Position numbers and translations under genes: made by a program | The notes under the pieces: model-generated | Databases searched by the model: none | The model's input: only the letters and a program-made list of their open reading frames with translations | What the model was told of the DNA's origin: nothing | From: a virus | IMG/VR virus record: IMGVR_UViG_3300048015_000019 | Span: 1-61,065 of that record | Direction: 5' to 3' (one strand) | DNA: 61,065 nucleotides | Shown here: positions 1-61,065 of the stretch, one piece after another | Layout: each line of letters starts with the position of its first letter | Position numbering within the stretch: the first letter of the stretch is position 1

Positions 1-127
1 CTTGGTAAGGTTCGCCATGCTCGACTGTTCCGGAACAACAGAGGGGTGTTCTGGGCCGGCAAGGTGATCGCGAAAACCGGCACTACCGTGACGCTCGAGC
101 ACCCGCGTCGGGTCGAATGTGGGCTTG
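1..127. repeat. Terminal direct repeat, left copy (identical to 60939-61065)
   Basis: Base-by-base comparison of both ends shows 127/127 identity. Confidence 0.97.
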
Positions 128-345
128 TGAACGGCTCATCTGACCTGATCGGTTTCACGACGATTGTGGTCACGCCCGAAATGGTCGGAACCAGGATCGC
201 CGTCTTTACGGCCGGCGAGTGCAAGGATGGCGCCGGGCGGCTGAGTGATGATCAGAAACGGTTCATCGAGAACGTTGTCGCTGCCGGAGGTCGGGCGGCC
301 GAAATTCGGTCGGTTGAGGATGCGCTCAGGTTGGTGGCGCTATGA
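1..345 (+). CDS. VRR-NUC nuclease, 3' part
   Basis: GSSDLIGFT...FTAGECKDGAGRLSDDQKRFIENVVAAGG matches the D...ExK core plus Q..w...G tail typical of VRR-NUC. The frame is open from base 1. Confidence 0.8.
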   Translation, partial: LGKVRHARLFRNNRGVFWAGKVIAKTGTTVTLEHPRRVECGLVNGSSDLIGFTTIVVTPEMVGTRIAVFTAGECKDGAGRLSDDQKRFIENVVAAGGRAAEIRSVEDALRLVAL

Positions 346-899
346 CCCTCGGCACCGACCAGACCGTGGCCCGCGTCTACGACCACCTGCACGGCGGCAA
401 TCTTGCGCGTGTTTGGAATCTGCCGGGTTGGCCGAGCGAGCCGACACAGCGTGGCATCCGTGAGTATGGCCCTCTGCCGGGCCGGCACGCCGACAGCCCA
501 CAGCGGATCCAGTTTGTCCGCCGCCACATCTCGGCATACGCGCGCGACCTCGCGCTGTGGGAACTGGCTGGTACGCTTGACGACGAACACAGCGCCGCCG
601 AGCAGATTGTGCACGCCGCCGTTGGCATTGCCGAACAGTGCGGTCTGCCTTGGCTTGACGGCATCGCCGCCGGGCAGGCCGAGATGGCCGAGGCCACTAC
701 GTACGCCCGAGATTTTGTTGATCAACTTCGCCGTGTCGTGTTCCCGATGGCTCGCGACCGCCGCCCGGGAGACGCTATCCTCGCTGCGGCAAAGCACGTC
801 AACCAGCGCCATGGCTGCCACATGCCGAGCGAGGAGCTGCGCCAAGCCTGCTCGGTGATCGCCAGATCTGCGACGTCGCCCGCCCGGAGGCGCCGCTGA
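342..899 (+). CDS. Hypothetical protein, possible replication-initiation partner of the downstream ATPase
   Basis: ATGA overlap with the VRR-NUC stop and TGATG overlap with the next gene. No motif recognised. Confidence 0.6.
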   Translation: MTLGTDQTVARVYDHLHGGNLARVWNLPGWPSEPTQRGIREYGPLPGRHADSPQRIQFVRRHISAYARDLALWELAGTLDDEHSAAEQIVHAAVGIAEQCGLPWLDGIAAGQAEMAEATTYARDFVDQLRRVVFPMARDRRPGDAILAAAKHVNQRHGCHMPSEELRQACSVIARSATSPARRRR

Positions 900-2089
900 T
901 GGCGTTCGAGGATCCGATCTGGTCCGGCAACCGCAAGGTCGTGCCAATACGAGGGCAGGGGCAGTTGCCAGGATTCGAGACTGGGCAAAAACGCCTGCCG
1001 CTCACGTATTTCGACCAGATCACGCCATGCACCGACGCCCTCGATTTTGTCGAAGGGCTCATGGTCGAGGGGTCGGCCGGCGTGGTCTACGGCGAGTCGA
1101 ACAGCGGCAAGACGTTCTTCATGACCGACTTGGCGCTGCATGTCGCAGCCGGCATGCGCTGGCGCGACCGCGAGGTCGATAAAGGCGCAGTCGTATATGT
1201 CGCGCTTGAGGGAGGTATTGGTTTTCGCAATCGCATTGAGGCCTGGAAGCGGGAGAAGGACACAGACCAGCTCGTTGCATTTGCGGCAATCATGATGCCG
1301 GTCAACCTGCTTGATCCGGATGCTGACACAGAGGGTCTCATCGCGGCGATTGAGGAAGCGGGCGAGCACATCGGCATGCCGGTGAAGCTTGTCGTCATCG
1401 ACACGCTCAGCCGTGCCATGGCAGGCGGAAATGAGAACGCGCCAGACGATATGGGCGCGCTGGTCATGAACATGGACCGCATCCGCGATGCCACAAAGGC
1501 CGCGGTTTGGTTCGTCCACCATTCGGGCAAGGATCAGGCCAAAGGCGCGCGCGGACACAGCCTGCTGCGCGCCGCGATCGACACCGAGATCGAGGTGGTC
1601 GCGACCACTGACACCGGTCCCAGGACGGCCGCAGTGGTCAAGCAGCGCGAGCTGCCGAAAGGAGATTCGTTCGAGTTCACGCTAAAAATCGTGGAACTTG
1701 GACAGAACAAGCGCGGGAAGGCCGTCACCTCCTGCGTGGTCGAAGGCTCTGGCACGGGTCATACGGCGGGCGCCGTTCTCGTGCCAAGGCTGAAAGGGCA
1801 TTCCCAGCGGGCGCTGGAAGTGTTGCACGACCTGCTTGCTGAAAGCGGGAAGGGTGGATTTCGAGGCACGCCAAACGGCGTGATTTCCGTGCCGGCGGAC
1901 TGGTGGCGCGATCGGTTCTACGAGCGCGCATGCCCAGGAGACCAGCCAGAAGCGAAGAAGAAGGCGTTTCAGCGCGCCTCCGCACGGCTGATCGAAGAAC
2001 GCATTGTCGCCATGGGGGCCAACCGCGTGTGGATGGCTCGCAAACCGCGCAATGCTGAAAATATGGAGGAATATCATGAAGATGTGTGA
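899..2089 (+). CDS. RecA-fold AAA_25 / RepA (DnaB-like) replicative helicase-type ATPase
   Basis: Walker A GESNSGKT, Walker B KLVVIDTLS, and HHSGKDQAKGARG as in RSF1010 RepA-type helicases. Confidence 0.8.
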   Translation: MAFEDPIWSGNRKVVPIRGQGQLPGFETGQKRLPLTYFDQITPCTDALDFVEGLMVEGSAGVVYGESNSGKTFFMTDLALHVAAGMRWRDREVDKGAVVYVALEGGIGFRNRIEAWKREKDTDQLVAFAAIMMPVNLLDPDADTEGLIAAIEEAGEHIGMPVKLVVIDTLSRAMAGGNENAPDDMGALVMNMDRIRDATKAAVWFVHHSGKDQAKGARGHSLLRAAIDTEIEVVATTDTGPRTAAVVKQRELPKGDSFEFTLKIVELGQNKRGKAVTSCVVEGSGTGHTAGAVLVPRLKGHSQRALEVLHDLLAESGKGGFRGTPNGVISVPADWWRDRFYERACPGDQPEAKKKAFQRASARLIEERIVAMGANRVWMARKPRNAENMEEYHEDV

Positions 2090-2112
2090 TAGTCATTCCG
2101 GTAGTTTGAAAG

Positions 2113-2250
2113 TGTCCCCGGATCGGGACATTTGCCGGGACAAGCGGGACATTTTAAAAAATCGCGATGTCCCCGTAGCGGGACATTTCGGGACATCTCC
2201 CCGTAGGGGGATGTCCGAATGTCGCGCGGCATCGGGGCGGGACATTTTGA
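2113..2250. repeat. GGGACAT iteron/palindrome array with an AT-rich tract (candidate origin or pac/regulatory region)
   Basis: GGGACAT at 2125, 2146, 2180, 2190 and 2239. GGGACAA at 2137. Inverted ATGTCC(C) at 2167 and 2211. Three hairpin units: TGTCCC-N6-GGGACA at 2113-2130, ATGTCCC-N6-GGGACAT at 2167-2186, and GGACAT-N15-ATGTCC at 2191-2216. ATTTTAAAAAAT at 2151-2162. Confidence 0.6.
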
Positions 2251-2373
2251 GGTGAAGAATTCGTTGCGGGTATGGGAGGAGCGGATAGTCGCTGCCACCG
2301 CGAATGCCGAACGTCTGCGCACGCATGGCGCGGGCGATCCTGTGGGAAATTATGCTGGGTATGGGGGCCGTTG

Positions 2374-2916
2374 ATGGCAAAGCGCGGTGACCTGACCGAC
2401 AAGCAGCGGAAATTCGTGGAGACGTATCTCACGAACGGGAGGAATGCGTCAGCGGCCTATCGAGAGGCGTACAACACCACGACGTCAGCTCAGCGGGTTG
2501 GCGATGACGCATCAGAACTTCTGCGCCATCCCGGAATAATCCCGATAATTGAGGCGGCGGAGCAAAAAAAAGAAGAATCAACCCGCCGCGTGATCGAGCG
2601 CACCTCGATTACTGAGGCAGAAATCCTGTCCCGGCTGATCCACTTGGCACGAGCGGATGTGCGAGACTTGATGGACTGGACCAGTGGTCGGCCTGTCTTG
2701 AAAAACAGCGCTGAACTGACGACAGAACAAGCCTACGCGATCACGGAGATTGCTGAAACGCAGAACGGACTGCGGATCAAGCTGACCGACAAGCGCGCGG
2801 TGCTGATGGATATCGCGAAGCTGATGGGGCTGTTGGTTGAGAAGCAACAGCAGCTCGGCCCGGACGGCAAGCCGATCGATCCGCGGCAGGTGTTCACGGT
2901 GGTGGTGAAGGGATGA
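2374..2916 (+). CDS. terS: Terminase small subunit (Terminase_2-like)
   Basis: MAKRGDLTDKQRKFVETYLTNGRNASAAYREAY is the classic TerS N-terminus. Lies upstream of TerL. Confidence 0.85.
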   Translation: MAKRGDLTDKQRKFVETYLTNGRNASAAYREAYNTTTSAQRVGDDASELLRHPGIIPIIEAAEQKKEESTRRVIERTSITEAEILSRLIHLARADVRDLMDWTSGRPVLKNSAELTTEQAYAITEIAETQNGLRIKLTDKRAVLMDIAKLMGLLVEKQQQLGPDGKPIDPRQVFTVVVKG

Positions 2917-3419
2917 CCACAATCGCCTGGGACGGCCACTCACTGGCCTGCGACACCTGCTGCAGTAGCGGCGGGATGGTGTTTCGCGTGAACAAAATCC
3001 GCAGATGCCCAGATGGCCGGCTGATTGGCGGAGCCGGGGAGTCTGGCGCCGTGGAGGCTTTCATGGATTGGCTGCAAACGGGAAAGCCTGACGGGCGGCC
3101 AGAGTTTCAGGACCGCAGCGACGACAACGTGCACATGCTGGAGGTGCAGCTGGACGGCACCGTGTGGTGGCACGGTCGGTTCGCGCCGTTCCGTTTCTGC
3201 CAGGAGTTCATCGCGATTGGCAGCGGGCAGCATTTCGCCATGGCGGCGATGGCCATGGGAGCTGGTGCGAAGCGCGCGGTCGAGATCGCGTGCCGGTTCG
3301 ACGCTGGATCGGGTGAGCCGGTGGAGACGCTGCATTTTGTGGGGCCATCCGCGCAATCCTTGACCCAACCCCACCCCATCCCGCATGTTCCTGCGGCGCA
3401 CGGGCCATCAGCACCGTGA
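2913..3419 (+). CDS. HslV / proteasome beta-type Ntn peptidase-like protein
   Basis: Begins MTTIAWDG (Thr directly after Met, as in HslV TTIV). Also has VNKIRR...GRLIGGAGESGAVEAF and FIAIGSGQHFAMAAMAMGAGAKRAVEIACRFD, which parallel the HslV LIAIGSGGPYAQAAARAL block. Confidence 0.65.
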   Translation: MTTIAWDGHSLACDTCCSSGGMVFRVNKIRRCPDGRLIGGAGESGAVEAFMDWLQTGKPDGRPEFQDRSDDNVHMLEVQLDGTVWWHGRFAPFRFCQEFIAIGSGQHFAMAAMAMGAGAKRAVEIACRFDAGSGEPVETLHFVGPSAQSLTQPHPIPHVPAAHGPSAP

Positions 3420-3515
3420 CGACACCCGCCGCATCGCGCTCAGTCATCGCGCCTCACGGCAGCACCCCCACCAGCACCAGTATTCGCCGGCGTGTGCCGG
3501 CCTCCAGCGGGAGCG

Positions 3516-3755
3516 ATGACGATGAACGATGACGGCATGATGCGTCCGCGCAAGATGATGGCCGGCGCCGAGGATAGCGGGGATTTTGGCGTTGGCCCGA
3601 TCGGCCGGCCGCGGTTCGCCCCGATGATCAAGGACAGCGAGATGCTCGCCGACAAGGACCGCGCGGCCCCGCCCGCGTTCGGCGGATCGGGCGGCTCGAT
3701 GGCCAGCACGCCGGCTGCCGACCACGGTCCGCATTTTAGCCGCCGCGGCGTCTGA
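3516..3755 (+). CDS. Small hypothetical protein (79 aa, disordered-looking)
   Basis: GGGAG RBS before the ATG. Strong G/C preference at third codon positions. Confidence 0.5.
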   Translation: MTMNDDGMMRPRKMMAGAEDSGDFGVGPIGRPRFAPMIKDSEMLADKDRAAPPAFGGSGGSMASTPAADHGPHFSRRGV

Positions 3756-3934
3756 TGATGCACGGCCACCCACCTCTGCCGGTGCGTCGCATGCCCGTTG
3801 GAGCGCCGCCTGTGGCGTCTCGGCAGCTGCTGCCGCCACCGGCGCCGGAAGCCGTTTCATTCGCGCCACAGCACGTCCTGGGTGGCCCGGGGTGGCGGGA
3901 CAAGCTGGCGGCCGACGGCAAGAAGGGGGCGTAA
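3755..3934 (+). CDS. Small hypothetical Pro-rich protein (59 aa, below the ORF-track cutoff)
   Basis: Found by hand. TGATG overlap with the previous stop. MMHGHPPLPVRR...DKLAADGKKGA. Ends 1 nt before the next ATG. Confidence 0.45.
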   Translation: MMHGHPPLPVRRMPVGAPPVASRQLLPPPAPEAVSFAPQHVLGGPGWRDKLAADGKKGA

Positions 3935-3935
3935 A

Positions 3936-4130
3936 ATGGGAAAGAGCACCACGCGACCGGTCGCACCGTTCACTCCGTCTGATCGCCAGTCGGTAACGGT
4001 GGACAAGATCAAGAACGGGTTCCTGATTACGCGCGACGGCGTGCGAAAGGGCGAGTATTTCTCCGAGCGCGAATACTCGCCGACCGACCCGCTGGCGCCG
4101 GCCAAACGCACAAGCGCGAAGGCGAAATGA
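3936..4130 (+). CDS. Small hypothetical protein (64 aa)
   Basis: AAGAAGGGGG RBS upstream of ATG 3936. The longer 3798 start would give an Arg/Cys-rich, implausible N-terminus. Confidence 0.55.
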   Translation: MGKSTTRPVAPFTPSDRQSVTVDKIKNGFLITRDGVRKGEYFSEREYSPTDPLAPAKRTSAKAK

Positions 4131-4315
4131 TGCCCATCACCACCGGCAACGAGCCCGAAACCCTCAGTGGCATGCGATCGCCGACCACGCCCGCGCCGCT
4201 GCCGAAGCCGTCACGCAAAATGGACGCCGGCAAGTCGCCAGCCAAGCATCCCGATCCGGCGCACAACACCACGAAGCACGCGCATCACGACGGGCGCCGC
4301 GCCGCGCATTACTGA
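4127..4315 (+). CDS. Small hypothetical Pro/His-rich protein (62 aa)
   Basis: ATGA overlap with the previous gene. Confidence 0.45.
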   Translation: MMPITTGNEPETLSGMRSPTTPAPLPKPSRKMDAGKSPAKHPDPAHNTTKHAHHDGRRAAHY

Positions 4316-4327
4316 GGGCCGCCGGCC

Positions 4328-5803
4328 ATGATGCCGGAATATGACCGGACCAATTCGCCGACTGTGAAAGAATTCATGTCGAGCGATGCGTTCATCCGGG
4401 GCCTAATGGGGCCGGTTGGCTCGGGCAAATCCTCTGGCTGTGTCTGGGAGATCATTCTCCGCGGCTTAAAGCAACGGCCTGGCCCAGACGGCGTGCGCAG
4501 GTCGAAATGGGTGGTCATCCGCAACACCTATTCCGAGCTCGCTGACACCACGATCAGGACGTTCCTGCAGTGGTTTCCGCCCTATCTGTTCGGCGATTGG
4601 CGCCCCAGCCTCAACAGCTACATCGTCCGCGGCTTGCGCGCCGCTGACGACGAGCCTGCGGCCGAGATCGAGATCATGTTCCGCGCGCTGGATCGGCCGG
4701 ACCACGTCGCCAAACTGCTCTCGCTCGAAATCACCGGCGCCTGGATCAACGAAGCGCGCGAGGTGCCTTGGGCAATCGTCGAGGGCGTGCAGATGCGCGT
4801 CGGCCGGTATCCCGCAATTCGCGACGGCGGCGCGACCTGGTGCGGCGTGATCATGGACACGAACCCGCCAGATGTGGACAGCGACTGGTATCGGTTCTTC
4901 GAGCAATCGGACCACGGCGAGGCCGTCGAGAAGCTGGCCGAGGTCATTCCCGGTTTGACGGCTGAAGGGTTCGCGCGAATCTTCAAGCAGCCGAGCGGGT
5001 TGTCACCTGCGGCCGAGAACAAAGCCAACCTGTTACCGGGATATTACGAACGCATCGCGGTCGGAAAATCTCAAGAATGGGTCAAGGTCTACGTCCACGG
5101 CCAATATGGATTCACGATTGACGGCCTGCCGATATTTGGCGATGACTACGAGGATGGGTTTCACTGCAAGCCGTGTTTGGCCCGACCAGATGCGCCGATT
5201 TACCGGGGGTGGGATTTTGGCCTTACGCCGGCGTGCGTGTTTACTCAGATCCAGCCCAACGGCCAGTGGCGCGTGCTCGACGAGCTAACCTCGACCTCGA
5301 TGGGTATTGACCGGTTTTCGGACGATGTCATTGAATTCAGCAATCGCGCATATCCGCAGATGGATTTCATCGACATCGGCGATCCGGCGGGGATGCAACG
5401 GGCGCAGACTGACGAGCGAACGTGCTTCGAAATTCTTCACGCCAAGGGAATCTTGATCGAGCCTGCTTTGCAGGACCCTACAATTCGCTGGGAAAGCGTT
5501 AGGAAACCTTTACGGACTGTGATTTCAAAGGGCCAGCCACAATTTCTGATTGACCCGGCGTGCAGCGTGCTGCGAAAAGGATTCATGGGTGGATATCAAT
5601 TCCGCCGACTGAAGGTCTCCGGCGAGCAATACTCGCAGCAGGCGACCAAAAATCAGTATTCCCACGTTCATGATGCGTTGGGATACGTGGCTACCAGGCT
5701 GTTCGCGCCATCACTGCGCAGGCCGAAAACACCAGCACACGACGATAGCGAGAGCTATCAGGCGATCCAGGACAGCAGTCGGTCCAGAATCACGGGGTAC
5801 TGA
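4328..5803 (+). CDS. terL: Terminase large subunit
   Basis: Walker A GPVGSGKSSG, Walker B-like AWINEAREV, then a nuclease half. Size and position fit TerL. Confidence 0.88.
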   Translation: MMPEYDRTNSPTVKEFMSSDAFIRGLMGPVGSGKSSGCVWEIILRGLKQRPGPDGVRRSKWVVIRNTYSELADTTIRTFLQWFPPYLFGDWRPSLNSYIVRGLRAADDEPAAEIEIMFRALDRPDHVAKLLSLEITGAWINEAREVPWAIVEGVQMRVGRYPAIRDGGATWCGVIMDTNPPDVDSDWYRFFEQSDHGEAVEKLAEVIPGLTAEGFARIFKQPSGLSPAAENKANLLPGYYERIAVGKSQEWVKVYVHGQYGFTIDGLPIFGDDYEDGFHCKPCLARPDAPIYRGWDFGLTPACVFTQIQPNGQWRVLDELTSTSMGIDRFSDDVIEFSNRAYPQMDFIDIGDPAGMQRAQTDERTCFEILHAKGILIEPALQDPTIRWESVRKPLRTVISKGQPQFLIDPACSVLRKGFMGGYQFRRLKVSGEQYSQQATKNQYSHVHDALGYVATRLFAPSLRRPKTPAHDDSESYQAIQDSSRSRITGY

Positions 5804-5806
5804 CAT

Positions 5807-6217
5807 TTGGCAAAACTTACGTCTGAGGTTTCCCGCTGGACCAATCAGACCGGTGCGCTCGGTGTATCCGGCTCCGGCACGACGCTGTTGAGCGCGATCC
5901 ACATCGATGTTGCGGCCTACGACGCCCTGCCGCCGATCCTCCGCGAAGCCGTGGCGCGCAACGCCATCAAGCTGTCGGCCGAAAGCGTCCTAAAATTCTG
6001 GCGCAGCATCACCTTGCAAGCCGGCGGCGATGACGCCGAGGCCGCGCGCTACACGGCGACGAAAATCGACAAGCTCGAAGCGGGGGAAATCACCATGTTT
6101 GCAGGATGGCACCGCGGCGCGCACGGGTATGACCTGCCGCACGTTGCAGCTCGCGCAAAGATCTGCAGGCCGGACAGCCGGCGCACACGGATTATCGGTT
6201 GGGATATGGCCGCGTGA
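5807..6217 (+). CDS. Hypothetical protein between TerL and portal
   Basis: ORF with TTG start, coupled to the portal by a GTGA overlap. Confidence 0.5.
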   Translation: MAKLTSEVSRWTNQTGALGVSGSGTTLLSAIHIDVAAYDALPPILREAVARNAIKLSAESVLKFWRSITLQAGGDDAEAARYTATKIDKLEAGEITMFAGWHRGAHGYDLPHVAARAKICRPDSRRTRIIGWDMAA

Positions 6218-8508
6218 GTGGTTCCAGCGCCCTGGCAGCCCTTCCCGGCGCCGCGCGAACGTCGCAGCCGGCCACGTCCGGCCCGCAAGTCGAAATGCCG
6301 ACCGATGGCGATGGCCTGCTGGCCGAGGCTGAGTGGCAGGGGCGAGAGGGCGCGAACCGCGAGCTCGCCGACCAGCTGATGCGCTGGATCAAGATGCCGA
6401 ACATTGCCGAAGATCAGTCAATTCCCGAGGACACGTTGAACACGATCGCCAACCGTGTGAAGCAGGATTACGACCTCGATGAGGAAAGCCGCGCTGAGTG
6501 GAAATCGGCCTATGAGAAATGGCTCGACCAGGCGATGCAGATCGCCGAGGAAAAAAGCTACCCGTGGCCTGGCGCGTCGAATGTCCGCTATCCGCTGTTG
6601 ACGAATGCCGCGATCCAGTTCGCGGCACGCGCGTATCCGTCGATCGTGCGCGACCGCAATGTGGTCAAGGGCACCGTGATTGGCGATGACAAAGGCGAGC
6701 CGGTCATCGATCCGAACACCGGCCAGCAAGCGCAGATGCCAAGCCCTGACGGCCAGATGCAGCCAGTCTGGAAAGTTGCGCCGGGAGCCAAGGCAACGCG
6801 AGCCGACAACATCGGCCGGCACATGTCGTGGCAGCTGCTCGACGAGCAGGAGGAGTGGGAGCCGCAGACCGACCGCATGCTGATCGTGTTGCCGATCGTG
6901 GGCACCATGTTCCGCAAGAGCTATTTCGACCCGGGCATGCAGCGGAACATGTCGGAGACCGTGACCGCGCTGAACCTGTGCATCAACTACAAGGCGAAGT
7001 CGTTCGAGACCGCGCCGCGCGTGACCGAGATCATCGACTTGTACCCGCATGAGATTGAGGAGAAGATTCGCGCGGGCATCTTCATCGACCAGTTCTATGG
7101 GGAAAACTTTGACGCAGGCCAGGATCAGGAGGCCGTGGTCACATTCCTTGAACAGCATCGGCGGTGGGATTTGGACGGCGACGGCTACACGGAGCCTTAC
7201 ATCATCACCATCGCACGCGACTCCTGCAAGTTGGCGCGTATCCGGGCCGCCTATGACGAAGAGACGGTGTTCTTTTCTGCCGTCGATCACCGCATCCGCA
7301 AGATCGACCCGGTGAAATACTACACAAAATATCCGTTTATCCCGAATCCCATGAGCAACGTCTACGATGTCGGGTTTGGCCATTTGCTGAACCCGATCAA
7401 TGAGGCGATCAACACGACGCTGAACCAAATGTTCGATGCGGGCCACCTGGCGAACGCCGGCGGCGGTTTCATCGGGTCCGGGTTGTCGATGAACAGCGGA
7501 GCAGTGCGGTTTCAGATCGGCGAATACAAGGTGGTGAACGGCCTCGGCGGCAGCATCCGCGATTCGATTCTGCCGCTGCCGTTTCAGGGGCCCAACCCGG
7601 TGCTGTTCTCGCTGCTCCAGTTCCTTATGGAAGCCGGCAAGGAAATCGCCGCGGTGAAGGACGTGCTGTCGGGAGACCTGCCCGGCGACAACGTTTCGGC
7701 CGTGACCACGATGGCCGTGATTGAGCAAGGGCTCAAGGTTTTCACGGCAATTCACCAGCGGATCCATCGGTCGCTGAAATCCGAATTCAAGAAGCTGTTC
7801 CGGCTGAACCGCATCTATCTGCCGGTGCAGACCGGGTATCGCATGGGCGATGTCTGGCACGAGATCACGCAAGCCGACTATCAGGCGGGCGCGGGGATTG
7901 AGCCGGTCAGCGATCCGCGCATGATCACCGACATGCAGCGGTTGGGCCGGGCGCAGTTCCTGATGCAGTTCATGAACGACCCTTGGTTCAACGGGCGCGA
8001 GATCCGCCGGCGCATCCTGGACGCATCGCTGATCGACAATTCAGATGCGCTCATGGTCGAGCAGCCGCCGGCCGATCCCCAGGCCATGGCCGCGCAAGCC
8101 GACCTGAAACTGCGCGAGGCCGAGCTGCAGATCCGCGCCGCGCATGAGCAGGCGGATGTGCAGATCCGGCGCGGCAAGGACAAGGCGGACGAAATCCGCA
8201 TCCTCACCCAAGGCATCCTGAACCTTGCAAACGCGGCCAAGGCGGACGCGCAGGTCGATCAAGGATGGGTGGCCCACAACATCGCAATGCTAAAACTCCA
8301 GGTGGACGCACTCAATGCCGGATCGGATCAACCCGACGTCAACCCCGCGGCCATTGCAGGCCTCCCAGGCGCGCCTCAGCCCAACGCTGGCGGCGGCTTT
8401 GGATCTCCAGGAGGGGCAGTTTCAGGCGTGGCTCAATCATCCGGTCAGCCGCCTGTTCCAGCAGTTCCTGCGGGATTACCGGGACCAGGTGGCGCAGTCG
8501 GTGCTTGA
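6214..8508 (+). CDS. Portal protein
   Basis: About 765 codons immediately after TerL. GTG at 6214 overlaps the upstream stop (alternative start 6199). The C-terminal Gly/Pro/Ala tail is in a frame with depressed GC3 (see findings). Confidence 0.75.
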   Translation: MSGSSALAALPGAARTSQPATSGPQVEMPTDGDGLLAEAEWQGREGANRELADQLMRWIKMPNIAEDQSIPEDTLNTIANRVKQDYDLDEESRAEWKSAYEKWLDQAMQIAEEKSYPWPGASNVRYPLLTNAAIQFAARAYPSIVRDRNVVKGTVIGDDKGEPVIDPNTGQQAQMPSPDGQMQPVWKVAPGAKATRADNIGRHMSWQLLDEQEEWEPQTDRMLIVLPIVGTMFRKSYFDPGMQRNMSETVTALNLCINYKAKSFETAPRVTEIIDLYPHEIEEKIRAGIFIDQFYGENFDAGQDQEAVVTFLEQHRRWDLDGDGYTEPYIITIARDSCKLARIRAAYDEETVFFSAVDHRIRKIDPVKYYTKYPFIPNPMSNVYDVGFGHLLNPINEAINTTLNQMFDAGHLANAGGGFIGSGLSMNSGAVRFQIGEYKVVNGLGGSIRDSILPLPFQGPNPVLFSLLQFLMEAGKEIAAVKDVLSGDLPGDNVSAVTTMAVIEQGLKVFTAIHQRIHRSLKSEFKKLFRLNRIYLPVQTGYRMGDVWHEITQADYQAGAGIEPVSDPRMITDMQRLGRAQFLMQFMNDPWFNGREIRRRILDASLIDNSDALMVEQPPADPQAMAAQADLKLREAELQIRAAHEQADVQIRRGKDKADEIRILTQGILNLANAAKADAQVDQGWVAHNIAMLKLQVDALNAGSDQPDVNPAAIAGLPGAPQPNAGGGFGSPGGAVSGVAQSSGQPPVPAVPAGLPGPGGAVGA

Positions 8509-8665
8509 GGGGTGGCGCGCGGGCGGCAGCCTTGCCCACGAAAACGAAAATCGCGGCCGATGCGCGCTCGCCGATGAAATCGCGATGCTGTCATTCGAAA
8601 ACATCCGCAATTTCTACCTCAAGGCCGCTGTGGCCGAGGGATTCACACCGGAGACCAATCAATGA
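8315..8665 (+). CDS. Hypothetical head-module protein (start uncertain; overlaps the portal 3' end by 194 nt)
   Basis: High GC3 in this frame from about 8315. Globular-looking sequence LDLQEGQFQAWLNHPVSRLFQQFLRDYRDQV. ATGA-coupled to the GroES-like gene. Confidence 0.55.
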   Translation: MPDRINPTSTPRPLQASQARLSPTLAAALDLQEGQFQAWLNHPVSRLFQQFLRDYRDQVAQSVLEGWRAGGSLAHENENRGRCALADEIAMLSFENIRNFYLKAAVAEGFTPETNQ

Positions 8666-9093
8666 GAGACGGGCGTATCCTCAAGATCGGCAACACGCAG
8701 TGGCGTCCGGCGCCATTCACGGGCGCGAACACCAGCGGGTATACGCCGGTCGGCGACAAGGTGCTGATCCTGCCTGATGTGGCGGTGACCAAGACGGCCG
8801 GCGGCATCCTGCTCACCGATGAGAAGCAGGAGCAGCAGACCGCCAGCGCCATGACGGGCGTGCTGGTCGAGGCCGCGCCCGGCGCGTTTCTCTGGAACGA
8901 TGACCGTACGGCGCAATGGGAAGGCGCCCGGCCGCTGCCGGGTCAGCGCATCTACTTCGAGCGGTATGCCGGCCAGATCCTGCATGGCAAGGATGGCCAG
9001 ACCTATCGGCTGATGGATCAGCGTTGCATCGCCGGCATTGAGGTGGAACCGGCCGCCGACGCAGCGGAAGCACCGCGGCCAGCAGCCGCATAG
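8662..9093 (+). CDS. GroES/Cpn10-like co-chaperonin
   Basis: PVGDKVLILPDVAVTKTAGGILLTDEKQEQ...GVLVEAAPGA...GQRIYFERYAG...YRLMDQRCIAGIEV parallels GroES PLHDRVIVKR...KSAGGIVLT...GEVLAVG...GDIVIF...ILAIVE. Confidence 0.7.
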   Translation: MRDGRILKIGNTQWRPAPFTGANTSGYTPVGDKVLILPDVAVTKTAGGILLTDEKQEQQTASAMTGVLVEAAPGAFLWNDDRTAQWEGARPLPGQRIYFERYAGQILHGKDGQTYRLMDQRCIAGIEVEPAADAAEAPRPAAA

Positions 9094-9106
9094 TCAGGAG
9101 AGCATC

Positions 9107-9955
9107 ATGTCTGGGGCGACTGACAACGTCTTGTCCCGCGTCGATGACGGCACGGAACCTGTCGAGGAGCCAATCGAGGTTCGCGCCAGGCGTCTCGGCT
9201 GGAAGCCGCGCGAGGAATTCGCATCCGGGCCGCCGCAAAACTGGAAGACGGCCGAGGAGTTTGTCGAGGCCGGCGATCGTGAACTGCCGCTGATCCGCGC
9301 CAACAACCGGAAGCTTGAGACGCAGGTCAGCCGCTTGTCGCGTGATCTGACCGCGGTCACCGAATCTCTCGCCCACATGACGGAAATGCAGCAGAAGGCC
9401 TACGAGCGAGCCTACAAGAAGGCGCGCGAGGACCTGGAGCGCCAGCGCGACGCTGCGGTCGAAGGCGCTGATCGTGCGGCGTTCGCCGCGGCCGAAAAGG
9501 GCCTGAAGGAGCTGGATGCCGAAGCACCCAAGCCGCCGCCGAAACCCGTGCAGCCGCGCGTCGCCGAGCCGCCGCCCGAAGTGCTCGAATGGTCGGATCA
9601 GAACCCGTGGTTCCTCGCCGACGCGAGTCTGCGCGAAAAGGCGGAGCGCATCCACATGCGCATCCAGCAGGCGCGGCCTGGCCTGTCGCTGCGCGAGAAT
9701 CTTGCCGAGGTCACGGCGGAGATGCGCCGCCAGCATCCCGAACTTGCCGGCGAGAACCCGCGCCGCAACGGGGCTGCGGAGGTCAGTGGCGCCGGCACCG
9801 ACAATGGCCCGATGCGGCGCAGCGGCGCCAAGACGTTCGACGCCATGCCTGCTGATTCCAAGGCCGCCTATGAACGGTATGCCAAGGCCATGAAGGCCCG
9901 CGGGGGCGCGCTGACCAGGGAACAATGGGCCGCCGACTACTGGGATCAGGAGTAA
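9107..9955 (+). CDS. Scaffolding protein (putative)
   Basis: CAGGAGAG RBS. Highly charged, coiled-coil-like 282-aa protein between the portal region and the capsid genes. Confidence 0.6.
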   Translation: MSGATDNVLSRVDDGTEPVEEPIEVRARRLGWKPREEFASGPPQNWKTAEEFVEAGDRELPLIRANNRKLETQVSRLSRDLTAVTESLAHMTEMQQKAYERAYKKAREDLERQRDAAVEGADRAAFAAAEKGLKELDAEAPKPPPKPVQPRVAEPPPEVLEWSDQNPWFLADASLREKAERIHMRIQQARPGLSLRENLAEVTAEMRRQHPELAGENPRRNGAAEVSGAGTDNGPMRRSGAKTFDAMPADSKAAYERYAKAMKARGGALTREQWAADYWDQE

Positions 9956-9960
9956 CAGCG

Positions 9961-10596
9961 ATGTCGATCATGAACCATCTGGCCGCCGAGAACCGTGACG
10001 CTGCCACCGAGGCGGCCGAACCGCCCAAGCCGAAACGGGCCTACAACCGCCGTGTGGCGCCCGTCGAGGGGCAGCTGACGATCACGCCGGGGCAGACCGA
10101 CATGCAGCCGAACCACTCGTCGGTGCCGCGCGGTCCGATCACGCCGACCAGGCCGCGCGTTGGAATGGGCGAATTCGTCCGATCGGCCGATGAGCCGGCG
10201 CCGATCCCGGTGGCAGCACCTCGCTCGCGCCCGCGCGATCTGAATCGCAAGCCGTTTGGCGCGCATGAGCAGAAGATGGCGTTCCCGGAGCGGCCCGGGT
10301 TCCATCGCCACATCTTCAACGACACGCCCGGCCGGATCGAGCGCGCGAAGGCTGCCGGCTACGAGCATGTGATGGACAGTCGCGGCAATCCGACCATGAT
10401 GGTGGTCGGCAAGGATGAGGCCGGAAAAGCGCTGAATGCGTACTTGATGGAAATGCCGCAAGAATGGTATGACGAGGACATGGCGGATCGGCAGAACGAG
10501 CAGGAACGCACCATGGCCGCAATCAAGCGCGGTTCGCATTCGGCGCCCGAGAATTCCTACGTGCCCCAGAAGGGCATTTCGCTCGAACGGCGCTGA
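9961..10596 (+). CDS. Hypothetical head-assembly protein
   Basis: ORF in the head module with good GC3. No motif recognised. Confidence 0.55.
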   Translation: MSIMNHLAAENRDAATEAAEPPKPKRAYNRRVAPVEGQLTITPGQTDMQPNHSSVPRGPITPTRPRVGMGEFVRSADEPAPIPVAAPRSRPRDLNRKPFGAHEQKMAFPERPGFHRHIFNDTPGRIERAKAAGYEHVMDSRGNPTMMVVGKDEAGKALNAYLMEMPQEWYDEDMADRQNEQERTMAAIKRGSHSAPENSYVPQKGISLERR

Positions 10597-10691
10597 TCCG
10601 CATCTGACTTTGAGGCCCCAGGCAAGACGGGAATCGCTACCGGCGCCATCATGGTGATGGCGATCGATCCCCTTGACCTGAGGGCTTTCTC

Positions 10692-11282
10692 ATGGCGAAC
10701 GCCAATACCCCGCGCGGGCTCATTCCCTATGCCGACACCTATGGCCGCAAATTCAACGGTTCGCTGAGCATCTACTATGTGCCCGCCGGCAATGCGACGG
10801 CGCTGTTCATGGGTGATCCGCTCCTCGCGATCTCGAACACTTCTGACGGCAACGGCATTCCGGCCATCGGCATCGCAGCCGCCGGCGGCGGCACGTACAT
10901 CACCGGCGCCTTCATGGGCATCGCGAACAACGCCGGCGCCATCCCGATCACGCTGCTGCAGAACCAGACCCCGTATCTCGCGGCCGGTCAGGCGGCGTAT
11001 GTCTACGTCGCCGATGACCCGAGCCTGCTGTTCGAGGTCCAGGAGAACGGCTCGATGGTATCGGGCGCATCGATGCGCAACGTCGATCTCGTCGCCGGGT
11101 CCGGCTCGACAGTGACCAGTTATTCCGGTTGGCAGCTGAACAGCTCGACGCTCGCCACGACGAACACGCTGCAGATGCGGATTAAGCAGCTGCTTCAGGA
11201 GGCCGACAACACCGTCGGCACCAACGCGAAGTGGCTCTGCAAGATCAATCTGCACTCTCTCAACAACCCTGCCGGCATCTGA
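10692..11282 (+). CDS. Putative capsid decoration/cement protein
   Basis: 196-aa beta-rich protein directly upstream of the major capsid gene. Call is by position only. Confidence 0.4.
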   Translation: MANANTPRGLIPYADTYGRKFNGSLSIYYVPAGNATALFMGDPLLAISNTSDGNGIPAIGIAAAGGGTYITGAFMGIANNAGAIPITLLQNQTPYLAAGQAAYVYVADDPSLLFEVQENGSMVSGASMRNVDLVAGSGSTVTSYSGWQLNSSTLATTNTLQMRIKQLLQEADNTVGTNAKWLCKINLHSLNNPAGI

Positions 11283-11297
11283 AGGGGCACCCGCACC

Positions 11298-12206
11298 ATG
11301 GCGATCATCACGACTGGGACCCATCCAAAGGCGCTTTGGCCCGGCATCAAGGCCTTCTGGGGCCGCTCGTATGCCGAGCACCAGGAGGAGTGGTCCGACC
11401 TGTTCGAGACCGACACCTCGGACAAGGCATACGAGGAAGAGGTCGAAATCACGGGCTTTGGCCTGGCCCCGGTGAAGCCGCAGGGCACGTCGATTTTCTA
11501 CGACACCGAGACGCAGGGCGCGGTCAGCCGGTTCACGCACGTGGCCTATGCGCTGGGTTACATCGTGACTTGGGAAGAGCTGCGCGACAACCTCTATGAG
11601 GCGGTTTCGAAGCGCCGGGCTCAGCAGCTCGCGTTCTCCATGCGCCAGACCAAGGAGAACGTGCTCGCCAGCATCTACAACAACGCCTTTTCGTCGTCCT
11701 ACAACGGCGCGGACGGCGCGCCGTTGTGCTCGGCTTCGCACCCGACGCTGAGCGGCAACCAGTCGAACCTGCTCACCACGGCGGCTGACCTGTCCGAACT
11801 GGCCGTCGAGGATCTGGTGATTCAGATCATGCTTGCGACCAACAACCGCGGCTTGAAGTTCTCGTTGCTTCCGCAGTCGCTGCACGTGCCGGCTAACCTC
11901 TTCTTTGAGGCGAACCGCATCTACAAGTCGGTGCTGCAGAACGACACCACGAACAACGCCATCAACGTGCTGCGGGCGACCGGCGTGTTTCCGAAGGGCA
12001 TCAAGATCAACCACTACTTCCTGAGCCAGACGGCGTGGTTCATCAGGACGAATGCACCGCGAAGTTTGCAGTATTTCGAGCGTGATGCGATCTCGTTCGA
12101 CCGTGATAACGATTTCGATACAAAAAACGCCAAGGCAGCATGCTATGAGCGTTACTCTGCCTCGTGGGCCGACTGGCGTGGCCTCTATGGAACGCCGGGA
12201 GTCTAG
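11298..12206 (+). CDS. Major capsid protein (HK97-fold type inferred)
   Basis: 302 aa, follows the scaffold and decoration genes, and is followed by a strong terminator. No motif-level identification was made. Confidence 0.7.
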   Translation: MAIITTGTHPKALWPGIKAFWGRSYAEHQEEWSDLFETDTSDKAYEEEVEITGFGLAPVKPQGTSIFYDTETQGAVSRFTHVAYALGYIVTWEELRDNLYEAVSKRRAQQLAFSMRQTKENVLASIYNNAFSSSYNGADGAPLCSASHPTLSGNQSNLLTTAADLSELAVEDLVIQIMLATNNRGLKFSLLPQSLHVPANLFFEANRIYKSVLQNDTTNNAINVLRATGVFPKGIKINHYFLSQTAWFIRTNAPRSLQYFERDAISFDRDNDFDTKNAKAACYERYSASWADWRGLYGTPGV

Positions 12207-12231
12207 ACCGAGCGTCTGGTAGTTCGTGAAG

Positions 12232-12262
12232 GGCGTCGGAGTGATCCGGCGCCTTTCTGTTT
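12232..12262 (+). terminator. Rho-independent terminator after the capsid gene
   Basis: GGCGTCGGA-GTGA-TCCGGCGCC stem (one G:U pair) followed by TTTCTGTTT. Confidence 0.7.
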
Positions 12263-12289
12263 GATCATGACCGCGACTTTTGCTATCAT
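12261..12289 (+). promoter_or_regulatory. Sigma70-like promoter TTGATC-N17-TATCAT
   Basis: -35 at 12261-12266 and -10 at 12284-12289, in the only sizeable gap of the structural region. Confidence 0.5.
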
Positions 12290-12361
12290 CCTATTATCGC
12301 GTCTCAGTCATGGACGGCGATCCCCACAGCCCGGCCTTGAGTGGCCCTGAAGGAGATCCCC

Positions 12362-13285
12362 ATGGCTCGCACTGCGCTCTATGCCCCCGCCCATCGTGTC
12401 GCTCCTCGTCTTGCGCTCGGCAACACCGGCGGCAATCCCGACCAGGCGCCCAGCATCGATTTCGGCGGCAGCGGCATCCAGGATCCGCGACTGCCCTACA
12501 ACACGGCCAACAGCGCGACCGGCGCGGCCGTGGTCGGCTGGATGGAGACCGGCGCCATCAAGGTGATCAGCGCGGTTCCGTCTGCTCTGGCGACCGCCAG
12601 CATCGCTGCGGCGGCACACACGACCAGCGGCACGGCCATGACGCTGGTGAGCAGCACCGGTTCCGGCATCACGGTTCTGGCGTCGGCGCTGATGGTGCTG
12701 CCCAGCCTCAACACCGTGCCGGCCGGCGCGCTCGCGATCGACGGCGCACCCGGGCTGGTGACGTTCGGCACGCACAATCGCACCTCGTTCTATGATCCGA
12801 CGAAGGCGCTGGCGCGCTCTGTGTCGATCACTGGCATTGCCGGCGGTGCTGGCGGAAACTTCCTGATCAAGGGCGCTGACATCTACGGCTATCCGATGTC
12901 TCAGCTTCTGACGGTGGCGGCCGGCGCGAACACGGTGAACACGACGAAGTGCTTCAAGTTTGTCTACAGCGTCACCCCGCAGTTCACAGATGGCACCGGC
13001 ACCTATTCGATCGGCCATGGTGACGTCTATGGGTTCGGCCTGGCGGCGGACTATTTCTCGGACGTGGACATTTACTGGGCCAACGTGATCCAGGCGGCGG
13101 CGACTTTTACGGCCGCGGTGACCACATCGCCGGCCACTACGACGACGGGCGATGTGCGCGGCACGTTCACGCCTGGGTCGGCATCAGACGGCACCAAGCG
13201 CCTCGATGTGTTCGTGGTGCCCAGTCTGAAGCGCATCGCCACCGCGCCGATGTCCGCCGGCCTGTTCGGCGTCACGCAGGTCTGA
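12362..13285 (+). CDS. Virion structural protein (hypothetical)
   Basis: AAGGAGAT RBS before ATG 12362. Ala/Thr/Gly-rich 307-aa protein. Confidence 0.6.
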   Translation: MARTALYAPAHRVAPRLALGNTGGNPDQAPSIDFGGSGIQDPRLPYNTANSATGAAVVGWMETGAIKVISAVPSALATASIAAAAHTTSGTAMTLVSSTGSGITVLASALMVLPSLNTVPAGALAIDGAPGLVTFGTHNRTSFYDPTKALARSVSITGIAGGAGGNFLIKGADIYGYPMSQLLTVAAGANTVNTTKCFKFVYSVTPQFTDGTGTYSIGHGDVYGFGLAADYFSDVDIYWANVIQAAATFTAAVTTSPATTTTGDVRGTFTPGSASDGTKRLDVFVVPSLKRIATAPMSAGLFGVTQV

Positions 13286-13305
13286 TTTTTCCAGGGAGGG
13301 TTCCC

Positions 13306-13536
13306 ATGAGCGTCGATCCGCAGTTCGCCGACGATTTCGTGCAGGCCGGCATGACCAAGGTCGAGGAAGCGCTGGCCAACGAGCCGCGCTTTCAGGGCGC
13401 CATGCTGCGTGGCGACGTGCTCACGGTGGCCGAAGCGCTGCTGCGGCACCTGATCACGTACCAGTCGCCGACTGCGCCGGCGTCTGAGCAGCCCGCGCCC
13501 GATCCGAACCCACCGCCCGAACAGTCCACGACCTGA
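13306..13536 (+). CDS. Small hypothetical structural-module protein
   Basis: GGGAGGG RBS. 76 aa. Confidence 0.6.
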   Translation: MSVDPQFADDFVQAGMTKVEEALANEPRFQGAMLRGDVLTVAEALLRHLITYQSPTAPASEQPAPDPNPPPEQSTT

Positions 13537-13555
13537 TCGGTCATAGGAGAGCCCC

Positions 13556-13975
13556 ATGGCCGACAGCGTGTCTGTCCAGACGATCGAGAACGGGTATCGC
13601 AACCTGGTCGTGAAGCTCACGTCCGTGTCGGACGGGACGGGCGAGGTGTTGGTCAAGAAGGTTGATGCAGCGGCAGCGGGCAATGGTGTGGTCGTTCAGG
13701 GCCAGACCTTTGTCCCCGGTGTGCATCTGAAGATCCGCAAGATCGTCTACGAGTGCAAGGGGATGGCGGTTCGGCTGTTGTGGGATGCTACGACGCCGAC
13801 CGATATCGTCGTCCTGGGCGACATGGGCAGCATGGACTTCAATTCGCTCGGTGGCTTGCCCAACCCGCAGGCTGCAGGTGCCACGGGAAGCATCCTGCTT
13901 TCGACGATTAACGCGGCGTTGAATGCCTCCTACACGATCACGCTGTTCATGACCAAAGGCGTTCCTCAGTCGTAA
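13556..13975 (+). CDS. Hypothetical structural-module protein
   Basis: AGGAGAG RBS. 139-aa beta-rich protein. Confidence 0.6.
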   Translation: MADSVSVQTIENGYRNLVVKLTSVSDGTGEVLVKKVDAAAAGNGVVVQGQTFVPGVHLKIRKIVYECKGMAVRLLWDATTPTDIVVLGDMGSMDFNSLGGLPNPQAAGATGSILLSTINAALNASYTITLFMTKGVPQS

Positions 13976-13987
13976 GGAGCGCGCGGC

Positions 13988-14539
13988 ATGGCAGACGACA
14001 AGCATTACAAGCCAGGTTCGTTCTACCGGATCGACGATATTTCCGGTTTCAAGGTCCGGGCCGAGCGCACGCGCAAAATCTGGACGGGCATGATTACCGA
14101 CCAGCGCCGGTGGGAAGCCCGTAACGCGCAGGAGTTTGTTCGCGGCGTGGTCGATGACCAGACCGTGCCAGACCCTCGGCCGCGCCAGGTCAATCAGTTC
14201 GTCATCCTGGGAACCTATGTGACTGCGTTCTCGCCGCGCGGGTCGAGCACGTTTCAGGTGGACAGCACGGTGAAGATGCTGCCCGGCGACAAGCTGCAGA
14301 TCATGCTGGACAAGGGCGAGAATTTCTTCTCGACGATCCAGTCGATTGATGGCGACCTGATCACGATCGCCGACGCGCTGCCGGACTCGGTTGGTGGCCC
14401 CGTCGGCGGCTATTACGGCGATCCGCTTGAGAACTCGGTTCTGGATTTCGGGGGAGGTTCGCCGGCGCCGCCGGTGGATCTGACGTTCATCCTCGACGTC
14501 GCCGGTCACGACACCCTCGACTACAACGTGCTGGGCTGA
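13988..14539 (+). CDS. Hypothetical structural-module protein
   Basis: AAGGAG RBS. 183 aa. Confidence 0.6.
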   Translation: MADDKHYKPGSFYRIDDISGFKVRAERTRKIWTGMITDQRRWEARNAQEFVRGVVDDQTVPDPRPRQVNQFVILGTYVTAFSPRGSSTFQVDSTVKMLPGDKLQIMLDKGENFFSTIQSIDGDLITIADALPDSVGGPVGGYYGDPLENSVLDFGGGSPAPPVDLTFILDVAGHDTLDYNVLG

Positions 14540-14542
14540 TCC

Positions 14543-15088
14543 ATGAGCAACTTTGTCCAAGGCACCACGCTGACCGCCGCGGCGCTCAATGCCGCGTTCG
14601 CCGCAGTGACGCCGCCCACGGCCGCTTTGCTTGGGGGCAATGGCACGTCGTCGACGGCTGTCGCGCTGGGCGCCGGACTGGTGCTGAACAGTGGCACGTT
14701 GGCGGCGCCTGGAAGCGGCGGCAGCAACGCGCAATACATCGCTGTGTCAGTGTCCGATGAGGTGACGCCGATCTCTGTGGCGTCTGGCGTGATGAAGTTT
14801 CGCATGCCGTTCTCGATGACGGTAACGGCTGTGCGATCGTCGGTCTCGACGGCCAGCGCCAGCGGCGCGGTGCAGGTTGATCTGAAGTCGTCGGGCGCCA
14901 CAATTCTGGGCACGCCGAAGCTGAACATCGACGTGTCGCAACTGACTTCGACGACGAGCACAGTGCCGAACAACGGTTCCCTGGTGACCACGTCGCTGGG
15001 CGATGACACCGAGGTCGAGATTGACATCACGGTGGCTGGCGCCGGCGCCACAGGCCTTAAGGTGCTGTTCATCGGGACGCATCCATGA
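14543..15088 (+). CDS. Hypothetical tail/fibre-associated protein
   Basis: Ala/Ser/Thr/Gly-rich 181-aa protein, ATGA-coupled to the large tail protein. Confidence 0.55.
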   Translation: MSNFVQGTTLTAAALNAAFAAVTPPTAALLGGNGTSSTAVALGAGLVLNSGTLAAPGSGGSNAQYIAVSVSDEVTPISVASGVMKFRMPFSMTVTAVRSSVSTASASGAVQVDLKSSGATILGTPKLNIDVSQLTSTTSTVPNNGSLVTTSLGDDTEVEIDITVAGAGATGLKVLFIGTHP

Positions 15089-18000
15089 GCCGGGTCGCAT
15101 ATGGCGCCGAGTCCCTCGCAGCCATTCGGCGGCTGACCCGCGGCGTGTGCCTGATTCCAGGCACCGGGGAATTCATTTACGACACCCAGATCGTGACGAC
15201 GAATGGCTACCAATCGGAAAACCACAACCGGGCCGGTTCACCGAATTCCGATATGGTCAACAGCATCGCGCTGCTGAAATCGTCGCTGCCGAATGTGAAA
15301 ACTGTCAGTCTGATCTGTTCATGGTTCGGGAACGACTTGCGCGCCAGTCAGGCATTGATCCGGCCTGGTGTGGACAGTGTCAGCAAGACCAGCACGCCCT
15401 ATTCCTGGCAGGTAGCCGACCAAATCCGCAGCACGGCCTATGCGATTCAGCACGACGGCAGCGGGAGCGCCTATTTCGGCGGCACACCCTCGGACCTGTC
15501 GATCGTCCGATGCGCGCACTACTTGAACAGCCAGGGCTACGACGTCACCCTGTATCCGTTCATCATGAACGACATTGAGGCCGGGAACACGCTGCCGGAT
15601 CCCTACGGCAGCTTGACCGGCCAGGAAGCACAGCCGTGGCGCGGGATGATCACCACGGATGTGCACCGTAGTCAGCCGGGCACGACGGATCGCAGCGCCA
15701 CGGCCGCGGCCAATGTGGCCGCTTTTTTCGGCACCTGTGCAGCCTCGCAGATCACCTGCTCGGTCGATGTCACGACAAGCGCGATCACGTACTCGAGCAC
15801 CGCGACCGACTTTCGGTATCGGCGCATGATCATGCACTACGCCAAGTTGTCGGCGGCCATCAACGCGGTGCAGCCCGGCACGATCAAGAATTTCCTGGTC
15901 GGTTCTGAGATGCGTGAGCTCATGAGCCTGACGGACGCGAGCCGGACGTTCATCGCGGTGCTGGCGATGCAGACCCTGGCGCAAGACATCAAGGCCGTGC
16001 TCGGGTCTAGCGTCTCTGTCGGCTATGCCAGCGACTGGAGCGAAACTACGGGCTTCTCAGACCCCAACGGGTCCGGGTTCTGGTTTCACCTGGACCCGCT
16101 GTTTGCGGACGGTTCGATCGGCTTTGTCGGCGTGGACAACTACATGCCGCTGGCAGACCAGCGTGTTGGTCAGACTGATCTGACGCACACTGTATCCGCA
16201 CTGCAGGCGGATATTGAGGGCGGCGAGCTCTGGGATTTTTACTACGCCAGTCAGTCTGATCGGGATGCCGGGATCAAGACGCCGATCACAAACCCGATCT
16301 ATCGAATCAAAGATATCCGGAATTGGTGGTCCACCACGCATCACGACATGCCCGGTGGCGTCCCAAATAGCTCGCCGACCGCGTGGGTGCCGCAGAGCAA
16401 GCCGATGGTGTTCACCGAATACGGCGCGGCCAAGATCGACAAGACCTCAAACGAACCGAACGTGTTCCCCGCACCGCTCACCGGGGGTGGCTATCAGTCA
16501 GGATCGCTGCCCTATTACTCGACCGGCGTGAAAGATCTCGGCGCGCAGACCGCATTTCACACAGCGCTGATCCCCTATTGGACGTCGCCGGCGCTGAATC
16601 CGAACAGCACGGTCTATGGCGGCCCGATGATTGACATGACCCGGGCCTGCGCTTGGTGCTGGGATGCGCGCCCCTACCCGGAATTTCCGCTGCTGACATC
16701 GGTCTGGAACGATGGGCCAAAATTCTATGTGGGCCACTGGCTGAACGACAACGTGCTCTACACGCCGCTGCCAGTGCCCGCTCAGACCTGGGTGTTCTTT
16801 TGGGCCGGGCAGTCGAACGCCGAGAAGATGTTCTATGCCGAGAACGACATCAACGGCAGTCCGGTTGCGCCTGGCGTAAACTATTTCAACGCCGGCATCG
16901 TGACGGGGGTACCGATTGATGGCCTATCGGTGAACAGCGTCAAGGCGGCCGTCGGCGGCACCGCGCTGCTTGAGGTCATGGATTACCAACAGGTGAACCC
17001 GGACGGATCTCCGGGCGCCTATATCGGCCACTGGTGGAACGCCAACGGCACGCCTGGCCAGTTGGCGCTGAACATGGCCGCGCAGGCGGCGTCCACGACT
17101 GGCATCGTGAAGATGCTGATCTGGGATCAGGGCGAGACCGACTGGAACGACGTGCTGCCACCCGGATCCTATGGTAGTTTGCCTGGTGGCGGATACCGGT
17201 CGCCCAACCCCAAGGGTATGCTCGGCGGCGGATGCGCGGTGGCCCAATATGAGGCGGCGTTCGCTGCATTCATCTCGTGGTGCCGGTCGAGCGCATGTTT
17301 CAACAATCCGAACCTGCCGGTTTTGATCAGCGGGATTGGGCAGGGTCGCTACCCTTGGACGGCATTGCTGACGTCGCAGTTGTCGGGCGTTACGGAGCCG
17401 GCCGAGAACTCCTACCTGTTCGGCATCTGGGCCGCGCAGCGGAACGCGATCAACAACATCGCCAACGTGTTTCAGGGCGACCGCCGCTGCCGGCGTGACG
17501 GTGACTATGGGCCGGAATGGGCCGCCGATTACCCGTTGGCCCGGGTGGATGGCATCCACCTTGAGGGACCCTCATATGAGGCCCATGGCATGGCTTTAGC
17601 GGCCGAGGCGCTTCCGATCGTCATGGGCACCAAGACCTGGTCGCCGAACAGCTACCAGATCACCAGTGCACCGAACGAGATCGTGTTCCTGGGTGCGTTT
17701 ACCGGAGCCAGGATGTTTGCTGACTTCGCCTATTATGTGACCACCATGACCCGGTCGGGTGGCGTGGTGACGGCAACTGTGACGCCGGCGCATGGGTTCG
17801 ACAGCACCTATGTCGGGGCGCCGATGTCGGTCTCTGAATCAGAACTGGACGCTTCATTCGACGGCGCGTTCACGATCGCGTCGGTGCCGAGCACCACCAC
17901 GCTGACTTGGGCGCAAGCCGGCGCTAATGTGACCATTGTGGGGGTGGCTGCAGGCACCACGATATCGGCGTTCGGCACCGGCACCGGCGGCGCTGGAACC

Positions 18001-18852
18001 TACACGGTCAGCATTTCGCAGACCGTCGCCTCGACCCAGATCTTCCAGACCAACAGCGGCACCGTCACCGCGTTCACCGGATCGATTTCCGGCACCACAC
18101 TGACTGTGACCGCGGTCAAGCAGGGCGCCATCGTGACCGGTTTGGGCATTTACAGCGTGATCGCTGGCGTGCATTTGGCGTCCGGCGCGCAGGTGGCCAA
18201 GAACGCAATCTGCTCGGCCAAGGGGTGGAGCGCGAGCCAGCTTTCAATGACGAACTGGTGCGTCGATGGCTGTGCGGTCGATGGCGAGTCCGACCTGTTG
18301 CGGCTTAATTTCGGAACCTTCGTCCGATACGGCCGCTGGTGGAACCCTCTGACCACCGCGGCCGACAACCTCGGCCAATACTTGGGCGATTACCTTCAGC
18401 AGCGCGGCGCGGCCATCAAGGGCTTGGTAATTGGCATGGGCGAGGTCGAGGCGATCGTCCAGACGTTGACTTGGAACGACACAACCGATGGGTTTGGCTT
18501 CATCAACGGCTATGACCCGGTGGCCAAATATGAGCCACGCATGACGGCGCTGCTTCAGTATCTTCGGTCGCGCAACGGCAATGTGTCGCTGCCGATTTTC
18601 TTCATGAGGGTCGGCAAGGAGCAATACCCGGCAGTCACGGGTAGTTTCTTTCCATTTACAGCCATGCAGAACGCGCAGGCGGCGCTGGTGGCATCCAGCG
18701 CGCTGGCGCCTTGCTACATGGGCGCCTATGCGACCGGAGATCCGGGGGGCGCACCTGACGTGCCGCTGGACAGCAGCGGGCTGCAGTACACGGGTCTCGG
18801 CTACCAGGAAATGGGCACGCGGCTCGGTCCCGTTATTGCGGCCCACATCTGA
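15085..18852 (+). CDS. Large tail protein with a GTA-type TIM-barrel glycosidase-like domain and an SASA/SGNH-type O-acetylesterase domain
   Basis: FVGVDNYMPLAD, MVFTEYGAAKIDKTSNEPNVFP, LPYYSTGVKD and CAWCWDARPYPEFP resemble the RcGTA g15 GTA_TIM domain. The esterase motifs are FFWAGQSNAEKMF, LIWDQGETD and VDGIHLEG. Confidence 0.7.
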   Translation: MSRVAYGAESLAAIRRLTRGVCLIPGTGEFIYDTQIVTTNGYQSENHNRAGSPNSDMVNSIALLKSSLPNVKTVSLICSWFGNDLRASQALIRPGVDSVSKTSTPYSWQVADQIRSTAYAIQHDGSGSAYFGGTPSDLSIVRCAHYLNSQGYDVTLYPFIMNDIEAGNTLPDPYGSLTGQEAQPWRGMITTDVHRSQPGTTDRSATAAANVAAFFGTCAASQITCSVDVTTSAITYSSTATDFRYRRMIMHYAKLSAAINAVQPGTIKNFLVGSEMRELMSLTDASRTFIAVLAMQTLAQDIKAVLGSSVSVGYASDWSETTGFSDPNGSGFWFHLDPLFADGSIGFVGVDNYMPLADQRVGQTDLTHTVSALQADIEGGELWDFYYASQSDRDAGIKTPITNPIYRIKDIRNWWSTTHHDMPGGVPNSSPTAWVPQSKPMVFTEYGAAKIDKTSNEPNVFPAPLTGGGYQSGSLPYYSTGVKDLGAQTAFHTALIPYWTSPALNPNSTVYGGPMIDMTRACAWCWDARPYPEFPLLTSVWNDGPKFYVGHWLNDNVLYTPLPVPAQTWVFFWAGQSNAEKMFYAENDINGSPVAPGVNYFNAGIVTGVPIDGLSVNSVKAAVGGTALLEVMDYQQVNPDGSPGAYIGHWWNANGTPGQLALNMAAQAASTTGIVKMLIWDQGETDWNDVLPPGSYGSLPGGGYRSPNPKGMLGGGCAVAQYEAAFAAFISWCRSSACFNNPNLPVLISGIGQGRYPWTALLTSQLSGVTEPAENSYLFGIWAAQRNAINNIANVFQGDRRCRRDGDYGPEWAADYPLARVDGIHLEGPSYEAHGMALAAEALPIVMGTKTWSPNSYQITSAPNEIVFLGAFTGARMFADFAYYVTTMTRSGGVVTATVTPAHGFDSTYVGAPMSVSESELDASFDGAFTIASVPSTTTLTWAQAGANVTIVGVAAGTTISAFGTGTGGAGTYTVSISQTVASTQIFQTNSGTVTAFTGSISGTTLTVTAVKQGAIVTGLGIYSVIAGVHLASGAQVAKNAICSAKGWSASQLSMTNWCVDGCAVDGESDLLRLNFGTFVRYGRWWNPLTTAADNLGQYLGDYLQQRGAAIKGLVIGMGEVEAIVQTLTWNDTTDGFGFINGYDPVAKYEPRMTALLQYLRSRNGNVSLPIFFMRVGKEQYPAVTGSFFPFTAMQNAQAALVASSALAPCYMGAYATGDPGGAPDVPLDSSGLQYTGLGYQEMGTRLGPVIAAHI

Positions 18853-18863
18853 TCGGAATCACC

Positions 18864-19880
18864 ATGGTCACGCCCGTCACCTCTGGCACCGCAACGGCAC
18901 AGCCATCGATCTACCGGATTATCCGAACCGCGCTGCGCCGCATTCGTGCGATTGCCGAGGGTGAGACGCCGAGCATCGACATGATGACTGATGCGCTCGA
19001 CGCTGCGAACGACATGGTTAAATCCTGGCAGGCCATCCCGGGCGGCCTGCGCCTGTGGTCGGAAACGGAGGGCACCCTGTTCCTGAACGCCGGTCAGATC
19101 CAATACCAGATCGGGCTTGGGTCGCCCGATCCCGCGGCGCTGACCGGCACTGTGACCTATGGCGCGCTGGCAAGCCCGGCCGGTGGCGGTTCCTCGCTGG
19201 TGCCGTTGCTGTCGAGTGGTTCCATAGCGTCGGGCGATGCGATCGGCGTGCAGCTCGACAGCGGTGTGAATTTCTGGACCACGATCAACGGAGCGCCATC
19301 CAGCGGCGTGGTGAGGCTGGCACAGGCGTTGCCGTCGCAAGCGAGCGCCGGGCAGTTCGTTTACAGCTATCCGCAGTCCGGCGCGATCGTCCGGCCGCTG
19401 AAAGTGCCGGCGGCGCGGCGCTACCAGTATCTGAGCCAGGTCGATACTCCGGTCATCATGGAAGCGCGGCTCGACTATCAGAACATGCCGAACAAGCTCA
19501 ATCGGGGCTTGGTCACCCAGGCGTTCTATGACGCGCAGATCCGGCCGCCCGGCGCTGTCGCATTCGCGCCGATCGTCGGCCTGATGAATGTCTGGCCAGC
19601 ACCGGTGGACAATCAGTCTGCGCTGCGGTTCACCATGCAGCGGCCGTTGCAGGACTGGACCTCGCTTGTCCAGGTGCCGGACTTTCCCCAGGAATGGAAC
19701 CGCGCGTTGACATGGAATCTGGCCAAGGAGCTTGGCCCCGAGTTCGGTGCGTCTGGAACCCGGACATGGGACGACATTAAGGAGAATGCGGCCACATCGC
19801 TCGCATCGGTCTCGGCCATGGATCGTGAGCAGGAGAGCGTGTTCTTTGGCGTGGCCAACATGGGATTCGGTAGGCAGTAG
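18864..19880 (+). CDS. Head-to-tail adaptor, P22 gp4-like N-terminus
   Basis: IYRIIRTALRRIRAIAEGETPSIDMMTDALDAANDMVKSWQ parallels P22 gp4 DLVRAALRKLGVASD...MQDAVDDLEAMMAEWYQ. Confidence 0.6.
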   Translation: MVTPVTSGTATAQPSIYRIIRTALRRIRAIAEGETPSIDMMTDALDAANDMVKSWQAIPGGLRLWSETEGTLFLNAGQIQYQIGLGSPDPAALTGTVTYGALASPAGGGSSLVPLLSSGSIASGDAIGVQLDSGVNFWTTINGAPSSGVVRLAQALPSQASAGQFVYSYPQSGAIVRPLKVPAARRYQYLSQVDTPVIMEARLDYQNMPNKLNRGLVTQAFYDAQIRPPGAVAFAPIVGLMNVWPAPVDNQSALRFTMQRPLQDWTSLVQVPDFPQEWNRALTWNLAKELGPEFGASGTRTWDDIKENAATSLASVSAMDREQESVFFGVANMGFGRQ

Positions 19881-21515
19881 ATGGCCCTTCAACCGTTTCG
19901 ATACACCGAAGGGACGTATCAGTCGCATTCATCGGCGCTGGATGCCGAGCGGCTGGTGAACTTCTACCTCGAGCGATCGCCGCAGGGTGCGAAGTCGATG
20001 ATTCCCTTGTTCGGTGCCGCGGGCATCCGCAGCTTCGCCAATGTCGGTCCGGGCCCCATGCTGGGCTTCCACGTCATGAATGACGTGCTCTATGCCGTGT
20101 CCGGCCAAGGTCTCTACAGCATTGCTCCAGGCGGCGCGGCGACGGTTCTGGGCACCGTGAAGGTCGGCGGCATCGTCTCGATCGCCGACAACGGCACGCA
20201 GATGGTGTTGGTGGACGGCCAGACTGGCTGGATTTACCAGATCGGCGGACTGAACCAGTATCTCGCCAACCCGGTCGGAGCCGGTATCAACCTCATTCAG
20301 CTGGTCAACATCACCGGCGCCATCTCGCCGGGCGATCCGATCAACCTGACGCTCGACAACGGGCAGATCTTCAGCACCGTGGTGACGGGCGTGATCGGGA
20401 TCAACGTGTTCCTGCAGACGGCGGTTCCGGCTTACATCTCCGCCGGCGCGCGTGTGGTCGATACCGTCAATGTGGTCGGGCAGATTTCGCACAAAAGCTT
20501 TCAGCCATCTGGGTCCGTCATCTATTTCGACAACTATTTCATCTTCAACGCGGCGCGCACCGCTGGGTTTTTCCTGTCCGCGTTGGGCGATGGCACGACC
20601 TATAATGCGACCGATCGCGCGACGGCCGAAAGCAGCTCAAACTACGTGCTGGCGGTGGTGAATTTCCACGAGCAGCTCATGGTGTTCAAAGAGAAGAGCA
20701 TCGAGTTCTGGTATGATTCCGGAAACGCCAGCTTCCCCTTTTCCCGGACGGATGGCGCATTTGTTCAACGCGGCATGATCGGCCCGAATGCGCTGTGCCA
20801 GGAGGACAACACCGTCCTTTGGATCGGCGAGGACAAGATTTTCTACCGGTTGGACGGCATCCAGCCCACTCGGCTCAGCACTCACGGCGTCGAAACGGCG
20901 TGGCAGAATTACCAGACGATCAACGATGCGTTCTTGCTCGCGTTCACCCAGGAGGGCCACAAGATGGTGGCCATCACATTCCCATCCGCGCAGGCGACTT
21001 GGGTCTTTGATCTGGCCAGCCGCGAGTGGCATGAGCGCGAGTCCTGGGATTACCTGAACCGATCGCTCGGGCGCTGGCGAGTGAACTGCGTCATCGCGGC
21101 CTACGATCAGATCATTGTCGGCGATTGCGTGGACGGCAAGATTGGCACCCTGGACTTCAACACGTTTACCGAGTTCGGCAACACCATGCGCGGCATGATC
21201 GTCAGCGCGCCGATGCACCAGGGCCGGTCTCGGTTGTTCATGGATTGGCTTGAAATCGACGTGGATGCCGGTGTCGGCACGACGACGGGGCAGGGGGCTG
21301 ATCCTCAGATCATGCTTGACTGGTCTGACGACGGCGGCCATAGCTGGTCGCAGCTGCAGCGCTGGCGGTCGCTCGGTCGCAAGGGCGCCAACCGGCAGCG
21401 TGTGCGATGGGGGCGGCTCGGGTCTTTTCGGCAGCGCAGTCTGCGTCTGCAGATCACTGACCCGGTGCGGCGCAACATCGTGGGCTGCTACACCGACGTC
21501 GAGACGGAGGACTGA
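19881..21515 (+). CDS. Tail hub / packaged-DNA stabilisation protein, P22 gp10-like
   Basis: EKSIEFWYDSG, LDWSDDGGHSWS and RVRWGRLGSFRQRSLRLQI mirror P22 gp10 STIEYFSLTG, ATTDGINYG and VLWKRVGRIRRLIGFKLRV. Confidence 0.7.
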   Translation: MALQPFRYTEGTYQSHSSALDAERLVNFYLERSPQGAKSMIPLFGAAGIRSFANVGPGPMLGFHVMNDVLYAVSGQGLYSIAPGGAATVLGTVKVGGIVSIADNGTQMVLVDGQTGWIYQIGGLNQYLANPVGAGINLIQLVNITGAISPGDPINLTLDNGQIFSTVVTGVIGINVFLQTAVPAYISAGARVVDTVNVVGQISHKSFQPSGSVIYFDNYFIFNAARTAGFFLSALGDGTTYNATDRATAESSSNYVLAVVNFHEQLMVFKEKSIEFWYDSGNASFPFSRTDGAFVQRGMIGPNALCQEDNTVLWIGEDKIFYRLDGIQPTRLSTHGVETAWQNYQTINDAFLLAFTQEGHKMVAITFPSAQATWVFDLASREWHERESWDYLNRSLGRWRVNCVIAAYDQIIVGDCVDGKIGTLDFNTFTEFGNTMRGMIVSAPMHQGRSRLFMDWLEIDVDAGVGTTTGQGADPQIMLDWSDDGGHSWSQLQRWRSLGRKGANRQRVRWGRLGSFRQRSLRLQITDPVRRNIVGCYTDVETED

Positions 21516-22150
21516 TGGCCGGTCCCCTTCGCGCGCTTGGCGATCAACCATTCGTTCGCATGTCGGCCAGCGGGCAAGGCATCCTGAGCACGTATGGGCT
21601 GCAGGTGTTGCTGCGCCTATCTGACAGCATAAGCGGCCCGACCGGGGTGGCGACGCAGATCGGCGCCATCACCAACTCGACAGTGCTGCAGCAGATCAAC
21701 ATTGCCGGCGCCACGGCTCAGGCGACGCAGACCGCGGCAGCGCTGCAGGTGGCCACACAGGCCGCAATGGCACCCCCCGGCGGCGATCGGCAAGCACAGG
21801 CGATGCTGCAACAGCTACAGGGCGCGCTGGTGGCGCTGGGCGCACGGCCGGAGCGCAATCAGGACATCGTGACCCTGCACAACGGCGCGCGGCTGCTGGA
21901 CGGCTACGGGTCACCAGAAGGGCTGGTGCCGGGCTGCTTGGGTGACCTGTTCCTGCGCCGCGATGGTGCGGCCGGAACTGCGGGCTACCTCAAGACGACG
22001 GGCGCGCCGTTCTCGTCATCCGGTTGGGTGGCGATCGGCAGCGGCACCGTGTCGTCGCCTGGGTTGGTGCCGCTGGTCAATGGCGATCTGCCGGGGCCCG
22101 GCTTCGTCGTCACGCCCGATGGGCAATGTATCGGAGTGCCAGCGTCATGA
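21515..22150 (+). CDS. Putative tail needle/fibre protein
   Basis: Sits where P22 gp26 would be. Has a Q/A-rich helical middle. TGATG-coupled. Confidence 0.4.
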   Translation: MAGPLRALGDQPFVRMSASGQGILSTYGLQVLLRLSDSISGPTGVATQIGAITNSTVLQQINIAGATAQATQTAAALQVATQAAMAPPGGDRQAQAMLQQLQGALVALGARPERNQDIVTLHNGARLLDGYGSPEGLVPGCLGDLFLRRDGAAGTAGYLKTTGAPFSSSGWVAIGSGTVSSPGLVPLVNGDLPGPGFVVTPDGQCIGVPAS

Positions 22151-22935
22151 GCACGAGCTCGCTGCTGATCACCTATCTCGGGCAGGGAGTCGCGGCGTCT
22201 CGACCGTCTGCGCCGAGCATCGGCACCGGGGTGCTGGGCGTCTATTATGCGACCGATACCCATGCGTTGTCGCTGTGGAACGGCTCGTCCTACGACTCCT
22301 ATGCGCTTGGCGGCGCGGGAACCGGGACGGTCACATCAATCACGGCCGGCACGGGGCTGGCGGGTGGCACGATCATCGCGGCCGGCACAGTCAGCTTGGC
22401 CGGGATCGGTGTGGGCGACGTGCTTGCAAATACCGGCACCGCCACCGCGGCACCGACGGGCGTTACAGTCAGCGCGCTGCTTGATGCATCCCTGGGTGCG
22501 ACGCAGGGCGATATCGCCTATCGCGGCGCCAGTGGCTGGGTTGTGCTGTCACCGGGAACGGCCGGCCAGGCGCTGATCAGCGGCGGTGCTGCGGCAAACC
22601 CGGCATGGGGCACCGTCGGCGCCAACACGCCAACGACGATCATTTCGACGAGCACCACCTTGACGGCCGTTGCGCACAACAACCACATCGTCACCATGAA
22701 TGCCGGCGCGGCGATCACGCTGGCTTGGTCTGGGACAGGTGACGGGTTTTCGTGTCTCGTTGTGAACAACACCACGGCGGACATCGCGCCGACTCTGACC
22801 GGGTTCACCGGAACGACGATCACCAATCCAGGCACCTACACCCACATCAAGGCCGGCGGTATGGCGGCTCTGGTAGCCCTCACGCCGGACGGCGGCACGA
22901 CGACGGTGCTGCGCGCCTCGGGCGATCTGTCCTGA
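22147..22935 (+). CDS. Tail fibre protein (putative)
   Basis: ATGA-coupled. GTGTVTSITAGTGLAGGTI repeats typical of fibre shafts. Confidence 0.55.
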   Translation: MSTSSLLITYLGQGVAASRPSAPSIGTGVLGVYYATDTHALSLWNGSSYDSYALGGAGTGTVTSITAGTGLAGGTIIAAGTVSLAGIGVGDVLANTGTATAAPTGVTVSALLDASLGATQGDIAYRGASGWVVLSPGTAGQALISGGAAANPAWGTVGANTPTTIISTSTTLTAVAHNNHIVTMNAGAAITLAWSGTGDGFSCLVVNNTTADIAPTLTGFTGTTITNPGTYTHIKAGGMAALVALTPDGGTTTVLRASGDLS

Positions 22936-23618
22936 TGCTCGGCGCTGGAGTGGTCGCTTTTGCTGGAGTGGAGACCCGCCATGGTGGCGCGTTGGCATTC
23001 GTTCGGAATGCGCTCATTGGGCATGCAGTCTCGACGGCAGCTTTCGACATCACCGGACCGATCAACTGCACCTCGGGCAACCTGCTCGTCGTCACCATTG
23101 AGGCGAATACGTCCCAGAACTCGTTCAACCCGAACGTCGTGACGTTCAATGGGACATCGATGACGCTGTTGGCCCTGGCTACCGACAGCACCTATGAGAA
23201 CGTCTGGATCTATTATCTACAGAACCCGGCGCAAATGACTGCAAATGTTGAGGTCAAGGAAACATCTGGCTCGATCTATGCAAACCAGATATCTGTGACG
23301 GCCTACGTGATTTCTGGCGCCAATTCTTCGACGCCATTTCAAACGATAGCGTCCAACTTCGGATCGACAAGCGGTGCCAGCGCATCCGTCACCACGACCG
23401 GCGCGGTGCTCCTTGTCGGCGTATCCGGTGTAGCATTCCCGGCCGGGTCTTCGTCCTATTCGGCCGGGTTCACGCTCGATCAATCGTATATCGACACAAG
23501 TGCAGAGCATCTGTCGCTCAGCAAGTTGGTGTCTGCCAGCGCCACGACAGCCCTGGCGGTAACGCCGAACCCAACCTACGCGCATACCGTGGTGCTTCTG
23601 GCAGCGGTTCAAGGGTAG
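22935..23618 (+). CDS. Hypothetical tail-module protein
   Basis: TGATG-coupled. 227 aa. Confidence 0.5.
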   Translation: MLGAGVVAFAGVETRHGGALAFVRNALIGHAVSTAAFDITGPINCTSGNLLVVTIEANTSQNSFNPNVVTFNGTSMTLLALATDSTYENVWIYYLQNPAQMTANVEVKETSGSIYANQISVTAYVISGANSSTPFQTIASNFGSTSGASASVTTTGAVLLVGVSGVAFPAGSSSYSAGFTLDQSYIDTSAEHLSLSKLVSASATTALAVTPNPTYAHTVVLLAAVQG

Positions 23619-23628
23619 GGATTGCCGA

Positions 23629-23687
23629 TCAATCCTCGACGCCAGCCCTGATGATGCGCTAAAGTCGCCGCGATCGGCACAGGCACA
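23629..23687 (+). promoter_or_regulatory. Conserved late-operon element, copy A
   Basis: CAATCCTCGACGCC (23629-23642), then GCGCTA, then ATCGGCACAGGCACAC (23672-23687). The same blocks recur at 32518-32573. Confidence 0.55.
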
Positions 23688-23720
23688 CCGCCGGATCAGC
23701 CCCTTTGCAGGAGCGTCCCG

Positions 23721-24059
23721 GTGCCGGTTCAATCCAGTCAGATCGTCGAAGGCCAGTTTCTTGCCACCGGTGGCGCGGCGCTGTTTACCTCGCCAACCGG
23801 GGTCTACACGCGCCTCGACAAGGTGCTTGTCAGCAACACCGGAACGGCGTCGGCCACGGTCACGCTGAACGTGGTGCCGTCCGGCGGATCCGCTGGAACC
23901 TTGAACGCAACCACGAATGCGCAGGCCGTGCTGCCTGGCCAGTCGTGGAGCAGCCCGAACGAGGTCGGCTTGGTATTGAACCCGGGCGACATCCTTGTCG
24001 GCGCGGCTTCGGCGGTTTCGACGCTGGTGATCTTTGCGGCCGGGACGCAGATTTCGTGA
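23721..24059 (+). CDS. Hypothetical protein (first gene of the ejection-protein operon)
   Basis: GTG start after a GCAGGAG RBS. 112 aa. Confidence 0.55.
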   Translation: MPVQSSQIVEGQFLATGGAALFTSPTGVYTRLDKVLVSNTGTASATVTLNVVPSGGSAGTLNATTNAQAVLPGQSWSSPNEVGLVLNPGDILVGAASAVSTLVIFAAGTQIS

Positions 24060-24394
24060 ACCCGCGCGTGCTGCAGCCGCTGACCGCTGACCAGATCAGC
24101 CACCATTTTTCGTCCGGCGTCTATGCCAAGGAGATGCGGTTCGCGGCTGGAACCGCGGCCATCTCGCACCGGCACCAGTTTGATCACATGAGCATCCTGG
24201 TGTCCGGGCGAGTGGTGGTCACGACGCCGCAAGGGGTGACGGCGCTGGTTGGGCCATCTGTGATTACGATGCGCGCTGCAATGGAGCACCAGGTCGAGGC
24301 CATCACAGACGCGGTGTGGTTCTGCATCCATGCGACCGAGGAAACTGACGTGGCCAAGATTGATGCAGGCGCGATCATCGGGGAGGCAGTGTAA
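24056..24394 (+). CDS. Cupin-fold protein
   Basis: GTGA-coupled. GVYAKEMRFAAGTAAISHRHQFDHMSILVSGRVVV carries the HxH cupin motif. Confidence 0.55.
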   Translation: MNPRVLQPLTADQISHHFSSGVYAKEMRFAAGTAAISHRHQFDHMSILVSGRVVVTTPQGVTALVGPSVITMRAAMEHQVEAITDAVWFCIHATEETDVAKIDAGAIIGEAV

Positions 24395-25158
24395 TGCCGT
24401 TTGCTGGGGTGATCGGGAACGTCATCGGCGCCGGTGTATCGTTGATCAATGGCGACAAATCCGCCAGCGCCGCCAAGGCCGCCGCCGCCGCGCAAGCGGC
24501 CGCCGCGCAACGGTCGCTTGATTTTCAGCAGGGCGTTTACGGCGACACCAAGAGCAATCTCGCTTCCTACGAAGGCGTCGGCCAGAACGCGCTCTATTCG
24601 CTGTCGAGCCTTTACGGTTTGGGTGGCGCTCCGGCTGGTAGCGCGGCCGCCGGCAACCCGGCGACATCCGGAGGCAACGCGCTGTCGGCGTTCAACGCCT
24701 ATACCCAGACGCCGGCCTATCAGTTCGCGCTGCAGCAGGGCCAGCTTGGTCTGAACCGATCGCTGGCAGCGCAAGGTGTGCTGAACTCGGGCGCGGCGGC
24801 GAAGGACATCTCGGCCTATAACACCGGGTATGCTTCGCAGGGGTTCAACAACTACCTCAGCGGCTTGTCGTCGCTGGCCAACCTTGGTCAGAGCTCCTCG
24901 GTGTCGCAAGGCCAGTTGGGCAATCAGGCGGCCTATGGCGTCAACAACTCGCTGAACACGATGGGCACCGCGCAGGCGTCCGGGATCGTGGGGGCGCAGA
25001 ACGCGCAGAACTCCGGCCTAAGCAACGCGCTCGCATTTCTGGGGAACAACACCTCGTCCTATGGCGCCCCGAGCAGTGCGATGGGGCAGATCGGAAGCTG
25101 GCTGCAGGGGCAGTTTAGCGGTGGGGCGCCCGCAACTGGGTACGGAGGCGCGCCATGA
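24394..25158 (+). CDS. Internal virion / ejection protein (gp7-position)
   Basis: Gly/Ala/Ser/Gln/Asn-rich 254-aa protein in the P22 ejection-protein position. Confidence 0.5.
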   Translation: MPFAGVIGNVIGAGVSLINGDKSASAAKAAAAAQAAAAQRSLDFQQGVYGDTKSNLASYEGVGQNALYSLSSLYGLGGAPAGSAAAGNPATSGGNALSAFNAYTQTPAYQFALQQGQLGLNRSLAAQGVLNSGAAAKDISAYNTGYASQGFNNYLSGLSSLANLGQSSSVSQGQLGNQAAYGVNNSLNTMGTAQASGIVGAQNAQNSGLSNALAFLGNNTSSYGAPSSAMGQIGSWLQGQFSGGAPATGYGGAP

Positions 25159-27434
25159 GCGACACCATGTATCCGGCCATGTCCATCGCGCCGATGGACG
25201 TCATCTCGCCGCTCGGTCGCCTGGCGCAGATCGCACAGACGAATGTCGCGACCCAGGGCGGCCAGATCCAGAACCAACTGGCTGGGCTGAACCTGAACTA
25301 TCAGCAGATGCTGCAGCGGCAGTTTTTTCCGCAGAGTGGTGGTTCGGATGCGGCCGGTACACCGCAAAGCAACGTGCTAGGATCGTATGCTGCTTCGGCC
25401 GGCGCGAATGGCGGCGCGGCGGCACCTCCGCCACCCGGGAACCCGGCATCTTCCAGCTATTTCGGTTTTCCCGCGCCAACCATGCAGGTCTACGCTGCAG
25501 CTCGGAGCGCCAATCCGACTCAGGCGGCGAAAACGCTGATGGACACGCGCAACGCCTATCTCAGTCAACTGATCCAGCAGGCCGATCCCGGCACGCCGGG
25601 GTGGAAGGCGATGGCGGATCAGGCCTACTCGCAAGGGTATCTGGATGTGCCACACTATCAGGCATGGTTGGCTGCCGATGCCGGGCACAAGGCACAGATC
25701 ATGCAATCGCTGGTCTCGCCGACCGATGCGCTGACGAGTCAGATGGGGCTGATCAAAGACGGCATGCAGATGGGCCCGGACGGCAACATTGGCGTTTCGC
25801 CAGTCGCTGTGGTTGCAAAGGGCGCTGTGACGGCAGCGACGTCAAATGCGCAGAATGCGTCAAACTTGGCCTATGCCGGCCCCACAAAATACGCGACAGA
25901 CACGGCGGCGAATGCGGCCATGATCACGAGCGGCGGCCAGGCCGCAGCAGTGAAAGCCGCCGCGACCAATCAGTTCGACACCACGGAAATCAAGGTTCCG
26001 GACGGCCAAGGCGGGTTCCGCGTGGAGACCGTGCAGAAATCGCAAGTGCCGGCGTTCCTCAACGCCAACAGCGGCGCGGCGCCGAGCACGGCGGCGGATA
26101 TGGCGAACCCGACCGTGTCAGTGTCCATGGACACGTTCGTCAACCGACTCATGGGGCGCGAGTCCGGCGGCAATCCGACTGCGGGCAATCCAACCCTGCC
26201 GGGCGGCGCCACAGCATCGAATGCGGCTGGTGGTGCTCAGTTTTTGCCCGGCACATGGACGCCGCTCGCGCGACAAGTCGCGCCGCAGGCTACGGCCGGC
26301 ATGACTGATGCGCAGGTGGCCGCCATGCGTCAGGATGGGTCTCCGCAGGGCTTGGCGCTCCAGCAGGCTGTGGTGCGAGCCTATGCGCAGCAGAACGTTG
26401 GCGCATTGGCTTCGCGTGGGTTGCCGGTGAATCAGATGACGCTGGGCTTGGCTCACCAGTTCGGCGCCGCCGGCGCCACGGCGATCTTGCAGGCCGCGCC
26501 GACGGCGCCGATCGCATCTGTGGTTGGCCAGGAGGTTATGACGGCCAATCCTCAGCTGAAGGGAAAGACGGTCAGCCAAGTCCTCGGCGATGCGTTCGGT
26601 ACCTATGGGATCAACCCCGTGACGGCGCAGGGCGGCGGCGGGACGGCGGGCGCGATTCCTGGGCCTCCGGTGCTTTCGCCGCAGGGTAAGGCGTCGCTCG
26701 ATGTGACGACAGGCCAGATCAAGGCGGATCAGGGCGTTGTCGGCACCTCGTTGGCCAATGCGCAGGCTGCTCAGGCGCAACAGGCCAGCTTGATACAGAT
26801 GCGAGATGCCGCGGCACCGCTTGCGACCGGGGCATTCGCTGATCAGCGGCAAGCAATCCAGAACGTGTTGGCGACCTATGGGTCTGATACGGTGAACCGG
26901 TTCATCGCCGCAGCCACTGATGGCAAGATCGACCCGACGAAGGCTGCAGCCACGCAGGAATATGTCAAGCTCGCGCTCAGTGCTGCCAGCTCGGCCGAAA
27001 AGGCGAACAATCCTCAAGGCGGCCTCGGCATCACGAAAGTCTATCAATCGGCCTTTCCTGGTCTCGAAACCCAGCCGGATGCCGTCAGGGAGATGTCCAA
27101 TCTATTCCTGATCGACAAACAGCGGACCATCGACCACGCGATGGGCCAGCAGCAATATCTGAACACCCAGCAGGGTCAGTTTGCGCAGCCGGGCGGACAA
27201 TACAGTTCTGTGCAGAATTTCGATGCGCAGTTCATGAAGACGAACCCGCCGCAGGTCTATGTGTCGGCCGCGGCTGCGTTGAATGGCAAGCCATATGTTC
27301 AGTGGTCGAAGGGGTTGACGCCGGCGCAGCAAGTGGTCGCGGCGCAGACGGTGTGGAGGGCTGATCCGAATGCCGTGTTGCTGGATGGCAAAGGGCAGCG
27401 CCTCGTCAACCCAGCGCTGCGGAGTGGCCAGTAA
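25155..27434 (+). CDS. Internal virion protein with a lytic transglycosylase (SLT-like) domain
   Basis: RLMGRESGGNP...AAGGAQFLPGTWTPLA at about 26140-26290. Confidence 0.7.
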   Translation: MSDTMYPAMSIAPMDVISPLGRLAQIAQTNVATQGGQIQNQLAGLNLNYQQMLQRQFFPQSGGSDAAGTPQSNVLGSYAASAGANGGAAAPPPPGNPASSSYFGFPAPTMQVYAAARSANPTQAAKTLMDTRNAYLSQLIQQADPGTPGWKAMADQAYSQGYLDVPHYQAWLAADAGHKAQIMQSLVSPTDALTSQMGLIKDGMQMGPDGNIGVSPVAVVAKGAVTAATSNAQNASNLAYAGPTKYATDTAANAAMITSGGQAAAVKAAATNQFDTTEIKVPDGQGGFRVETVQKSQVPAFLNANSGAAPSTAADMANPTVSVSMDTFVNRLMGRESGGNPTAGNPTLPGGATASNAAGGAQFLPGTWTPLARQVAPQATAGMTDAQVAAMRQDGSPQGLALQQAVVRAYAQQNVGALASRGLPVNQMTLGLAHQFGAAGATAILQAAPTAPIASVVGQEVMTANPQLKGKTVSQVLGDAFGTYGINPVTAQGGGGTAGAIPGPPVLSPQGKASLDVTTGQIKADQGVVGTSLANAQAAQAQQASLIQMRDAAAPLATGAFADQRQAIQNVLATYGSDTVNRFIAAATDGKIDPTKAAATQEYVKLALSAASSAEKANNPQGGLGITKVYQSAFPGLETQPDAVREMSNLFLIDKQRTIDHAMGQQQYLNTQQGQFAQPGGQYSSVQNFDAQFMKTNPPQVYVSAAAALNGKPYVQWSKGLTPAQQVVAAQTVWRADPNAVLLDGKGQRLVNPALRSGQ

Positions 27435-30400
27435 TGCCGCCGGACGGGTTTGATCTTGCGGCGGCGCTTGGGGCGTCGGCAGCGCCGTCTCAGCCTGATG
27501 CTGTGCCACAGACAACGGCGGCCCCAGCGACCGCGCCTGATCCGTCGCAGGTTCCGCAGCCGTTTCCCGGTGGAGGCGGTGTTTTGCCGGATGGGTCGGC
27601 CACGCATGACCCGGCCGTGTGGGCGCGCTGGCTGAATGATCTTGGGCCGGGCACGCAGGAGGGTGGCGCATGGGGCGCCAAGGTTTCTCCAGCGCCGCCA
27701 ACTGCCGGCGATTCCGTTGCGCCGTCGCCGGGGACGAATGCCACCGCGCTTGGCGCATCGGCACCGGCGCCAAAGGCCGCAAGTTCTGGCCCGGCACCTG
27801 GAGCCATGGCTGCCAAGGATTTTGACCTGGCGAGAGCGCTCGGCGCTGAACCCGCCATCAATCCGGCCCCGGTAGCCGTAGCCACAACGGCATCTGTGAC
27901 GGGGCAACCCGGCCAGAAACTGACCGGCGGTATGGCCAACCTAGCCGCGGGCGGCAATGAAGCGCTGGCAAGCACCCTGGGCATGCCGGTTGATCTCGCG
28001 ACCGGCGCACTGAACCTGCCGGCGCGCGCGATCAACGCGGTGGCGGGCACCAACCTGCCGATGATCACCAATCCGGTTGGCGGTCAGAACTGGTGGGAAT
28101 CGGCCATGGGTCTGATCGGCGCTGATCCGCGCAACGTGGCGGCGGACGGCCAAGGTGACAGGCTGATCAGGGGCATTGGAGCCGGCGCCGTGGGTGCCAT
28201 GCTGCCCATGGCACCAGCGCGGGCGGTCGCCTCTGGAGCGCTTGGTGCTGGCGAATTAGCGCAAGGCGTGGCCAGTGCGCTTGGTAGCGGGTCCATGGCC
28301 GGGAATGCCGCCATGGGCGCGACATCTGGATACATCGGTCAGGCGGCAGAGGACGCGACGACAGATCCGCGGTGGAAGCCGCTTGCCAACATGCTCGGCC
28401 AAGTCGCCGGCGGTGCAGGCGCAGCGTTGACCGGGGCAGGTCTCAGTGGCGCCTATCGCGCTGCCACCGGTGCGGCTGGGCGGCTGGCCGAGACGCTGCC
28501 GATCGGCGCCAAGACGTCGCTGCTGGACGATACTGGCGCACCTGTGATCGGCACGGACGGCCAGCCTGTCATGATGACGCAGGGCCAAGCGCAGGCGGCA
28601 ACCCGCGGCGTTGCGCAGGCCGCCGGCATGTCCGCGCCCGATTTGGCGGCAAGCATCCCGACAGAGGCGCCTGCCGTGCTGGGCGACCGTCCAACCGTGG
28701 GGCAGCTCACGGGCAACATGCGGGTGCTTGGGCTGGAGCGAAAGCTGAAGACGTTGAACCGGGAGCCGTTCAACGAACGCGAGGCGTCGAACAACACCGC
28801 CCGCACGGCAGCGCTGGCTGATCTCTCGCACCCGGACACGCAAGGGGACGCTGCCGGGCAGTTCTTCGTGAACACCTTGCAGAAAATCGACGAGGCTGGC
28901 GCGGCGCGCGAGGCAGCCGCGGGGCGGGCGGCGCAGGCGGCCACATCTGGGCTTGGCGGCACGGCATCGGCGGCTGAGCTCGGGCAGGCCATGCGCGGCC
29001 ATGTCGAGCAGAGGTTTGCGCCGGTGATGCAGACGGCAGACAGGGCGGCCCAAGAAGCGGAACGGCGCGTCGGCGCCACGGTTGCGGCAGTCGGTGGCGA
29101 GCGGGTCGGCACGCCGGCGGCCACGGCATCGGAGCAAATCGGGGCCGAGACGAGGGCTGCGCTGGATGAGGCTCATCGGGCTGACGATGCGCGCATTGCT
29201 CGTCTGTTTGATGCCGTGGATCCAGACAAGAAGCTGGCACTGTCGTTGCAGAACTATCGTGCCGCGGCCAAACAGATGCGCGACGAGATCCTGCCCGGTG
29301 GCAGTGGAGGCGTGAGTCCGTCCGAGGAAGCCGTGATCTCGGCCGCGGAAAAGGCGCCCCGTGTGCAGACATTTGCTTGGGTGCAGCAGGAACGGAAGGC
29401 GATCAACAACTATGCCGCCATGGCGCGTCGGGCGGGTGACAACAACGCGGCTCGGCGTCTTGAGACTGTGCGTCGTGGGTTGGATGCCGATATTGATGCG
29501 GCCGTGGCGGATCAGGTTCGCCAGGAGGCGCCGTTTGTGGTATCGGGGCAGATCCTTGAAGGCCAGTCCATGCTCGGCAGGTTGGCGGAAGCGGCCAACG
29601 CTCCGCAGGTTGGTAGCCACGTGTTTACGCCCAGCGGGCAGCGCGTCGAGGTAAGCTATCGATTGGCGGATGCGTCGAAGCTGACGACATCGCACACGGC
29701 AGACATGCGGGTAAATCCGGACTTTCCACCGGAGCTGCAGCCGCGCGACCGGACAAAAATTCACAGCGAGCAGCAGATCAACAGCATAGCGAATGATCTT
29801 CAGCCTGGGCAGTTAGGAGCTTCTGCGTCGGTAAACGAGGGCGCTCCTATTATTGGGCCTGATGGCGTGGTGGAGTCTGGCAACGGCCGCATGCTGGCGA
29901 TCCGGCGAGCCTATGCGCAGAATGGGGAGTCGGCAGAGCGTTATCGGGTGTGGCTGCAAAGTCAGGGTTACAACACCGAGGGTATGGCGGAGCCGGTGCT
30001 TGTGCGGCAGCGTGAGACGCCATTGACGCCGGAGCAGCGTGCGCGGTTCACCGAGGATGCTGCTGCACCGACGGGTCTGACGCTTTCGGCGGGTGAGCAG
30101 GCGGCGGTGGATGCGCGCAGGATGTCGGACGACACGCTGATGCTTTACCGTGGCGGCGATTCGCATGAGGCAGAAAACCGGGATTTTGTGCGGGCATTTG
30201 CAACCGACGTGACGGCGCCCGGGCAAGCAAACAATTTCTTTACATCCGAAGGTGGCATCTCGCTGGATGGTCAGCGGCGAGTGCAAGCCGCGTTGCTGTC
30301 GAATGCCTATCAGAACCCAGACCTAGTGTCATCGCTGATTGAGTCAGGCGATCCATCGATTAAGGCGTTTGGTGGAGCGTTGATGGATGCGGCTGGGCCA

Positions 30401-32515
30401 GTTGGTCGGTTGGAGGCGGCGATTCGGGCGGGTGATGCGAACGCCGCAAATTCCGTGTCTGGTGATCTGGTGGCGGCGGCGCAAATGGTGGCCGATGCGC
30501 GGCGGCGGCGGATATCGCTGGGCGAATTGGTTGCGCAGCAGGACGCATTTGCAAAGCGGAACCCGGAGGCCGAGAACCTGCTGCGAGCAGCGTATGGGGA
30601 CAATTTTGACCAGCGGCTTTCGCGGGCGCGGCTGGCTGATATCTTGACTGAATACGCACGGATTGCTGGACAGCAGGGTGCCGGACCAGGCATGTTTGGG
30701 GACGCTCTCACGCGGGAGCAAATCCTCAGCAGGGCGATTGAGAAATATGGGACCAACGCTCAGCGCACCAGCGCAGCCGCCGATGCGGGGCGATCCGGTG
30801 AAAAAGTTGCTTCTGGGATACGCAACGGAGAAATCGGGTCTGAAGCACAGCGACTTGGCGATGGTGCGGCAGGGGCGGCGCCTTCAGGCGGAGGCGGTGG
30901 CGGAAAGGGCCGCAGAGCAGTTGGCGGCGGAGTCCAAGCCGAAACCGTAGGCGATCGCCCTCAGATGAGGGTGATGCCTGATCTTGCGCTCGAGCCCAAC
31001 CTGACCCAATCCGACCGCGATGCCATGCGCTTGGCCAACTCGGAATTTGCCAAGCACCAGGGCATTTTTGCTGAAGGTGCAATCGCCGACATCCTGGAAA
31101 AGAACCCGCGCAACGGCGGCCGGTTCGAGATGCCAGATGCTCGCGTGGTCGAGAAGCTGTTTCCCGGCGGCACGATGGAAGCGAAGAACGCGCACGCGCT
31201 GGTGGCTGCCGTGGGTCAGGAGCGGGCATCGCAGGTAGCCGGCGACGCTCTGGCGTTCAACCTGCGCTCGTATGCCGCTCGTGATGGCGCATTCGACAGC
31301 AAGCGCCTGTCAGACTGGATGGCGCGGCATTCCGAGGCGCTGACCGTGTTTCCGGAGCTGCGCCAGCGGTTTGGGACGCTCCAGCGCGCTCAGCAGACCT
31401 TGGACGGCATTCGGGATGCGCGTGCGCAGCTCGAAAAGCTGAATCCGATCAAGCTTGGCTCGACGAACGCGGATGTGGCCGCGCAATATTGGCGGCCGGG
31501 ACCGCAGGGCACCGAGGCCGTGCAGCGGTTCGCGCGAGACGCGGGCCCGCAAGCCGCGCAGGTGCTGCATGATGCCGCGGCGTCGTCGCTGCGCCAGTCG
31601 TTCAAGAACGGGGAGTTTTCCGAAACGACATTCCAGAGCTGGAAAAAGTCGTTCGGGCCGGCGCTGGCAGAGTTGCCAGCCGATGTGCGCGCGAAGTTCG
31701 ACACGTTTGCGTCGGCTCAGCGCGATCTGGCCGAGGCGGCAGCGGCGCGCAAGGCGGCGGTGGACGAGTATCAGAAGGGCGTGGCTCAGTTCTACCTTGG
31801 GAAAGATCCTCAAAAGGCCGTCGAATCAGTGATGGGGAGCGCGAACCCTCAGTTGAACGCGCTCCGGCTGATGCAGGCGACTGCGGGTGACAAGGCAGCG
31901 CAGGACGGCATTCGGAAGAACGTCGCCGACTGGCTGATTGCCAAGACCAAGAGCACGGCTGAAGCGGGCACGACCGGCGACAAGAAGATCGCCGGCGGAG
32001 TTTTTCAGCGGACAATCAGCAATCCCAAGATTGCAGCCGCGCTGGAGCGCGTGTTCACCCCGGATCAGATGGAGGCGATTCGCGCGGTTGGCGCCAGCAT
32101 TGCCCGGCAAGATCGATCAATCAACGCCACGGCGATCGCTGGAAGCCCCGGCACTGCGGCCGATCTGCATGCTGTGGGTAGCCATGGCAACAGCAGCTTC
32201 GTGGATCTGTTCTTGGGTGCGGGTCTGGGCGAGGCCGCGGCACACTTGTCGGGTGCAGGCGGCGTCGTGGGAACGGCCATGGGCGCCGCTGGCGTGGCCG
32301 GGGCCCATGCCTTGCGCATGATGCGGGCGGACGGCCTGACGACGGTGCAGGACATCCAACGCGCCATCGTGCTGAACCCTGAGCTTGCGCGCGTGATGCT
32401 GGCCAAGGTGCCGGTCAGCGAGAACGTGCCGATCATGCGCAAGCTCAGTGCCGCGTTGGCAAACTTGGCGACGTCTGGTGTGTCGCGAAATGCGAACGGC
32501 GACCCACGCCCCTAA
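27434..32515 (+). CDS. Giant (1693 aa) ejection / polyvalent-like protein with a ParB/DdrB-type domain
   Basis: LQPRDRTKIHSEQQINSIANDLQPGQLG...EGAPIIGPDGVVESGNGRMLAIRRAY at about 29738-29915. Its size and position match T7 gp16 / P22 gp16 analogues. Confidence 0.65.
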   Translation: MPPDGFDLAAALGASAAPSQPDAVPQTTAAPATAPDPSQVPQPFPGGGGVLPDGSATHDPAVWARWLNDLGPGTQEGGAWGAKVSPAPPTAGDSVAPSPGTNATALGASAPAPKAASSGPAPGAMAAKDFDLARALGAEPAINPAPVAVATTASVTGQPGQKLTGGMANLAAGGNEALASTLGMPVDLATGALNLPARAINAVAGTNLPMITNPVGGQNWWESAMGLIGADPRNVAADGQGDRLIRGIGAGAVGAMLPMAPARAVASGALGAGELAQGVASALGSGSMAGNAAMGATSGYIGQAAEDATTDPRWKPLANMLGQVAGGAGAALTGAGLSGAYRAATGAAGRLAETLPIGAKTSLLDDTGAPVIGTDGQPVMMTQGQAQAATRGVAQAAGMSAPDLAASIPTEAPAVLGDRPTVGQLTGNMRVLGLERKLKTLNREPFNEREASNNTARTAALADLSHPDTQGDAAGQFFVNTLQKIDEAGAAREAAAGRAAQAATSGLGGTASAAELGQAMRGHVEQRFAPVMQTADRAAQEAERRVGATVAAVGGERVGTPAATASEQIGAETRAALDEAHRADDARIARLFDAVDPDKKLALSLQNYRAAAKQMRDEILPGGSGGVSPSEEAVISAAEKAPRVQTFAWVQQERKAINNYAAMARRAGDNNAARRLETVRRGLDADIDAAVADQVRQEAPFVVSGQILEGQSMLGRLAEAANAPQVGSHVFTPSGQRVEVSYRLADASKLTTSHTADMRVNPDFPPELQPRDRTKIHSEQQINSIANDLQPGQLGASASVNEGAPIIGPDGVVESGNGRMLAIRRAYAQNGESAERYRVWLQSQGYNTEGMAEPVLVRQRETPLTPEQRARFTEDAAAPTGLTLSAGEQAAVDARRMSDDTLMLYRGGDSHEAENRDFVRAFATDVTAPGQANNFFTSEGGISLDGQRRVQAALLSNAYQNPDLVSSLIESGDPSIKAFGGALMDAAGPVGRLEAAIRAGDANAANSVSGDLVAAAQMVADARRRRISLGELVAQQDAFAKRNPEAENLLRAAYGDNFDQRLSRARLADILTEYARIAGQQGAGPGMFGDALTREQILSRAIEKYGTNAQRTSAAADAGRSGEKVASGIRNGEIGSEAQRLGDGAAGAAPSGGGGGGKGRRAVGGGVQAETVGDRPQMRVMPDLALEPNLTQSDRDAMRLANSEFAKHQGIFAEGAIADILEKNPRNGGRFEMPDARVVEKLFPGGTMEAKNAHALVAAVGQERASQVAGDALAFNLRSYAARDGAFDSKRLSDWMARHSEALTVFPELRQRFGTLQRAQQTLDGIRDARAQLEKLNPIKLGSTNADVAAQYWRPGPQGTEAVQRFARDAGPQAAQVLHDAAASSLRQSFKNGEFSETTFQSWKKSFGPALAELPADVRAKFDTFASAQRDLAEAAAARKAAVDEYQKGVAQFYLGKDPQKAVESVMGSANPQLNALRLMQATAGDKAAQDGIRKNVADWLIAKTKSTAEAGTTGDKKIAGGVFQRTISNPKIAAALERVFTPDQMEAIRAVGASIARQDRSINATAIAGSPGTAADLHAVGSHGNSSFVDLFLGAGLGEAAAHLSGAGGVVGTAMGAAGVAGAHALRMMRADGLTTVQDIQRAIVLNPELARVMLAKVPVSENVPIMRKLSAALANLATSGVSRNANGDPRP

Positions 32516-32517
32516 TC

Positions 32518-32573
32518 CAATCCTCGACGCCCCGCCCGATCTGCGCTAGTATTGGGTATCGGCACAGGCACAC
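32518..32573 (+). promoter_or_regulatory. Conserved late-operon element, copy B
   Basis: CAATCCTCGACGCC (32518-32531), then GCGCTA, then ATCGGCACAGGCACAC (32558-32573). Confidence 0.55.
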
Positions 32574-32600
32574 GCCGTCTCTCTTGCTTCTGGAGGACGC

Positions 32601-32636
32601 ATGCTTGGCAGCCCGATTGCGGTCGCTTGCCTATGA
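32601..32636 (+). CDS. 11-codon leader mini-ORF (MLGSPIAVACL) coupled by ATGA to the tail-collar gene
   Basis: Strong GGAGG RBS 6 nt upstream. Its TGA overlaps ATG 32633, which has no RBS of its own. Confidence 0.4.
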   Translation: MLGSPIAVACL

Positions 32637-33517
32637 GCGGCACCCGTTACACCACACCAAACGCATTCGACGTTGATCCGAGCGGCGCTCCGTATGCTGG
32701 CGGCCAGCTGTTTTTCTATGCGTCAGGCACCAGCACGCCGCTTGACGTTTTCTCGGATATCGGACTGACGCAGCCGATTTTGCAGCCGGTGACGGCCGAT
32801 TCTGGTGGCCATTTCGGGTCGATCTTCCTGCAGTCGCAGGCCTACAAGGTGGTGTTCTGTTCGGCTCCGGTTGCGCCCGCGACGGTCGGGCCGCAGGTCT
32901 GGACGTTTGACCCTGTTGGACAAGAAGCGGTCGGTTCCAACGCGGGCCTGCTCGGTGAAATTCGGGCGTTTGCCGGGCCGACGACGCCTTCGTTGTGGCT
33001 GTCTTGCTATGGCCAGGCCATCAGCCGCACGACCTATTCCGCGCTGTTCGCCGTGATTGGGACTGCCTGGGGTTCTGGTGACGGATCGACGACATTCAAT
33101 GTGCCGGACCTGCGCGGCCGCGCGCTGTTCGGCCGCGACAACATGGGCGGCACCGCAGCATCGCGGCTCACGGCTGCCGTGTCTGGCGTCGCCGGCACGC
33201 AGCTGGGCTCGACCGGTGGCGACCAGTCACTGCAGGCGCATGCGCATGGCGTGACCGATCCGACGCATACGCACGCGGTCACCGACCCGACCCATTCGCA
33301 CACAATTGGGCTGGGGTTCGCAGCGTCAAATGGTGGGAGTTACTCATTCAAGCCGGCTGGTGGTGGAACGTCGCTGCAGACCACTTCAAACGCCGCGACC
33401 GGCATCTCGATTGTTGCGGCTTCCACCAACGTCACCGTGAACAGCGCTGGAAATGGCCAAGCGCAGAACGTGCCGCCGGCCGCCGTCGTGAACTGGATCA
33501 TCTATGCGGGAGTCTGA
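32633..33517 (+). CDS. Tail fibre with a phage tail-collar domain
   Basis: GEIRAFAGPTTPSLWLSCYGQAISRTTYSALFAVIGTAWGSGDGSTTFNVPDLRGR is the Collar/MdpB signature. HAHGVTDPTHTHAVTDPTHSHT repeats. Confidence 0.85.
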   Translation: MSGTRYTTPNAFDVDPSGAPYAGGQLFFYASGTSTPLDVFSDIGLTQPILQPVTADSGGHFGSIFLQSQAYKVVFCSAPVAPATVGPQVWTFDPVGQEAVGSNAGLLGEIRAFAGPTTPSLWLSCYGQAISRTTYSALFAVIGTAWGSGDGSTTFNVPDLRGRALFGRDNMGGTAASRLTAAVSGVAGTQLGSTGGDQSLQAHAHGVTDPTHTHAVTDPTHSHTIGLGFAASNGGSYSFKPAGGGTSLQTTSNAATGISIVAASTNVTVNSAGNGQAQNVPPAAVVNWIIYAGV

Positions 33518-33518
33518 C

Positions 33519-33995
33519 ATGCGGATCGCTTTTGGTTTGGGGCTCGTGCTCTGGTGTGCGGCGGTGCCGGCGCTGGCACAAAAGTTGGATCCTTTGACGG
33601 GGATCATGCTGACGATCCCGGTGGGGCCGGGCGGGAGTGGGACTGGGGCTCAGCAAATTCCATCCAGCACCCACGGCTTAGGCTACATCTCGCTGGCGGC
33701 CAACACCTCCACGGCGCTGTCATCACTTACGCCGGGGCCGAATAGCGGTTCACTCGCGTTTCCGCTCACGACGCAGGCGATCACGCTGCAGGTTGTGTCG
33801 ATCAACACCAACACCGCCAGTCTGTGGCTTTGTCAGCTTGGCGGCACGTGTGTGGTTCCGACATTGGGGGCGCCAGCAGGCGCGACCGAAATCACGACGC
33901 CAACGGAGGCAGCCTCTTTTTCGGTTTCAGCCGCGCAGAGTGCATCGCCGACGATCGTTTCTTCTCAAGCCTTGTTGATCGAGGTGATCTGGTAA
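33519..33995 (+). CDS. Exported hypothetical protein (Sec signal)
   Basis: MRIAFGLGLVLWCAAVPALA|QK. GGGAG RBS. Confidence 0.6.
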   Translation: MRIAFGLGLVLWCAAVPALAQKLDPLTGIMLTIPVGPGGSGTGAQQIPSSTHGLGYISLAANTSTALSSLTPGPNSGSLAFPLTTQAITLQVVSINTNTASLWLCQLGGTCVVPTLGAPAGATEITTPTEAASFSVSAAQSASPTIVSSQALLIEVIW

Positions 33996-34102
33996 TGCGC
34001 CCCATCCCCCTCGCCGCCCTCGCGGCGCTCTGGTCCGGTGTGGCTCTCGCGCAGGGCGCAGCGGGGTCGGCGTGGGTAGCAACGGAGAACAGCCATGATT
34101 GA
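33995..34102 (+). CDS. 35-aa ORF: signal peptide plus a 15-residue tail
   Basis: TAATG-coupled. MRPIPLAALAALWSGVALA|QGAAGSAWVATENSHD. Overlaps the next start by 8 nt. Confidence 0.35.
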   Translation: MRPIPLAALAALWSGVALAQGAAGSAWVATENSHD

Positions 34103-35531
34103 TCGTCGCGGGCTTATGGCTGGCGCTGGCGCGGCAGCGCTCGGCGTATCCCCGGCTTTTGCGCAGATGGCGGGTGGGCCAGTTTCGTGGACGCCCGCAC
34201 CTTATCGCCCACCCGGAAAACTTCTAACGCATATCGGCCGCAAGCTCTGCGTCGTTGGCGATAGCTACGCTGGCCAGAACGGAAACTTCGTCAGCGGCAC
34301 GAACCTAAATAATCTGGGCGCGGTGACGCTTCTCAACATGTTCGCCGGCTGGCCCTTCGTTTTCACCCCATATGACGTATTCGCGACCAATGGTGGTCAG
34401 TTGACGCAGATCATCAGCTACCTACCGGCGATCGTGGCCGGCGGCTACGACTTCTGCGTTGTCCAGGGCTGCCATAACGATTGTTTCAATGGGCGGTCTC
34501 TGTCCGCCATCCAGGCTGATTACAAGACAATCGCCTCGACGTTGCTGGCTGCCAACATTATCCCCATCATCGGCGCCACATCTCCCATGTCGTCTATCTT
34601 GGGCGGCCCAGGCTCGCCTCCGGGTCCGACGCTGGCGCAGTGCGTGCTGCTCGCGCAGAGCACGAACTCTTGGAAACGGAGCTGGTGTGAAGCCAATCAC
34701 CTGCCGTTCTGGGATTGGTACACACCTGCCGTCGATCTCAGCCCCGGTTCGGCCGGCGCATATCCGGTTGGGTATAGCGGTGATCTCGTGCATCCGGGCA
34801 AACGGTCCAACATGGCCGTAGCAAAGCAAGGTCTTGTCGATCTGGCTGCAATCATCCCGCCGCCACTCTCGCGTACAGAAGCTGTGGCGCTGGATATGAT
34901 CGACACGACCTACAACCCTTACGGCAACTTCATGCCGGGCTCTGGGTTGAACTGGTCGGGTGGCGGCACGATTCAAACCGGATCATTTGGCAGCGGCAGC
35001 GTTGCCGCTGGTATGACTTTCGCGAAGACCTATGGCACGGCGACCGCCGGGAACGTCACGTGTAGTTTGGTGCCCGCGTCAGACGGCCTGGGCGATTGGC
35101 AGCAATTCTCGTTCAGCGGCCCTTGGACTGCAGGCAGCAATCAGGAGAAATGGCTGTTCTTCTGCTTCATAAACCAAGCGAACTACGCGCCTGGAGATGT
35201 GTTTGAGAGCGACATTGAGGTATCGGTCGATGCAAATAGCCCTTTCTCTGAGGTTGGGCTGTTCTGCGCCGAGCAGAATAAAGATAATTCGCAGGTCAAG
35301 TGCAATTTGATCGGGCCTGATTCTGAGCCAGGCGTGACCTACGCCTGGTCCGGTGTGATGCGGACGTCACCATTAACCGTGCCTGCAAACAGCGCGACCG
35401 GCTCCGCAGCCCGCATCCTGTTCCCGCAATGCGAGATGATCTTCGACGCCAGCGCCGCCACGGGCAACCCGAACTTTTCGGGGACTGTCTCGTTCCGCCG
35501 CTGGCGGGTCTCCAAAGTGCCCCCATCGTAG
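34095..35531 (+). CDS. Twin-arginine-exported SGNH/GDSL hydrolase with a C-terminal beta-rich domain
   Basis: MIDRRGLMAGAGAAALGVSPAFA|Q is a Tat signal. SGNH blocks: VVGDSYAG, GCHNDC and GDLVHPG. Confidence 0.75.
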   Translation: MIDRRGLMAGAGAAALGVSPAFAQMAGGPVSWTPAPYRPPGKLLTHIGRKLCVVGDSYAGQNGNFVSGTNLNNLGAVTLLNMFAGWPFVFTPYDVFATNGGQLTQIISYLPAIVAGGYDFCVVQGCHNDCFNGRSLSAIQADYKTIASTLLAANIIPIIGATSPMSSILGGPGSPPGPTLAQCVLLAQSTNSWKRSWCEANHLPFWDWYTPAVDLSPGSAGAYPVGYSGDLVHPGKRSNMAVAKQGLVDLAAIIPPPLSRTEAVALDMIDTTYNPYGNFMPGSGLNWSGGGTIQTGSFGSGSVAAGMTFAKTYGTATAGNVTCSLVPASDGLGDWQQFSFSGPWTAGSNQEKWLFFCFINQANYAPGDVFESDIEVSVDANSPFSEVGLFCAEQNKDNSQVKCNLIGPDSEPGVTYAWSGVMRTSPLTVPANSATGSAARILFPQCEMIFDASAATGNPNFSGTVSFRRWRVSKVPPS

Positions 35532-35540
35532 GAGCGTGCC

Positions 35541-36485
35541 ATGTCATTTCGTAAAGCTCTGCTGATTACAGCCTTTGCCCTCCTGACAGGCAACGCACAT
35601 GCGGACTATTGGGCTCCGCAGTCGATCGCCAATCAGCCCATTGCTCAATCAACCTGCCAGACCTTCACCGCCAGCGGCACTTGGACCAAGCTCGGCACAT
35701 CGCATGTCGTCTATGTGTGGGGCGTTGGCGGCGGCGGCGGCGGCAACGGTGCGGTGATGACCGCCAGGCAATCCGGCTCTGGCGGTGGTGGTGGCGGCGG
35801 TGCCGAGATCGCGCACTACTTCCCTCTGGCGTCGTCGCTTTCGTCCACGGTAGCCGTCACAATCGGTGCGGGCGGCGCGTCTGGTCAAGCCGGGGGCATC
35901 ACGTCCTTCGGCGCGATGCAATGGTCCGCTGGCCAAGCAGGCGGGAGTGGCGCGGCGGGTGCGGTTTCTTCCGGCGGTAGCGGGGGAGGCACGCACGGCT
36001 TTCAAAATTACATCATTGCTGGCGCGAACGGCGGATCAGCCAGCGACGTTACTGTCCCGCTGCTGGGCGGCGGCGGTGGTGGGTCGTCTGCGGTGGGCCT
36101 TGCTTACGGGGCATCCCGCATCATCCTCGACGAAGCTGCATCTGGCGGGGGTGCGGGGGGCGGTTTCTCGTCGGGTGCCGCCACCGGCGCCGGTAGCGGG
36201 GGCTATCTCGTCGGTATTTCCTCGGGCGGCGTGCCAACCGGATCGCTGGGCAGCGGTTCGGCGGGCGGCGCTGGCGCAACAGCCGGAACCTATGGCGGCT
36301 TGTTTCCAGGCTGGGGTTCGACCGGGGGCGGCGGTGGGCAAGCCAATGCGGCTGGCAACGGCGGCGCTGGTGGCACGGGCGGCTTTCCGGGTGGCGGTGG
36401 TGGAGGCGGTGGCTCGTCCATCGGCGGCACAGCCGGTTTGGGCGGCACAGGCGGCAACGGGGAGGTTGTGGTATGTCAATGGTAA
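35541..36485 (+). CDS. Exported glycine-rich-domain protein
   Basis: MSFRKALLITAFALLTGNAHA|D. FTASGTWTKLGTSHVVYVWGVGGGGGG is the signature of the glycine-rich domain seen in phage fibre modules. Confidence 0.65.
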   Translation: MSFRKALLITAFALLTGNAHADYWAPQSIANQPIAQSTCQTFTASGTWTKLGTSHVVYVWGVGGGGGGNGAVMTARQSGSGGGGGGGAEIAHYFPLASSLSSTVAVTIGAGGASGQAGGITSFGAMQWSAGQAGGSGAAGAVSSGGSGGGTHGFQNYIIAGANGGSASDVTVPLLGGGGGGSSAVGLAYGASRIILDEAASGGGAGGGFSSGAATGAGSGGYLVGISSGGVPTGSLGSGSAGGAGATAGTYGGLFPGWGSTGGGGGQANAAGNGGAGGTGGFPGGGGGGGGSSIGGTAGLGGTGGNGEVVVCQW

Positions 36486-37048
36486 TCCGCAGCGCTTTGG
36501 CGCTCGCCGCGTTCCTGATCGCCAGCACGGCCCACGCCGCGCCCACGCGATACCTCGTTGTCTGCACCGCGCCATGCACCGCGCCTGACGGCACGACGCA
36601 GCCCGTCGGGACAGCGCTTAACCGCGTGCTGGCCGATCCGGCGCAGTTCAATCCTGGCGATGGGTTGTCGCTGGTTGCGGACGACGGCCGGGCGATCTAT
36701 GCGCCGCCCGCGCCGGCCATCACGCCGGCCCAGAGGGCTGCAGCCACCATCGCGGCTGGCGTGCAGATCACCAGCACCGGCACGCCAGCGCTCTCTGGCA
36801 CCTATCCGGCCGATCCGGCCACCACATCCGAGATCCAGGCCGAGATGATCTCGCTTTTGGTCAATGGCGTGTTCGCGGACGGGGCGACCACGGTGCAGTG
36901 GATCGATACCTCGGGCACGCCGCATACCTTCACGGCGCCGCAGTGGAAGTCGCTCGCGACCGCGATCGGGCAGTTCGTCGCGGCCTGGACCAAATACGGC
37001 CAGGGGCTGACGACGACCGCTCCCGCCAGCACGGCGACGATCCCATGA
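36473..37048 (+). CDS. Exported protein with a DUF4376-like C-terminus
   Basis: MSMVIRSALALAAFLIASTAHA|A. C-terminal QAEMISLLVNGVFADGATTVQWIDTSGTPHTFTAPQWKSLATAIGQFV. Confidence 0.55.
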   Translation: MSMVIRSALALAAFLIASTAHAAPTRYLVVCTAPCTAPDGTTQPVGTALNRVLADPAQFNPGDGLSLVADDGRAIYAPPAPAITPAQRAAATIAAGVQITSTGTPALSGTYPADPATTSEIQAEMISLLVNGVFADGATTVQWIDTSGTPHTFTAPQWKSLATAIGQFVAAWTKYGQGLTTTAPASTATIP

Positions 37049-37302
37049 CCTGCGGCGCGTGCCTGTTCGCGCGGCAACTGGCGCTGAACTGGCTCCTGGC
37101 GCTCGACCGGCTCGGCAACTGCGTCTTATTAGGCGATCCATCCGAGACGATCAGCCAGCGCCTCGGCCGCGCCGAGAACGCTGGAAACCGCATTGCTTGG
37201 GCGGTGTGCCGGGTGCTGAACGTCATCAACCCGGACCATTGCCAATGGAGCCTTGAACCCGGCCCGTCCATCGGCAAGCAACTGTGGAATTGGAACCCCT
37301 AA
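37045..37302 (+). CDS. Small Cys-containing conserved phage protein (function unknown)
   Basis: ATGA-coupled. LDRLGNCVLLGDPSETISQRLGRA...NPDHC resembles a widespread prophage family. Confidence 0.55.
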   Translation: MTCGACLFARQLALNWLLALDRLGNCVLLGDPSETISQRLGRAENAGNRIAWAVCRVLNVINPDHCQWSLEPGPSIGKQLWNWNP

Positions 37303-37366
37303 CCACCCCGACCCGCCGCACGAACGGCCGGGCCGTGACTGACCCAACCGACGAAAGGACGCCGGA

Positions 37367-37438
37367 ATGAGCTTTCGAGACGATGCGCCGAGACCTGCGC
37401 GCATGGAGAATCACGTTTTGCGTGTGAGGGGCGGATGA
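37367..37438 (+). CDS. 23-codon leader mini-ORF coupled by ATGA to the first lysis-region gene
   Basis: AAGGA RBS upstream. Its TGA overlaps ATG 37435. Confidence 0.35.
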   Translation: MSFRDDAPRPARMENHVLRVRGG

Positions 37439-37698
37439 CAGATCTCGAACAACAAGCACGGCACGACCGGGACATGACGGTGGGGCGCCTCGAAGGCCGG
37501 GTGGCGGCGCTCGAAGAACGGGTCAACCGGCGCGAAACGGCAGACGATCAGCGGTGGAAAGACCTGATCGCGTTGGTGAGCGACGTGCGCGACAGCGTGA
37601 CCGGGTGGAAAGCGCAGGAACGGCTTGTGCTGCTGGCCGGCGGCTGGGGCATGGGCGCGATTATGGCCTGGATTGGTCATGTGGTGCTGGGGAAATGA
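37435..37698 (+). CDS. Tail-anchored coiled-coil membrane protein (lysis-associated?)
   Basis: N-terminal heptad-like region followed by a C-terminal TM segment, LVLLAGGWGMGAIMAWIGHVVLG. Confidence 0.55.
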   Translation: MTDLEQQARHDRDMTVGRLEGRVAALEERVNRRETADDQRWKDLIALVSDVRDSVTGWKAQERLVLLAGGWGMGAIMAWIGHVVLGK

Positions 37699-37910
37699 AC
37701 CCGACCGCAGAACAAGTCTATGCGCTTGCTGAAGCGATGGAGCAATTGCTCGATGACATGGGGCCAGATCGGCAAAGCGTGTGCCTGGCCGCTAAAGCAA
37801 AGGCGCACATCGCCTATGAGCCTTTCCGAGAAATGATGGGTGACGAGATGCCAGAATGCTACATGCCAATGGCAGACGCGGAACGGATTATTCAAGAGTG
37901 TGGCGGATGA
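37695..37910 (+). CDS. Small acidic hypothetical protein
   Basis: ATGA-coupled on both sides. Confidence 0.55.
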   Translation: MNPTAEQVYALAEAMEQLLDDMGPDRQSVCLAAKAKAHIAYEPFREMMGDEMPECYMPMADAERIIQECGG

Positions 37911-38326
37911 GCCCGACCGACATTCTCGCCCGTACCATCTGGGGTGAAGCTCGCGGCGAACCATCCGGCGGGATGGAGGCTGTGGCCTGCGTCATCGTCA
38001 ACCGTGCGGCTAACCCCAGGTGGTGGGGCCACGACATCGCCAGCGTATGCCTGGCACCGTGGCAGTTCTCTTGCTGGAACGCCGACGACCCCAACCGATC
38101 AAAACTGATGGCTATCACCGAGGCAGACCCGCAGTTCACCGAGGCGCTGAACATCGCGGCCGCAGCCGTTGCTGGCGCGCTTCCTGACGCCACGAACGGC
38201 GCGGACAGCTATGCCGATCTCCGCGTGTGTCACCCGTCATGGGCAGCTTCGGCTGTGCCTGTGGCGAAGATTGGCAATCACACATTTTTCCGGCTCGAAA
38301 TTCCCGCGCCGGCAACTGGCCACTGA
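37907..38326 (+). CDS. Endolysin, SleB-type cell-wall hydrolase (Hydrolase_2)
   Basis: ARTIWGEARGEPSGGMEAVACVIVNR...PWQFSCWN. Confidence 0.85.
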   Translation: MSPTDILARTIWGEARGEPSGGMEAVACVIVNRAANPRWWGHDIASVCLAPWQFSCWNADDPNRSKLMAITEADPQFTEALNIAAAAVAGALPDATNGADSYADLRVCHPSWAASAVPVAKIGNHTFFRLEIPAPATGH

Positions 38327-38337
38327 AAGGAACCACC

Positions 38338-38580
38338 ATGGACCCGAATGCTTTTGCTGCCCTGATCTCCGCCCTTGCCGGCACGCCTCTGGCGCCCATC
38401 GCCATGTATGCCCCAATTCTCATTGCCGTGTGCGCCGTCCTCGCCGCCGTGCTGCCGGTGCCTGCCGCCGGTAGCCCGTGGGTGCCTGCGCGGAAGCTGC
38501 TCGATCTGGTGGCGTTCAATATCGGTTCGGCGCGCAATGTGCCGAAGGCCGATCCGGCGGCCCCGGCGAAGGCGGCATGA
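38338..38580 (+). CDS. Holin (putative, two TM segments)
   Basis: AAAGGAA RBS. AFAALISALAGTPLAPIAMYAPILIAVCAVLAAVLPV followed by a charged C-terminus. Adjacent to the endolysin. Confidence 0.6.
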   Translation: MDPNAFAALISALAGTPLAPIAMYAPILIAVCAVLAAVLPVPAAGSPWVPARKLLDLVAFNIGSARNVPKADPAAPAKAA

Positions 38581-38831
38581 ACATGACCCATGTCTATGAA
38601 GGCAAACCCGACGGCCGTCAGTCCGACAAGGTTGATGAACCAGTGTCCCGCTTCCGTCCCAAATATCGCGCTCTGACCGAAAGCGAAAAGGCCCTGCACG
38701 ACGCCATCAAAGCCAAAGCTGCGGAACTTGAGGCGCTGTTCGAAACCGTCAAACCCGGCCGGTATCGGTCGCTTGGCATCACCGCACTGGAAGAATCCGT
38801 CATGTGGACGGTGAAGGAACTCACGTCATGA
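38577..38831 (+). CDS. Small helical protein, possible Acb2/Tad1-hairpin-like nucleotide sponge (speculative)
   Basis: YRALTESEKALHDAIKAKAAELEALFETVKPGRYRSLGITALEESVMWTVKELT fits my recollection of the Y..L...E...h..ik...l......R..sLA.T.LEE..MW..K pattern. Confidence 0.35.
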   Translation: MNMTHVYEGKPDGRQSDKVDEPVSRFRPKYRALTESEKALHDAIKAKAAELEALFETVKPGRYRSLGITALEESVMWTVKELTS

Positions 38832-39292
38832 TGCGCAACATCCTCCTCGCCACCATGCTCACGCTTGGCGTCGCCGCCTGCGCCTCCACGCCCTCGCAGA
38901 TCGCCACAGACGCCGCCACGATCGACGCGGGACTGTCCGCCGAGCTGCCCGCCATCGCCCGCCTGGCCGGCATCAACGCGGACACGGTGACGCGGTTGCA
39001 GACGGACCTTGCCACGGTCCATGCGGCTGCCACGGCGCTCGCTGCTGTCACTGTGGGGCAGGCGCCGGTCAGCGCAGTGCAGATCCTCGTGACGGCCGTG
39101 AATGACGCGGTGGCGCTCGCCACGCAGCCGCCGCTCAACGCGCTGATCCCGCCGCAGATCGAGACCGTGTTCGTCGCGGCCCATGCGCTGCTGCCGGCTA
39201 TCGAAGCTGCGGCCGGGCTGTCTGCGGCCACGACCGGCACAACGATGGCGCCGGATGCCGCGCGGCTGGTCCTGATGAGCGCCGCACACTGA
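38828..39292 (+). CDS. Lipoprotein (helical, 154 aa; possible atypical spanin component)
   Basis: Lipobox LTLGVAAC at residues 11-18. ATGA-coupled. Confidence 0.6.
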   Translation: MMRNILLATMLTLGVAACASTPSQIATDAATIDAGLSAELPAIARLAGINADTVTRLQTDLATVHAAATALAAVTVGQAPVSAVQILVTAVNDAVALATQPPLNALIPPQIETVFVAAHALLPAIEAAAGLSAATTGTTMAPDAARLVLMSAAH

Positions 39293-40047
39293 TGGCCGAT
39301 CACAGCGCCATGCGGCTCGGTCTCACGCTGAGCGGCCCCACGCCCGAGGTGCCGCATTTGGATCGGCTCATGGCGCTGGCCTCGCCGCCCGTCCCGCCGG
39401 ATGTGGTGGACTGGACGCACGGGATTGATGGTTGGCCCATGCTGCGCAACGACGAGCTGGGCGATTGCACCGTCGCCGGTCTGCTCCACTACGCCCAAGC
39501 CGCGTCACGCTGGCGGGATGGCACGGGCCTGCGAGCGACTGACGCGGACGCCGAGGCTGGCTACCGCGCCGTCGGCTGGGACGGGCAGGGCGAGGGCAGC
39601 GGCGCCCGCCTGGTGGACGTGATGACCTGCTGGCGTGATGTGGGTTTCGCGTGTGCCGGCAGCGTGGACCGCATCGACAGCTTCATCCGCCTCGCCCCGG
39701 CTTCGCTAAAAACGGCGCTGTGGATCGCTGGCCCGCTCATGCTCGGCCTGTCGCTGCCCATCGCCGCGCAGGTGCAGGACGTGTGGCCCACACCGGCATC
39801 GCTGGACGGCAAAAACACGCCGGACGGTTGGGGTGGCCACTGCGTGCTGCTCGCCGGGCTCGATGCCGATGGACGCGCCAAGTTGGTGACATGGGGCGGT
39901 GTCAAGATCGCAACGGCCGGATGGCTGGCGGCCTATTTGACGGAGGCATGGGCGCCAGTGCATCCCCTCTGGATCGCGCGGGGGCATACGCCGTCAGGGT
40001 GGCTGGTGGATGCTTTGGAGCGAGAGATGGCGGTGTTGGGAAATTGA
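39292..40047 (+). CDS. Papain-like cysteine peptidase-fold protein
   Basis: NDELGDCTVAG (candidate Cys nucleophile) and GWGGHCVLLAG (candidate His). Confidence 0.5.
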   Translation: MADHSAMRLGLTLSGPTPEVPHLDRLMALASPPVPPDVVDWTHGIDGWPMLRNDELGDCTVAGLLHYAQAASRWRDGTGLRATDADAEAGYRAVGWDGQGEGSGARLVDVMTCWRDVGFACAGSVDRIDSFIRLAPASLKTALWIAGPLMLGLSLPIAAQVQDVWPTPASLDGKNTPDGWGGHCVLLAGLDADGRAKLVTWGGVKIATAGWLAAYLTEAWAPVHPLWIARGHTPSGWLVDALEREMAVLGN

Positions 40048-40307
40048 AGGCGCTCACGTATTGCGCCCAATTCGGCCTGCATCGCGACGGGCAAGGTATC
40101 AGGTCCAAATAGATGCTGCGGGCCGGGTTTGATACCGGCTGTTGGCCCCGAATATGCCCACCGATGGAGTTGAACCAAGGATACTGCCAACCACTCTGGC
40201 CGCTGAGCTATCCAACGACATACTCGACTGCGTTTCCTTCAACGCCGCCGCAGCCCAACCGTTTTACCATGTGCCGGCATGGAAGCAAGCTGGGGTTTGA
40301 GGATCGT

Positions 40308-40934
40308 TCAGCGAACCCAACGCGCGACGAGCAAATACGAGTGGTTTTTGCGTGCGTGTTGCTGGGTCTGGTGGCGCATGAGGGGGGTGACGGTCTGCCG
40401 TAAAACGAACTCGTCTTCGACGCGGAATCCGATCATCGGCAGGACGGTCGTAAGCTGCACATGCGTCATCTTCTGCACATGGTCGGCAACGGCGGGTTGA
40501 CACTTGATGAACAGCACGCCTTTGCGTTTCAGCACGCGGCGGGCTTCCAAGATGCCGGCGAGATAGAGCGCCATCACGTTTTCATGGCACATATTCCCGC
40601 CGTTGTCGGCGCGGGATGTCTTGTAGCACTTCTCGACGCTGGCCTTCACGTTGCCGCCGCCGTTCATGTATGGCGGGTCGAATACCAGCGCGTCGAAGCT
40701 GCCGTCTTCGTAGGGCAACCGCGTGAAATCCACGCCAGTTTGCAGATCGGACGGGACGAGATCGAACTCGCCAGGCGGCACGTTCCGCCAGAACACGCCC
40801 TTGCCGTAGGTCACATCGGCCACCCGCGCGCCCGCCGCCACATACATGCGCAGGGCGATTGGGAACAGGTCCGCGTTCGTGCCCTCGTAGCAGGTCAGGA
40901 CCGGGTTAAGCTTGGGCTCAACTGCGTCAAACAT
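40308..40934 (-). CDS. DNA methyltransferase (DPPY; N6-adenine or N4-cytosine), orphan
   Basis: VADVTYGKGVFW (AdoMet-binding-like) and FDALVFDPPYMNGGG. Confidence 0.75.
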   Translation of the reverse strand: MFDAVEPKLNPVLTCYEGTNADLFPIALRMYVAAGARVADVTYGKGVFWRNVPPGEFDLVPSDLQTGVDFTRLPYEDGSFDALVFDPPYMNGGGNVKASVEKCYKTSRADNGGNMCHENVMALYLAGILEARRVLKRKGVLFIKCQPAVADHVQKMTHVQLTTVLPMIGFRVEDEFVLRQTVTPLMRHQTQQHARKNHSYLLVARWVR

Positions 40935-41106
40935 TGTGGTCTGCTTTGGCGTTTTTCTGCGCCTCATCAGCAATGCCGCGCTTGTATGCGTCCTGCATGA
41001 TAGCAGCAAACCAACCTAAGATACGGCTTTGCGCTACCGGGTTGAGAACCCACAGGTTTGTTTTGATGTCCTGGCAGGCATCGTCGAACACGTCTCTTTC
41101 AGTCAT
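40927..41106 (-). CDS. Small hypothetical protein (59 aa)
   Basis: ATG at 41106. Overlaps the methyltransferase start by 8 nt. Confidence 0.45.
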   Translation of the reverse strand: MTERDVFDDACQDIKTNLWVLNPVAQSRILGWFAAIMQDAYKRGIADEAQKNAKADHNV

Positions 41107-41129
41107 ATCAACGCCTTCCGGGGTTTGAG

Positions 41130-41441
41130 TTACGCGGCGACGCGGAAAAGCGCCAGCGCTTGAGCCACATCCTGGAACGAGGCGCGCTTGCCGGCGACCC
41201 ACCACAAAAACCGAACGTGCCGGCGGCGGTAGGCGGTGCGATTTTCCGGCACGATAACCTCGCACTCGACGTCGCCAGCCCGCGATCTCGGATAAGGCAC
41301 AGCGGCCCATGCTGCAGCTTCCGCTTCGGGGGAAGCATAGGGAAACCCAGCATGGAAGGCGCGCACCGCGGTCGCGCGGGCTTTCTTCGCCTCAATCGCT
41401 TCGGCCTGCATCGTCATCATGTCCGTCATCCAAGCCTCCAT
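41130..41441 (-). CDS. Hypothetical protein (103 aa)
   Basis: First gene of the leftward three-gene unit, divergent from 41514. Confidence 0.5.
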   Translation of the reverse strand: MEAWMTDMMTMQAEAIEAKKARATAVRAFHAGFPYASPEAEAAAWAAVPYPRSRAGDVECEVIVPENRTAYRRRHVRFLWWVAGKRASFQDVAQALALFRVAA

Positions 41442-41513
41442 CGTGTCCGTGCTTGCACCCTACTACTGACCCGTGATAGTTTGCAACTTCCAAATCGCGT
41501 GGCGGGAAGTTTT

Positions 41514-42167
41514 GTGACCAAGGGACGCGCCTATATCTCGAACATCAGCGGCGCTTGGCCGGTCGAAAGGCAAGAGCAGTTGCTCAAGGGGTTCACCGAC
41601 ATCTATCGGGATGAACTGACGAAGGCGCAGATCAAGCGCCGCCGGACGGACGAGCTTGCCGACCGGCGGAGGATGCTGCGCCCCTCCAGTCGGGACCAAC
41701 CCGACCGCATCAGCATTGCCGCTTGGCCGTGCTTCGCCTGGGATACCGAAGACTTACTAGTGGCGCTTGGCCATGCGGCGGAAAAGCACGTGACGATCGT
41801 GTGCCTGTCAGACGGGATTGAGGTCGAGCCTTTCCAAGGGATGCCGAACCTGGGTCGGGTGGTTGAGGCTTTCCGCAATGCCAAGCGCGGCGCACGGACG
41901 GAGCCAGGGAGGCAGAAGGGCACCGATGTGGCGGCGGAAAGGCGCAGAGCTGACGTGGCTCGCCGGATCGCACTGATAGCGGATGACTGGCCTAAGCGGG
42001 AACACACCACCAAGGAACTCCTCCTGCGTGCCGGCACAAACCCCAAGACGCCTATGGCCTACGCCACGGCAATGAAATTTCTTAAGGCCCGCCCAAAGGT
42101 GCAGCGCGCCTATGAGGTCAAAAATGAACGTGCGGCACATAGAAAGGCATTGAGAGATGAAGAATAA
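41514..42167 (+). CDS. Resolvase/invertase-like protein (degenerate serine-recombinase N-domain plus C-terminal HTH)
   Basis: GTG start. AYISNISG...QEQLL, ISIAAWPCFAWDTEDLLVALGHAAEKHVTIVCLSDGIEVEP and RVVEAFRNAKRG follow the resolvase layout, but the canonical RVS catalytic motif is absent. Confidence 0.4.
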   Translation: MTKGRAYISNISGAWPVERQEQLLKGFTDIYRDELTKAQIKRRRTDELADRRRMLRPSSRDQPDRISIAAWPCFAWDTEDLLVALGHAAEKHVTIVCLSDGIEVEPFQGMPNLGRVVEAFRNAKRGARTEPGRQKGTDVAAERRRADVARRIALIADDWPKREHTTKELLLRAGTNPKTPMAYATAMKFLKARPKVQRAYEVKNERAAHRKALRDEE

Positions 42168-42714
42168 CTTTTCGCCGAGATACAGAAAGAAGAAAATCTG
42201 CCCAGGTTTTGTCTATGTGATCGGCCCCAAGGTCGGCCCGCTCAAAATAGGCGTTGCGATCAGCATTGAGAAAAGGCTCGCCAGCCTTCAAGTCGGCCAC
42301 CCGCAACGCTTGAGAATTCTAGGGGAATGGCAGCACAAGCGCCCCTATATTGTTGAAGAACACGCACACCGTGCTCTGGCGAAAGAGCGAATGTGCGGGG
42401 AATGGTTTGACGTGTCTCTGCAAGAGGCGACTGAGGCGGTTACAGTCGCTGTGCATAAGGTAAAAGGATACATCGAGCCTTTTGCCGATCCTTCTCCTGA
42501 AACATCAGTTGAACTTTTCTGCGATGAGCCTGATGAGGGAGAATACGAGCATGAACCAGAAATTTCACACTCTCCCGTGAAAGCCTTTCAATTGACACGC
42601 AGCCGAAGAATTGAGCAAATCGAGGGCGTTTTAGGGTTTCAACTTACCCGTGCTCAAATTCAAGACATGCAGCAATCGGGAATGATCCCCTTACACATGG
42701 AAGAATTCGCATGA
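42157..42714 (+). CDS. T5orf172 (GIY-YIG-superfamily) domain protein
   Basis: GFVYVIGPKVGPLKIGVAISIEKRLASLQVGHP...EEHAHRALAKERMCGEWFDV. The locus is visibly A+T-richer than its surroundings. Confidence 0.7.
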   Translation: MKNNFSPRYRKKKICPGFVYVIGPKVGPLKIGVAISIEKRLASLQVGHPQRLRILGEWQHKRPYIVEEHAHRALAKERMCGEWFDVSLQEATEAVTVAVHKVKGYIEPFADPSPETSVELFCDEPDEGEYEHEPEISHSPVKAFQLTRSRRIEQIEGVLGFQLTRAQIQDMQQSGMIPLHMEEFA

Positions 42715-42865
42715 GCGATGCCAGCACACCCCAAACCACCGACCGTCGCCCTGGCACTATCGGAACATCTGACCGCTTTAAGGACGCGGCTGGGCAACTT
42801 TGGAAAAAGACCCGCAAGGGCTGGCGATTGGCTGCGATTGCCCAGAAGCCGAAAGGGAAGACGCC

Positions 42866-43018
42866 ATGACTGACGCCCCGCATACCACCGAGGTCTGCGA
42901 GGCGTGCGGCGAACCCGCAACTCACCGAGACGCCGCGGGCGTGCCGCTATGTGACGACGATTGGCGGCGACTGTGCGAGCAATGGGCGAATTTGACCGAT
43001 GAGGAGAAGCAAGCGTGA
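42866..43018 (+). CDS. Small Cys-rich (zinc-ribbon-like) protein
   Basis: AAAGGGAAG RBS. CEACGEP...PLCDDDWRRLC. Confidence 0.45.
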   Translation: MTDAPHTTEVCEACGEPATHRDAAGVPLCDDDWRRLCEQWANLTDEEKQA

Positions 43019-43221
43019 CCGACCCCACCTTCACCGACCGCTGCCCCTACAGCCCGTCAGGCTGGGCGGTGTGGCTCGGCACGCGCGGCGGGTCTCCGGT
43101 GTGCACGTGCCAGCCGATAACGGTGCCTGATGTCGGGGAAATGGTGCAAGCCGCCGAGCTAACCCCCGAGGATATCGCGTGGGCACGGGGTGAGATTGAG
43201 CGGATGAAGCAAAGCGGCTAG
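43015..43221 (+). CDS. Small hypothetical protein
   Basis: GTGA-coupled. Shares a palindromic CTAG stop with the convergent int gene. Confidence 0.45.
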   Translation: MTDPTFTDRCPYSPSGWAVWLGTRGGSPVCTCQPITVPDVGEMVQAAELTPEDIAWARGEIERMKQSG

Positions 43222-44441
43222 TCGGATAGCCCCGGTTTGCTTCGCCGCCTGCCGTCCAGCAATTCCACCGCCGGCCGAGCGCCGTGCAGCAGCAGATTGG
43301 CCCACTCTTGCGCGATGTCCCGCCGCCTGGCCGCGTAGAGCGTCCGGTTGTAGGCAGCGTGCACAGAATCGCGTGGCATGTGCGCCAGCATCGCCTCAAT
43401 GACATCCCGATCGGCCGGGTTGCGCTCGTTCATCACGCTGGAAAATGTCGCGCGCCACCCGTGCGCCGTTTGCCGGCCGGCATAACCTGCCCGGTTCATG
43501 AGGTAGCCCAGCGCGTTTTCGGACATGGGTGCGCGCGAATCCACCACGGACGGGAATACTAGATCAAGCCGGCCCGTGAGGGTGTGCGCGGCCTGCAGCA
43601 CCTCCACAGCTTGCCGGGATAGCGGCACGGCGTGATCCGGCGTGGAGGCGGCGCGCTCCTTGATGTGCTTCATGCGGGCGGCGGGGATGGTCCAGGCCAA
43701 CTGTCCAAGATCTCCGGATAGTTGAAACTCGCCCCACGTTGCCCCGCGCAGTTCCCCAGGCCGCACCGCAGTAAGCGCGAGCAGCCGCAGCGCCAGCCGC
43801 GTGACCGGGTGCGCCGGCACCGCCTCGGCGCGCTGTAGCGCCTCCCGTGCTTCGGCCAGTCCAGTGACAGCCGCCCGGTGCCCGCCACGCACAACGGGCT
43901 GTAGAGCCTTGCCTATGCCGGCCGCTGGGTTGTGGGTGAGTTGTGCCCCGCCCGCGATGGCGAAGACCCACACGGCGGCCAGGCGCTGCCGCAGGCGGTG
44001 TGCCAGCTCGACGGCGCCGCGTTGCTCCACCTTGGTCAGCGTGGCGACGATCATGGAAGCGGTGATCTTGTGCAGCGGCTTGTCGCCCAGATCCTTCATG
44101 ATCTCGCGGTCAAGGTTGGCCTTCACATCTGCGGCGTGGTGCGGTTTCCACAGCGGCGTCTGCCGAGCAAGCCATCGAGCCGTGACGTCGCGCAACGTCT
44201 CGGCCGGGACTTCAGGACCAAAATCGCGCAGTTTGTCCCGTGCGGCGCGGGCCTGAGCCAGTGACATGGCGGGATACCGGCCCAGCGTAGTCAGCCGCTC
44301 TTTGCCATCCTCAATCCGTCGCCAGCGCCAGGATTTTGCGCCGGTCGGGGCCACGCGGAGCTGCAAGCCGCCCTCGTCGGTGAGGATCAGGGCCTTGCCG
44401 TCTTTGACGCGAGCGTTGCGACATGCGGGGTCTGTGAGCAT
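43218..44441 (-). CDS. int: Tyrosine integrase, P4-type (DUF4102 N-terminus)
   Basis: MLTDPACRNARVKDGKALILTDEGGLQLRVAPTGAKSWRWRR...LGRYPAMSLAQAR, plus the catalytic C-terminal half (HGWRATFSS...LAHMPRD...AYNR). Alternative GTG start at 44462. Confidence 0.9.
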   Translation of the reverse strand: MLTDPACRNARVKDGKALILTDEGGLQLRVAPTGAKSWRWRRIEDGKERLTTLGRYPAMSLAQARAARDKLRDFGPEVPAETLRDVTARWLARQTPLWKPHHAADVKANLDREIMKDLGDKPLHKITASMIVATLTKVEQRGAVELAHRLRQRLAAVWVFAIAGGAQLTHNPAAGIGKALQPVVRGGHRAAVTGLAEAREALQRAEAVPAHPVTRLALRLLALTAVRPGELRGATWGEFQLSGDLGQLAWTIPAARMKHIKERAASTPDHAVPLSRQAVEVLQAAHTLTGRLDLVFPSVVDSRAPMSENALGYLMNRAGYAGRQTAHGWRATFSSVMNERNPADRDVIEAMLAHMPRDSVHAAYNRTLYAARRRDIAQEWANLLLHGARPAVELLDGRRRSKPGLSD

Positions 44442-44455
44442 TCCAAAGCCTCGAC

Positions 44456-44515
44456 GTGACACGGAAGGGCGGTGTCACGTCACGTGTCCGTCCACCTTCG
44501 GCGCTGCCGTGACAC
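44456..44515. repeat. GTGACAC / GTGTCAC repeats (candidate integrase arm-type sites)
   Basis: GTGACAC at 44456-44462 and 44509-44515. Inverted GTGTCAC at 44472-44478. Confidence 0.4.
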
Positions 44516-44530
44516 GCTACAGGATGCCTT

Positions 44531-44584
44531 GCACCAAAAAAGGGGCCAAAAACAGGAACAGGCGGCACCTTGGAGGATGCCGCC
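44531..44584 (-). terminator. Rho-independent terminator between xis and int (minus strand)
   Basis: GGCGGCA-N10-TGCCGCC stem at 44561-44584, followed on the minus strand by TGTTCCTGTTTTTGGCCCCTTTTTTGG. Confidence 0.65.
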
Positions 44585-44605
44585 TGATGGCTTGAAACGC
44601 CGCAA

Positions 44606-44629
44606 TGGCTCCCGAAGTAGGACTCGAGT
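44606..44629 (-). other. attP core candidate: mimic of a tRNA 3' end (T-loop to CCA)
   Basis: The minus strand reads CTCGAGTCCTACTTCGGGAGCCA. That is part of a T-loop (TTCGAGT), the T-stem 3' arm CCTAC, the acceptor strand TTCGGGA, discriminator G, then CCA. Confidence 0.6.
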
Positions 44630-44886
44630 TATGCAGCCATCGTGTTAGAATTGCTGCGCGATTTTTCGGCTTTCGGATTTGGTGTCACGTTTTTTGTCCC
44701 GGCGGCTGTCCGGCTGCGCATCCAAGCCACCACTTCGGACGCCAGCCAGGCAACAGACCTTTCGCCGATCAGGCGGCGCTGCGGAAACTCTCCGGCGGCT
44801 TCCATGCGGTATATTTCATTCCGCGACACGCCGCACCTGTCCACCACCACAGGGAGGCGCCACAGGGCTTCTTCAAGATCGCTCAT
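44629..44886 (-). CDS. xis: AlpA-family HTH protein / excisionase
   Basis: LPVVVDRCGVSRNEIYRMEAAGEFPQRRLIGERSVAWLASEVVAWM. Confidence 0.75.
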   Translation of the reverse strand: MSDLEEALWRLPVVVDRCGVSRNEIYRMEAAGEFPQRRLIGERSVAWLASEVVAWMRSRTAAGTKNVTPNPKAEKSRSNSNTMAA

Positions 44887-45227
44887 CCCGCCACCTCACA
44901 GACCCGGTTCGCCGCTTGCAGCAGCGTGTCGGCGTGGCAGGGTTTGTCGATTGCGCACCAGCAGGCAAGGTTTTTTCCGGTTAGTTCGTCTAGGTGCTCG
45001 ACGGCATAGATCCGCGCTGCTTTCTGTTCATCGACTGTCGGCGTGCAATCAAGCGCGGCGTAGCCTGCCAGCATGTGCCTGTGCAATTTCACGCAGTAAG
45101 CCGCGTCGCCATCCTTGCCGACAACGAACGGGTTGCCCCATTTGGTTGGCCGGTTGACCACCACCGTATTTTCGGGAAGGCGCCATCCTTTGGCGCGGGA
45201 AAGGCGAATTCGTTTGGGCTCGCTCAT
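44883..45227 (-). CDS. DUF4326-family protein
   Basis: NRPTKWGNPFVVG...LTGKNLACWCAIDKPCHADTL. ATGA-coupled. Confidence 0.65.
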   Translation of the reverse strand: MSEPKRIRLSRAKGWRLPENTVVVNRPTKWGNPFVVGKDGDAAYCVKLHRHMLAGYAALDCTPTVDEQKAARIYAVEHLDELTGKNLACWCAIDKPCHADTLLQAANRVCEVAG

Positions 45228-45694
45228 GACTCGCGTTCCCATTTCCAGAAGCCCTGAGCGTCGCGGGCCGGCTGGAACGGCTCCAATACCTCGATCGCCG
45301 ATAGCGGCCAGCCCCAGTTGCTGTGCTCGCCACGGTCGCTGTCGTTGACAGCCGGTAAGCCGAGTTGGGCACTAAGCTCGGTGTCGCGGATAGGCTGCCC
45401 CAAAATGGCGGTCCCGAGGATCGAGGAGCGCGGCAGCAGCCCGGGCGTCATCAGCGTGCGCGTCAGCAGCTCAATCGCGGGCTGGCGCTCAAGGGCAGTA
45501 TCGCGCCAGAACGAACTGTGTAGCGTCAGCAACAGATCCCGAATCTCGGATTTGCTGGCCGGCCTGGCGCCGGCATGAATGGCGATGCGCTGGCCGATCA
45601 GGCGCTTGGGCGCATGCCAGCCGCGGAACTCGAAGCGCTTGGCGCCGGTGATGATCAGCGACGCCCAGGGCTGCCAGATGGTGATTGCCATCAT
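45224..45694 (-). CDS. ASCH-domain protein
   Basis: ITIWQPWASLIITGAKRFEFRGW. Confidence 0.7.
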   Translation of the reverse strand: MMAITIWQPWASLIITGAKRFEFRGWHAPKRLIGQRIAIHAGARPASKSEIRDLLLTLHSSFWRDTALERQPAIELLTRTLMTPGLLPRSSILGTAILGQPIRDTELSAQLGLPAVNDSDRGEHSNWGWPLSAIEVLEPFQPARDAQGFWKWERES

Positions 45695-45695
45695 G

Positions 45696-45977
45696 TCAGC
45701 CGGTCCTGATCCCGCGATGCGATAGCACGGCCTGCAGCTGGCGTTCGTAACTGTCAGCTTCCTCGGCGGCCGCGGCGGTCACGGCTTCAATGTATTCCTC
45801 TGCCGTGAAAATGCCTTTGCTGATAAGCAGCCCCGCCAAGCCCCCGGCATCAGACTTGCTCATGTCGATGCCGACGCGAAGGTGTTTCGGCTGTATGGCG
45901 GTGAAATTGGGGTCCACGGCCATCAACGCGGCGATCGCGGTTTGAACGCGGTGCGCGTGCCTCTCGTAATCACTCAT
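45696..45977 (-). CDS. Hypothetical protein (93 aa)
   Basis: ATG at 45977 is ATGA-coupled to the upstream gene. Confidence 0.5.
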   Translation of the reverse strand: MSDYERHAHRVQTAIAALMAVDPNFTAIQPKHLRVGIDMSKSDAGGLAGLLISKGIFTAEEYIEAVTAAAAEEADSYERQLQAVLSHRGIRTG

Positions 45978-46234
45978 GTGCCATATCCCATGTTGGAAAG
46001 CATTCGGTGCACCAGGCACCACACGTGTTTTCGGCGACGCGGCCACCGAAAAGCGGTGCCGGTGTGACTGACGACGCGACGGTCCAGGGCTCTCGCATCG
46101 CGGCCGACGAAGGTCTCGCCGGTGTAATCTGCCCGCTCAAGTGTGCCGGCGCCGCTGTTGGCGATGTGCATGCGCGCCAGTTCGGTGATCTGACCGGTGA
46201 CGGCGGAATGCAGTTCCACGCGCACAATGATCAT
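45974..46234 (-). CDS. Hypothetical protein (86 aa)
   Basis: ATGA-coupled on both sides. Confidence 0.5.
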   Translation of the reverse strand: MIIVRVELHSAVTGQITELARMHIANSGAGTLERADYTGETFVGRDARALDRRVVSHTGTAFRWPRRRKHVWCLVHRMLSNMGYGT

Positions 46235-47025
46235 GCCGGAAATGCCTTGTGCTCGCGACCGTCAAGAAGTGACCCAGCAGCTTTCTTGCCGATCCGGTTC
46301 ATGGCGGTGTGGGCATCTGGCGCATTGTCGTCTGGCGCCCATTCTCCCCATTGTTTGAAGAAAAACGGTACACCAGCCGCAGCGCATTGATCGCGCACTG
46401 ATCGCGCCCAAACCGGGTGCATAGGCCGCGCGCCGCGTCCGCTTTCACCCCCGCAAATAACCCACCAGTTGCAAAGATTAAGGTTGAACTTGTTGAAACC
46501 AGGCACCGCCGCAAACTTGATCGGACCTAACAAAGGTTCGCATGATAAGAACTTGATGGAAGCTGGGATTTCGATCAGGTGCGGAATGCGCCGATCAGCC
46601 TCAGTTTGATTTTCGACCGTCGTTCCGAGCCACACGTTGTGAAAGCCGTGGCCCCAGTCAGGCGGCAGCATCTTGGCGATGTTCTGCGGGCGCTTCGTCA
46701 GCAGTTGCCATTGCAGCCATGGCGTTGCCCGGATCATCGCCCACAGGTCGGTGCGCCATTTCAAAGGCACCCGATTGTCAAAGACATCTGCGAGCGACGA
46801 GCAGAACACCCGGCGGCGTGTCGCTGCCTTTTCTGCCGAACTATTCCAGCGCAGGGGCTGTTTCCAGTTCGCCGCAGAGGTGCGTCGCCTGGCTGAGAAA
46901 TCGCCACCCCAGCGCTCAACCAAAGTCTTGGCGTAGCAGTGGTCGCACGCAAGACTTACGGACATGCAGCCGATCCAAGGGTTGAAAGTTGCGTCAGTCC
47001 ATTCAATTCCGGTGTGTTCGGCCAT
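46231..47025 (-). CDS. Phage Gp37/Gp68 (DUF5131) family protein
   Basis: MAEHTGIEWTDATFNPWIGCMSVSLACDHCYA. Confidence 0.8.
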   Translation of the reverse strand: MAEHTGIEWTDATFNPWIGCMSVSLACDHCYAKTLVERWGGDFSARRRTSAANWKQPLRWNSSAEKAATRRRVFCSSLADVFDNRVPLKWRTDLWAMIRATPWLQWQLLTKRPQNIAKMLPPDWGHGFHNVWLGTTVENQTEADRRIPHLIEIPASIKFLSCEPLLGPIKFAAVPGFNKFNLNLCNWWVICGGESGRGARPMHPVWARSVRDQCAAAGVPFFFKQWGEWAPDDNAPDAHTAMNRIGKKAAGSLLDGREHKAFPA

Positions 47026-47091
47026 CTACATGCCCCTTCTTAACCACAACAAACCCGTTCATCCGGCAATACTCATTACGTCGCGCCTCCG

Positions 47092-47583
47092 TCAACAGCC
47101 CGGCCAGATACAGCGGGCACGCGTCTTTGTTGGATTATCAATCCAGTTCGGCACCCTCTGGTAAGCCACCGCGCAATGCGCCTCGCAGTAGGGCTTGCCC
47201 GGCACGCCGTCGGCCTCACAAAACCGAAATGACGGAGTTTCGGGATGGCCCAATGGGAAGCAGCAGGGCCGGGTAGCGGGCGCGCGGATGATCGCCCTGA
47301 GCGGTGTCGGCTCGACTGTTGGCGGCTCGGGCGCAACCGTCTCGACCACGGCCAGTTTCGGCGGCGTGACCGCGCCCTTGGCCACCACGCGGGGCTTTGG
47401 TGGCTTGGTCGGCCCGTCGCCGCGGCGAATGGGCGTCTCGCGCGACGGCAAGTCCAGGCGGTGCGCACGGCCGACGACGGCGTTTTTTGACAAGCCCATG
47501 CGCCGGCCGATCTCGGCGATGCTGTGGCCTTCGGTCCAAAGCTTGCGCAGGGTGGCGTCGTGAGTGGGCCAGGGGCTTGTCAT
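47092..47583 (-). CDS. gcrA: GcrA-like cell-cycle regulator homologue
   Basis: WPTHDATLRKLWTEGHSIAEIGRRMGLSKNAVVGRAHRLDL, and C-terminal CCFPLGHPETPSFRFCEADGVPGKPYCEAHCAVAY. Confidence 0.85.
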   Translation of the reverse strand: MTSPWPTHDATLRKLWTEGHSIAEIGRRMGLSKNAVVGRAHRLDLPSRETPIRRGDGPTKPPKPRVVAKGAVTPPKLAVVETVAPEPPTVEPTPLRAIIRAPATRPCCFPLGHPETPSFRFCEADGVPGKPYCEAHCAVAYQRVPNWIDNPTKTRARCIWPGC

Positions 47584-48698
47584 GTGGCTGCCCCGCCCAA
47601 AGCCGCCAGCCGCTGCACCTTGGCGTCCTTCATCTGCTGAAACAGCTCAGGCCTGGCCTTCTCGATCTTGCTGATGCGCGCGCGCACCGCGGCGTTGCCG
47701 CTGAGCATGTCGATAGCATGTTTATCTTTTGCCGCGCGGATCTGGCCCACAAAATCGGCAACGAAATCCATGTCGGGGTCGTTCTCGGCCTGGTCGGTGG
47801 TCGGGGCTTTGGCGGCTTGGGTGAGAGCGTCCATGCGGGAGGTTGGCGCGCCGTCCGATTTCGCTTCTGGCTTGGCACCGAAGAATTCCGACACCTTGGC
47901 GACCCCATCCTTGATCGTGGTGTAGATGTCTCGCAGTTCGGACAGTTCGTCCGGCGTGGTGGCGTCCAGCGGGTGGCCGAGCTTGTTCACCAGCATCGCG
48001 TCGGTGACGCCAATCTTGGCGAACATTGCGGTGGCATACCGCACCTGATCGGCGAACGGCGCCGCGTTCTGGCCATCCCGCGTCTTGCGGCATTCGGCCA
48101 CAGCGGCATCGACCAGATCGGGCGGCAGGATCGCCAGGATGCGCGCCCGAAGGCGACGGGCGCCCATGTTGGCGGTGATCTCGTAGATGTCGCGCTCGTC
48201 AGTCAGCGCTTTGCCGCCGCCTTGCGTGTCGCGGATGTGACGGACGGTGAAGTTCTGGGTGCTGATGACGTTGGTTTCGAGATCCCAGGCATAGGCCTGC
48301 ATTTCGCTCTCGCCATGCCGGCGGGACAGCTCGCGAATGCCGTAATCGACATTCCCGAAGCACCGAACCAGCTCCTCGACCAACCGGATCGATGGCCCAG
48401 TCACATTGCCGCCGCCGCGCTTGTAGGCATAAGCCGCCACCTGGGCGAGGCCGGGCCGTTTGCAGCTCTGCATCACTCGGGCATAGGCGGCGGCCTCGTC
48501 GCGCGGGAATCGCTTGGCGAGCAGCAGCTTGCCCTGCGCTTCGGCAATGGCGCGGTCGCTCTCGATCGCCACGCTGCCGGCGTTGATGTGCGCCGCCTGC
48601 GCCTTGGCAAACGGGTTGTTGACCTCCGGCGCGGAGCGCGTCTGCGTTTCGGCCGCCATGATTTCGCCGAAGCCGTCTTCGTATTGTGCGCCGTTCAT
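47580..48698 (-). CDS. Putative single-strand annealing protein (RecT/Red-beta class; family not resolved)
   Basis: Lies in the same operon as the YqaJ and DnaQ exonucleases. The motifs were not matched to a specific SSAP family. Confidence 0.5.
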   Translation of the reverse strand: MNGAQYEDGFGEIMAAETQTRSAPEVNNPFAKAQAAHINAGSVAIESDRAIAEAQGKLLLAKRFPRDEAAAYARVMQSCKRPGLAQVAAYAYKRGGGNVTGPSIRLVEELVRCFGNVDYGIRELSRRHGESEMQAYAWDLETNVISTQNFTVRHIRDTQGGGKALTDERDIYEITANMGARRLRARILAILPPDLVDAAVAECRKTRDGQNAAPFADQVRYATAMFAKIGVTDAMLVNKLGHPLDATTPDELSELRDIYTTIKDGVAKVSEFFGAKPEAKSDGAPTSRMDALTQAAKAPTTDQAENDPDMDFVADFVGQIRAAKDKHAIDMLSGNAAVRARISKIEKARPELFQQMKDAKVQRLAALGGAAT

Positions 48699-49300
48699 GC
48701 CGCCTGTCCCTTGAGAGAAATCATGTGAAAGTAAATCCGTGCACAAGCACGGACATCGACCAGCGCGTCATGTGCGCCGGGCAGTTCTTCGCCGAAAAAA
48801 TGCTTGATGCACTCGGCCAGCTTTGGTGGTTTCGGCTTGGTGAACCCGGCCGCGCGCATCCGGTCAGTCGGTGGCAGGTTCACGATCGGGTTGGCGGCCG
48901 TGCAGGTGCAGAAGGATGGCCGCGCCTCGATGGCCTCGATCTGGTCGCGCGATATCCCGCTGCGAAGCATGGCGATCCGCATGATGCGCCGATCGAATGA
49001 CTCGTTGTGCGCAACCCTGATGTCCGCCTTGCCGATCGCGGCGAGGAACATGACCACCGCGTCAGTTTCGGGAATACCCCGCTCCAGCGCGATCGCCTGC
49101 GTGATTCCGTGGATGTTCACGACCTCGTCGGGAATCGTCCATCCGTCTGGCCGGATGATGACCGAATGCGCCTCGACTTCGGCGCCCGTGGTCTCGCACA
49201 GCACCAGTGCCATTTGCACCAGATGCGGTTGCTGCGGCGCATCGGACGGAGCCCTGAAATCCGGCAGCCCTGTCGTCTCGGTATCCCAGAACAGGATCAT
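48695..49300 (-). CDS. DnaQ-like DEDDh 3'-5' exonuclease
   Basis: ILFWDTETTGL (ExoI), VAHNESFDRRI (ExoII), GAHDALVDVRA (ExoIII). Confidence 0.85.
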   Translation of the reverse strand: MILFWDTETTGLPDFRAPSDAPQQPHLVQMALVLCETTGAEVEAHSVIIRPDGWTIPDEVVNIHGITQAIALERGIPETDAVVMFLAAIGKADIRVAHNESFDRRIMRIAMLRSGISRDQIEAIEARPSFCTCTAANPIVNLPPTDRMRAAGFTKPKPPKLAECIKHFFGEELPGAHDALVDVRACARIYFHMISLKGQAA

Positions 49301-50247
49301 GCCGCCATCTCCTTCGCCATATACCGTTGGGTTTTGGCCCTGCCCTTGATCACCTCGCCCTCGCGCGCTGGCCGGTCAGGCTTTTCGGGCGTGACCACCA
49401 CGCTCACCGAGTAGCCGCCGCCGAAGCCGCGCTTGTGCTCGCCGAGCAGCAAGGCCACCCGGTTCTTGGCCTCTGCATACGCTTCCTCCGCTGATTTTTT
49501 GGCTTTTGCCGCGGCGAGGAAGTCAGCCACCGCTTCCGGCCATTCGTTCGACGCGGACATGTCGATCGCGTCGTCGATCACCTCGGGATACATTGCCCGC
49601 AGCACGTCGGCCGCGGCCTCAGATCCGTCGATATCCGGTTGACGGCCGGCATGGACATCAGCCCAGAACGCGGCCACGCGCTGGCGAATACCGGCGATGA
49701 GCGCAGGATTGGCCCGGTAGCGGTAGACATGCAGTTCGTTGCCGCCGACCAGGGCACAGATCACACCCCAATCGAGGCCGGCGCAGGCGAGCTGGTGCTG
49801 GTGCTGCAGCAGAATGTGTGCCGGCGGTTCGTCATTGGTCCATTTTTCACGGAACACCAGGAAATCGACGTTCTTGATCTCCAGCACGCCGGTCCCGGTC
49901 ATGCCTTGTGCCAGATCCTCGGGGCCAGGTTCGATCAGGTAGTCGAGCGTTGCGCCCATCCCTTGTGTCGTGTCGTCCTTGGCGTAGACTGCGGGCAGCA
50001 AATTCCAGCCCTCACGGATCGCCGCACGCCGGGCGATGAAGGGCTCCATGGCGATGCCCCATTCGACGCGCTCATTGCCGACCGGCGGGGCCGGAACGGT
50101 GCCGGCCTTGACGTGGTGCAGCGCGAACATGCTGAGCGCATAGGGCGGCGCCACGCCGAACAAGGCCGAGACCTCGGAACCGCCGATATGCTGCAGGCGG
50201 ATGGCATGCCATTCCTCGGGGGTGGCGGGGAGGGGGAGAAGGGCCAT
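49297..50247 (-). CDS. YqaJ-type (lambda Exo-like) recombination exonuclease
   Basis: IGGSEVSALFG...GVLEIKNV... PD-(D/E)XK layout. ATGA-coupled. Confidence 0.75.
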   Translation of the reverse strand: MALLPLPATPEEWHAIRLQHIGGSEVSALFGVAPPYALSMFALHHVKAGTVPAPPVGNERVEWGIAMEPFIARRAAIREGWNLLPAVYAKDDTTQGMGATLDYLIEPGPEDLAQGMTGTGVLEIKNVDFLVFREKWTNDEPPAHILLQHQHQLACAGLDWGVICALVGGNELHVYRYRANPALIAGIRQRVAAFWADVHAGRQPDIDGSEAAADVLRAMYPEVIDDAIDMSASNEWPEAVADFLAAAKAKKSAEEAYAEAKNRVALLLGEHKRGFGGGYSVSVVVTPEKPDRPAREGEVIKGRAKTQRYMAKEMAA

Positions 50248-50249
50248 GC

Positions 50250-51440
50250 TCAGAACTCCACCACGACATGGGCGATCTGCCGGTTGACCAAAGCCAGCAC
50301 CACACGCCGCGCTTGTTCCTCGTCGAGGTCGGCATGCGACATCAGGCCGATCTTGATGGCGCCCATGATCTTCGCGCGGTGCGTCTTGTTTGCGGCGCAG
50401 CGCTGTTCCTCGGTTTCAGCGGCGGCCTTGTTATCGGCCATGCGCTTTTGCTCTGCGGCGATGGCTCGGTCGCGCTCCCAGATGGCTTCTTGCTGCGCCT
50501 GGGCGCGGTCAGCCTCCGCCTTCTGCTCGGCAGCAATCCGCTCACGCTCGGCGCGCTCAACGGCTTCTCGTGCGTCGGCCAGGGCCTTGTCGGCGCGGCG
50601 TTCGGCGTCCAGGCGCGCTTGTTCGGCAGCTTGGGCCGCGCGTTCGGCCTGAGCGCGTTCGTCGGCCAAGCGCCGCTCGGATTCTTGCGCCTCGCGTGCC
50701 GCCCGCATCCGTTCCTCCGCCAGCAGCCGCGCGGCTTCGGCTTCAGCGGCCTGGCGCGCGCGATCGGCGGCTTCAGCGGCAATCCGCATTTCGTGTTCGC
50801 GCTGACGCCGCGCAGCCTCCTCGCGCTGGCGTTCTTCCTCGGCCGCACGAAGCCTGGCCAGTTCTGCGCGCTCGGCGTCACGCTGCTCGACCTGGGTGCG
50901 CAGCTTGGTCAGCTTCACCCGCGTGCCGATGATCGCATCCGCCGCGCGATCGCTGAATTCCTGCCAGTCACGATCCGGCAGGTTGTCGAGGTCCTCGATC
51001 CTCTGAACGACGACGAACAGCGTAGGCTCGGGTCCCATTTCGCCAAGGCTCAGGATGTTAACAAGCGCTGTCTCATGGTCCGCTACGCGCTGTTTTTCCT
51101 GGTTTTCCCATGCGGTCAGCGGCGCGCGCACTTTGTTGCGCAGCTCGTCCATGCGCTCCTCAATGATGGCGCATTCAGCGTTCACCGACTTGGTCTGCTT
51201 GCGCCAGCCCTCGGTCAGCCCCTTTCCAATCCGGATCAGTTCGGACTTGGATTTAGCGATTTCGTAGGCCAGCGATCGCATCTCCTCGCGGCCGGCCTTG
51301 GTCGAGATGTCCGGCCGAAACGCGGCCACCTTGCGGGCGATGCTGGCAAGAATGCCGTCGGTATCAGCGGCGACGATGGTCGAGATGGTGGCGGGTTGGA
51401 TGACGGCTAGGCCGGTCGGCTGGTCAATGGTATCGGACAT
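50250..51440 (-). CDS. DUF1351-like protein with a long Ala/Glu/Arg coiled coil
   Basis: The N-terminal region resembles DUF1351 phage proteins. The central section is made of AEAEAARLLAEERMRAAREAQ-type repeats. Confidence 0.5.
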   Translation of the reverse strand: MSDTIDQPTGLAVIQPATISTIVAADTDGILASIARKVAAFRPDISTKAGREEMRSLAYEIAKSKSELIRIGKGLTEGWRKQTKSVNAECAIIEERMDELRNKVRAPLTAWENQEKQRVADHETALVNILSLGEMGPEPTLFVVVQRIEDLDNLPDRDWQEFSDRAADAIIGTRVKLTKLRTQVEQRDAERAELARLRAAEEERQREEAARRQREHEMRIAAEAADRARQAAEAEAARLLAEERMRAAREAQESERRLADERAQAERAAQAAEQARLDAERRADKALADAREAVERAERERIAAEQKAEADRAQAQQEAIWERDRAIAAEQKRMADNKAAAETEEQRCAANKTHRAKIMGAIKIGLMSHADLDEEQARRVVLALVNRQIAHVVVEF

Positions 51441-51664
51441 CAGCGGGCTCCCAAAAATGCGCGAAGGGGGTTACGGCGTGGGGCGGCGAGGCGGCCTTCC
51501 AGTTCCCGAATACGGTCCTCGGCTTCCAGCAGCAGGACCGGGACATTCGTGAGCAGGAACCGGGTGTTGTGATCGGCCACAATCCGGCCCGGCGTGTTAA
51601 GGGCGTTGGCCTGGGTTTGGGCGGCTGTGGCGAGGCGGTCGGGAAGGGATTGATCGTGGGTCAC
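51440..51664 (-). CDS. Hypothetical protein (74 aa)
   Basis: GTG at 51664 forms a GTGA overlap with the upstream stop. Confidence 0.45.
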   Translation of the reverse strand: MTHDQSLPDRLATAAQTQANALNTPGRIVADHNTRFLLTNVPVLLLEAEDRIRELEGRLAAPRRNPLRAFLGAR

Positions 51665-51894
51665 CACACTGCTCCCGGCTGGATGTCGGCCACCTTGGGC
51701 TTGTCGATCTCCGCCAGTTCGGCGCGCGCCCATGCCAGCGCCGGGTCGAGCAGCACCACGCGGCCGCTGTCGGTGACGACGGTGTAGATGTCTACGAGGC
51801 TACTGCAGATCGTCTTGTCGGCGGTCTGCAAGGACACGGCGTAACGGCCGGTGGCGGGATCGGGTTTTAGGTCGATGATGAGGCGCGGGGTCAT
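51661..51894 (-). CDS. Hypothetical protein (77 aa)
   Basis: ATG at 51894 forms an ATGA overlap with the upstream stop. Confidence 0.5.
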   Translation of the reverse strand: MTPRLIIDLKPDPATGRYAVSLQTADKTICSSLVDIYTVVTDSGRVVLLDPALAWARAELAEIDKPKVADIQPGAVW

Positions 51895-52160
51895 GGTGCC
51901 CCTCCCATCCGCTCGTCGATCTGCGCCCGCAGCGCAGCCGTAGCTGCTTCCAGGAACGTCAGCCCTTGGAGCGTAGCCGGTATCCGCAGCGCCTCGCCAG
52001 ACCCGCACGGCACGCCGTCGTAACAGGCGTCGCGGGCCAGGATCAGCGTCGGGCCGAGCGCGGCGCATGGTGCCGTGTTGATCGTCAGGGTGTCGGCAAA
52101 CCCGCTGGACTCGTCGCGGAACAGGACGAACCGGCGTTGGGTGGGGGCGATGTGGCTCAT
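51891..52160 (-). CDS. Hypothetical protein (89 aa)
   Basis: ATGA-coupled chain of genes. Confidence 0.5.
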   Translation of the reverse strand: MSHIAPTQRRFVLFRDESSGFADTLTINTAPCAALGPTLILARDACYDGVPCGSGEALRIPATLQGLTFLEAATAALRAQIDERMGGAP

Positions 52161-52423
52161 GCCGCAATCCCCCGCGTCATTACCCGCCGCTCGGCTTTGA
52201 TCCAGGCGGCATCGCGTTCCGTTCGCCGCGCGTCCTCCTGGGCATCGCGCACCGTGGCGATCGCGGCCCGTACGCGCTGGCGTTCGGCCTGGCGGGTATC
52301 ACCGGACGCGGCGAACATCTCGCCCAAGCGCTCATCAAGGACGTTGATCGACCGGATCACGCGGGATTTCGCCCGGGCGGCGGTTTCCAGCAGGTAGCGC
52401 TGGCTGTCGGTCAGCGGGTTCAT
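52157..52423 (-). CDS. Hypothetical protein (88 aa)
   Basis: ATG at 52423 is ATGA-coupled to the upstream gene. Confidence 0.5.
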   Translation of the reverse strand: MNPLTDSQRYLLETAARAKSRVIRSINVLDERLGEMFAASGDTRQAERQRVRAAIATVRDAQEDARRTERDAAWIKAERRVMTRGIAA

Positions 52424-52728
52424 GCCGCCACCTGCTCGGCCGCATGCGCCGTCGCCTTCACCAGCGCCGCGGCGCGCGACATGATCTCGAACCGCTGGGC
52501 CGCCTCGGACAGGCTGGATACCAGAACCGGCGCGGTCGAGGCCAGGTCCGCAGCCTCCTTGCAGATCACTACGCCGGTCGGCACGCCGTGCCGCTCGCAC
52601 ATCGTGGCAAACATCACGCCGTCGTGGTCATACCGGGCAGCGCATTCCGTGGCGGTGGGGATGCGCACGCCGTGCAGCGCTGGGATCCAGGGCGTGTTGG
52701 AGGTGTGGGGGTAAAGAATGGGCATCAC
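52420..52728 (-). CDS. Hypothetical protein (102 aa)
   Basis: ATGA-coupled chain of genes. Confidence 0.5.
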   Translation of the reverse strand: MMPILYPHTSNTPWIPALHGVRIPTATECAARYDHDGVMFATMCERHGVPTGVVICKEAADLASTAPVLVSSLSEAAQRFEIMSRAAALVKATAHAAEQVAA

Positions 52729-53162
52729 ACCAGCCCCATGTCGGCAATGTGGCGGAAGGTCGAATGGCGTCCTACTTGCGCGCCAAGAACCGCCAGATCC
52801 GGTTCGCGCTGTTTAGCAGCGCCAGCCTTACCCGCGTCGGCACCGTCAGATTGGCCGATGCTGTGCGCTCCACGTTCTCCGCTCGCTGCAGCTCGTCCTT
52901 CATCTCGCGCTTGGTCGGCGGAGGCGGTTCCTGTGCCATAGATCAACTTCTCCAGCCCGTGGGTCGCGCAGCCATCATCAGAAAACGCAGTTTCCTGCGG
53001 TGTTTCGGCCTTCGGGACATCACAGAAACCTGTAATGTCGAAGTGGCAAGCATTTTTCCTTACGCTGGCAAACGCATGGACCGTTGACCAAGCAGTCAGA
53101 ATGTCTTGATGTGTGACTACTGTGTCGTAACGAGGATCGGAAAGAATGGGATGCAGGGGCAT
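52725..53162 (-). CDS. Hypothetical protein, first gene of the leftward early operon
   Basis: GGAGA RBS before ATG 53162 (alternative ATG at 53177). Confidence 0.55.
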   Translation of the reverse strand: MPLHPILSDPRYDTVVTHQDILTAWSTVHAFASVRKNACHFDITGFCDVPKAETPQETAFSDDGCATHGLEKLIYGTGTASADQARDEGRAAASGERGAHSIGQSDGADAGKAGAAKQREPDLAVLGAQVGRHSTFRHIADMGLV

Positions 53163-53194
53163 GGGGTGGGTCTCCACATTGGGTGTGGAGACAA

Positions 53195-53245
53195 TTCACC
53201 AAAATGGCGAAGCCTTGTCAATGACAAATTCACCAAATAGGTGAA
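53195..53245. promoter_or_regulatory. OL-like operators and PL-like promoter
   Basis: TTCACCAAAATGGCGAA (53195-53211) and TTCACCAAATAGGTGAA (53229-53245). The minus strand reads TTGACA-N17-TGAATT, with its -10 inside the first operator. Confidence 0.6.
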
Positions 53246-53351
53246 CTTCTTTTCATAATAATCGGTCGGTTTCAGCCCTCTGCGCTGAGCGCGGGAGAGA
53301 ACCAAAAATTTTCACATCAGGTGGGTGAGAAGAATGGGATCAGTAGTGGGA

Positions 53352-53693
53352 TTAAGACGCGGCAGACTTGTCAGTTTTCAGCCCATAGATCAGGAGGCGG
53401 ACCGCGGAGCGTTCGTCTTCCGCCAAGTCGCGGTAGAATCTGATAAGGCGGAGTTCGTCAGGCTTATTTATCGTCTCGCTCTCAAACGTGGGGGAAACAT
53501 TGTCCCTCTGAGGCGTGATATCCAAAAGTTCGGACCCAAGATGAGGCGCTAATTTCAAACGCCATTCGATAGACAGTTTGCGACTCGAATTTTCCAAACG
53601 CGAGACCTGCTGAAAGCTGCAACCGATCAAATCGGCCAGGCCTTCCTGCGTCAATCCCTTTGCTATGCGTAACTCTCTGACTTTGTTCTGCAT
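53352..53693 (-). CDS. cI: CI-like XRE-family HTH repressor (no S24 peptidase domain)
   Basis: MQNKVRELRIAKGLTQEGLADLIGCSFQQVSRLENSSRKLS. Flanked by operators. A+T-richer locus. Confidence 0.75.
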   Translation of the reverse strand: MQNKVRELRIAKGLTQEGLADLIGCSFQQVSRLENSSRKLSIEWRLKLAPHLGSELLDITPQRDNVSPTFESETINKPDELRLIRFYRDLAEDERSAVRLLIYGLKTDKSAAS

Positions 53694-53694
53694 A

Positions 53695-53779
53695 GGTGAA
53701 TTATCGCCAATCCGGTGACGATCTCCAGCGCCAAGCTGGTGAATTATCGCTTGACGCAAACTCACCAACATGGTGAATA
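53695..53779. promoter_or_regulatory. OR-like operator region with PR-like and PRM-like promoters
   Basis: GGTGAATTATCGC occurs twice (53695-53707 and 53738-53750). CTCACCAACATGGTGAA at 53761-53777. Plus strand: TTGACG(53751)-N17-TGAATA(53774). Minus strand: GCGATAATTCACCT lies directly before the cI ATG. Confidence 0.6.
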
Positions 53780-53787
53780 TGCGGTCC

Positions 53788-54018
53788 ATGAACCTGAAAA
53801 CCTTCCTCGACACCGAGAACATCCGTCCCGCAACGTTTGCGGAATCGGTCGGCGTCACCACGCAGGCGTTGTATCGCTACATCTCTGGTGATCGCCTTCC
53901 ACGTCGCGATGTGATGGACAGGATCATTGCGGCGACAGCACATCGCGTGCAGCCAAATGACTTTTTTGAGCGGGCACTCGCCGACCAGCAAACATCACCC
54001 GCGGAGGCCGCAGCATGA
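53788..54018 (+). CDS. cro: Cro-like HTH protein
   Basis: IRPATFAESVGVTTQALYRYISGDRLP is an HTH. ATG 53788 lies just downstream of the predicted PR -10. In-frame alternatives at 53770 and 53779 fall inside the operator or -10. Confidence 0.65.
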   Translation: MNLKTFLDTENIRPATFAESVGVTTQALYRYISGDRLPRRDVMDRIIAATAHRVQPNDFFERALADQQTSPAEAAA

Positions 54019-54026
54019 TGCGGGTA

Positions 54027-54257
54027 TCATTGCGTCTGCCGCAGATGCTGAATCGCTTCAATGATTTGCTGGGCAGCGAACAGCACTGCAGCGATCGTTA
54101 TGGATGCCCACGCCGAGTGTATGCGCGTGATGAACACCCACGCCATTTTCTCCGCATCGTCGGCACGAGTCTGCTTCATTTTTGTCCGCAGATTGAGAAA
54201 TTGCCAGACGCCGTAGCAGAACGTGATGGTGGTCATCGTATTGAGCAGCCAAGGCAT
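54027..54257 (-). CDS. Small two-TM membrane protein, opposite orientation to the surrounding operon (moron-like)
   Basis: Strong AAGGAGGG RBS. MPWLLNTMTTITFCYGVWQFLNL...AWASITIAAVLFAAQQII. A+T-richer locus. Confidence 0.6.
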   Translation of the reverse strand: MPWLLNTMTTITFCYGVWQFLNLRTKMKQTRADDAEKMAWVFITRIHSAWASITIAAVLFAAQQIIEAIQHLRQTQ

Positions 54258-54283
54258 TTTACCCTCCTTGAGGTCATGGCAGC

Positions 54284-54742
54284 ATGAGCGCGCCATTTCG
54301 CACCCCCGATGTCGTGATCGGCGGCCATGATCGGCCATACCTGCGCCGCTGGCACCTGATTCCCCGGAATCGCTGGTTCAACATTTATCTGCATCATTTC
54401 CTCCGGTCGGACGACGATCGTGCGCTGCATGATCATCCCTGGTGGAACGCGTCGATCCTGTTGCGTGGACGCTACCGCGAGCACGTTCGGCTTTCTGGTG
54501 GGGGCACCATTCAGCGCGTTCGGCGGCTGGGCTGCGTGTATCTGCGCCGTGCCGAACAGGCACATCGGGTTGAGTTGCTGCCTGATGGACAAGGCGGAGA
54601 AATGCCGGTTTGGACGCTGTTTCTGACCGGCCCGAAAATTCGCGAGTGGGGTTTCCTCTGCCCAGCCGGCTGGCGGCATTGGATGGACTATGTGCGCCAG
54701 GTTCCGGGCGGGAATGAGATCGGCGAGGGGTGCCGCCAATGA
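54284..54742 (+). CDS. Hypothetical protein with an HDHPW motif (cupin-like?)
   Basis: YLRRWHLIPRNRWFNIYLHHFLRSDDDRALHDHPWWNASILLRG is a recurrent phage family. Function unknown. Confidence 0.6.
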   Translation: MSAPFRTPDVVIGGHDRPYLRRWHLIPRNRWFNIYLHHFLRSDDDRALHDHPWWNASILLRGRYREHVRLSGGGTIQRVRRLGCVYLRRAEQAHRVELLPDGQGGEMPVWTLFLTGPKIREWGFLCPAGWRHWMDYVRQVPGGNEIGEGCRQ

Positions 54743-54820
54743 GCGCCCCGTTCTGCCGAACCATTGCCGAACTCCGCGACGAAGCGCGCAACAGTCCGAT
54801 CCTGTCGCTGATGATCGCGC

Positions 54821-55042
54821 TCACCGAGAAGGCCACCGTTCGAGCTCAGCGAGCAGGTCATTTAGCACCGCCAGCGCCGAATCTCGATCCTCAGGGTGAT
54901 GGCGCTGCGTCTCAAGCGCCAGTGTCGCCGTTACCAGGAGCAGCTTGATGCGCTCGCACTTCTTGTTCGATCGGCGCGCATCATCGAGCAGCATGGCTTG
55001 CAGCAGCGTCCAGGCTGCGAGGCCGGGGCCGGCGTCGGTCAT
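54821..55042 (-). CDS. Small hypothetical protein, opposite orientation (73 aa)
   Basis: AAGGAAAA RBS before ATG 55042. Helical-looking sequence. Confidence 0.45.
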   Translation of the reverse strand: MTDAGPGLAAWTLLQAMLLDDARRSNKKCERIKLLLVTATLALETQRHHPEDRDSALAVLNDLLAELERWPSR

Positions 55043-55234
55043 CACAATTTTCCTTTTCACAGATTGCGGGGCCGAACAGAACCGCCGCTGGCCGGTGGGC
55101 CGGCGTATCGAGACGCGCCTCCCTACCCGCCGGTGCCCGCGCGAAGGTTTCGCCGGCGGTATGGGCAAAGACCGTTCGGCTGAAAACACATGGTCTAAGG
55201 GCGTCACCCACCCCATTTTCTCACGGAGCGCCGC

Positions 55235-55336
55235 ATGATCGATCCTCACGATCCGCGCCCTGGCTTGAGTTGGCGCGCGTGGTTGACCGCGCTTGCATGG
55301 TGGCTGGTGTTTGCGGTCGTGGCAGTCGCCGTATGA
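55235..55336 (+). CDS. 33-aa single-TM peptide (below the ORF-track cutoff)
   Basis: GGAG RBS. MIDPHDPRPGLSWRAWLTALAWWLVFAVVAVAV. ATGA-coupled to the next peptide. Confidence 0.4.
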   Translation: MIDPHDPRPGLSWRAWLTALAWWLVFAVVAVAV

Positions 55337-55464
55337 GCGCGATCGTTCAAACCTTCGGTGCGGCTGGGCTCGTTGCCGTCACTCTCTGGCTCGCCATGCT
55401 CGGTTTGGTCGTCATCGTCGCCATCGCGGCGTTGTCGGAGGCGCTGCGCCATGGACGCGAGTAG
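55333..55464 (+). CDS. 43-aa single-TM peptide
   Basis: MSAIVQTFGAAGLVAVTLWLAMLGLVVIVAIAALSEALRHGRE. Confidence 0.45.
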   Translation: MSAIVQTFGAAGLVAVTLWLAMLGLVVIVAIAALSEALRHGRE

Positions 55465-55605
55465 CCCCGCCATCACGACGGACACCGGCCGCATTCCCCG
55501 ATGCGACCGGCGTATCCCGGGTTCGTTCTGGTCTGACTTCGTGGAACGCTGTCTCGGCAAATACTCGGCTCCTTCTGTCCCGAGCAACATGGAGGAGAAC
55601 AGGTA

Positions 55606-55893
55606 ATGCCGACAACTGTTGAACTTTACATCACATCGCCCGTGTATGCATCAAATGATATACGCGCCCGCATCTCGGCAGCGCTGCTGCGCGCCTATTC
55701 GGCACACCGGCACACGGCAAAACTCTTGGCCCGCGCGACCGGCCGCACGCCGCGTGCCGTCCAGGGGTGGTTGTACGGGCAGAACGCGCCGCCGGCGGAT
55801 GCGTTGATCGACCTGTGCGCCGAGTGCGACGAGCTCGCGGCTGAGATCAATCTGATGATCGAGGAAAGGCGGCGCGCATGCGGTCGTGGTTGA
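55606..55893 (+). CDS. Hypothetical protein (possible HTH)
   Basis: GGAGGAG RBS. TAKLLARATGRTPRAVQGWLYGQN. Confidence 0.6.
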   Translation: MPTTVELYITSPVYASNDIRARISAALLRAYSAHRHTAKLLARATGRTPRAVQGWLYGQNAPPADALIDLCAECDELAAEINLMIEERRRACGRG

Positions 55894-56060
55894 TTGAGTT
55901 TGGCTGGTGCGGCATCGGCGTGTCGCGTTCGCCCATGTGGCGCGCGCGCCTCGGCCTGGTGCAGGTCGGACTGTATCCTGGTTCGATCGTTGCCAGGCTG
56001 GCCAGCGTCGAGGGCCTCGTTCGCAAGACGCGCGAATGGCTGGCTGGGGGTGCTGCATGA
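55878..56060 (+). CDS. Small hypothetical protein (60 aa)
   Basis: Overlaps the previous gene by 16 nt. ATGA-coupled to the next gene. Confidence 0.4.
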   Translation: MRSWLIEFGWCGIGVSRSPMWRARLGLVQVGLYPGSIVARLASVEGLVRKTREWLAGGAA

Positions 56061-56320
56061 ACGCCGAAGCGCGCTTTCGCATGGCCGAGGCTGCTGCTGA
56101 CCGGTATCGCCGGGGTCACGTGGCGCCCGAGTTTCTGGTGTCGCCTTGGCGGTTCCAGCCGCGCGCGTGGGCGCCGGATGAGATCGCTGTGGTGCGCGAT
56201 GGGCTGCTGCGGGGTCGGCCCTACAAGGCGATCGCGCCGCTCGTTGGGGTGCATCTGGACACGCTGAGAAGGGCTGTGGTGCGGGGCGTGTTTGCCGACG
56301 GAGGGGCGTATGACGCCTAG
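56057..56320 (+). CDS. Small protein with one GcrA-N-like/Myb-like HTH
   Basis: WAPDEIAVVRDGLLRGRPYKAIAPLVGVHLDTLRRAVVRG. Confidence 0.5.
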   Translation: MNAEARFRMAEAAADRYRRGHVAPEFLVSPWRFQPRAWAPDEIAVVRDGLLRGRPYKAIAPLVGVHLDTLRRAVVRGVFADGGAYDA

Positions 56321-57104
56321 CGCCACGCTGACCCTGGATATGCCGGCGATGACGGCCGCCCTTAAGGCGCAGACGCGCGTGCTGGAGGACATTCGGGTGC
56401 TGCTGCAGGCGGCGATGAGTGCCGGGCCGGTTATCAAATCGGCGGTCGAGGTTGACGAGCCAGCGCAGCAAGTGGCGATCACGGCAGATCAGGTTGACGA
56501 GCCGGCGGCGCAGGCTGTGCCGTTACCGTCCGCCATGGCGTCATCCTGGACCGAAGGCCGCCGCGCCGCGGTGCGCGACAACTGGCAGGCCAGCGCCGCC
56601 GAGCTTGAGCGCATCGTGAACAATTTGCCGGGGCCCTGGATTGGCCGGACGCAGATCATGGCCTACGGGGTCAAGGTGCTCAAATTGCCGGGCCGCCGGT
56701 CGGTCGAGATCGAGAAGCCGGCGGAGCCTGCGCCGATGCTGTGGAGCACAGAGCGCAAGGCGGTGATCCGCCAGATGTGGGCGCAGCCGCTGGATCAGAT
56801 CGCGGCTGCGGTCAACGCGCTGCCGGGGCCGGCGGTCAATCAGATGCAGGTGCTGAAGCACGGGCAGACGGTTTTGAAGCTGGCGTGGGATCGCAAGCCG
56901 GTTACGCCGGTTACGCCGGTCGCGCCGGTTGCCGCTGCTGCGCCGCACCCCGTCGTCGTCACGGATCTGGCCACTATTCGCGCCTGGGCCGCGCCGCGCG
57001 GGATCGCTGTGGTGTCGCAGGCCGATCTGTCGGGCGTCAACGCCAGGCGGCACTCGCTTGGATTGCCGGCGTTTGAGATCGAAGACCGGCGCCGGCGCGC
57101 CTGA
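56310..57104 (+). CDS. Protein with two tandem GcrA-N-like HTH repeats
   Basis: GGAGGGG RBS. Repeat 1 (56547-56687): WTEGRRAAVRDNWQASAAELERIVNNLPGPWIGRTQIMAYGVKVLKL. Repeat 2 (56742-56882): WSTERKAVIRQMWAQPLDQIAAAVNALPGPAVNQMQVLKHGQTVLKL. Confidence 0.6.
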   Translation: MTPSATLTLDMPAMTAALKAQTRVLEDIRVLLQAAMSAGPVIKSAVEVDEPAQQVAITADQVDEPAAQAVPLPSAMASSWTEGRRAAVRDNWQASAAELERIVNNLPGPWIGRTQIMAYGVKVLKLPGRRSVEIEKPAEPAPMLWSTERKAVIRQMWAQPLDQIAAAVNALPGPAVNQMQVLKHGQTVLKLAWDRKPVTPVTPVAPVAAAAPHPVVVTDLATIRAWAAPRGIAVVSQADLSGVNARRHSLGLPAFEIEDRRRRA

Positions 57105-57131
57105 ACCATTCAACCTGAGAGAGGAAAGCAT

Positions 57132-57665
57132 ATGGGCCGCCCGAAGAAATCAGATTCCACGCCGACCACGCCGATGGTCCGAGAGATCGACGACGAGGAT
57201 ATGCAGCATGCTGTCGAGCTTGCGGCCGACACGCTGACCGGCGACATTCGAGACTTCATTCTCGACCGGTTGCGCTACGAGCAGGACAAGCGGCCCTGGA
57301 ACGCGCGCGGCGAAGATGAGCAGCGTCGCACCGTGCAGGTGGTCGAGGAGGCGGTGCGCAAGCACGTGACCGCGGCCATCGAGATCATCGCCGCCGGCGG
57401 CCGTCGCACCGTGAGTGCCGTGCTCAGCCAGGTGCTCGTGAAGGATGGCCTGAAAGGCGTCATCGAACTCAGCCGATTCGATGATCGCCGACATCAGCTT
57501 ATCGACAGTGTGGGATCGCGCGTCCTCATCGTCGTCGCTGACCCCACCGATTACGAGGGCGAGCGCGCCCCGGTGGAGATCAAGCCCGATCAGGGCGATC
57601 TTGTTGCAGAGGCCATGGCCGTGCATTCGACGGCCGACGGCACCGCGGATCTGACGTTTCACTGA
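57132..57665 (+). CDS. Hypothetical protein (177 aa)
   Basis: GAGAGGAAAG RBS. TGATG-coupled to the helicase. Confidence 0.6.
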   Translation: MGRPKKSDSTPTTPMVREIDDEDMQHAVELAADTLTGDIRDFILDRLRYEQDKRPWNARGEDEQRRTVQVVEEAVRKHVTAAIEIIAAGGRRTVSAVLSQVLVKDGLKGVIELSRFDDRRHQLIDSVGSRVLIVVADPTDYEGERAPVEIKPDQGDLVAEAMAVHSTADGTADLTFH

Positions 57666-59083
57666 TGTCAGTCCCTGCGCTTTATCCCGATCAGCTGGTC
57701 TGGGTGAAAGGCATCAGCGATGCCTTTTGCACCAGCCGGAGCGTGCTTGGTGTCGCGATCACGGGGTTCGGCAAGACCGTCTCGTTCGTCGATATGGCCA
57801 AGCGCGCATCGGCCCGCGGCAAGCGCGTCCTGATCGTGGCGCACCGGATCGAGATCGTGAGGCAGATCGGATTGGCGCTGGCCCGCGCCGGCGTGCCGTT
57901 CGGGTGGGTGTACGCCGGCATGAAACCGGATCCCGATCAGATGGTGCAAGTCGGCATGATCCTGACCGCGGTGAGCCGGCACGAGAAGATGCGCGCACCG
58001 GACGTCATCATCGTGGACGAAGCGCATCATGCCACTGCGTCGAGTTACCGCAAGCTGTTGGCGTTCTGGCCTCGGGCGTTCGTCCTTGGTGTCACTGCCA
58101 CCCCGCAGCGCACCGATGGCACAGGCCTCGGCGACATCTTCGGCGCCATGGTTGTCGGTCCCGATATGCGCGAGTTGATCGCGCGCGGGCGCCTGTCGAA
58201 CTTCCGCTACCTCGCCCCGCCCCAGCGCGTTGATCTGGCGAATGTCGAGGTTCGCGCCGGCGATTACGCGAGCGAGCAACTTGCCGCGGCGATGGACCAG
58301 GCGGCGGTGACCGGTGATGCGATTGCCCACTATGCGCGATATCTCAACGGCCGCCCTGCGATCGCATTCTGCGCCTCGGTGGTGCACGCCGAGCATGTGG
58401 CTGCCGAGTTCCGTGCCGCCGGTTGGCGGGCTGAGTCCGTTGATGGCGGCACTGACGAGCTGGTACGGTCTGATCGCATCGCGGCGATCGGCGATGGCCG
58501 GCTGAATGTGCTGACTAGCTGCGACATCATCAGCGAGGGAACAGACATTCCCGCGGTTGCTGGTGCGCTGCTGCTGCGTCCGACCAAGAGCCTAATCATC
58601 TACCTGCAGCAGATCGGCCGCGTGTTGAGGCTGAAGCCGGACGGCAGCGATGCGGTCATTCTCGACCACGTTGGCAACGTGTTTCAGCACGGGATGCCAG
58701 ACGAGCCGCGTCAGTGGACGCTGAAGGGCACCAAGGGCCAGCGGCAGGCCGTACCGGAGGTGCGTCAGTGCCCGAAATGCTTCGCGTGCCACGCTCCGGC
58801 GCCACGCTGCCCGCAGTGCCAGCACGTCTACGAGGCCGCCAAGCCGCGACGTGTTGCTCCCGAGCGCGTGGACGGCGAACTGGGTGATGTCACGGCCGAC
58901 CAGATCAAGGCTCGGCGCGCGGCTGAGTTGAAGGCGCAGATTGCTGCCGCGTGGCGACAGCCTACTGACGCGGAGGCGCGCGCCGCGCTGCAGGTGATCG
59001 CCCGCGAGCGGGGCTACAAGCCTGGCTTCGTATGGCAGCAGATGCAGCTGCGGGCCCAGATCCGCGGGAGGCGAGCCGCATGA
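57665..59083 (+). CDS. SF2 DEAD/DEAH-box helicase with a C-terminal zinc ribbon
   Basis: TGFGKTV (motif I), IIVDEAHH (motif II), and CPKCFACHAPAPRCPQCQH. Confidence 0.85.
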   Translation: MSVPALYPDQLVWVKGISDAFCTSRSVLGVAITGFGKTVSFVDMAKRASARGKRVLIVAHRIEIVRQIGLALARAGVPFGWVYAGMKPDPDQMVQVGMILTAVSRHEKMRAPDVIIVDEAHHATASSYRKLLAFWPRAFVLGVTATPQRTDGTGLGDIFGAMVVGPDMRELIARGRLSNFRYLAPPQRVDLANVEVRAGDYASEQLAAAMDQAAVTGDAIAHYARYLNGRPAIAFCASVVHAEHVAAEFRAAGWRAESVDGGTDELVRSDRIAAIGDGRLNVLTSCDIISEGTDIPAVAGALLLRPTKSLIIYLQQIGRVLRLKPDGSDAVILDHVGNVFQHGMPDEPRQWTLKGTKGQRQAVPEVRQCPKCFACHAPAPRCPQCQHVYEAAKPRRVAPERVDGELGDVTADQIKARRAAELKAQIAAAWRQPTDAEARAALQVIARERGYKPGFVWQQMQLRAQIRGRRAA

Positions 59084-59268
59084 ATTACACCTGCTCCGTC
59101 TGCCAATTGCCCGACGTGATCGCCATATCGCCCGGCAGCGAGCCAGAAACCGCACCCGGCGGAATCGTGGTGCAGCGCGGCCAGCCCATCACCGCCTGGT
59201 GCGCGCTTTGCTGGTGTCGGCGGTTTGGGGTGGATCTTTTCTCGATGCCGACGGACGCAGCGCCATGA
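59080..59268 (+). CDS. Small Cys-rich protein (62 aa)
   Basis: ATGA-coupled. CSVCQLP...WCALCWC. Confidence 0.5.
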   Translation: MNYTCSVCQLPDVIAISPGSEPETAPGGIVVQRGQPITAWCALCWCRRFGVDLFSMPTDAAP

Positions 59269-59471
59269 TCACCCAATCCGAACTCCGCACCGTTCTCGTA
59301 AACAAAATTAACGATGCTGGCGGCGTGTGCGCGTTCGCCAAGCAGGCGGGCGTCTCGCATGCGCTGGTGTCGCGCACGGCATCGGGCGAGCTGGAGATCG
59401 GGCCGAGTATTGCAAATGCGCTGGGGTATGTGGCTGTGACGTTCTTCGTGCCGGTGCGGGGTGAAGCATGA
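59265..59471 (+). CDS. Small HTH protein (68 aa)
   Basis: ATGA-coupled. CAFAKQAGVSHALVSRTASG. Confidence 0.55.
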   Translation: MITQSELRTVLVNKINDAGGVCAFAKQAGVSHALVSRTASGELEIGPSIANALGYVAVTFFVPVRGEA

Positions 59472-60868
59472 TCGCACCGGACGAGATGATCGTGGACTTG
59501 TTCGCTGGTGGTGGCGGAGCCAGCCAGGGCATCTACCAGGCGACTGGCCGCCATCCTGACATCGCCGTGAACCATGATGAGACCGCGATTGCTGTGCACG
59601 CGGTGAACCATCCCGATGCCGAACATCTGCAGGCCAGCGTGTGGCACGTCGAGCCGCGCGCTGCGGTCGCCGGCCGCCCAGTTGGGTTGCTCTGGGCGTC
59701 GCCCGATTGCAGGCACTTCAGCCGCGCGAGCGGTGGTCGTCCGAAATGGAAGAGCGTGCGCAGCCTGCCTGGTGTGGTGATCACTTGGGCGACACGGGTG
59801 CGGCCGCGCATGATCGTGGTCGAGAATGTCCGTGAGATGCTTGGATGGGGTCCGCTTCTTGCCGATGGCACTCCCTGCCCAGAGCGCGTCGGTCGTAGCT
59901 TCAATCAGTGGGTCGGGCGGCTGCGCGGGTTGGGCTATCGGGTCGAATGGCGCGAGCTCTGCGCCGCCGATTTCGGAGCGCCCACGATTCGGACGCGCCT
60001 GTTTGTGGTGGCCATGCGCGACGGCGCGCCGATCCGCTGGCCGCAGCCGACGCACAACCGGCGGCCAAGCATGTTTGAGCGCCCTTGGCGCGCGGCGGCC
60101 GAGTGCATCGACTGGTCGATCCCGTGCCCGTCGATCTTCACGCGCACGAAACCGCTGGCCGACGCGACTCTACGCCGGGTGGCCGAGGGTGTGCGTCGTT
60201 ACGTGGTTGAGGCGGCCGAGCCGTTCATCGTTCGGATCGATCACCAATCTAGCGCGAGTGGCACGAACCGCGTGACGGATCCACTTGGGACTGTGACCAG
60301 CAAGGCGCGCCACTGCGTCGTTGTGCCGACGCTGGCAGTGATGAAGGGCATGTCTATCGCAGCCGATGTGTACGAGCCACTGCGCACGATCTGCGCCGGC
60401 GCTCAGCATCATGCCGTTGTTTTCGCCTTTCTCGCCCAGCACAACACCGGCGTCATCGGCCGTTCAGCGCGCGACCCGGTCAGCACCCTGACAACTTGGT
60501 GCAGCCATCAGCAGGTTGTGCAGGCGAGCCTGTCGAGCGAGGACGAGGCGGGTGCACGGCGCGTTGCTGCGTTCTTGATCAGCTACTACGGGCAGGGTGG
60601 CCAGCATCAGCCGATGATGGCACCGCTCGGGGCGATCACCACGCACGATAGGTTTGCCGTTGTGATCGTGGACGGCGCCGCGCTGCCGATCGTTGATATT
60701 GGGATGCGTATGCTGTCGCCGGCCGAGCTGGCTCGAGCGCAAGGTTTTCCGGCTGGATACGTGCTTGATCGCCGATTGGACGGCACGCCGATCACCAAAA
60801 GCCAGCAGGTTCGCCTGATCGGAAACAGCGTGTGCCCGCCCCGGCGGAGGCCGTCATCCGAGCGCTGA
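59468..60868 (+). CDS. dcm: DNA (cytosine-5) methyltransferase; the 3' end is apparently frameshifted (true stop probably 60898-60900)
   Basis: DLFAGGGGAS (motif I), ASPDCRHFS (motif IV variant), VVENV (motif VI), QGFPAGY, IGNSVCPP (motif X). After the C-run at 60839-60842 the other frame reads PAEAVIRALIGAAVERIAA*. Confidence 0.85.
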   Translation: MIAPDEMIVDLFAGGGGASQGIYQATGRHPDIAVNHDETAIAVHAVNHPDAEHLQASVWHVEPRAAVAGRPVGLLWASPDCRHFSRASGGRPKWKSVRSLPGVVITWATRVRPRMIVVENVREMLGWGPLLADGTPCPERVGRSFNQWVGRLRGLGYRVEWRELCAADFGAPTIRTRLFVVAMRDGAPIRWPQPTHNRRPSMFERPWRAAAECIDWSIPCPSIFTRTKPLADATLRRVAEGVRRYVVEAAEPFIVRIDHQSSASGTNRVTDPLGTVTSKARHCVVVPTLAVMKGMSIAADVYEPLRTICAGAQHHAVVFAFLAQHNTGVIGRSARDPVSTLTTWCSHQQVVQASLSSEDEAGARRVAAFLISYYGQGGQHQPMMAPLGAITTHDRFAVVIVDGAALPIVDIGMRMLSPAELARAQGFPAGYVLDRRLDGTPITKSQQVRLIGNSVCPPRRRPSSER

Positions 60869-60896
60869 TTGGCGCCGCGGTCGAGAGGATTGCCGC

Positions 60897-61065
60897 ATGA
60901 ACTCCGGCACCGCTTTACAAAACACGATGCGCTTGGCACTTGGTAAGGTTCGCCATGCTCGACTGTTCCGGAACAACAGAGGGGTGTTCTGGGCCGGCAA
61001 GGTGATCGCGAAAACCGGCACTACCGTGACGCTCGAGCACCCGCGTCGGGTCGAATGTGGGCTTG
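60897..61065 (+). CDS. VRR-NUC nuclease, 5' part (continues at base 128 after circular closure)
   Basis: ATG at 60897 (MNSGTALQNTMRLALGKVRHARLF...) is in frame with window frame 1 across the repeat. Confidence 0.8.
   Translation, partial: MNSGTALQNTMRLALGKVRHARLFRNNRGVFWAGKVIAKTGTTVTLEHPRRVECGL
60939..61065. repeat. Terminal direct repeat, right copy (identical to 1-127)
   Basis: Base-by-base comparison of both ends shows 127/127 identity. Confidence 0.97.

Follow-up and report, generated by a model that had tools for sequence, protein, structure and literature searches.

The gene between the two terminase genes of the phage genome studied here is, judging from sequence profiles and a predicted structure, a genuine homologue of HslV and the proteasome beta subunits, and it belongs to the PPH family. 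The evidence suggests that this PPH is an optional accessory enzyme rather than a head-maturation protease, and there is roughly an even chance that it is an autonomous accessory Thr-peptidase, co-expressed with the packaging genes, and not a prohead maturation protease. The DNA analysed, called the window below, is a stretch of 61,065 nucleotides (positions 1 to 61,065 of IMG/VR record IMGVR_UViG_3300048015_000019), which constitutes a complete temperate tailed-phage genome.

Position of the gene in the packaging operon

The PPH gene and the terminase genes of its operon were located as follows.

2374..2916, plus strand: terS (small terminase), upstream of PPH in its operon; Terminase_2 1.7e-18 (Pfam), phrog_51 6.8e-20
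2913..3419, plus strand: PPH gene (HslV/proteasome-beta-like Ntn hydrolase), 168 codons plus stop, from the ORF list
2913..2916, plus strand: ATGA, PPH start codon over the terS stop codon, read directly in the sequence
4328..5803, plus strand: terL (large terminase), downstream of PPH in its operon; phrog_2 7.2e-21, Walker A GPVGSGKS

The open reading frame described in the earlier note was real, with a product of 168 aa beginning with MTTIAWDG, and profile matches to the flanking genes confirmed its placement between terS and terL. The PPH ATG (2913-2915) overlapped the terS TGA (2914-2916), an arrangement that, as the earlier note had proposed, would couple the translation of PPH to that of terS. 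Three small ORFs without an assigned function (3492-4315) intervened between PPH and terL, and a scan of the PPH-terL interval found neither a promoter-like site nor a convincing terminator.

Homology, fold and family

The claim that the product is an Ntn peptidase of the HslV/proteasome-beta type was borne out by profiles and by structure. The window PPH matched the PHROG profile phrog_1040, "peptidase HslV family", at 7.4e-34, and the profile comparison with E. coli HslV using hhalign gave a probability of 96.6% and an E-value of 6e-10. The AlphaFold (AF2) model had a pLDDT of 90.7, and its best PDB folds in Foldseek, the check proposed for such a model, were HslV (3ty6, 6e-9, TM about 0.65) followed by BPH, the beta-proteobacterial proteasome homologue (5ovs, 1e-8; other BPH entries are 5ovt and 5ovu). 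The Pfam Proteasome family (PF00227) remained below threshold (13.9 bits versus a cut-off of 22.4), and the NCBIfam models, those of HslV included, did not match. A PDB sequence search with the single protein returned nothing meaningful, so that the relationship with HslV needs profiles or structure to be seen.

The PPH family was previously described bioinformatically by Fuchs et al. 2021, with WP_042125023.1 as a representative of the set (PMC8665760). Its members comprise about 140 aa without a propeptide and lack helix H2, a trait shared only with RPC, while H1, H3, H4 and the beta-sandwich core are kept (PMC8665760). The window protein resembled these members in its compact core of about 140 to 150 residues, of which only residues 1-144 were conserved, in the Thr after the initiator Met, in the Thr1/Asp17/Lys33 triad with the oxyanion Gly and the GSG motif, and in the missing H2 (PMC8665760). 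Its model contained helices at residues 44-56, 106-114 and 119-129, in agreement with the retention of H1, H3, H4 and the beta-sandwich core, and only a four-residue turn (65-68) at the place of H2, opposite which hhalign left a 16-residue gap in PPH. The sequence MTT stood at the start of 115 of 120 close homologues and 121 of 141 further representatives, and position 1 of the PPH profile aligned with residue 1 of the protein, consistent with the absence of a propeptide. The encoder was a tailed phage, and the nearest cellular relatives of the protein were alphaproteobacterial; members of the family are found in tailed phages that infect Proteobacteria, and a few bacteria carry them on the chromosome (PMC8665760). 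Unlike other PPH proteins, that of the window had an unconserved tail of 24 residues, and its gene, flanked by terS and terL, began over the terS stop. The assignment to PPH rests on structural criteria and on membership of phrog_1040, shared with the phage proteins named "peptidase HslV family".

The PPH profile search found 9,924 cluster representatives (50% identity) at E<=1e-10, and 94 phage records carried homologues. The core was 91% identical to P0001; beyond one metagenomic relative (91%), no sequence retrieved exceeded 54% identity to the window PPH. Since the family has been described (PMC8665760), is annotated as "peptidase HslV family" in both PHROGs and RefSeq, and is this large, the opinion that such a peptidase is not standard phage equipment was not supported, and the window PPH adds no new kind of element.

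Catalytic residues and selection

The codons of the predicted catalytic residues and conserved motifs were as follows.

2916..2918, plus strand: Thr2, predicted catalytic nucleophile (Thr1 once Met is removed), aligned to HslV Thr1
2952..2954, plus strand: Asp14, equivalent to proteasome/HslV Asp17 in the HslV alignment
2994..2996, plus strand: Lys28 (VNKIRR block), aligned to HslV Lys33
3036..3038, plus strand: Gly42, counterpart of the Gly of the oxyanion hole (HslV Gly48, proteasome Gly47) in the HslV alignment
3219..3227, plus strand: Gly103-Ser104-Gly105, equivalent to the HslV GSG (Ser124; proteasome Ser129) in the HslV alignment
3300..3311, plus strand: Asp130-x-x-Ser133, conserved D-x-x-S/T motif in the homologue alignment

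The exposed Thr, the Lys of the VNKIRR block and the IAIGSG block, which had been likened to HslV, were placed by hhalign opposite their HslV counterparts: Thr2 aligned with Thr1, Lys28 with Lys33, and IAIGSG with the IAIGSG that contains Ser124. Conservation was scored in 121 sequences and then in 141 further representatives of 50%-identity clusters. Loss of Thr1 or Lys across the homologues, a point raised in the earlier note, was not seen, with Thr at position 2 in 121/121 and 137/141 sequences and Lys28 in 121/121 and 141/141, respectively. Asp14 was kept in 121/121 and 139/141, and Gly42 in 113/121 and 139/141. Gly103, Ser104 and Gly105 were each present in all 121 homologues, and in 141, 134 and 141 of the 141 further representatives. 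Asp130 was conserved in 114/121 and 136/141, and position 133 was Ser or Thr in 117/121; we take this D-x-x-S/T motif to resemble Asp166/Ser169 of the proteasome. Beyond the catalytic set, W53, P63, G82 and G116 were family-specific invariant residues. The dN/dS of PPH relative to the homologous locus L083 was 0.165. This ratio points to purifying selection and, together with the well-preserved catalytic residues, favours an active enzyme.

Oligomeric state and comparison with connectase

PPH would probably form rings like those of HslV and BPH, because H3 and H4, the helices that make ring-to-ring contacts, were retained in the model. It is rather unlikely that PPH is instead a connectase-like, monomeric or low-order Ntn enzyme which cleaves or ligates one target (a regulator of the host, a protein of its defence or one of the phage itself), with no bulk degradation. 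Connectase, a compact member of the proteasome-like superfamily that has lost helices, works as a monomer and ligates specific sequences (PMC8665760; see also PMC7980362); PPH lacks H2, and W53, P63, G82 and G116 could form a specificity site. However, in connectase the H1/H2 pair is missing and two helices inserted at S3/S4 cover the active site (PMC8665760), whereas the AF2 model of PPH retained H1, as well as H3 and H4, and had no insertion between the early strands. There was also no conserved neighbour that would hint at a dedicated substrate, and neither PADLOC nor NCBIfam gave a match for PPH or the neighbouring small ORFs.

Dependence on HslU

The fold, the N-terminal TT and the aligned catalytic residues were common to the window PPH and HslV (ClpQ), whereas the window PPH was about 30 residues shorter, lacked H2 and an adjacent hslU, and did not conserve the HslU pocket. 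HslV alone is a poor protease and is activated by HslU, whose C-terminal tail is bound in a pocket formed by F54 and F57 of H1, A79 and K80 of H2, and Q114 (PMC6429459). In PPH, A79 and K80 fell in the deleted H2, the positions of F54 and Q114 were variable across the family, and the position aligned with F57 was a generic hydrophobic residue in the 121-sequence alignment. Among the marks of HslV proper, the Ntn fold and the Thr nucleophile at the N-terminus were predicted from both sequence and model, while an above-threshold match to PF00227, any match to NCBIfam models and an hslVU operon were absent.

The claim that the phage encodes no HslU or other AAA+ unfoldase was upheld. Walker-A and profile searches found no such protein in the 60.9-kb genome, where the only genuine Walker-A ORFs were an AAA_25 helicase-type protein, terL and an SF2 helicase. 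HslU and other unfoldases should be available in the hosts of PPH phages. It nevertheless appears quite unlikely that rings of PPH bind the HslU hexamer of the host, or mix with its HslV, so that ATP-dependent degradation is turned on substrates chosen by the phage. HslV being the closest solved fold, the catalytic site being the same in kind, the phage having no unfoldase of its own, and the weak activity of HslV before its activation by HslU (PMC6429459) would all accord with such docking, but the loss of H2 with its A79/K80 contribution to the pocket, the variation at the F54- and Q114-aligned positions, and the unmatched NCBIfam HslV models speak against it. The proposal that the enzyme borrows the host HslU was thus weakened by the deletion of H2 and the lack of conservation at the other pocket positions; what stands is that a non-canonical interaction with a host unfoldase may occur, given that the hosts should possess HslU.

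BPH offers a precedent for a ring that stands alone, as this proteasome-like protein of group I is not known to have an ATPase partner (PMC8665760). BPH comprises about 185 residues, with H2 and a long acidic pore loop, whereas PPH has neither H2 nor the pore loop (PMC8665760).

Distribution and gene neighbourhood

Across 70 dereplicated PPH loci, no neighbour gene was conserved and no unfoldase recurred, while head or packaging genes were neighbours at about 45 of the 70. On 13 of 34 dereplicated long viral contigs, PPH lay within four genes of terL on either side, versus about 15% expected, an enrichment of about 2.5-fold. The order terL-PPH-portal was found in phiM5, L030, L044 and L055, and terL and portal flanked PPH in the phage of P0002. 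The gene was also found within the head module, in the order portal-PPH-head morphogenesis-x-scaffold-MCP in L037 and head morphogenesis-x-PPH-scaffold-MCP in L006. Other sites were outside these modules: PPH (50L) of Xp10 was in the early region, that of Cota was flanked by DNA ligase and RNA polymerase, that of phAPEC8 was among auxiliary genes, and elsewhere its neighbours were DNA polymerase (L035, L070), primase (L043), RNR (L074) and SbcC (L078). P0006 and P0007 were found in bacterial contexts. Stand-alone homologues, 43-51% identical to the window PPH and with no capsid genes nearby, were located among housekeeping genes of Acetobacteraceae chromosomes, e.g. in the order pyrB-PPH-TctC-pyrC-plsY-dprA. 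The survey of terS/terL synteny suggested earlier therefore gave a divided answer, as the enrichment near terL was real but early, DNA-metabolism, auxiliary and chromosomal sites also occurred. The closeness to terL and the frequency of head or packaging neighbours could stem from a functional tie to morphogenesis, which the accessory reading takes as incidental.

Two candidate partners of PPH were considered and rejected. A conserved small partner overlapping the PPH start was not found, as the 21 small upstream ORFs within 10 nt of that start were unrelated to each other save for one cluster of three. The gene of about 150 aa in the order terL-PPH-x-portal remained beside portal in YL1, where PPH is elsewhere, which links it to portal.

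The closest cellular relatives of PPH belonged to Acetobacteraceae/Rhodospirillales, which are not among the chromosomal exceptions of the 2021 paper (PMC8665760).

Head maturation

The absence of a canonical prohead protease, as claimed in the earlier note, was confirmed by protease-family searches of the portal-to-MCP interval and the other large ORFs, in which none was recognisable. No hidden protease emerged when p282, p211 and p196 of the head module were compared with Pfam, PHROGs and NCBIfam and with the sequences of the PDB; p282 had the look of a scaffold protein made of coiled coil, and p196 that of a decoration protein rich in beta structure. The MCP had 302 aa, with Phage_capsid_4 over residues 31-297, and no delta domain. 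The window phage was classed as podovirus-type and scaffold-using. P22- and T7-type assembly uses a scaffold protein and needs no protease, and with an MCP without a delta domain and a separate scaffold-like protein, the window phage would likewise need none.

There is only a slim chance that, in phages without a canonical protease, PPH is produced alongside terminase in order to process or clear a head component, be it scaffold, portal, ejection proteins or terminase. The missing prohead protease, the overlap of the PPH start with the terS stop in the packaging operon, the enrichment beside terL, and the positions of PPH inside the head module (L037, L006) or between terL and portal (phiM5, L030, L044, L055) all favour this role. 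Against it, PPH of Xp10 was an early gene and co-occurred with the canonical head maturation protease 8R, and the sites in Cota, phAPEC8, L035, L070, L043, L074 and L078 were not head sites. L132 (IMGVR_UViG_3300043777_000022) was homologous to the window in terS, terL, portal, GroES, scaffold, p211 and p196, yet it had no PPH within the 17.8 kb that span its packaging and head region. The chromosomal homologues without capsid genes nearby and the features of the window MCP and scaffold also argue against a morphogenetic protease. In the phiM5 record, portal, scaffold and MCP carried a mark for detection by virion proteomics, which the peptidase lacked.

PPH in L006 and L037 occupied the slot between portal or head morphogenesis and scaffold or MCP, as do the prohead proteases (HK97-type, Xp10 8R). 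Unlike these, PPH had an unrelated fold and catalytic type, a position that was not conserved, and homologues outside phages. The reading of PPH as a maturation protease is therefore disfavoured, and the idea of a new maturation protease was not supported, in view of the early PPH and canonical protease of Xp10, the head region of L132 and the stand-alone chromosomal copies. For the podovirus-type lineage, we give an equally small probability to a late-expressed, ATPase-independent protease with a real packaging or head role, which clears scaffold or processes ejection or portal proteins. Such a role would explain the roughly 2.5-fold excess by terL or portal and the moves confined to the packaging module. 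If true, PPH would represent a new class of morphogenetic protease, and no viral proteasome homologue would have been assigned a function before it.

C-terminal tail and mosaic flanks

The C-terminal tail was located as follows.

3345..3416, plus strand: 24-residue Pro-rich C-terminal tail (residues 145-168), non-conserved, disordered, pLDDT 56-73

The tail was not present in the PPH homologues in the alignment. DNA homology to L083 stopped at about 3343 and restarted at 3359 (11619 of L083), and indels were found on both flanks of PPH relative to the 91%-identical relative. The tail is encoded by DNA past a recombination or indel breakpoint relative to that relative and arises by read-through. 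The long PPH variants (185-258 aa) had no recurrent C-terminal extension domain, their extensions being heterogeneous, mostly of low complexity and mutually unrelated. That PPH is a decaying or non-functional passenger in a mosaic hot spot is hardly credible, since the indel-rich flanks and the 24 unconserved residues added at the junction would fit it, but the low dN/dS relative to L083, the intact catalytic residues, the identity of the core to that of P0001 and the confident AF2 model contradict it.

Proposed role of PPH

Thr is a permissive second residue for Met removal. Host methionine aminopeptidase would remove Met1 and free Thr2 as the nucleophile, and PPH is predicted to hydrolyse peptide bonds by a proteasome-type mechanism. 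It would act in the cytoplasm of the infected cell, with neither a phage partner nor canonical HslU docking, and its candidate substrates are proteins of the host, peptides, or some factor in defence or regulation. The position between terS and terL may represent an insertion at a mosaic hot spot of the packaging module. The autonomy of this accessory peptidase is argued from the lack of a conserved neighbour at the 70 loci, the stand-alone chromosomal copies, the absence of AAA+ proteins in the window and the loss of the pocket, and its accessory nature from the flanking indels, the varied positions, the head region of L132 and the canonical protease of Xp10. When the literature was searched for experiments on PPH or other HslV-like proteins of phages, nothing came up beyond the bioinformatic description of 2021 and mentions in genome annotations. 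We know of no demonstrated physiological substrate for BPH and Anbu, the relatives without a known ATPase partner, which makes an autonomous peptidase an extrapolation.

The survey raises concrete questions about the autonomy of PPH and about a role in head assembly versus one directed at the host. It also narrows the options, with catalytic constraint over thousands of lineages, no conserved partner and the HslU docking site gone, and the stand-alone chromosomal copies, together with an enrichment near terminase without confinement to it, further narrow the possible roles of PPH.

Genomic setting of the PPH gene

Because its ends were identical over 127 bp (1-127 and 60939-61065), the window is a circular assembly of a complete genome of ~60.9 kb, that of a temperate phage. 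Tail, head-closure and DNA-ejection proteins, a RecE-like exonuclease, an SF2 helicase and methyltransferases were encoded in addition to the following features:

stop at 2914-2916, terS (small terminase), directly upstream of PPH; Pfam Terminase_2 1.7e-18, phrog_51 6.8e-20
2913-3419, + strand, PPH ORF; 168 residues, N-terminus MTTIAWDG
3492-4315, three small ORFs between PPH and terL, without family match
4328-5803, terL (large terminase); phrog_2 7.2e-21
6199-8508, portal; phrog_1216 9e-16
43218-44462, integrase

The description of the gene as lying between terS and terL and coupled to terS by an ATGA overlap was correct: direct reading placed the PPH ATG at 2913-2915 over the terS TGA. Pfam, PHROGs, PADLOC and NCBIfam gave no family match for the 3492-4315 ORFs, and a consensus scan across terS-PPH-terL found neither a promoter-like site nor a convincing terminator between the genes. 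PPH thus lies in an operon context. Between terL and portal was a DUF6525-family gene (5807-6217, +), its Pfam family being taken from the 1e-78 similar counterpart in L083, the locus of the closest relative; an unrelated but analogous gene of ~140-155 aa just before the portal was found in other lineages, including YL1.

Family, fold and catalytic residues

PPH proteins have been described as ~140 residues long, placed in group I together with HslV and BPH and without a propeptide, and they miss helix H2, a trait common only to RPC (PMC8665760). The window protein showed every one of these structural traits, with a 144-residue core and Thr right after Met; H1 (44-56), H3 (106-114) and H4 (119-129) were present in the model with a mere 4-residue turn at the H2 site, and a 16-residue gap faced HslV H2 in hhalign. 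With its match to phrog_1040 "peptidase HslV family" (7.4e-34, PHROGs), these traits are the basis for assigning it to PPH. A plain PDB sequence search found nothing, and Pfam Proteasome stayed below threshold (13.9 bits, cut-off 22.4). The 105-homologue profile matched E. coli HslV (probability 96.6%, E 6e-10), and the AlphaFold2 model from the same alignment (mean pLDDT 90.7, pTM 0.81) had HslV 3ty6 (6e-9), BPH 5ovs (1e-8) and 20S beta subunits as its best PDB matches in Foldseek; many phage proteins in a viral structure library were matched as well.

In the hhalign alignment, Thr2, Asp14, Lys28 and Gly42 of PPH were paired with Thr1, Asp17, Lys33 and Gly48 of HslV, and the GSG motif around HslV Ser124 faced Gly103-Ser104-Gly105. 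The exposed Thr, the Lys of VNKIRR and the IAIGSG block singled out by the earlier note were thereby borne out. M1, T2, D14, K28 and G-S-G were invariant in the query and the best 120 database homologues, and G42, W53, P63, G82, G116 and D130 were at least 90% conserved there; the same residues were 95-100% conserved in another 141 representatives of 50%-identity clusters, drawn from an exhaustive profile search. The dN/dS against the 91%-identical relative was 0.165. Together, the family and fold matches, the conserved residues and the low dN/dS indicate a proteasome/HslV-type Ntn hydrolase with an intact catalytic set under purifying selection. Removal of Met would expose the Thr1 nucleophile for hydrolysis of peptide bonds, and an HslV/BPH-like ring is the probable assembly.

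The view that such a peptidase is not standard phage equipment did not hold, since the family is already described; 94 phage records carry the annotation, including Xp10 50L, phiM5 gp03, Phapecoctavirus and Caulobacter jumbo phages, and a profile searched against 1.84 billion cluster representatives returned 9,924 at E≤1e-10. No experimental characterisation was found in the literature on phage HslV-like/PPH proteins. The window PPH is one more member of a known family, its function predicted.

C-terminal tail and flanking DNA

Residues 145-168 were Pro-rich, of low pLDDT and without counterpart in homologues, whose median length was ~146-147 aa. DNA homology to L083 ended at ~3343 and restarted at 3359 (L083 position 11619), and at this junction L083 had four additional reverse-strand genes in a 1.2-kb cassette, one of them YdaS-like HTH. 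Given the homology break, the absence from homologues and the low pLDDT, the tail is explained by read-through past an indel junction, and it is no functional extension. A 75-aa ORF between terS and PPH in L083 was absent from the window, and PPH was kept while the flanking DNA on both sides differed; the terS-terL interval (window 2916-4328 vs L083 9770-12200) is an indel hot spot.

The C-terminal extensions of longer PPH variants had no domain in common. Unrelated extensions occupied the C-terminal 50-70 residues of the homologues P0130, P0200, P0039 and P0191, several extensions were Cys-rich and zinc-ribbon-like in look, and that of phAPEC8 gp175 (L128 5001-5693) was acidic.

Unfoldase partners

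The C-terminus of HslU is held by HslV Phe54, Phe57 (H1), Ala79, Lys80 (H2) and Gln114 (PMC6429459, citing 1G3I). H2 of this pocket was deleted in PPH in both the model and hhalign, the counterparts of F54 and Q114 varied family-wide, and that of F57 was a generic hydrophobic position. Because of the H2 loss and the non-conserved pocket, canonical docking is unlikely, which weakens the proposal that the enzyme borrows host HslU; another, non-canonical contact is possible. As the earlier note had stated, no unfoldase partner was encoded: the genuine Walker-A ORFs in the window were confined to an AAA_25 helicase-type protein, terL and the SF2 helicase; Walker-A and family searches thus left no HslU-, ClpX- or Lon-type unfoldase.

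The upstream gene was on the same strand and ended at most 10 nt from the PPH start in 47 of 69 loci. A conserved small upstream partner was rejected, the small upstream ORFs being mutually unrelated, as was the ~150-aa gene that follows PPH in one arrangement, a companion of the portal instead. PADLOC gave no match.

Head module and synteny

The head module comprised the portal, a GroES-like protein, a 282-aa coiled-coil scaffold-like protein, p211, p196 and a 302-aa MCP (Phage_capsid_4). The absence of a canonical prohead protease was confirmed, no protease-family match being found among the other window ORFs. P22- and T7-type scaffold-using assembly requires no prohead protease. Since the MCP lacked a long N-terminal delta domain and the scaffold-like protein was encoded separately, the missing protease is no gap that PPH must fill. 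The GroES-like co-chaperonin gene (8662-9093, +; phrog_3188, 5e-11) directly followed the portal, and its conserved counterparts were a Cpn10 gene in L083 and, at 39% identity, a homologue in L132, a relative with homologous head genes. The proteins p211, p196 and p314 (9961-11282 and 12341-13285, +) had no informative match to any family or PDB sequence; the sole match of p196 was phrog_37556 (function label: unknown).

For the synteny survey, 80 viral-contig loci with PPH relatives were fetched, with PPH placed by HMM and ORFs called heuristically; dereplication at 80% PPH identity left 69 loci plus the window (n=70), and genes within ±4 of PPH were clustered and the cluster representatives annotated. 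TerL was among these neighbours in 30/70 loci; terS, three portal families, scaffold, MCP, head-morphogenesis protein and adaptor also recurred. At least one such neighbour was present in 40/70 loci, and five more had terL, virion-structural or portal-like adaptor genes (~45/70). At least five distinct arrangements occurred across loci, including terL-PPH-x-portal (L030, L044, L055, L040), terL-PPH-portal directly (phiM5), portal-PPH-head morphogenesis-x-scaffold-MCP (L037), head morphogenesis-x-PPH-scaffold-MCP (L006), scaffold-MCP-x-adaptor-PPH (L007, L009) and PPH-x-terS-terL (L050, L071); in L068, terS and terL were 3 and 4 genes downstream of PPH. Because short viral contigs are recognised by hallmark genes and are biased to such neighbourhoods, the count was repeated for contigs of 30 kb or more, where terL lay within ±4 genes in 13/34 vs ~15% expected (binomial p ~1e-3, taking loci as independent of shared ancestry).

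The enrichment beside terL stood, but PPH was also found beside DNA polymerase (L035, L070), primase (L043), RNR (L074) and SbcC (L078), flanked by DNA ligase and RNA polymerase in T7-like Cota, among the auxiliary genes PhoH, lysozyme and methyltransferase in phAPEC8, and in the early region of Xp10 near the transcription inhibitor p7. Two PPH-like ORFs were in tandem (10001-10543 and 10559-11209) in L080, a 227-kb IMG/VR jumbo-phage contig; the second was divergent (HMM E 5e-15), and the two could be a hetero-oligomeric pair. Loci L011 and L021, on one 42-kb contig (IMGVR_UViG_3300047469_000099), were two PPH genes ~37 kb apart with slightly different HMM scores; the phage may have two copies, or the assembly may be chimeric or concatemeric.

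A role of PPH in phage morphogenesis, proposed as a new type of maturation protease, keeps some interest since the excess of PPH beside terminase and portal genes is otherwise unaccounted for, but we consider it improbable. Xp10, besides PPH, encodes a canonical head maturation protease (8R) at the usual position. L132 shared homologues of terS (40%), terL (55%), portal (50%), GroES (39%), scaffold (32%), p211 (48%) and p196 (46%) with the window, its terS-terL spacing was 73 bp, and PPH was absent from the 17.8 kb fetched around its packaging/head genes. Three other terL relatives had no PPH nearby. In the phage carrying P0002 (54% identity), whose portal is homologous and whose MCP belongs to the same family, PPH was between terL and portal.

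Cellular copies and function

The cellular scan, with one genome per species, gave 37 loci, and the closest 23, at 43-51% identity, were from Acetobacteraceae and Rhodospirillales (Roseomonas, Falsiroseomonas, Muricoccus and related MAGs); no homologue of the window packaging genes was within ±10 kb of them, and their neighbours were housekeeping genes. L100 had the order amidase, pyrB, PPH, TctC, pyrC-like amidohydrolase, plsY, dprA; flanking genes of this block recurred together in L096, L100 and L101, and a pyrB homologue was near PPH in L096, L097, L100, L101 and L102. P0006 and P0007 (42-49% identity) were likewise in ordinary bacterial contexts. Stand-alone chromosomal copies, 42-51% identical and away from any phage genes, were seen in L096, L097 and L100-L102 (~10001-10450) and also in L094, L087, L125 and L127, several of them placed between pyrB and a pyrC-like gene beside plsY and dprA; those of Acetobacteraceae and Rhodospirillales are outside the only chromosomal exceptions listed, Pseudoalteromonas and Mesorhizobium (PMC8665760).

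The cellular copies among housekeeping genes suggest that PPH may function, or at least persists, without a phage partner or capsid substrate. PPH is best viewed as a putative accessory, autonomous cytoplasmic peptidase.

Follow-up and report, generated by a model that had tools for sequence, protein, structure and literature searches.

A late-operon cassette of signal-bearing esterase- and fibre-tip-like genes in a temperate, short-tailed phage, with a possible role in receptor interference

Described systems related to the locus

T5 Llp and phi80/N15 Cor are phage-encoded, Sec-exported superinfection-exclusion lipoproteins whose genes lie next to that of the receptor-binding protein; within the envelope they target the receptor used by the phage itself, thereby blocking superinfection and protecting progeny from debris (PMC9586334). 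The locus described here is similar in that apparently exported phage proteins are encoded beside a receptor-binding gene, with an envelope effect that is presumed. On the other hand, Llp and Cor are single small lipoproteins with a lipobox, bind to an outer-membrane protein and show no relation to receptor-binding proteins, whereas our cassette lacks a lipobox, comprises 5-6 genes including an enzyme and a fibre-tip domain, and belongs to the late operon.

Two kinds of virion protein resemble individual cassette products. G7C gp63.1, Moo19 gp82, B2 gp48/49 and SGNH fibres of Klebsiella prophages share an SGNH fold and a beta-sandwich with the third product, ORF3, and related tailspikes have been shown to possess esterase activity and to depend on O-antigen modification (PMC11654681, PMC13123978). 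ORF3 also has the catalytic Ser, Gly, Asn and His in common with these enzymes, and its gene is likewise found beside fibre genes. However, the virion enzymes carry an N-terminal virion-attachment domain and act from outside at adsorption, while in ORF3 a twin-arginine signal stands in its place, and the protein would work from inside the envelope. Concerning the Pam3 gp24 fibre/gp25 chaperone pair and the S16 gp38 adhesin (PMC9608196), the same TNF-like and glycine-rich distal domain is predicted in ORF4. The Pam3 authors hold the fibre tip responsible for host-receptor recognition, the fibre docks on the baseplate via an N-terminal helix, neither member of the pair has a signal, and release of the chaperone before particle maturation was inferred (PMC9608196). 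By gene position, ORF4 and ORF5 resemble this pair in having the small partner gene immediately downstream. They differ in that both partners bear signals and the fibre shaft is missing.

Lambda Lom, Bor and other exported proteins of prophage morons are also encoded in or next to the tail-fibre region of temperate phages. Morons come with a promoter and a terminator of their own, and lysogens express them, whereas the cassette genes are translationally coupled to a fibre gene. A parallel in concept only is receptor interference by retroviral Env, where the virus's own receptor-recognition module, delivered by the secretory route, engages the receptor and renders the cell refractory; this is a eukaryotic case without implied homology, and a comparable effect of the cassette is conjectural. 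We found no published description of such an exported cassette.

Gene arrangement and export signals

The window, that is the whole 61,065-nucleotide stretch analysed, is a genome of 63% G+C with an integrase gene at 43218-44462. Its features relevant here are as follows.

32552..33517, + strand: tail-collar fibre gene (PF07484 Collar, 2.5e-23; 20 tail PHROGs match)
33519..33995, + strand: ORF1, 158 aa, Sec-type signal MRIAFGLGLVLWCAAVPALA followed by Q
33995..34102, + strand: ORF2, 35 aa, signal-like MRPIPLAALAALWSGVALA followed by Q
34095..35531, + strand: ORF3, 478 aa, twin-arginine signal MIDRRGLMAGAGAAALGVSPAFA followed by Q
35541..36485, + strand: ORF4, 314 aa, Sec-type signal MSFRKALLITAFALLTGNAHA followed by D
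36473..37048, + strand: ORF5, 191 aa, Sec-type signal MSMVIRSALALAAFLIASTAHA followed by A
37045..37302, + strand: ORF6, 85 aa, Cys-rich, without signal, ATGA overlap with ORF5
37435..39292, + strand: downstream lysis region (context), five genes
37435-37698, + strand: TM protein of the lysis region
37856-38326, + strand: Hydrolase_2 endolysin (PF07486, 5.9e-19)
38338-38580, + strand: holin-like protein of the lysis region
38577-38831, + strand: Acb2/Tad1-like protein (PF24729, 1.2e-15)
38828-39292, + strand: lipoprotein (lipobox LGVAAC)

The phage is temperate, short-tailed and only loosely P22-like; the P22-like label of the original prediction holds in this loose sense, but the Hc3/gp10-type hub is nearest to those of Rhodoferax, Xanthomonas and Vibrio podophages (~30% identity). 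The collar gene product, whose true start is likely the ATG near 32630 (MSGTRYTT...), is a virion fibre without a signal peptide, encoded upstream of the cassette. Its stop (33517) and the ATG of ORF1 (33519) are separated by 1 nt. The following junctions are a TAATG stop-start overlap (ORF1/ORF2), an 8-nt overlap (ORF2/ORF3), a 9-nt gap (ORF3/ORF4) and a 13-nt overlap (ORF4/ORF5), and a GGAG/GAGG-type ribosome-binding site precedes every cassette start. The ORFs are thus translationally coupled on the + strand, also to the collar fibre gene, which bears out the expected co-orientation and tight packing (overlaps or gaps of at most 9 nt). As to the extent of the block, the five ORFs predicted do exist at the coordinates and with the N-termini given in the original prediction, but ORF2 has merely 35 aa, and a sixth coupled gene, starting within the ATGA at 37045, belongs to it too.

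No promoter or terminator was found within the block, nor a sigma-70-like promoter or terminator inside or in front of it, and there is thus no sign of expression in lysogens. This bears on lysogenic conversion or another benefit to the host, where the exported esterase and adhesins would alter the surface of the lysogen or scavenge substrates, leading for instance to a new serotype, to adhesion, to biofilms or to the release of nutrients, with effects on phage infection being secondary. Prophage NanS-p esterases provide an analogy, the phage is temperate with an integrase, and PHROG places phrog_6102, the family matched by ORF3, in the category 'moron, auxiliary metabolic gene and host takeover'. 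Moreover, in the phage contig L006 an exported pair occupies a moron-like place, heading an operon beside a divergent region, and bacteria themselves have fibre-like adhesins exported by Sec, the fold matches including a Bdellovibrio fibre protein (8okh). Nevertheless, with neither promoter nor terminator, with all junctions coupled to the fibre gene, and with a GC3 in keeping with that of the neighbouring tail genes, we regard a host-benefit role as improbable.

Signals were evaluated with a home-made, von Heijne-style heuristic requiring a positively charged n-region, an h-region free of charges and small residues at positions -3 and -1. The five ORFs all passed, as anticipated from their N-termini, each of which has an n/h/c layout ending in AxA; cleavage is predicted after residues 20, 19, 23, 21 and 22 of ORF1 to ORF5, respectively. 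The h-region of ORF3 is the least hydrophobic (1.77, versus 2.06-2.77 in the other four), as would suit a Tat signal. ORF3 matched no TAT-signal model in scans of Pfam and NCBIfam. Its twin arginine (R4 and R5) does not vary among the three closest homologs (P0001, P0002 and P0003), and RR is also seen in P0011 and P0056. Among the GC3-filtered gene calls, 69 in the window, only four passed, namely the four adjacent cassette ORFs of at least 50 aa. Across all fetched loci the pass rate was 5.3% (42/793), so that, as a rough estimate, four signal-bearing genes in a row would arise by chance with a probability of the order of 1e-3 or less. Elsewhere in the window, the lipoprotein at 38828 alone has a strong signal.

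Ala/Leu-rich N-termini of a genome with 63% G+C might mimic signals, all the more when the predictor is home-made. We find such an artefact scarcely credible, because no other of the 69 genes called in the same genome passed, cassette-type signals are conserved in homologs on contigs of 42-60% G+C (L006, L004, L001 and L022), and homologs with and without the N-terminal extension differ by precisely that segment. In diverged relatives the signal is kept as a feature while its sequence drifts.

Esterase and fibre-tip modules behind the signals

Behind its signal, ORF3 has a disordered linker reaching residue ~45, followed by an SGNH esterase domain (~50-250) and, at the C-terminus, a beta-sandwich (~290-474). 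Its esterase assignment, made in the original prediction, was sustained by phrog_6102 (5e-18) and by a family profile against SGNH enzymes in the PDB (1.9e-23), with PF13472 at 29.6 bits, under the 32.9 cut-off. G55-D56-S57, G100, N128-D129, D230 and H233 are conserved across 70 homologs. With the AF2 model (pLDDT 88), Foldseek retrieved carbohydrate esterases and the phage tailspike esterases Moo19 gp82 and B2 gp48/49 from the PDB, and full-length phage 'GDSL lipase/esterase' proteins from BFVD (TMq 0.70-0.75). As modelled, ORF3 is an SGNH esterase with intact catalytic residues and a beta-sandwich, in the fold of phage GDSL lipases and tailspike esterases. Most of its SGNH relatives (130/151) lack a signal by the heuristic and appear tail-associated.

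The model of ORF4 (pLDDT 73) corresponds to a TNF-like and glycine-rich fibre tip behind a signal. The top Foldseek matches were the Bxb1 tail tip (9d93_Qa, 3.8e-7), the Pam3 fibre (7ypx, 4e-5) and the glycine-rich domain of ALK. Gly_rich_2 (PF21722) scored 18.2 bits, under the 24.3 cut-off, and the fold supports this predicted assignment; phrog_863 was matched at 1.3e-13. By the heuristic, 30 of 32 homologs have no signal, and these too appear tail-associated, the N-termini inspected being fibre-like; homologs with a signal are found in L004, L047 and L022.

ORF5 comprises an N-module (~23-78) containing CTAPC and a DUF4376 domain (86-171), which had also been foreseen and scored above its cut-off (PF14301, 34.5 versus 25 bits). 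By gene context it is a fibre-tip partner module fused to DUF4376. Its N-module is ~70% identical to P0005 and to an L047 protein, both signal-bearing. The DUF4376 half is 33-43% identical to a 175 aa protein of L047, to P0007 (L010) and to P0006, the first two being encoded directly 3' of a fibre gene. The canonical pair is seen in L048, where a collagen-repeat fibre with a glycine-rich tip is followed by the partner and neither has a signal, whereas in the window, L004 and L047 both tip and partner bear one. In these three loci the ORF5-type proteins have the signal in common, and strong conservation begins 2-5 residues past the predicted cut. The CxxxC pair is confined to exported partners, the signal-free L048 homolog having A and W at the two positions, which fits disulfide formation in the periplasm. 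Mature ORF1, ORF4 and ORF5 have exactly two Cys apiece (39 and 312 in ORF4). The domain types are therefore those of fibre or receptor-recognition modules, as the folds show for ORF3 and ORF4 and the gene context for the modules of ORF5.

Taking into account that the same domains serve on virions elsewhere, that the genes are located in the fibre region, and that the L004 homolog of ORF4 retains two fibre-shaft repeat motifs (GDNSxNxATTAxV) behind its signal, the products could be virion parts, with N-termini that are uncleaved membrane anchors or attachment helices, or with tips that fold and are oxidised in the periplasm and join particles only when lysis mixes the compartments. Against this, five different proteins have a complete n/h/c signal ending in AxA, one of them with RR, no N-terminal tail-attachment domain is left, and the AF2 models of ORF3 and ORF4 have detached or disordered N-termini. 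We know of no precedent for tail assembly of tailed phages outside the cytoplasm, and consider virion parts very unlikely. The window, L004 and L047 also encode fibre or tail proteins that lack a signal, suggesting an accessory role for the exported proteins, which would then not be the receptor-binding proteins themselves.

Recurrence and possible receptor interference

The comparative genomics proposed in the original prediction revealed that this genome is not alone in having the cassette, of which mosaic versions occur in at least five other phage contigs; the arrangement is shared by several that are unrelated. In L001, L047 and L022, 2-4 signal-bearing proteins of cassette types lie between fibre and lysis genes. 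Partial versions, differently placed, were found in L004, with an exported pair and an ORF6 homolog after a 1195-aa fibre, and in L006, with an exported small protein and an RR-bearing SGNH protein beside holin-like and lipoprotein genes. Such mosaic content is as expected for host-specificity genes.

We tentatively propose, with a probability of roughly 0.4, a non-virion accessory cassette of the late operon whose products bind or modify the phage's glycan receptor from the periplasm. Four products would be exported through Sec-type signals and the esterase through a Tat-type signal. Three would derive from distal, host-recognising fibre or tailspike modules, with a signal peptide in place of the virion-attachment N-terminus. 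In the periplasm they would meet the surface glycan (O-antigen, capsule or EPS) during its polymerisation and export; ORF3 would strip acyl groups from it, and ORF4, folded with its co-exported partner ORF5, would bind it as an adhesin. The infected or induced cell and its debris might then no longer present a usable receptor. If so, superinfection would be blocked and progeny spared loss on lysed cells. We infer actual export and cleavage, substrate, timing and phenotype, and homology and position suggest envelope or receptor remodelling. The run of signals, the fibre-pair origin, the esterase and fibre-tip homology and the mosaic recurrence favour receptor interference. On the contrary side, none of the cassette proteins is paralogous to the fibres of this phage, so they are not simple decoys of its receptor-binding domain, and PADLOC defence families gave no match in the cassette. 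Moreover, a periplasmic protein cannot reach receptor already on the surface, late-operon expression leaves little time for surface change, and ORF1 and ORF2 have no assignable function.

In addition, the cassette is next to lysis genes in most contexts, which is just as compatible with a role in lysis. Here the exported esterase and binders would prepare the envelope ahead of holin triggering. One possibility is that they O-deacetylate peptidoglycan in the manner of Ape1, letting a lytic transglycosylase or muramidase endolysin cut; another is that they loosen LPS or capsule for virion escape. The endolysins of the window and the compared loci are SleB-like Hydrolase_2 or GH108 enzymes, both kinds being hindered by MurNAc O-acetylation, and a peptidoglycan O-acetyl esterase would be just such an SGNH enzyme located in the periplasm. 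In the window, L001, L006, L022 and L047 the cassette, or part of it, immediately precedes lysis genes or sits among them, and co-transcription with late genes would be expected from the lack of an internal promoter or terminator. However, a fibre-then-lysis gene order is common anyway, and the L004 exported pair lies between the fibre gene and a virion structural-protein gene, not by lysis genes. ORF3 is closest in fold to polysaccharide esterases and to modules of tailspikes or fibres rather than to peptidoglycan esterases; a glycine-rich fibre-tip adhesin with its partner has no obvious role in lysis, and the mosaic content resembles host-range genes. A lysis or egress accessory is the foremost alternative to receptor interference, though unlikely.

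Mature ORF1 (138 aa, with Cys 105 and 111 only) is an orphan, matching nothing in Pfam, PHROG, NCBIfam or PADLOC; hhalign alignments with its positional analogs in L001, L047, L006 and L022 are limited to the signal peptide. ORF2 is probably a real gene, having the TAATG overlap, a GAGGTGA ribosome-binding site and a GC3 of 0.78. It is the weakest of the five, since its predicted mature peptide has 16 aa, no homolog was found, and L001 lacks it, the upstream gene there directly abutting the SGNH gene. ORF6 matches phrog_34710 (5.4e-10) and phrog_3342 (6e-10), both annotated as of unknown function, and its L004 homolog sits behind the same gene pair.

A translationally coupled cassette with predicted export signals

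The five ORFs of the cassette were confirmed at 33519-37048, with the N-termini quoted in the original prediction, and a sixth ORF that had not been included there was found to follow them. Together with the gene directly upstream, the region reads as follows.

32552-33517 (+), tail-collar fibre gene (PF07484, 2.5e-23)
33519-33995 (+), ORF1, orphan with predicted Sec-type signal
33995-34102 (+), ORF2, 35 aa, predicted Sec-type signal
34095-35531 (+), ORF3, predicted SGNH esterase with twin-arginine signal
35541-36485 (+), ORF4, glycine-rich protein with predicted Sec-type signal
36473-37048 (+), ORF5, DUF4376 protein with predicted Sec-type signal
37045-37302 (+), ORF6, 85 aa

The cassette forms a single translational unit behind the collar fibre gene. 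The collar gene stops at 33517 and the ATG of ORF1 lies at 33519, the ORF1/ORF2 junction is TAATG, ORF2 and ORF3 overlap by 8 nt, ORF3 and ORF4 are separated by 9 nt, ORF4 and ORF5 overlap by 13 nt, and ORF6 starts in an ATGA overlap. Every start is preceded by a Shine-Dalgarno-like sequence. ORF2, without relatives, is the weakest member of the cassette, but is probably a genuine gene in view of its coupling, its ribosome-binding site and its GC3. From 32000 to 40500, a sigma-70 consensus scan gave no promoter-like site on the plus strand, and no convincing terminator was found, the counts not exceeding the shuffle expectation. With all junctions coupled, and neither a sigma-70-like promoter nor a terminator of its own found there, the cassette does not have the structure of a moron. 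Lysogenic conversion is possible, the phage being temperate, although a separate promoter was not seen here.

Signal peptides were called with a rule-based test of the von Heijne type, which recognizes a Sec signal by positive charge in the n-region, by a hydrophobic h-region of some 10 residues, none of them charged, and by small amino acids at -3/-1 (AxA), 15-35 residues from the start. ORF1, ORF2, ORF4 and ORF5 were predicted to carry such signals, with cleavage after residues 20, 19, 21 and 22, respectively, and with the twin-arginine signal of ORF3 the test accepted all five N-termini, in agreement with the claim that each bears an export signal. Only 4 of the 69 genes in the window passed, and these were the four adjacent cassette ORFs of at least 50 aa; over all loci retrieved, 42 of 793 genes did so. 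The clustering of signal-bearing genes in the window is beyond chance. None of the five N-termini contains a lipobox as found in Llp/Cor-type lipoproteins, and the PHROG matches included none to Llp/Cor-like proteins. No PADLOC family matched ORF1-ORF6, and no NCBIfam family matched ORF1, ORF3, ORF4, ORF5 or ORF6. In ORF3, ORF4 and ORF5 the predicted signal peptide is followed by the distal domain within 2-45 residues, and an N-terminal docking domain for attachment to the virion was not found. A virion role of the cassette proteins would require that the signals stay uncleaved or that assembly takes place outside the cytoplasm.

The window, one whole contig of 61,065 nt, belongs to a temperate short-tailed phage. 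Its remainder includes the following genes, along with a 1255-aa tail protein.

4328-5803, terminase
6199-8508, portal
11298-12206, major head protein
19881-21515, P22 gp10-type hub (Hc3)
25155-27434 and 27434-32515, two very large proteins, possibly ejection proteins
43218-44462 (-), tyrosine integrase

The earlier description of the phage as P22-like can be kept only as a loose label. The best matches of Hc3, in Rhodoferax, Xanthomonas, Vibrio and Pseudomonas podophages, are only about 30% identical. At the DNA level, 50,697 phage records gave only short matches, in the collar and endolysin genes, and these led to phages of Proteobacteria. As both the hub and these DNA matches point in this direction, the host is probably Gram-negative. 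A Gram-positive host is unlikely, Hc3 and the endolysin and collar genes being closest to those of Proteobacteria phages. In exact look-ups, no record was found for proteins of the window. The right end of the window encodes a C-5 cytosine DNA methylase (59468-60868, +) and a DEAD/ResIII helicase (57665-59083, +), and no tRNA genes were found in the window. GC3 is 0.67-0.78 for the 1693-aa protein, the collar fibre and ORF1-ORF4 (27434-36485), 0.78-0.83 in the sampled head and tail genes (11298-12206 and 15085-18852) and 0.84 in ORF5, and the GC skew is strongly positive at 29-31 kb. The GC3 and GC skew of the fibre/cassette region fit a mosaic origin.

Predicted esterase and fibre-tip modules and a putative chaperone-like module of the cassette

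The N-terminus of ORF3 contains DRRGLM and was assigned by the rule-based test to the Tat type, which calls for RR and subsequent hydrophobic residues where the n- and h-regions meet, an h-region of low hydrophobicity and cleavage at AxA. None of the three nearest homologs (P0001, P0002 and P0003) deviates from R4 and R5, RR also occurs in the homologs P0011 and P0056, and of the five cassette ORFs this one has the lowest h-region score, 1.77. Pfam and NCBIfam scans at E values up to 0.1 returned no TAT-signal model for ORF3; such models, of which we take PF10518 and TIGR01409 to be the curated profiles, are short and weak.

A profile search of 1.84 billion representatives gave 1105 relatives of ORF3. 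The four blocks that define SGNH enzymes (catalytic Ser in GDS, Gly, Asn in GxND, and Asp-x-x-His) correspond to G55-D56-S57, G100, N128-D129 and D230/H233, whose conservation across 70 homologs is complete or at least 90%. The family profile matches SGNH enzymes in the PDB at 1.9e-23, and PF13472 scored 29.6 bits on ORF3 itself, under its cut-off of 32.9. The AlphaFold model (pLDDT 88) is disordered to about residue 45, followed by an SGNH domain and a C-terminal beta-sandwich. Blocks, profile and predicted fold agree in identifying ORF3 as an SGNH/GDSL hydrolase. In the PDB its fold resembles carbohydrate esterases (Bacteroides acylhydrolases, sialate O-acetylesterase, acetyl-xylan and acetyl-mannan esterases) and also the phage tailspikes Moo19 gp82 and B2 gp48/49. 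Esterase activity has been measured for these tailspikes, and infection depends on O-antigen modifications (PMC11654681). Prophages commonly encode SGNH receptor-binding proteins predicted to deacetylate capsule or LPS (PMC13123978). In BFVD, the full length of ORF3 could be aligned (TMq 0.70-0.75) with proteins named "GDSL lipase/esterase" from phages of Pseudomonas, Caulobacter, Rhodococcus and Gordonia.

The heuristic found no signal in 130 of 151 SGNH family members, comprising the best profile-search matches and three query sequences. The closest clade of ORF3 is signal-bearing (P0002, P0011, P0012, P0013, P0016 and P0019 by the heuristic; P0003 by the RR motif only). A tblastn search with ORF3 gave only four weak matches in Pseudomonas phages, at about 24% identity, and scans of viral_contigs, genome_contigs and metagenome_contigs with patterns back-translated from the SGNH alignment gave none.

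ORF4 matches tail PHROG 863 and, weakly, Pfam Gly_rich_2 (PF21722; 18.2 against a cut-off of 24.3), a family for which the homolog in contig L004 scores above the cut-off (31.9). By sequence, no match to ORF4 was found in the PDB. Foldseek with its model (pLDDT 73) returned the Bxb1 tail tip (9d93_Qa, 3.8e-7), the fibre of cyanophage Pam3 (7ypx, 4.1e-5), 7yfw (1.3e-3) and then the ALK glycine-rich domain, at TM-scores of only 0.37-0.47. A TNF-like plus glycine-rich fibre tip is recognized by a beta-sandwich whose GGGGxGG-type loops form a polyglycine lattice, with a fold match to Pam3 gp24 or ALK; by the fold match of this model, ORF4 is predicted to be such a tip. The Pam3 fibre ends distally in this unit, to which the authors ascribe host receptor recognition and which requires a chaperone encoded just downstream (PMC9608196). 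By the heuristic, 30 of 32 sequence homologs of ORF4 are without a signal, and the N-termini inspected are fibre-like.

ORF5 consists of an N-module, about 70% identical to the database homolog P0005 and to one protein of contig L047, and, at residues 86-171, a DUF4376 domain (PF14301, 34.5 bits; cut-off 25). Alignments to the DUF4376 half were obtained for proteins encoded directly 3' of a fibre gene in L047 and in contig L010, where the gene follows a Mu-type baseplate and fibre. A Tfa-like chaperone is characterized by a gene directly downstream of that for the fibre tip, by tip binding and by absence from the mature virion; as to position, ORF5-type genes lie directly 3' of the glycine-rich genes in the window, L004, L047 and L048. 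PDB searches by sequence gave only chance-level antibody matches, and tblastn gave none. ORF6 has five Cys with an N-terminal CxxC and is ATGA-coupled to ORF5; it matches phrog_3342 and phrog_34710, and a homolog lies 3' of the exported pair in L004.

ORF1 is an orphan in the same place as small exported proteins of other loci. Homology with those of L001, L047, L006 and L022 was rejected, neither BLASTP nor hhalign detecting similarity, and the neighbours in L001 were ruled out as homologs of ORF1, ORF4, ORF5 or the collar fibre.

Recurrence of the cassette and comparison with signal-free pairs

Comparison with other contigs showed a cassette that is mosaic and recurs, in at least five loci.

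Signal-bearing proteins in the loci compared with the window
L001: 157-aa protein, RR-bearing SGNH protein (59% identical to ORF3), 120-aa protein; 3' of a fibre gene, with a GH26-like gene and then lysis genes behind
L047: 149-aa protein (homolog of that in L001), glycine-rich protein, ORF5-type partner; 3' of a fibre gene with its DUF4376 gene and 5' of lysis genes
L022: 189-aa protein, glycine-rich protein, fibre-like protein, beta-helix-like protein with KR Tat-like signal; directly 5' of endolysin
L004: glycine-rich protein, ORF5-type partner, then a signal-free ORF6 homolog; after a 1195-aa fibre
L006 (SU10-like podophage): 134-aa protein, RR-bearing SGNH protein; adjoining holin-like and lipoprotein genes

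In the window, L004 and L047, signal-free fibre or tail proteins are present as well, so the exported proteins are accessories there. Since lysis genes adjoin the cassette in most contexts, an accessory function in lysis or egress is the main rival to the reading that we favour, interference with the receptor inside the envelope. The 554-aa protein of L022 (5691-7355), directly upstream of the endolysin, reads as a beta-helix, tailspike/depolymerase-like protein with a long Tat-like N-terminus (…ARKRFLGAMALVAGAGFVSPAQA) and may be an exported depolymerase. In L001, a GH26-like protein without a signal (3725-4837; PF02156, 28.9 bits) is encoded between the exported and lysis genes.

The strongest evidence came from comparing contig L048 with the window, L004 and L047. 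L048 has the ordinary arrangement, a collagen-repeat fibre with a glycine-rich tip followed by the partner, the ORF5-type protein, both without a signal. In the other three, by contrast, both members of the glycine-rich/partner pair have predicted signal peptides, and the fibre shaft of the glycine-rich protein is shortened or absent. A CxxxC pair occurs only in the signal-bearing partners, the signal-free homolog having A and W at those positions, and conservation of the partners starts 2-5 residues past the predicted cleavage site. Mature ORF1, ORF4 and ORF5 contain exactly two cysteines each. It is difficult to account for signals acquired by both members of the pair, together with a new Cys pair, other than by proteins that function in the oxidizing periplasm.

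Proposed receptor interference and the neighbouring lysis region

Surface glycans are polymerized and modified at the periplasmic face. We favour interference with the receptor inside the envelope, inferring export, substrate and phenotype: the exported esterase and glycan-binding tip would edit or cap surface glycans at this face, which would leave infected or induced cells, and the debris from them, as poor receptors. Retroviral Env interference would follow the same logic, as would Llp of phage T5 (PMC9586334). Receptor interference is consistent with a cassette that varies in mosaic fashion, much as host-range genes do. The arguments against it are that a late-expressed cassette has little time to act, that glycan already displayed is out of reach for periplasmic proteins, and that none of the cassette proteins duplicates a fibre of this phage. 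For this last reason we abandoned an explanation as decoys of the phage's own receptor-binding domain.

In its most far-reaching form, the proposal is that temperate phages of one group have, more than once, redirected receptor-recognition proteins of their own kind (fibre-tip adhesin and chaperone, tailspike-type esterases, depolymerases) to the periplasm, the virion anchor being swapped for Sec/Tat signals. This would give a modular, host-specific receptor-interference system that edits or caps the surface glycan during its synthesis, a bacterial-virus counterpart of retroviral Env interference. We put the probability of this tentative reading at about 0.3. Exported phage proteins beside fibre genes (Llp, Cor, Lom) and esterase fibres are already known; in a limited literature search, we did not find a description of a multi-gene exported cassette of fibre-tip, chaperone and tailspike-esterase modules.

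Should the proteins be exported and target the receptor, they would represent a new modular route by which phages exclude competitors and protect progeny, with receptor-binding parts as building blocks instead of unrelated small lipoproteins. A virion receptor-binding protein could then not be assumed for every tail-fibre-like or depolymerase-like gene of a prophage, which bears on host-range prediction and on depolymerase mining of prophages. The cassette would also be a natural case in which a fibre tip and its chaperone fold in the periplasm, and a source of experimentally tractable enzymes and binders for host surface glycans. If the block serves lysis instead, the lysis of Gram-negative hosts would gain a step that preconditions the envelope.

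Further genes were noted in the lysis region. The window encodes within it an 84-aa protein (38577-38831, +) with an Acb2/Tad1 hairpin domain (PF24729, 1.2e-15). As the members of this family are sponges for cyclic-nucleotide immune signals, this is a candidate anti-CBASS or anti-Thoeris gene. A 251-aa protein (phrog_19005; 39292-40047, +, and L001 7358-8137), encoded 3' of a lipoprotein gene, shows two invariant motifs, ND-LGDCT and GGHC, suggestive of a papain-like Cys/His pair. Relatives with 26-36% identity came from 29 IMG/VR contigs and 6 genomes; the gene adjoins lysis genes in the contexts inspected (window, L001 and L022). The scan with this protein, through which L022 surfaced, gave distant relatives only, some in actinobacterial or acidobacterial MAGs, and did not indicate a host. 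The lipoprotein, Ala-rich, 150-170 aa in length and with a lipobox, follows a holin-like gene in four different phage contexts.

38828-39292 (+), lipoprotein in the window
6907-7374, lipoprotein in L001
9663-10121, lipoprotein in L006
10149-10622, lipoprotein in L047

It seems too big for a typical o-spanin; L047 encodes a separate small lipoprotein that is o-spanin-like (8877-9122).
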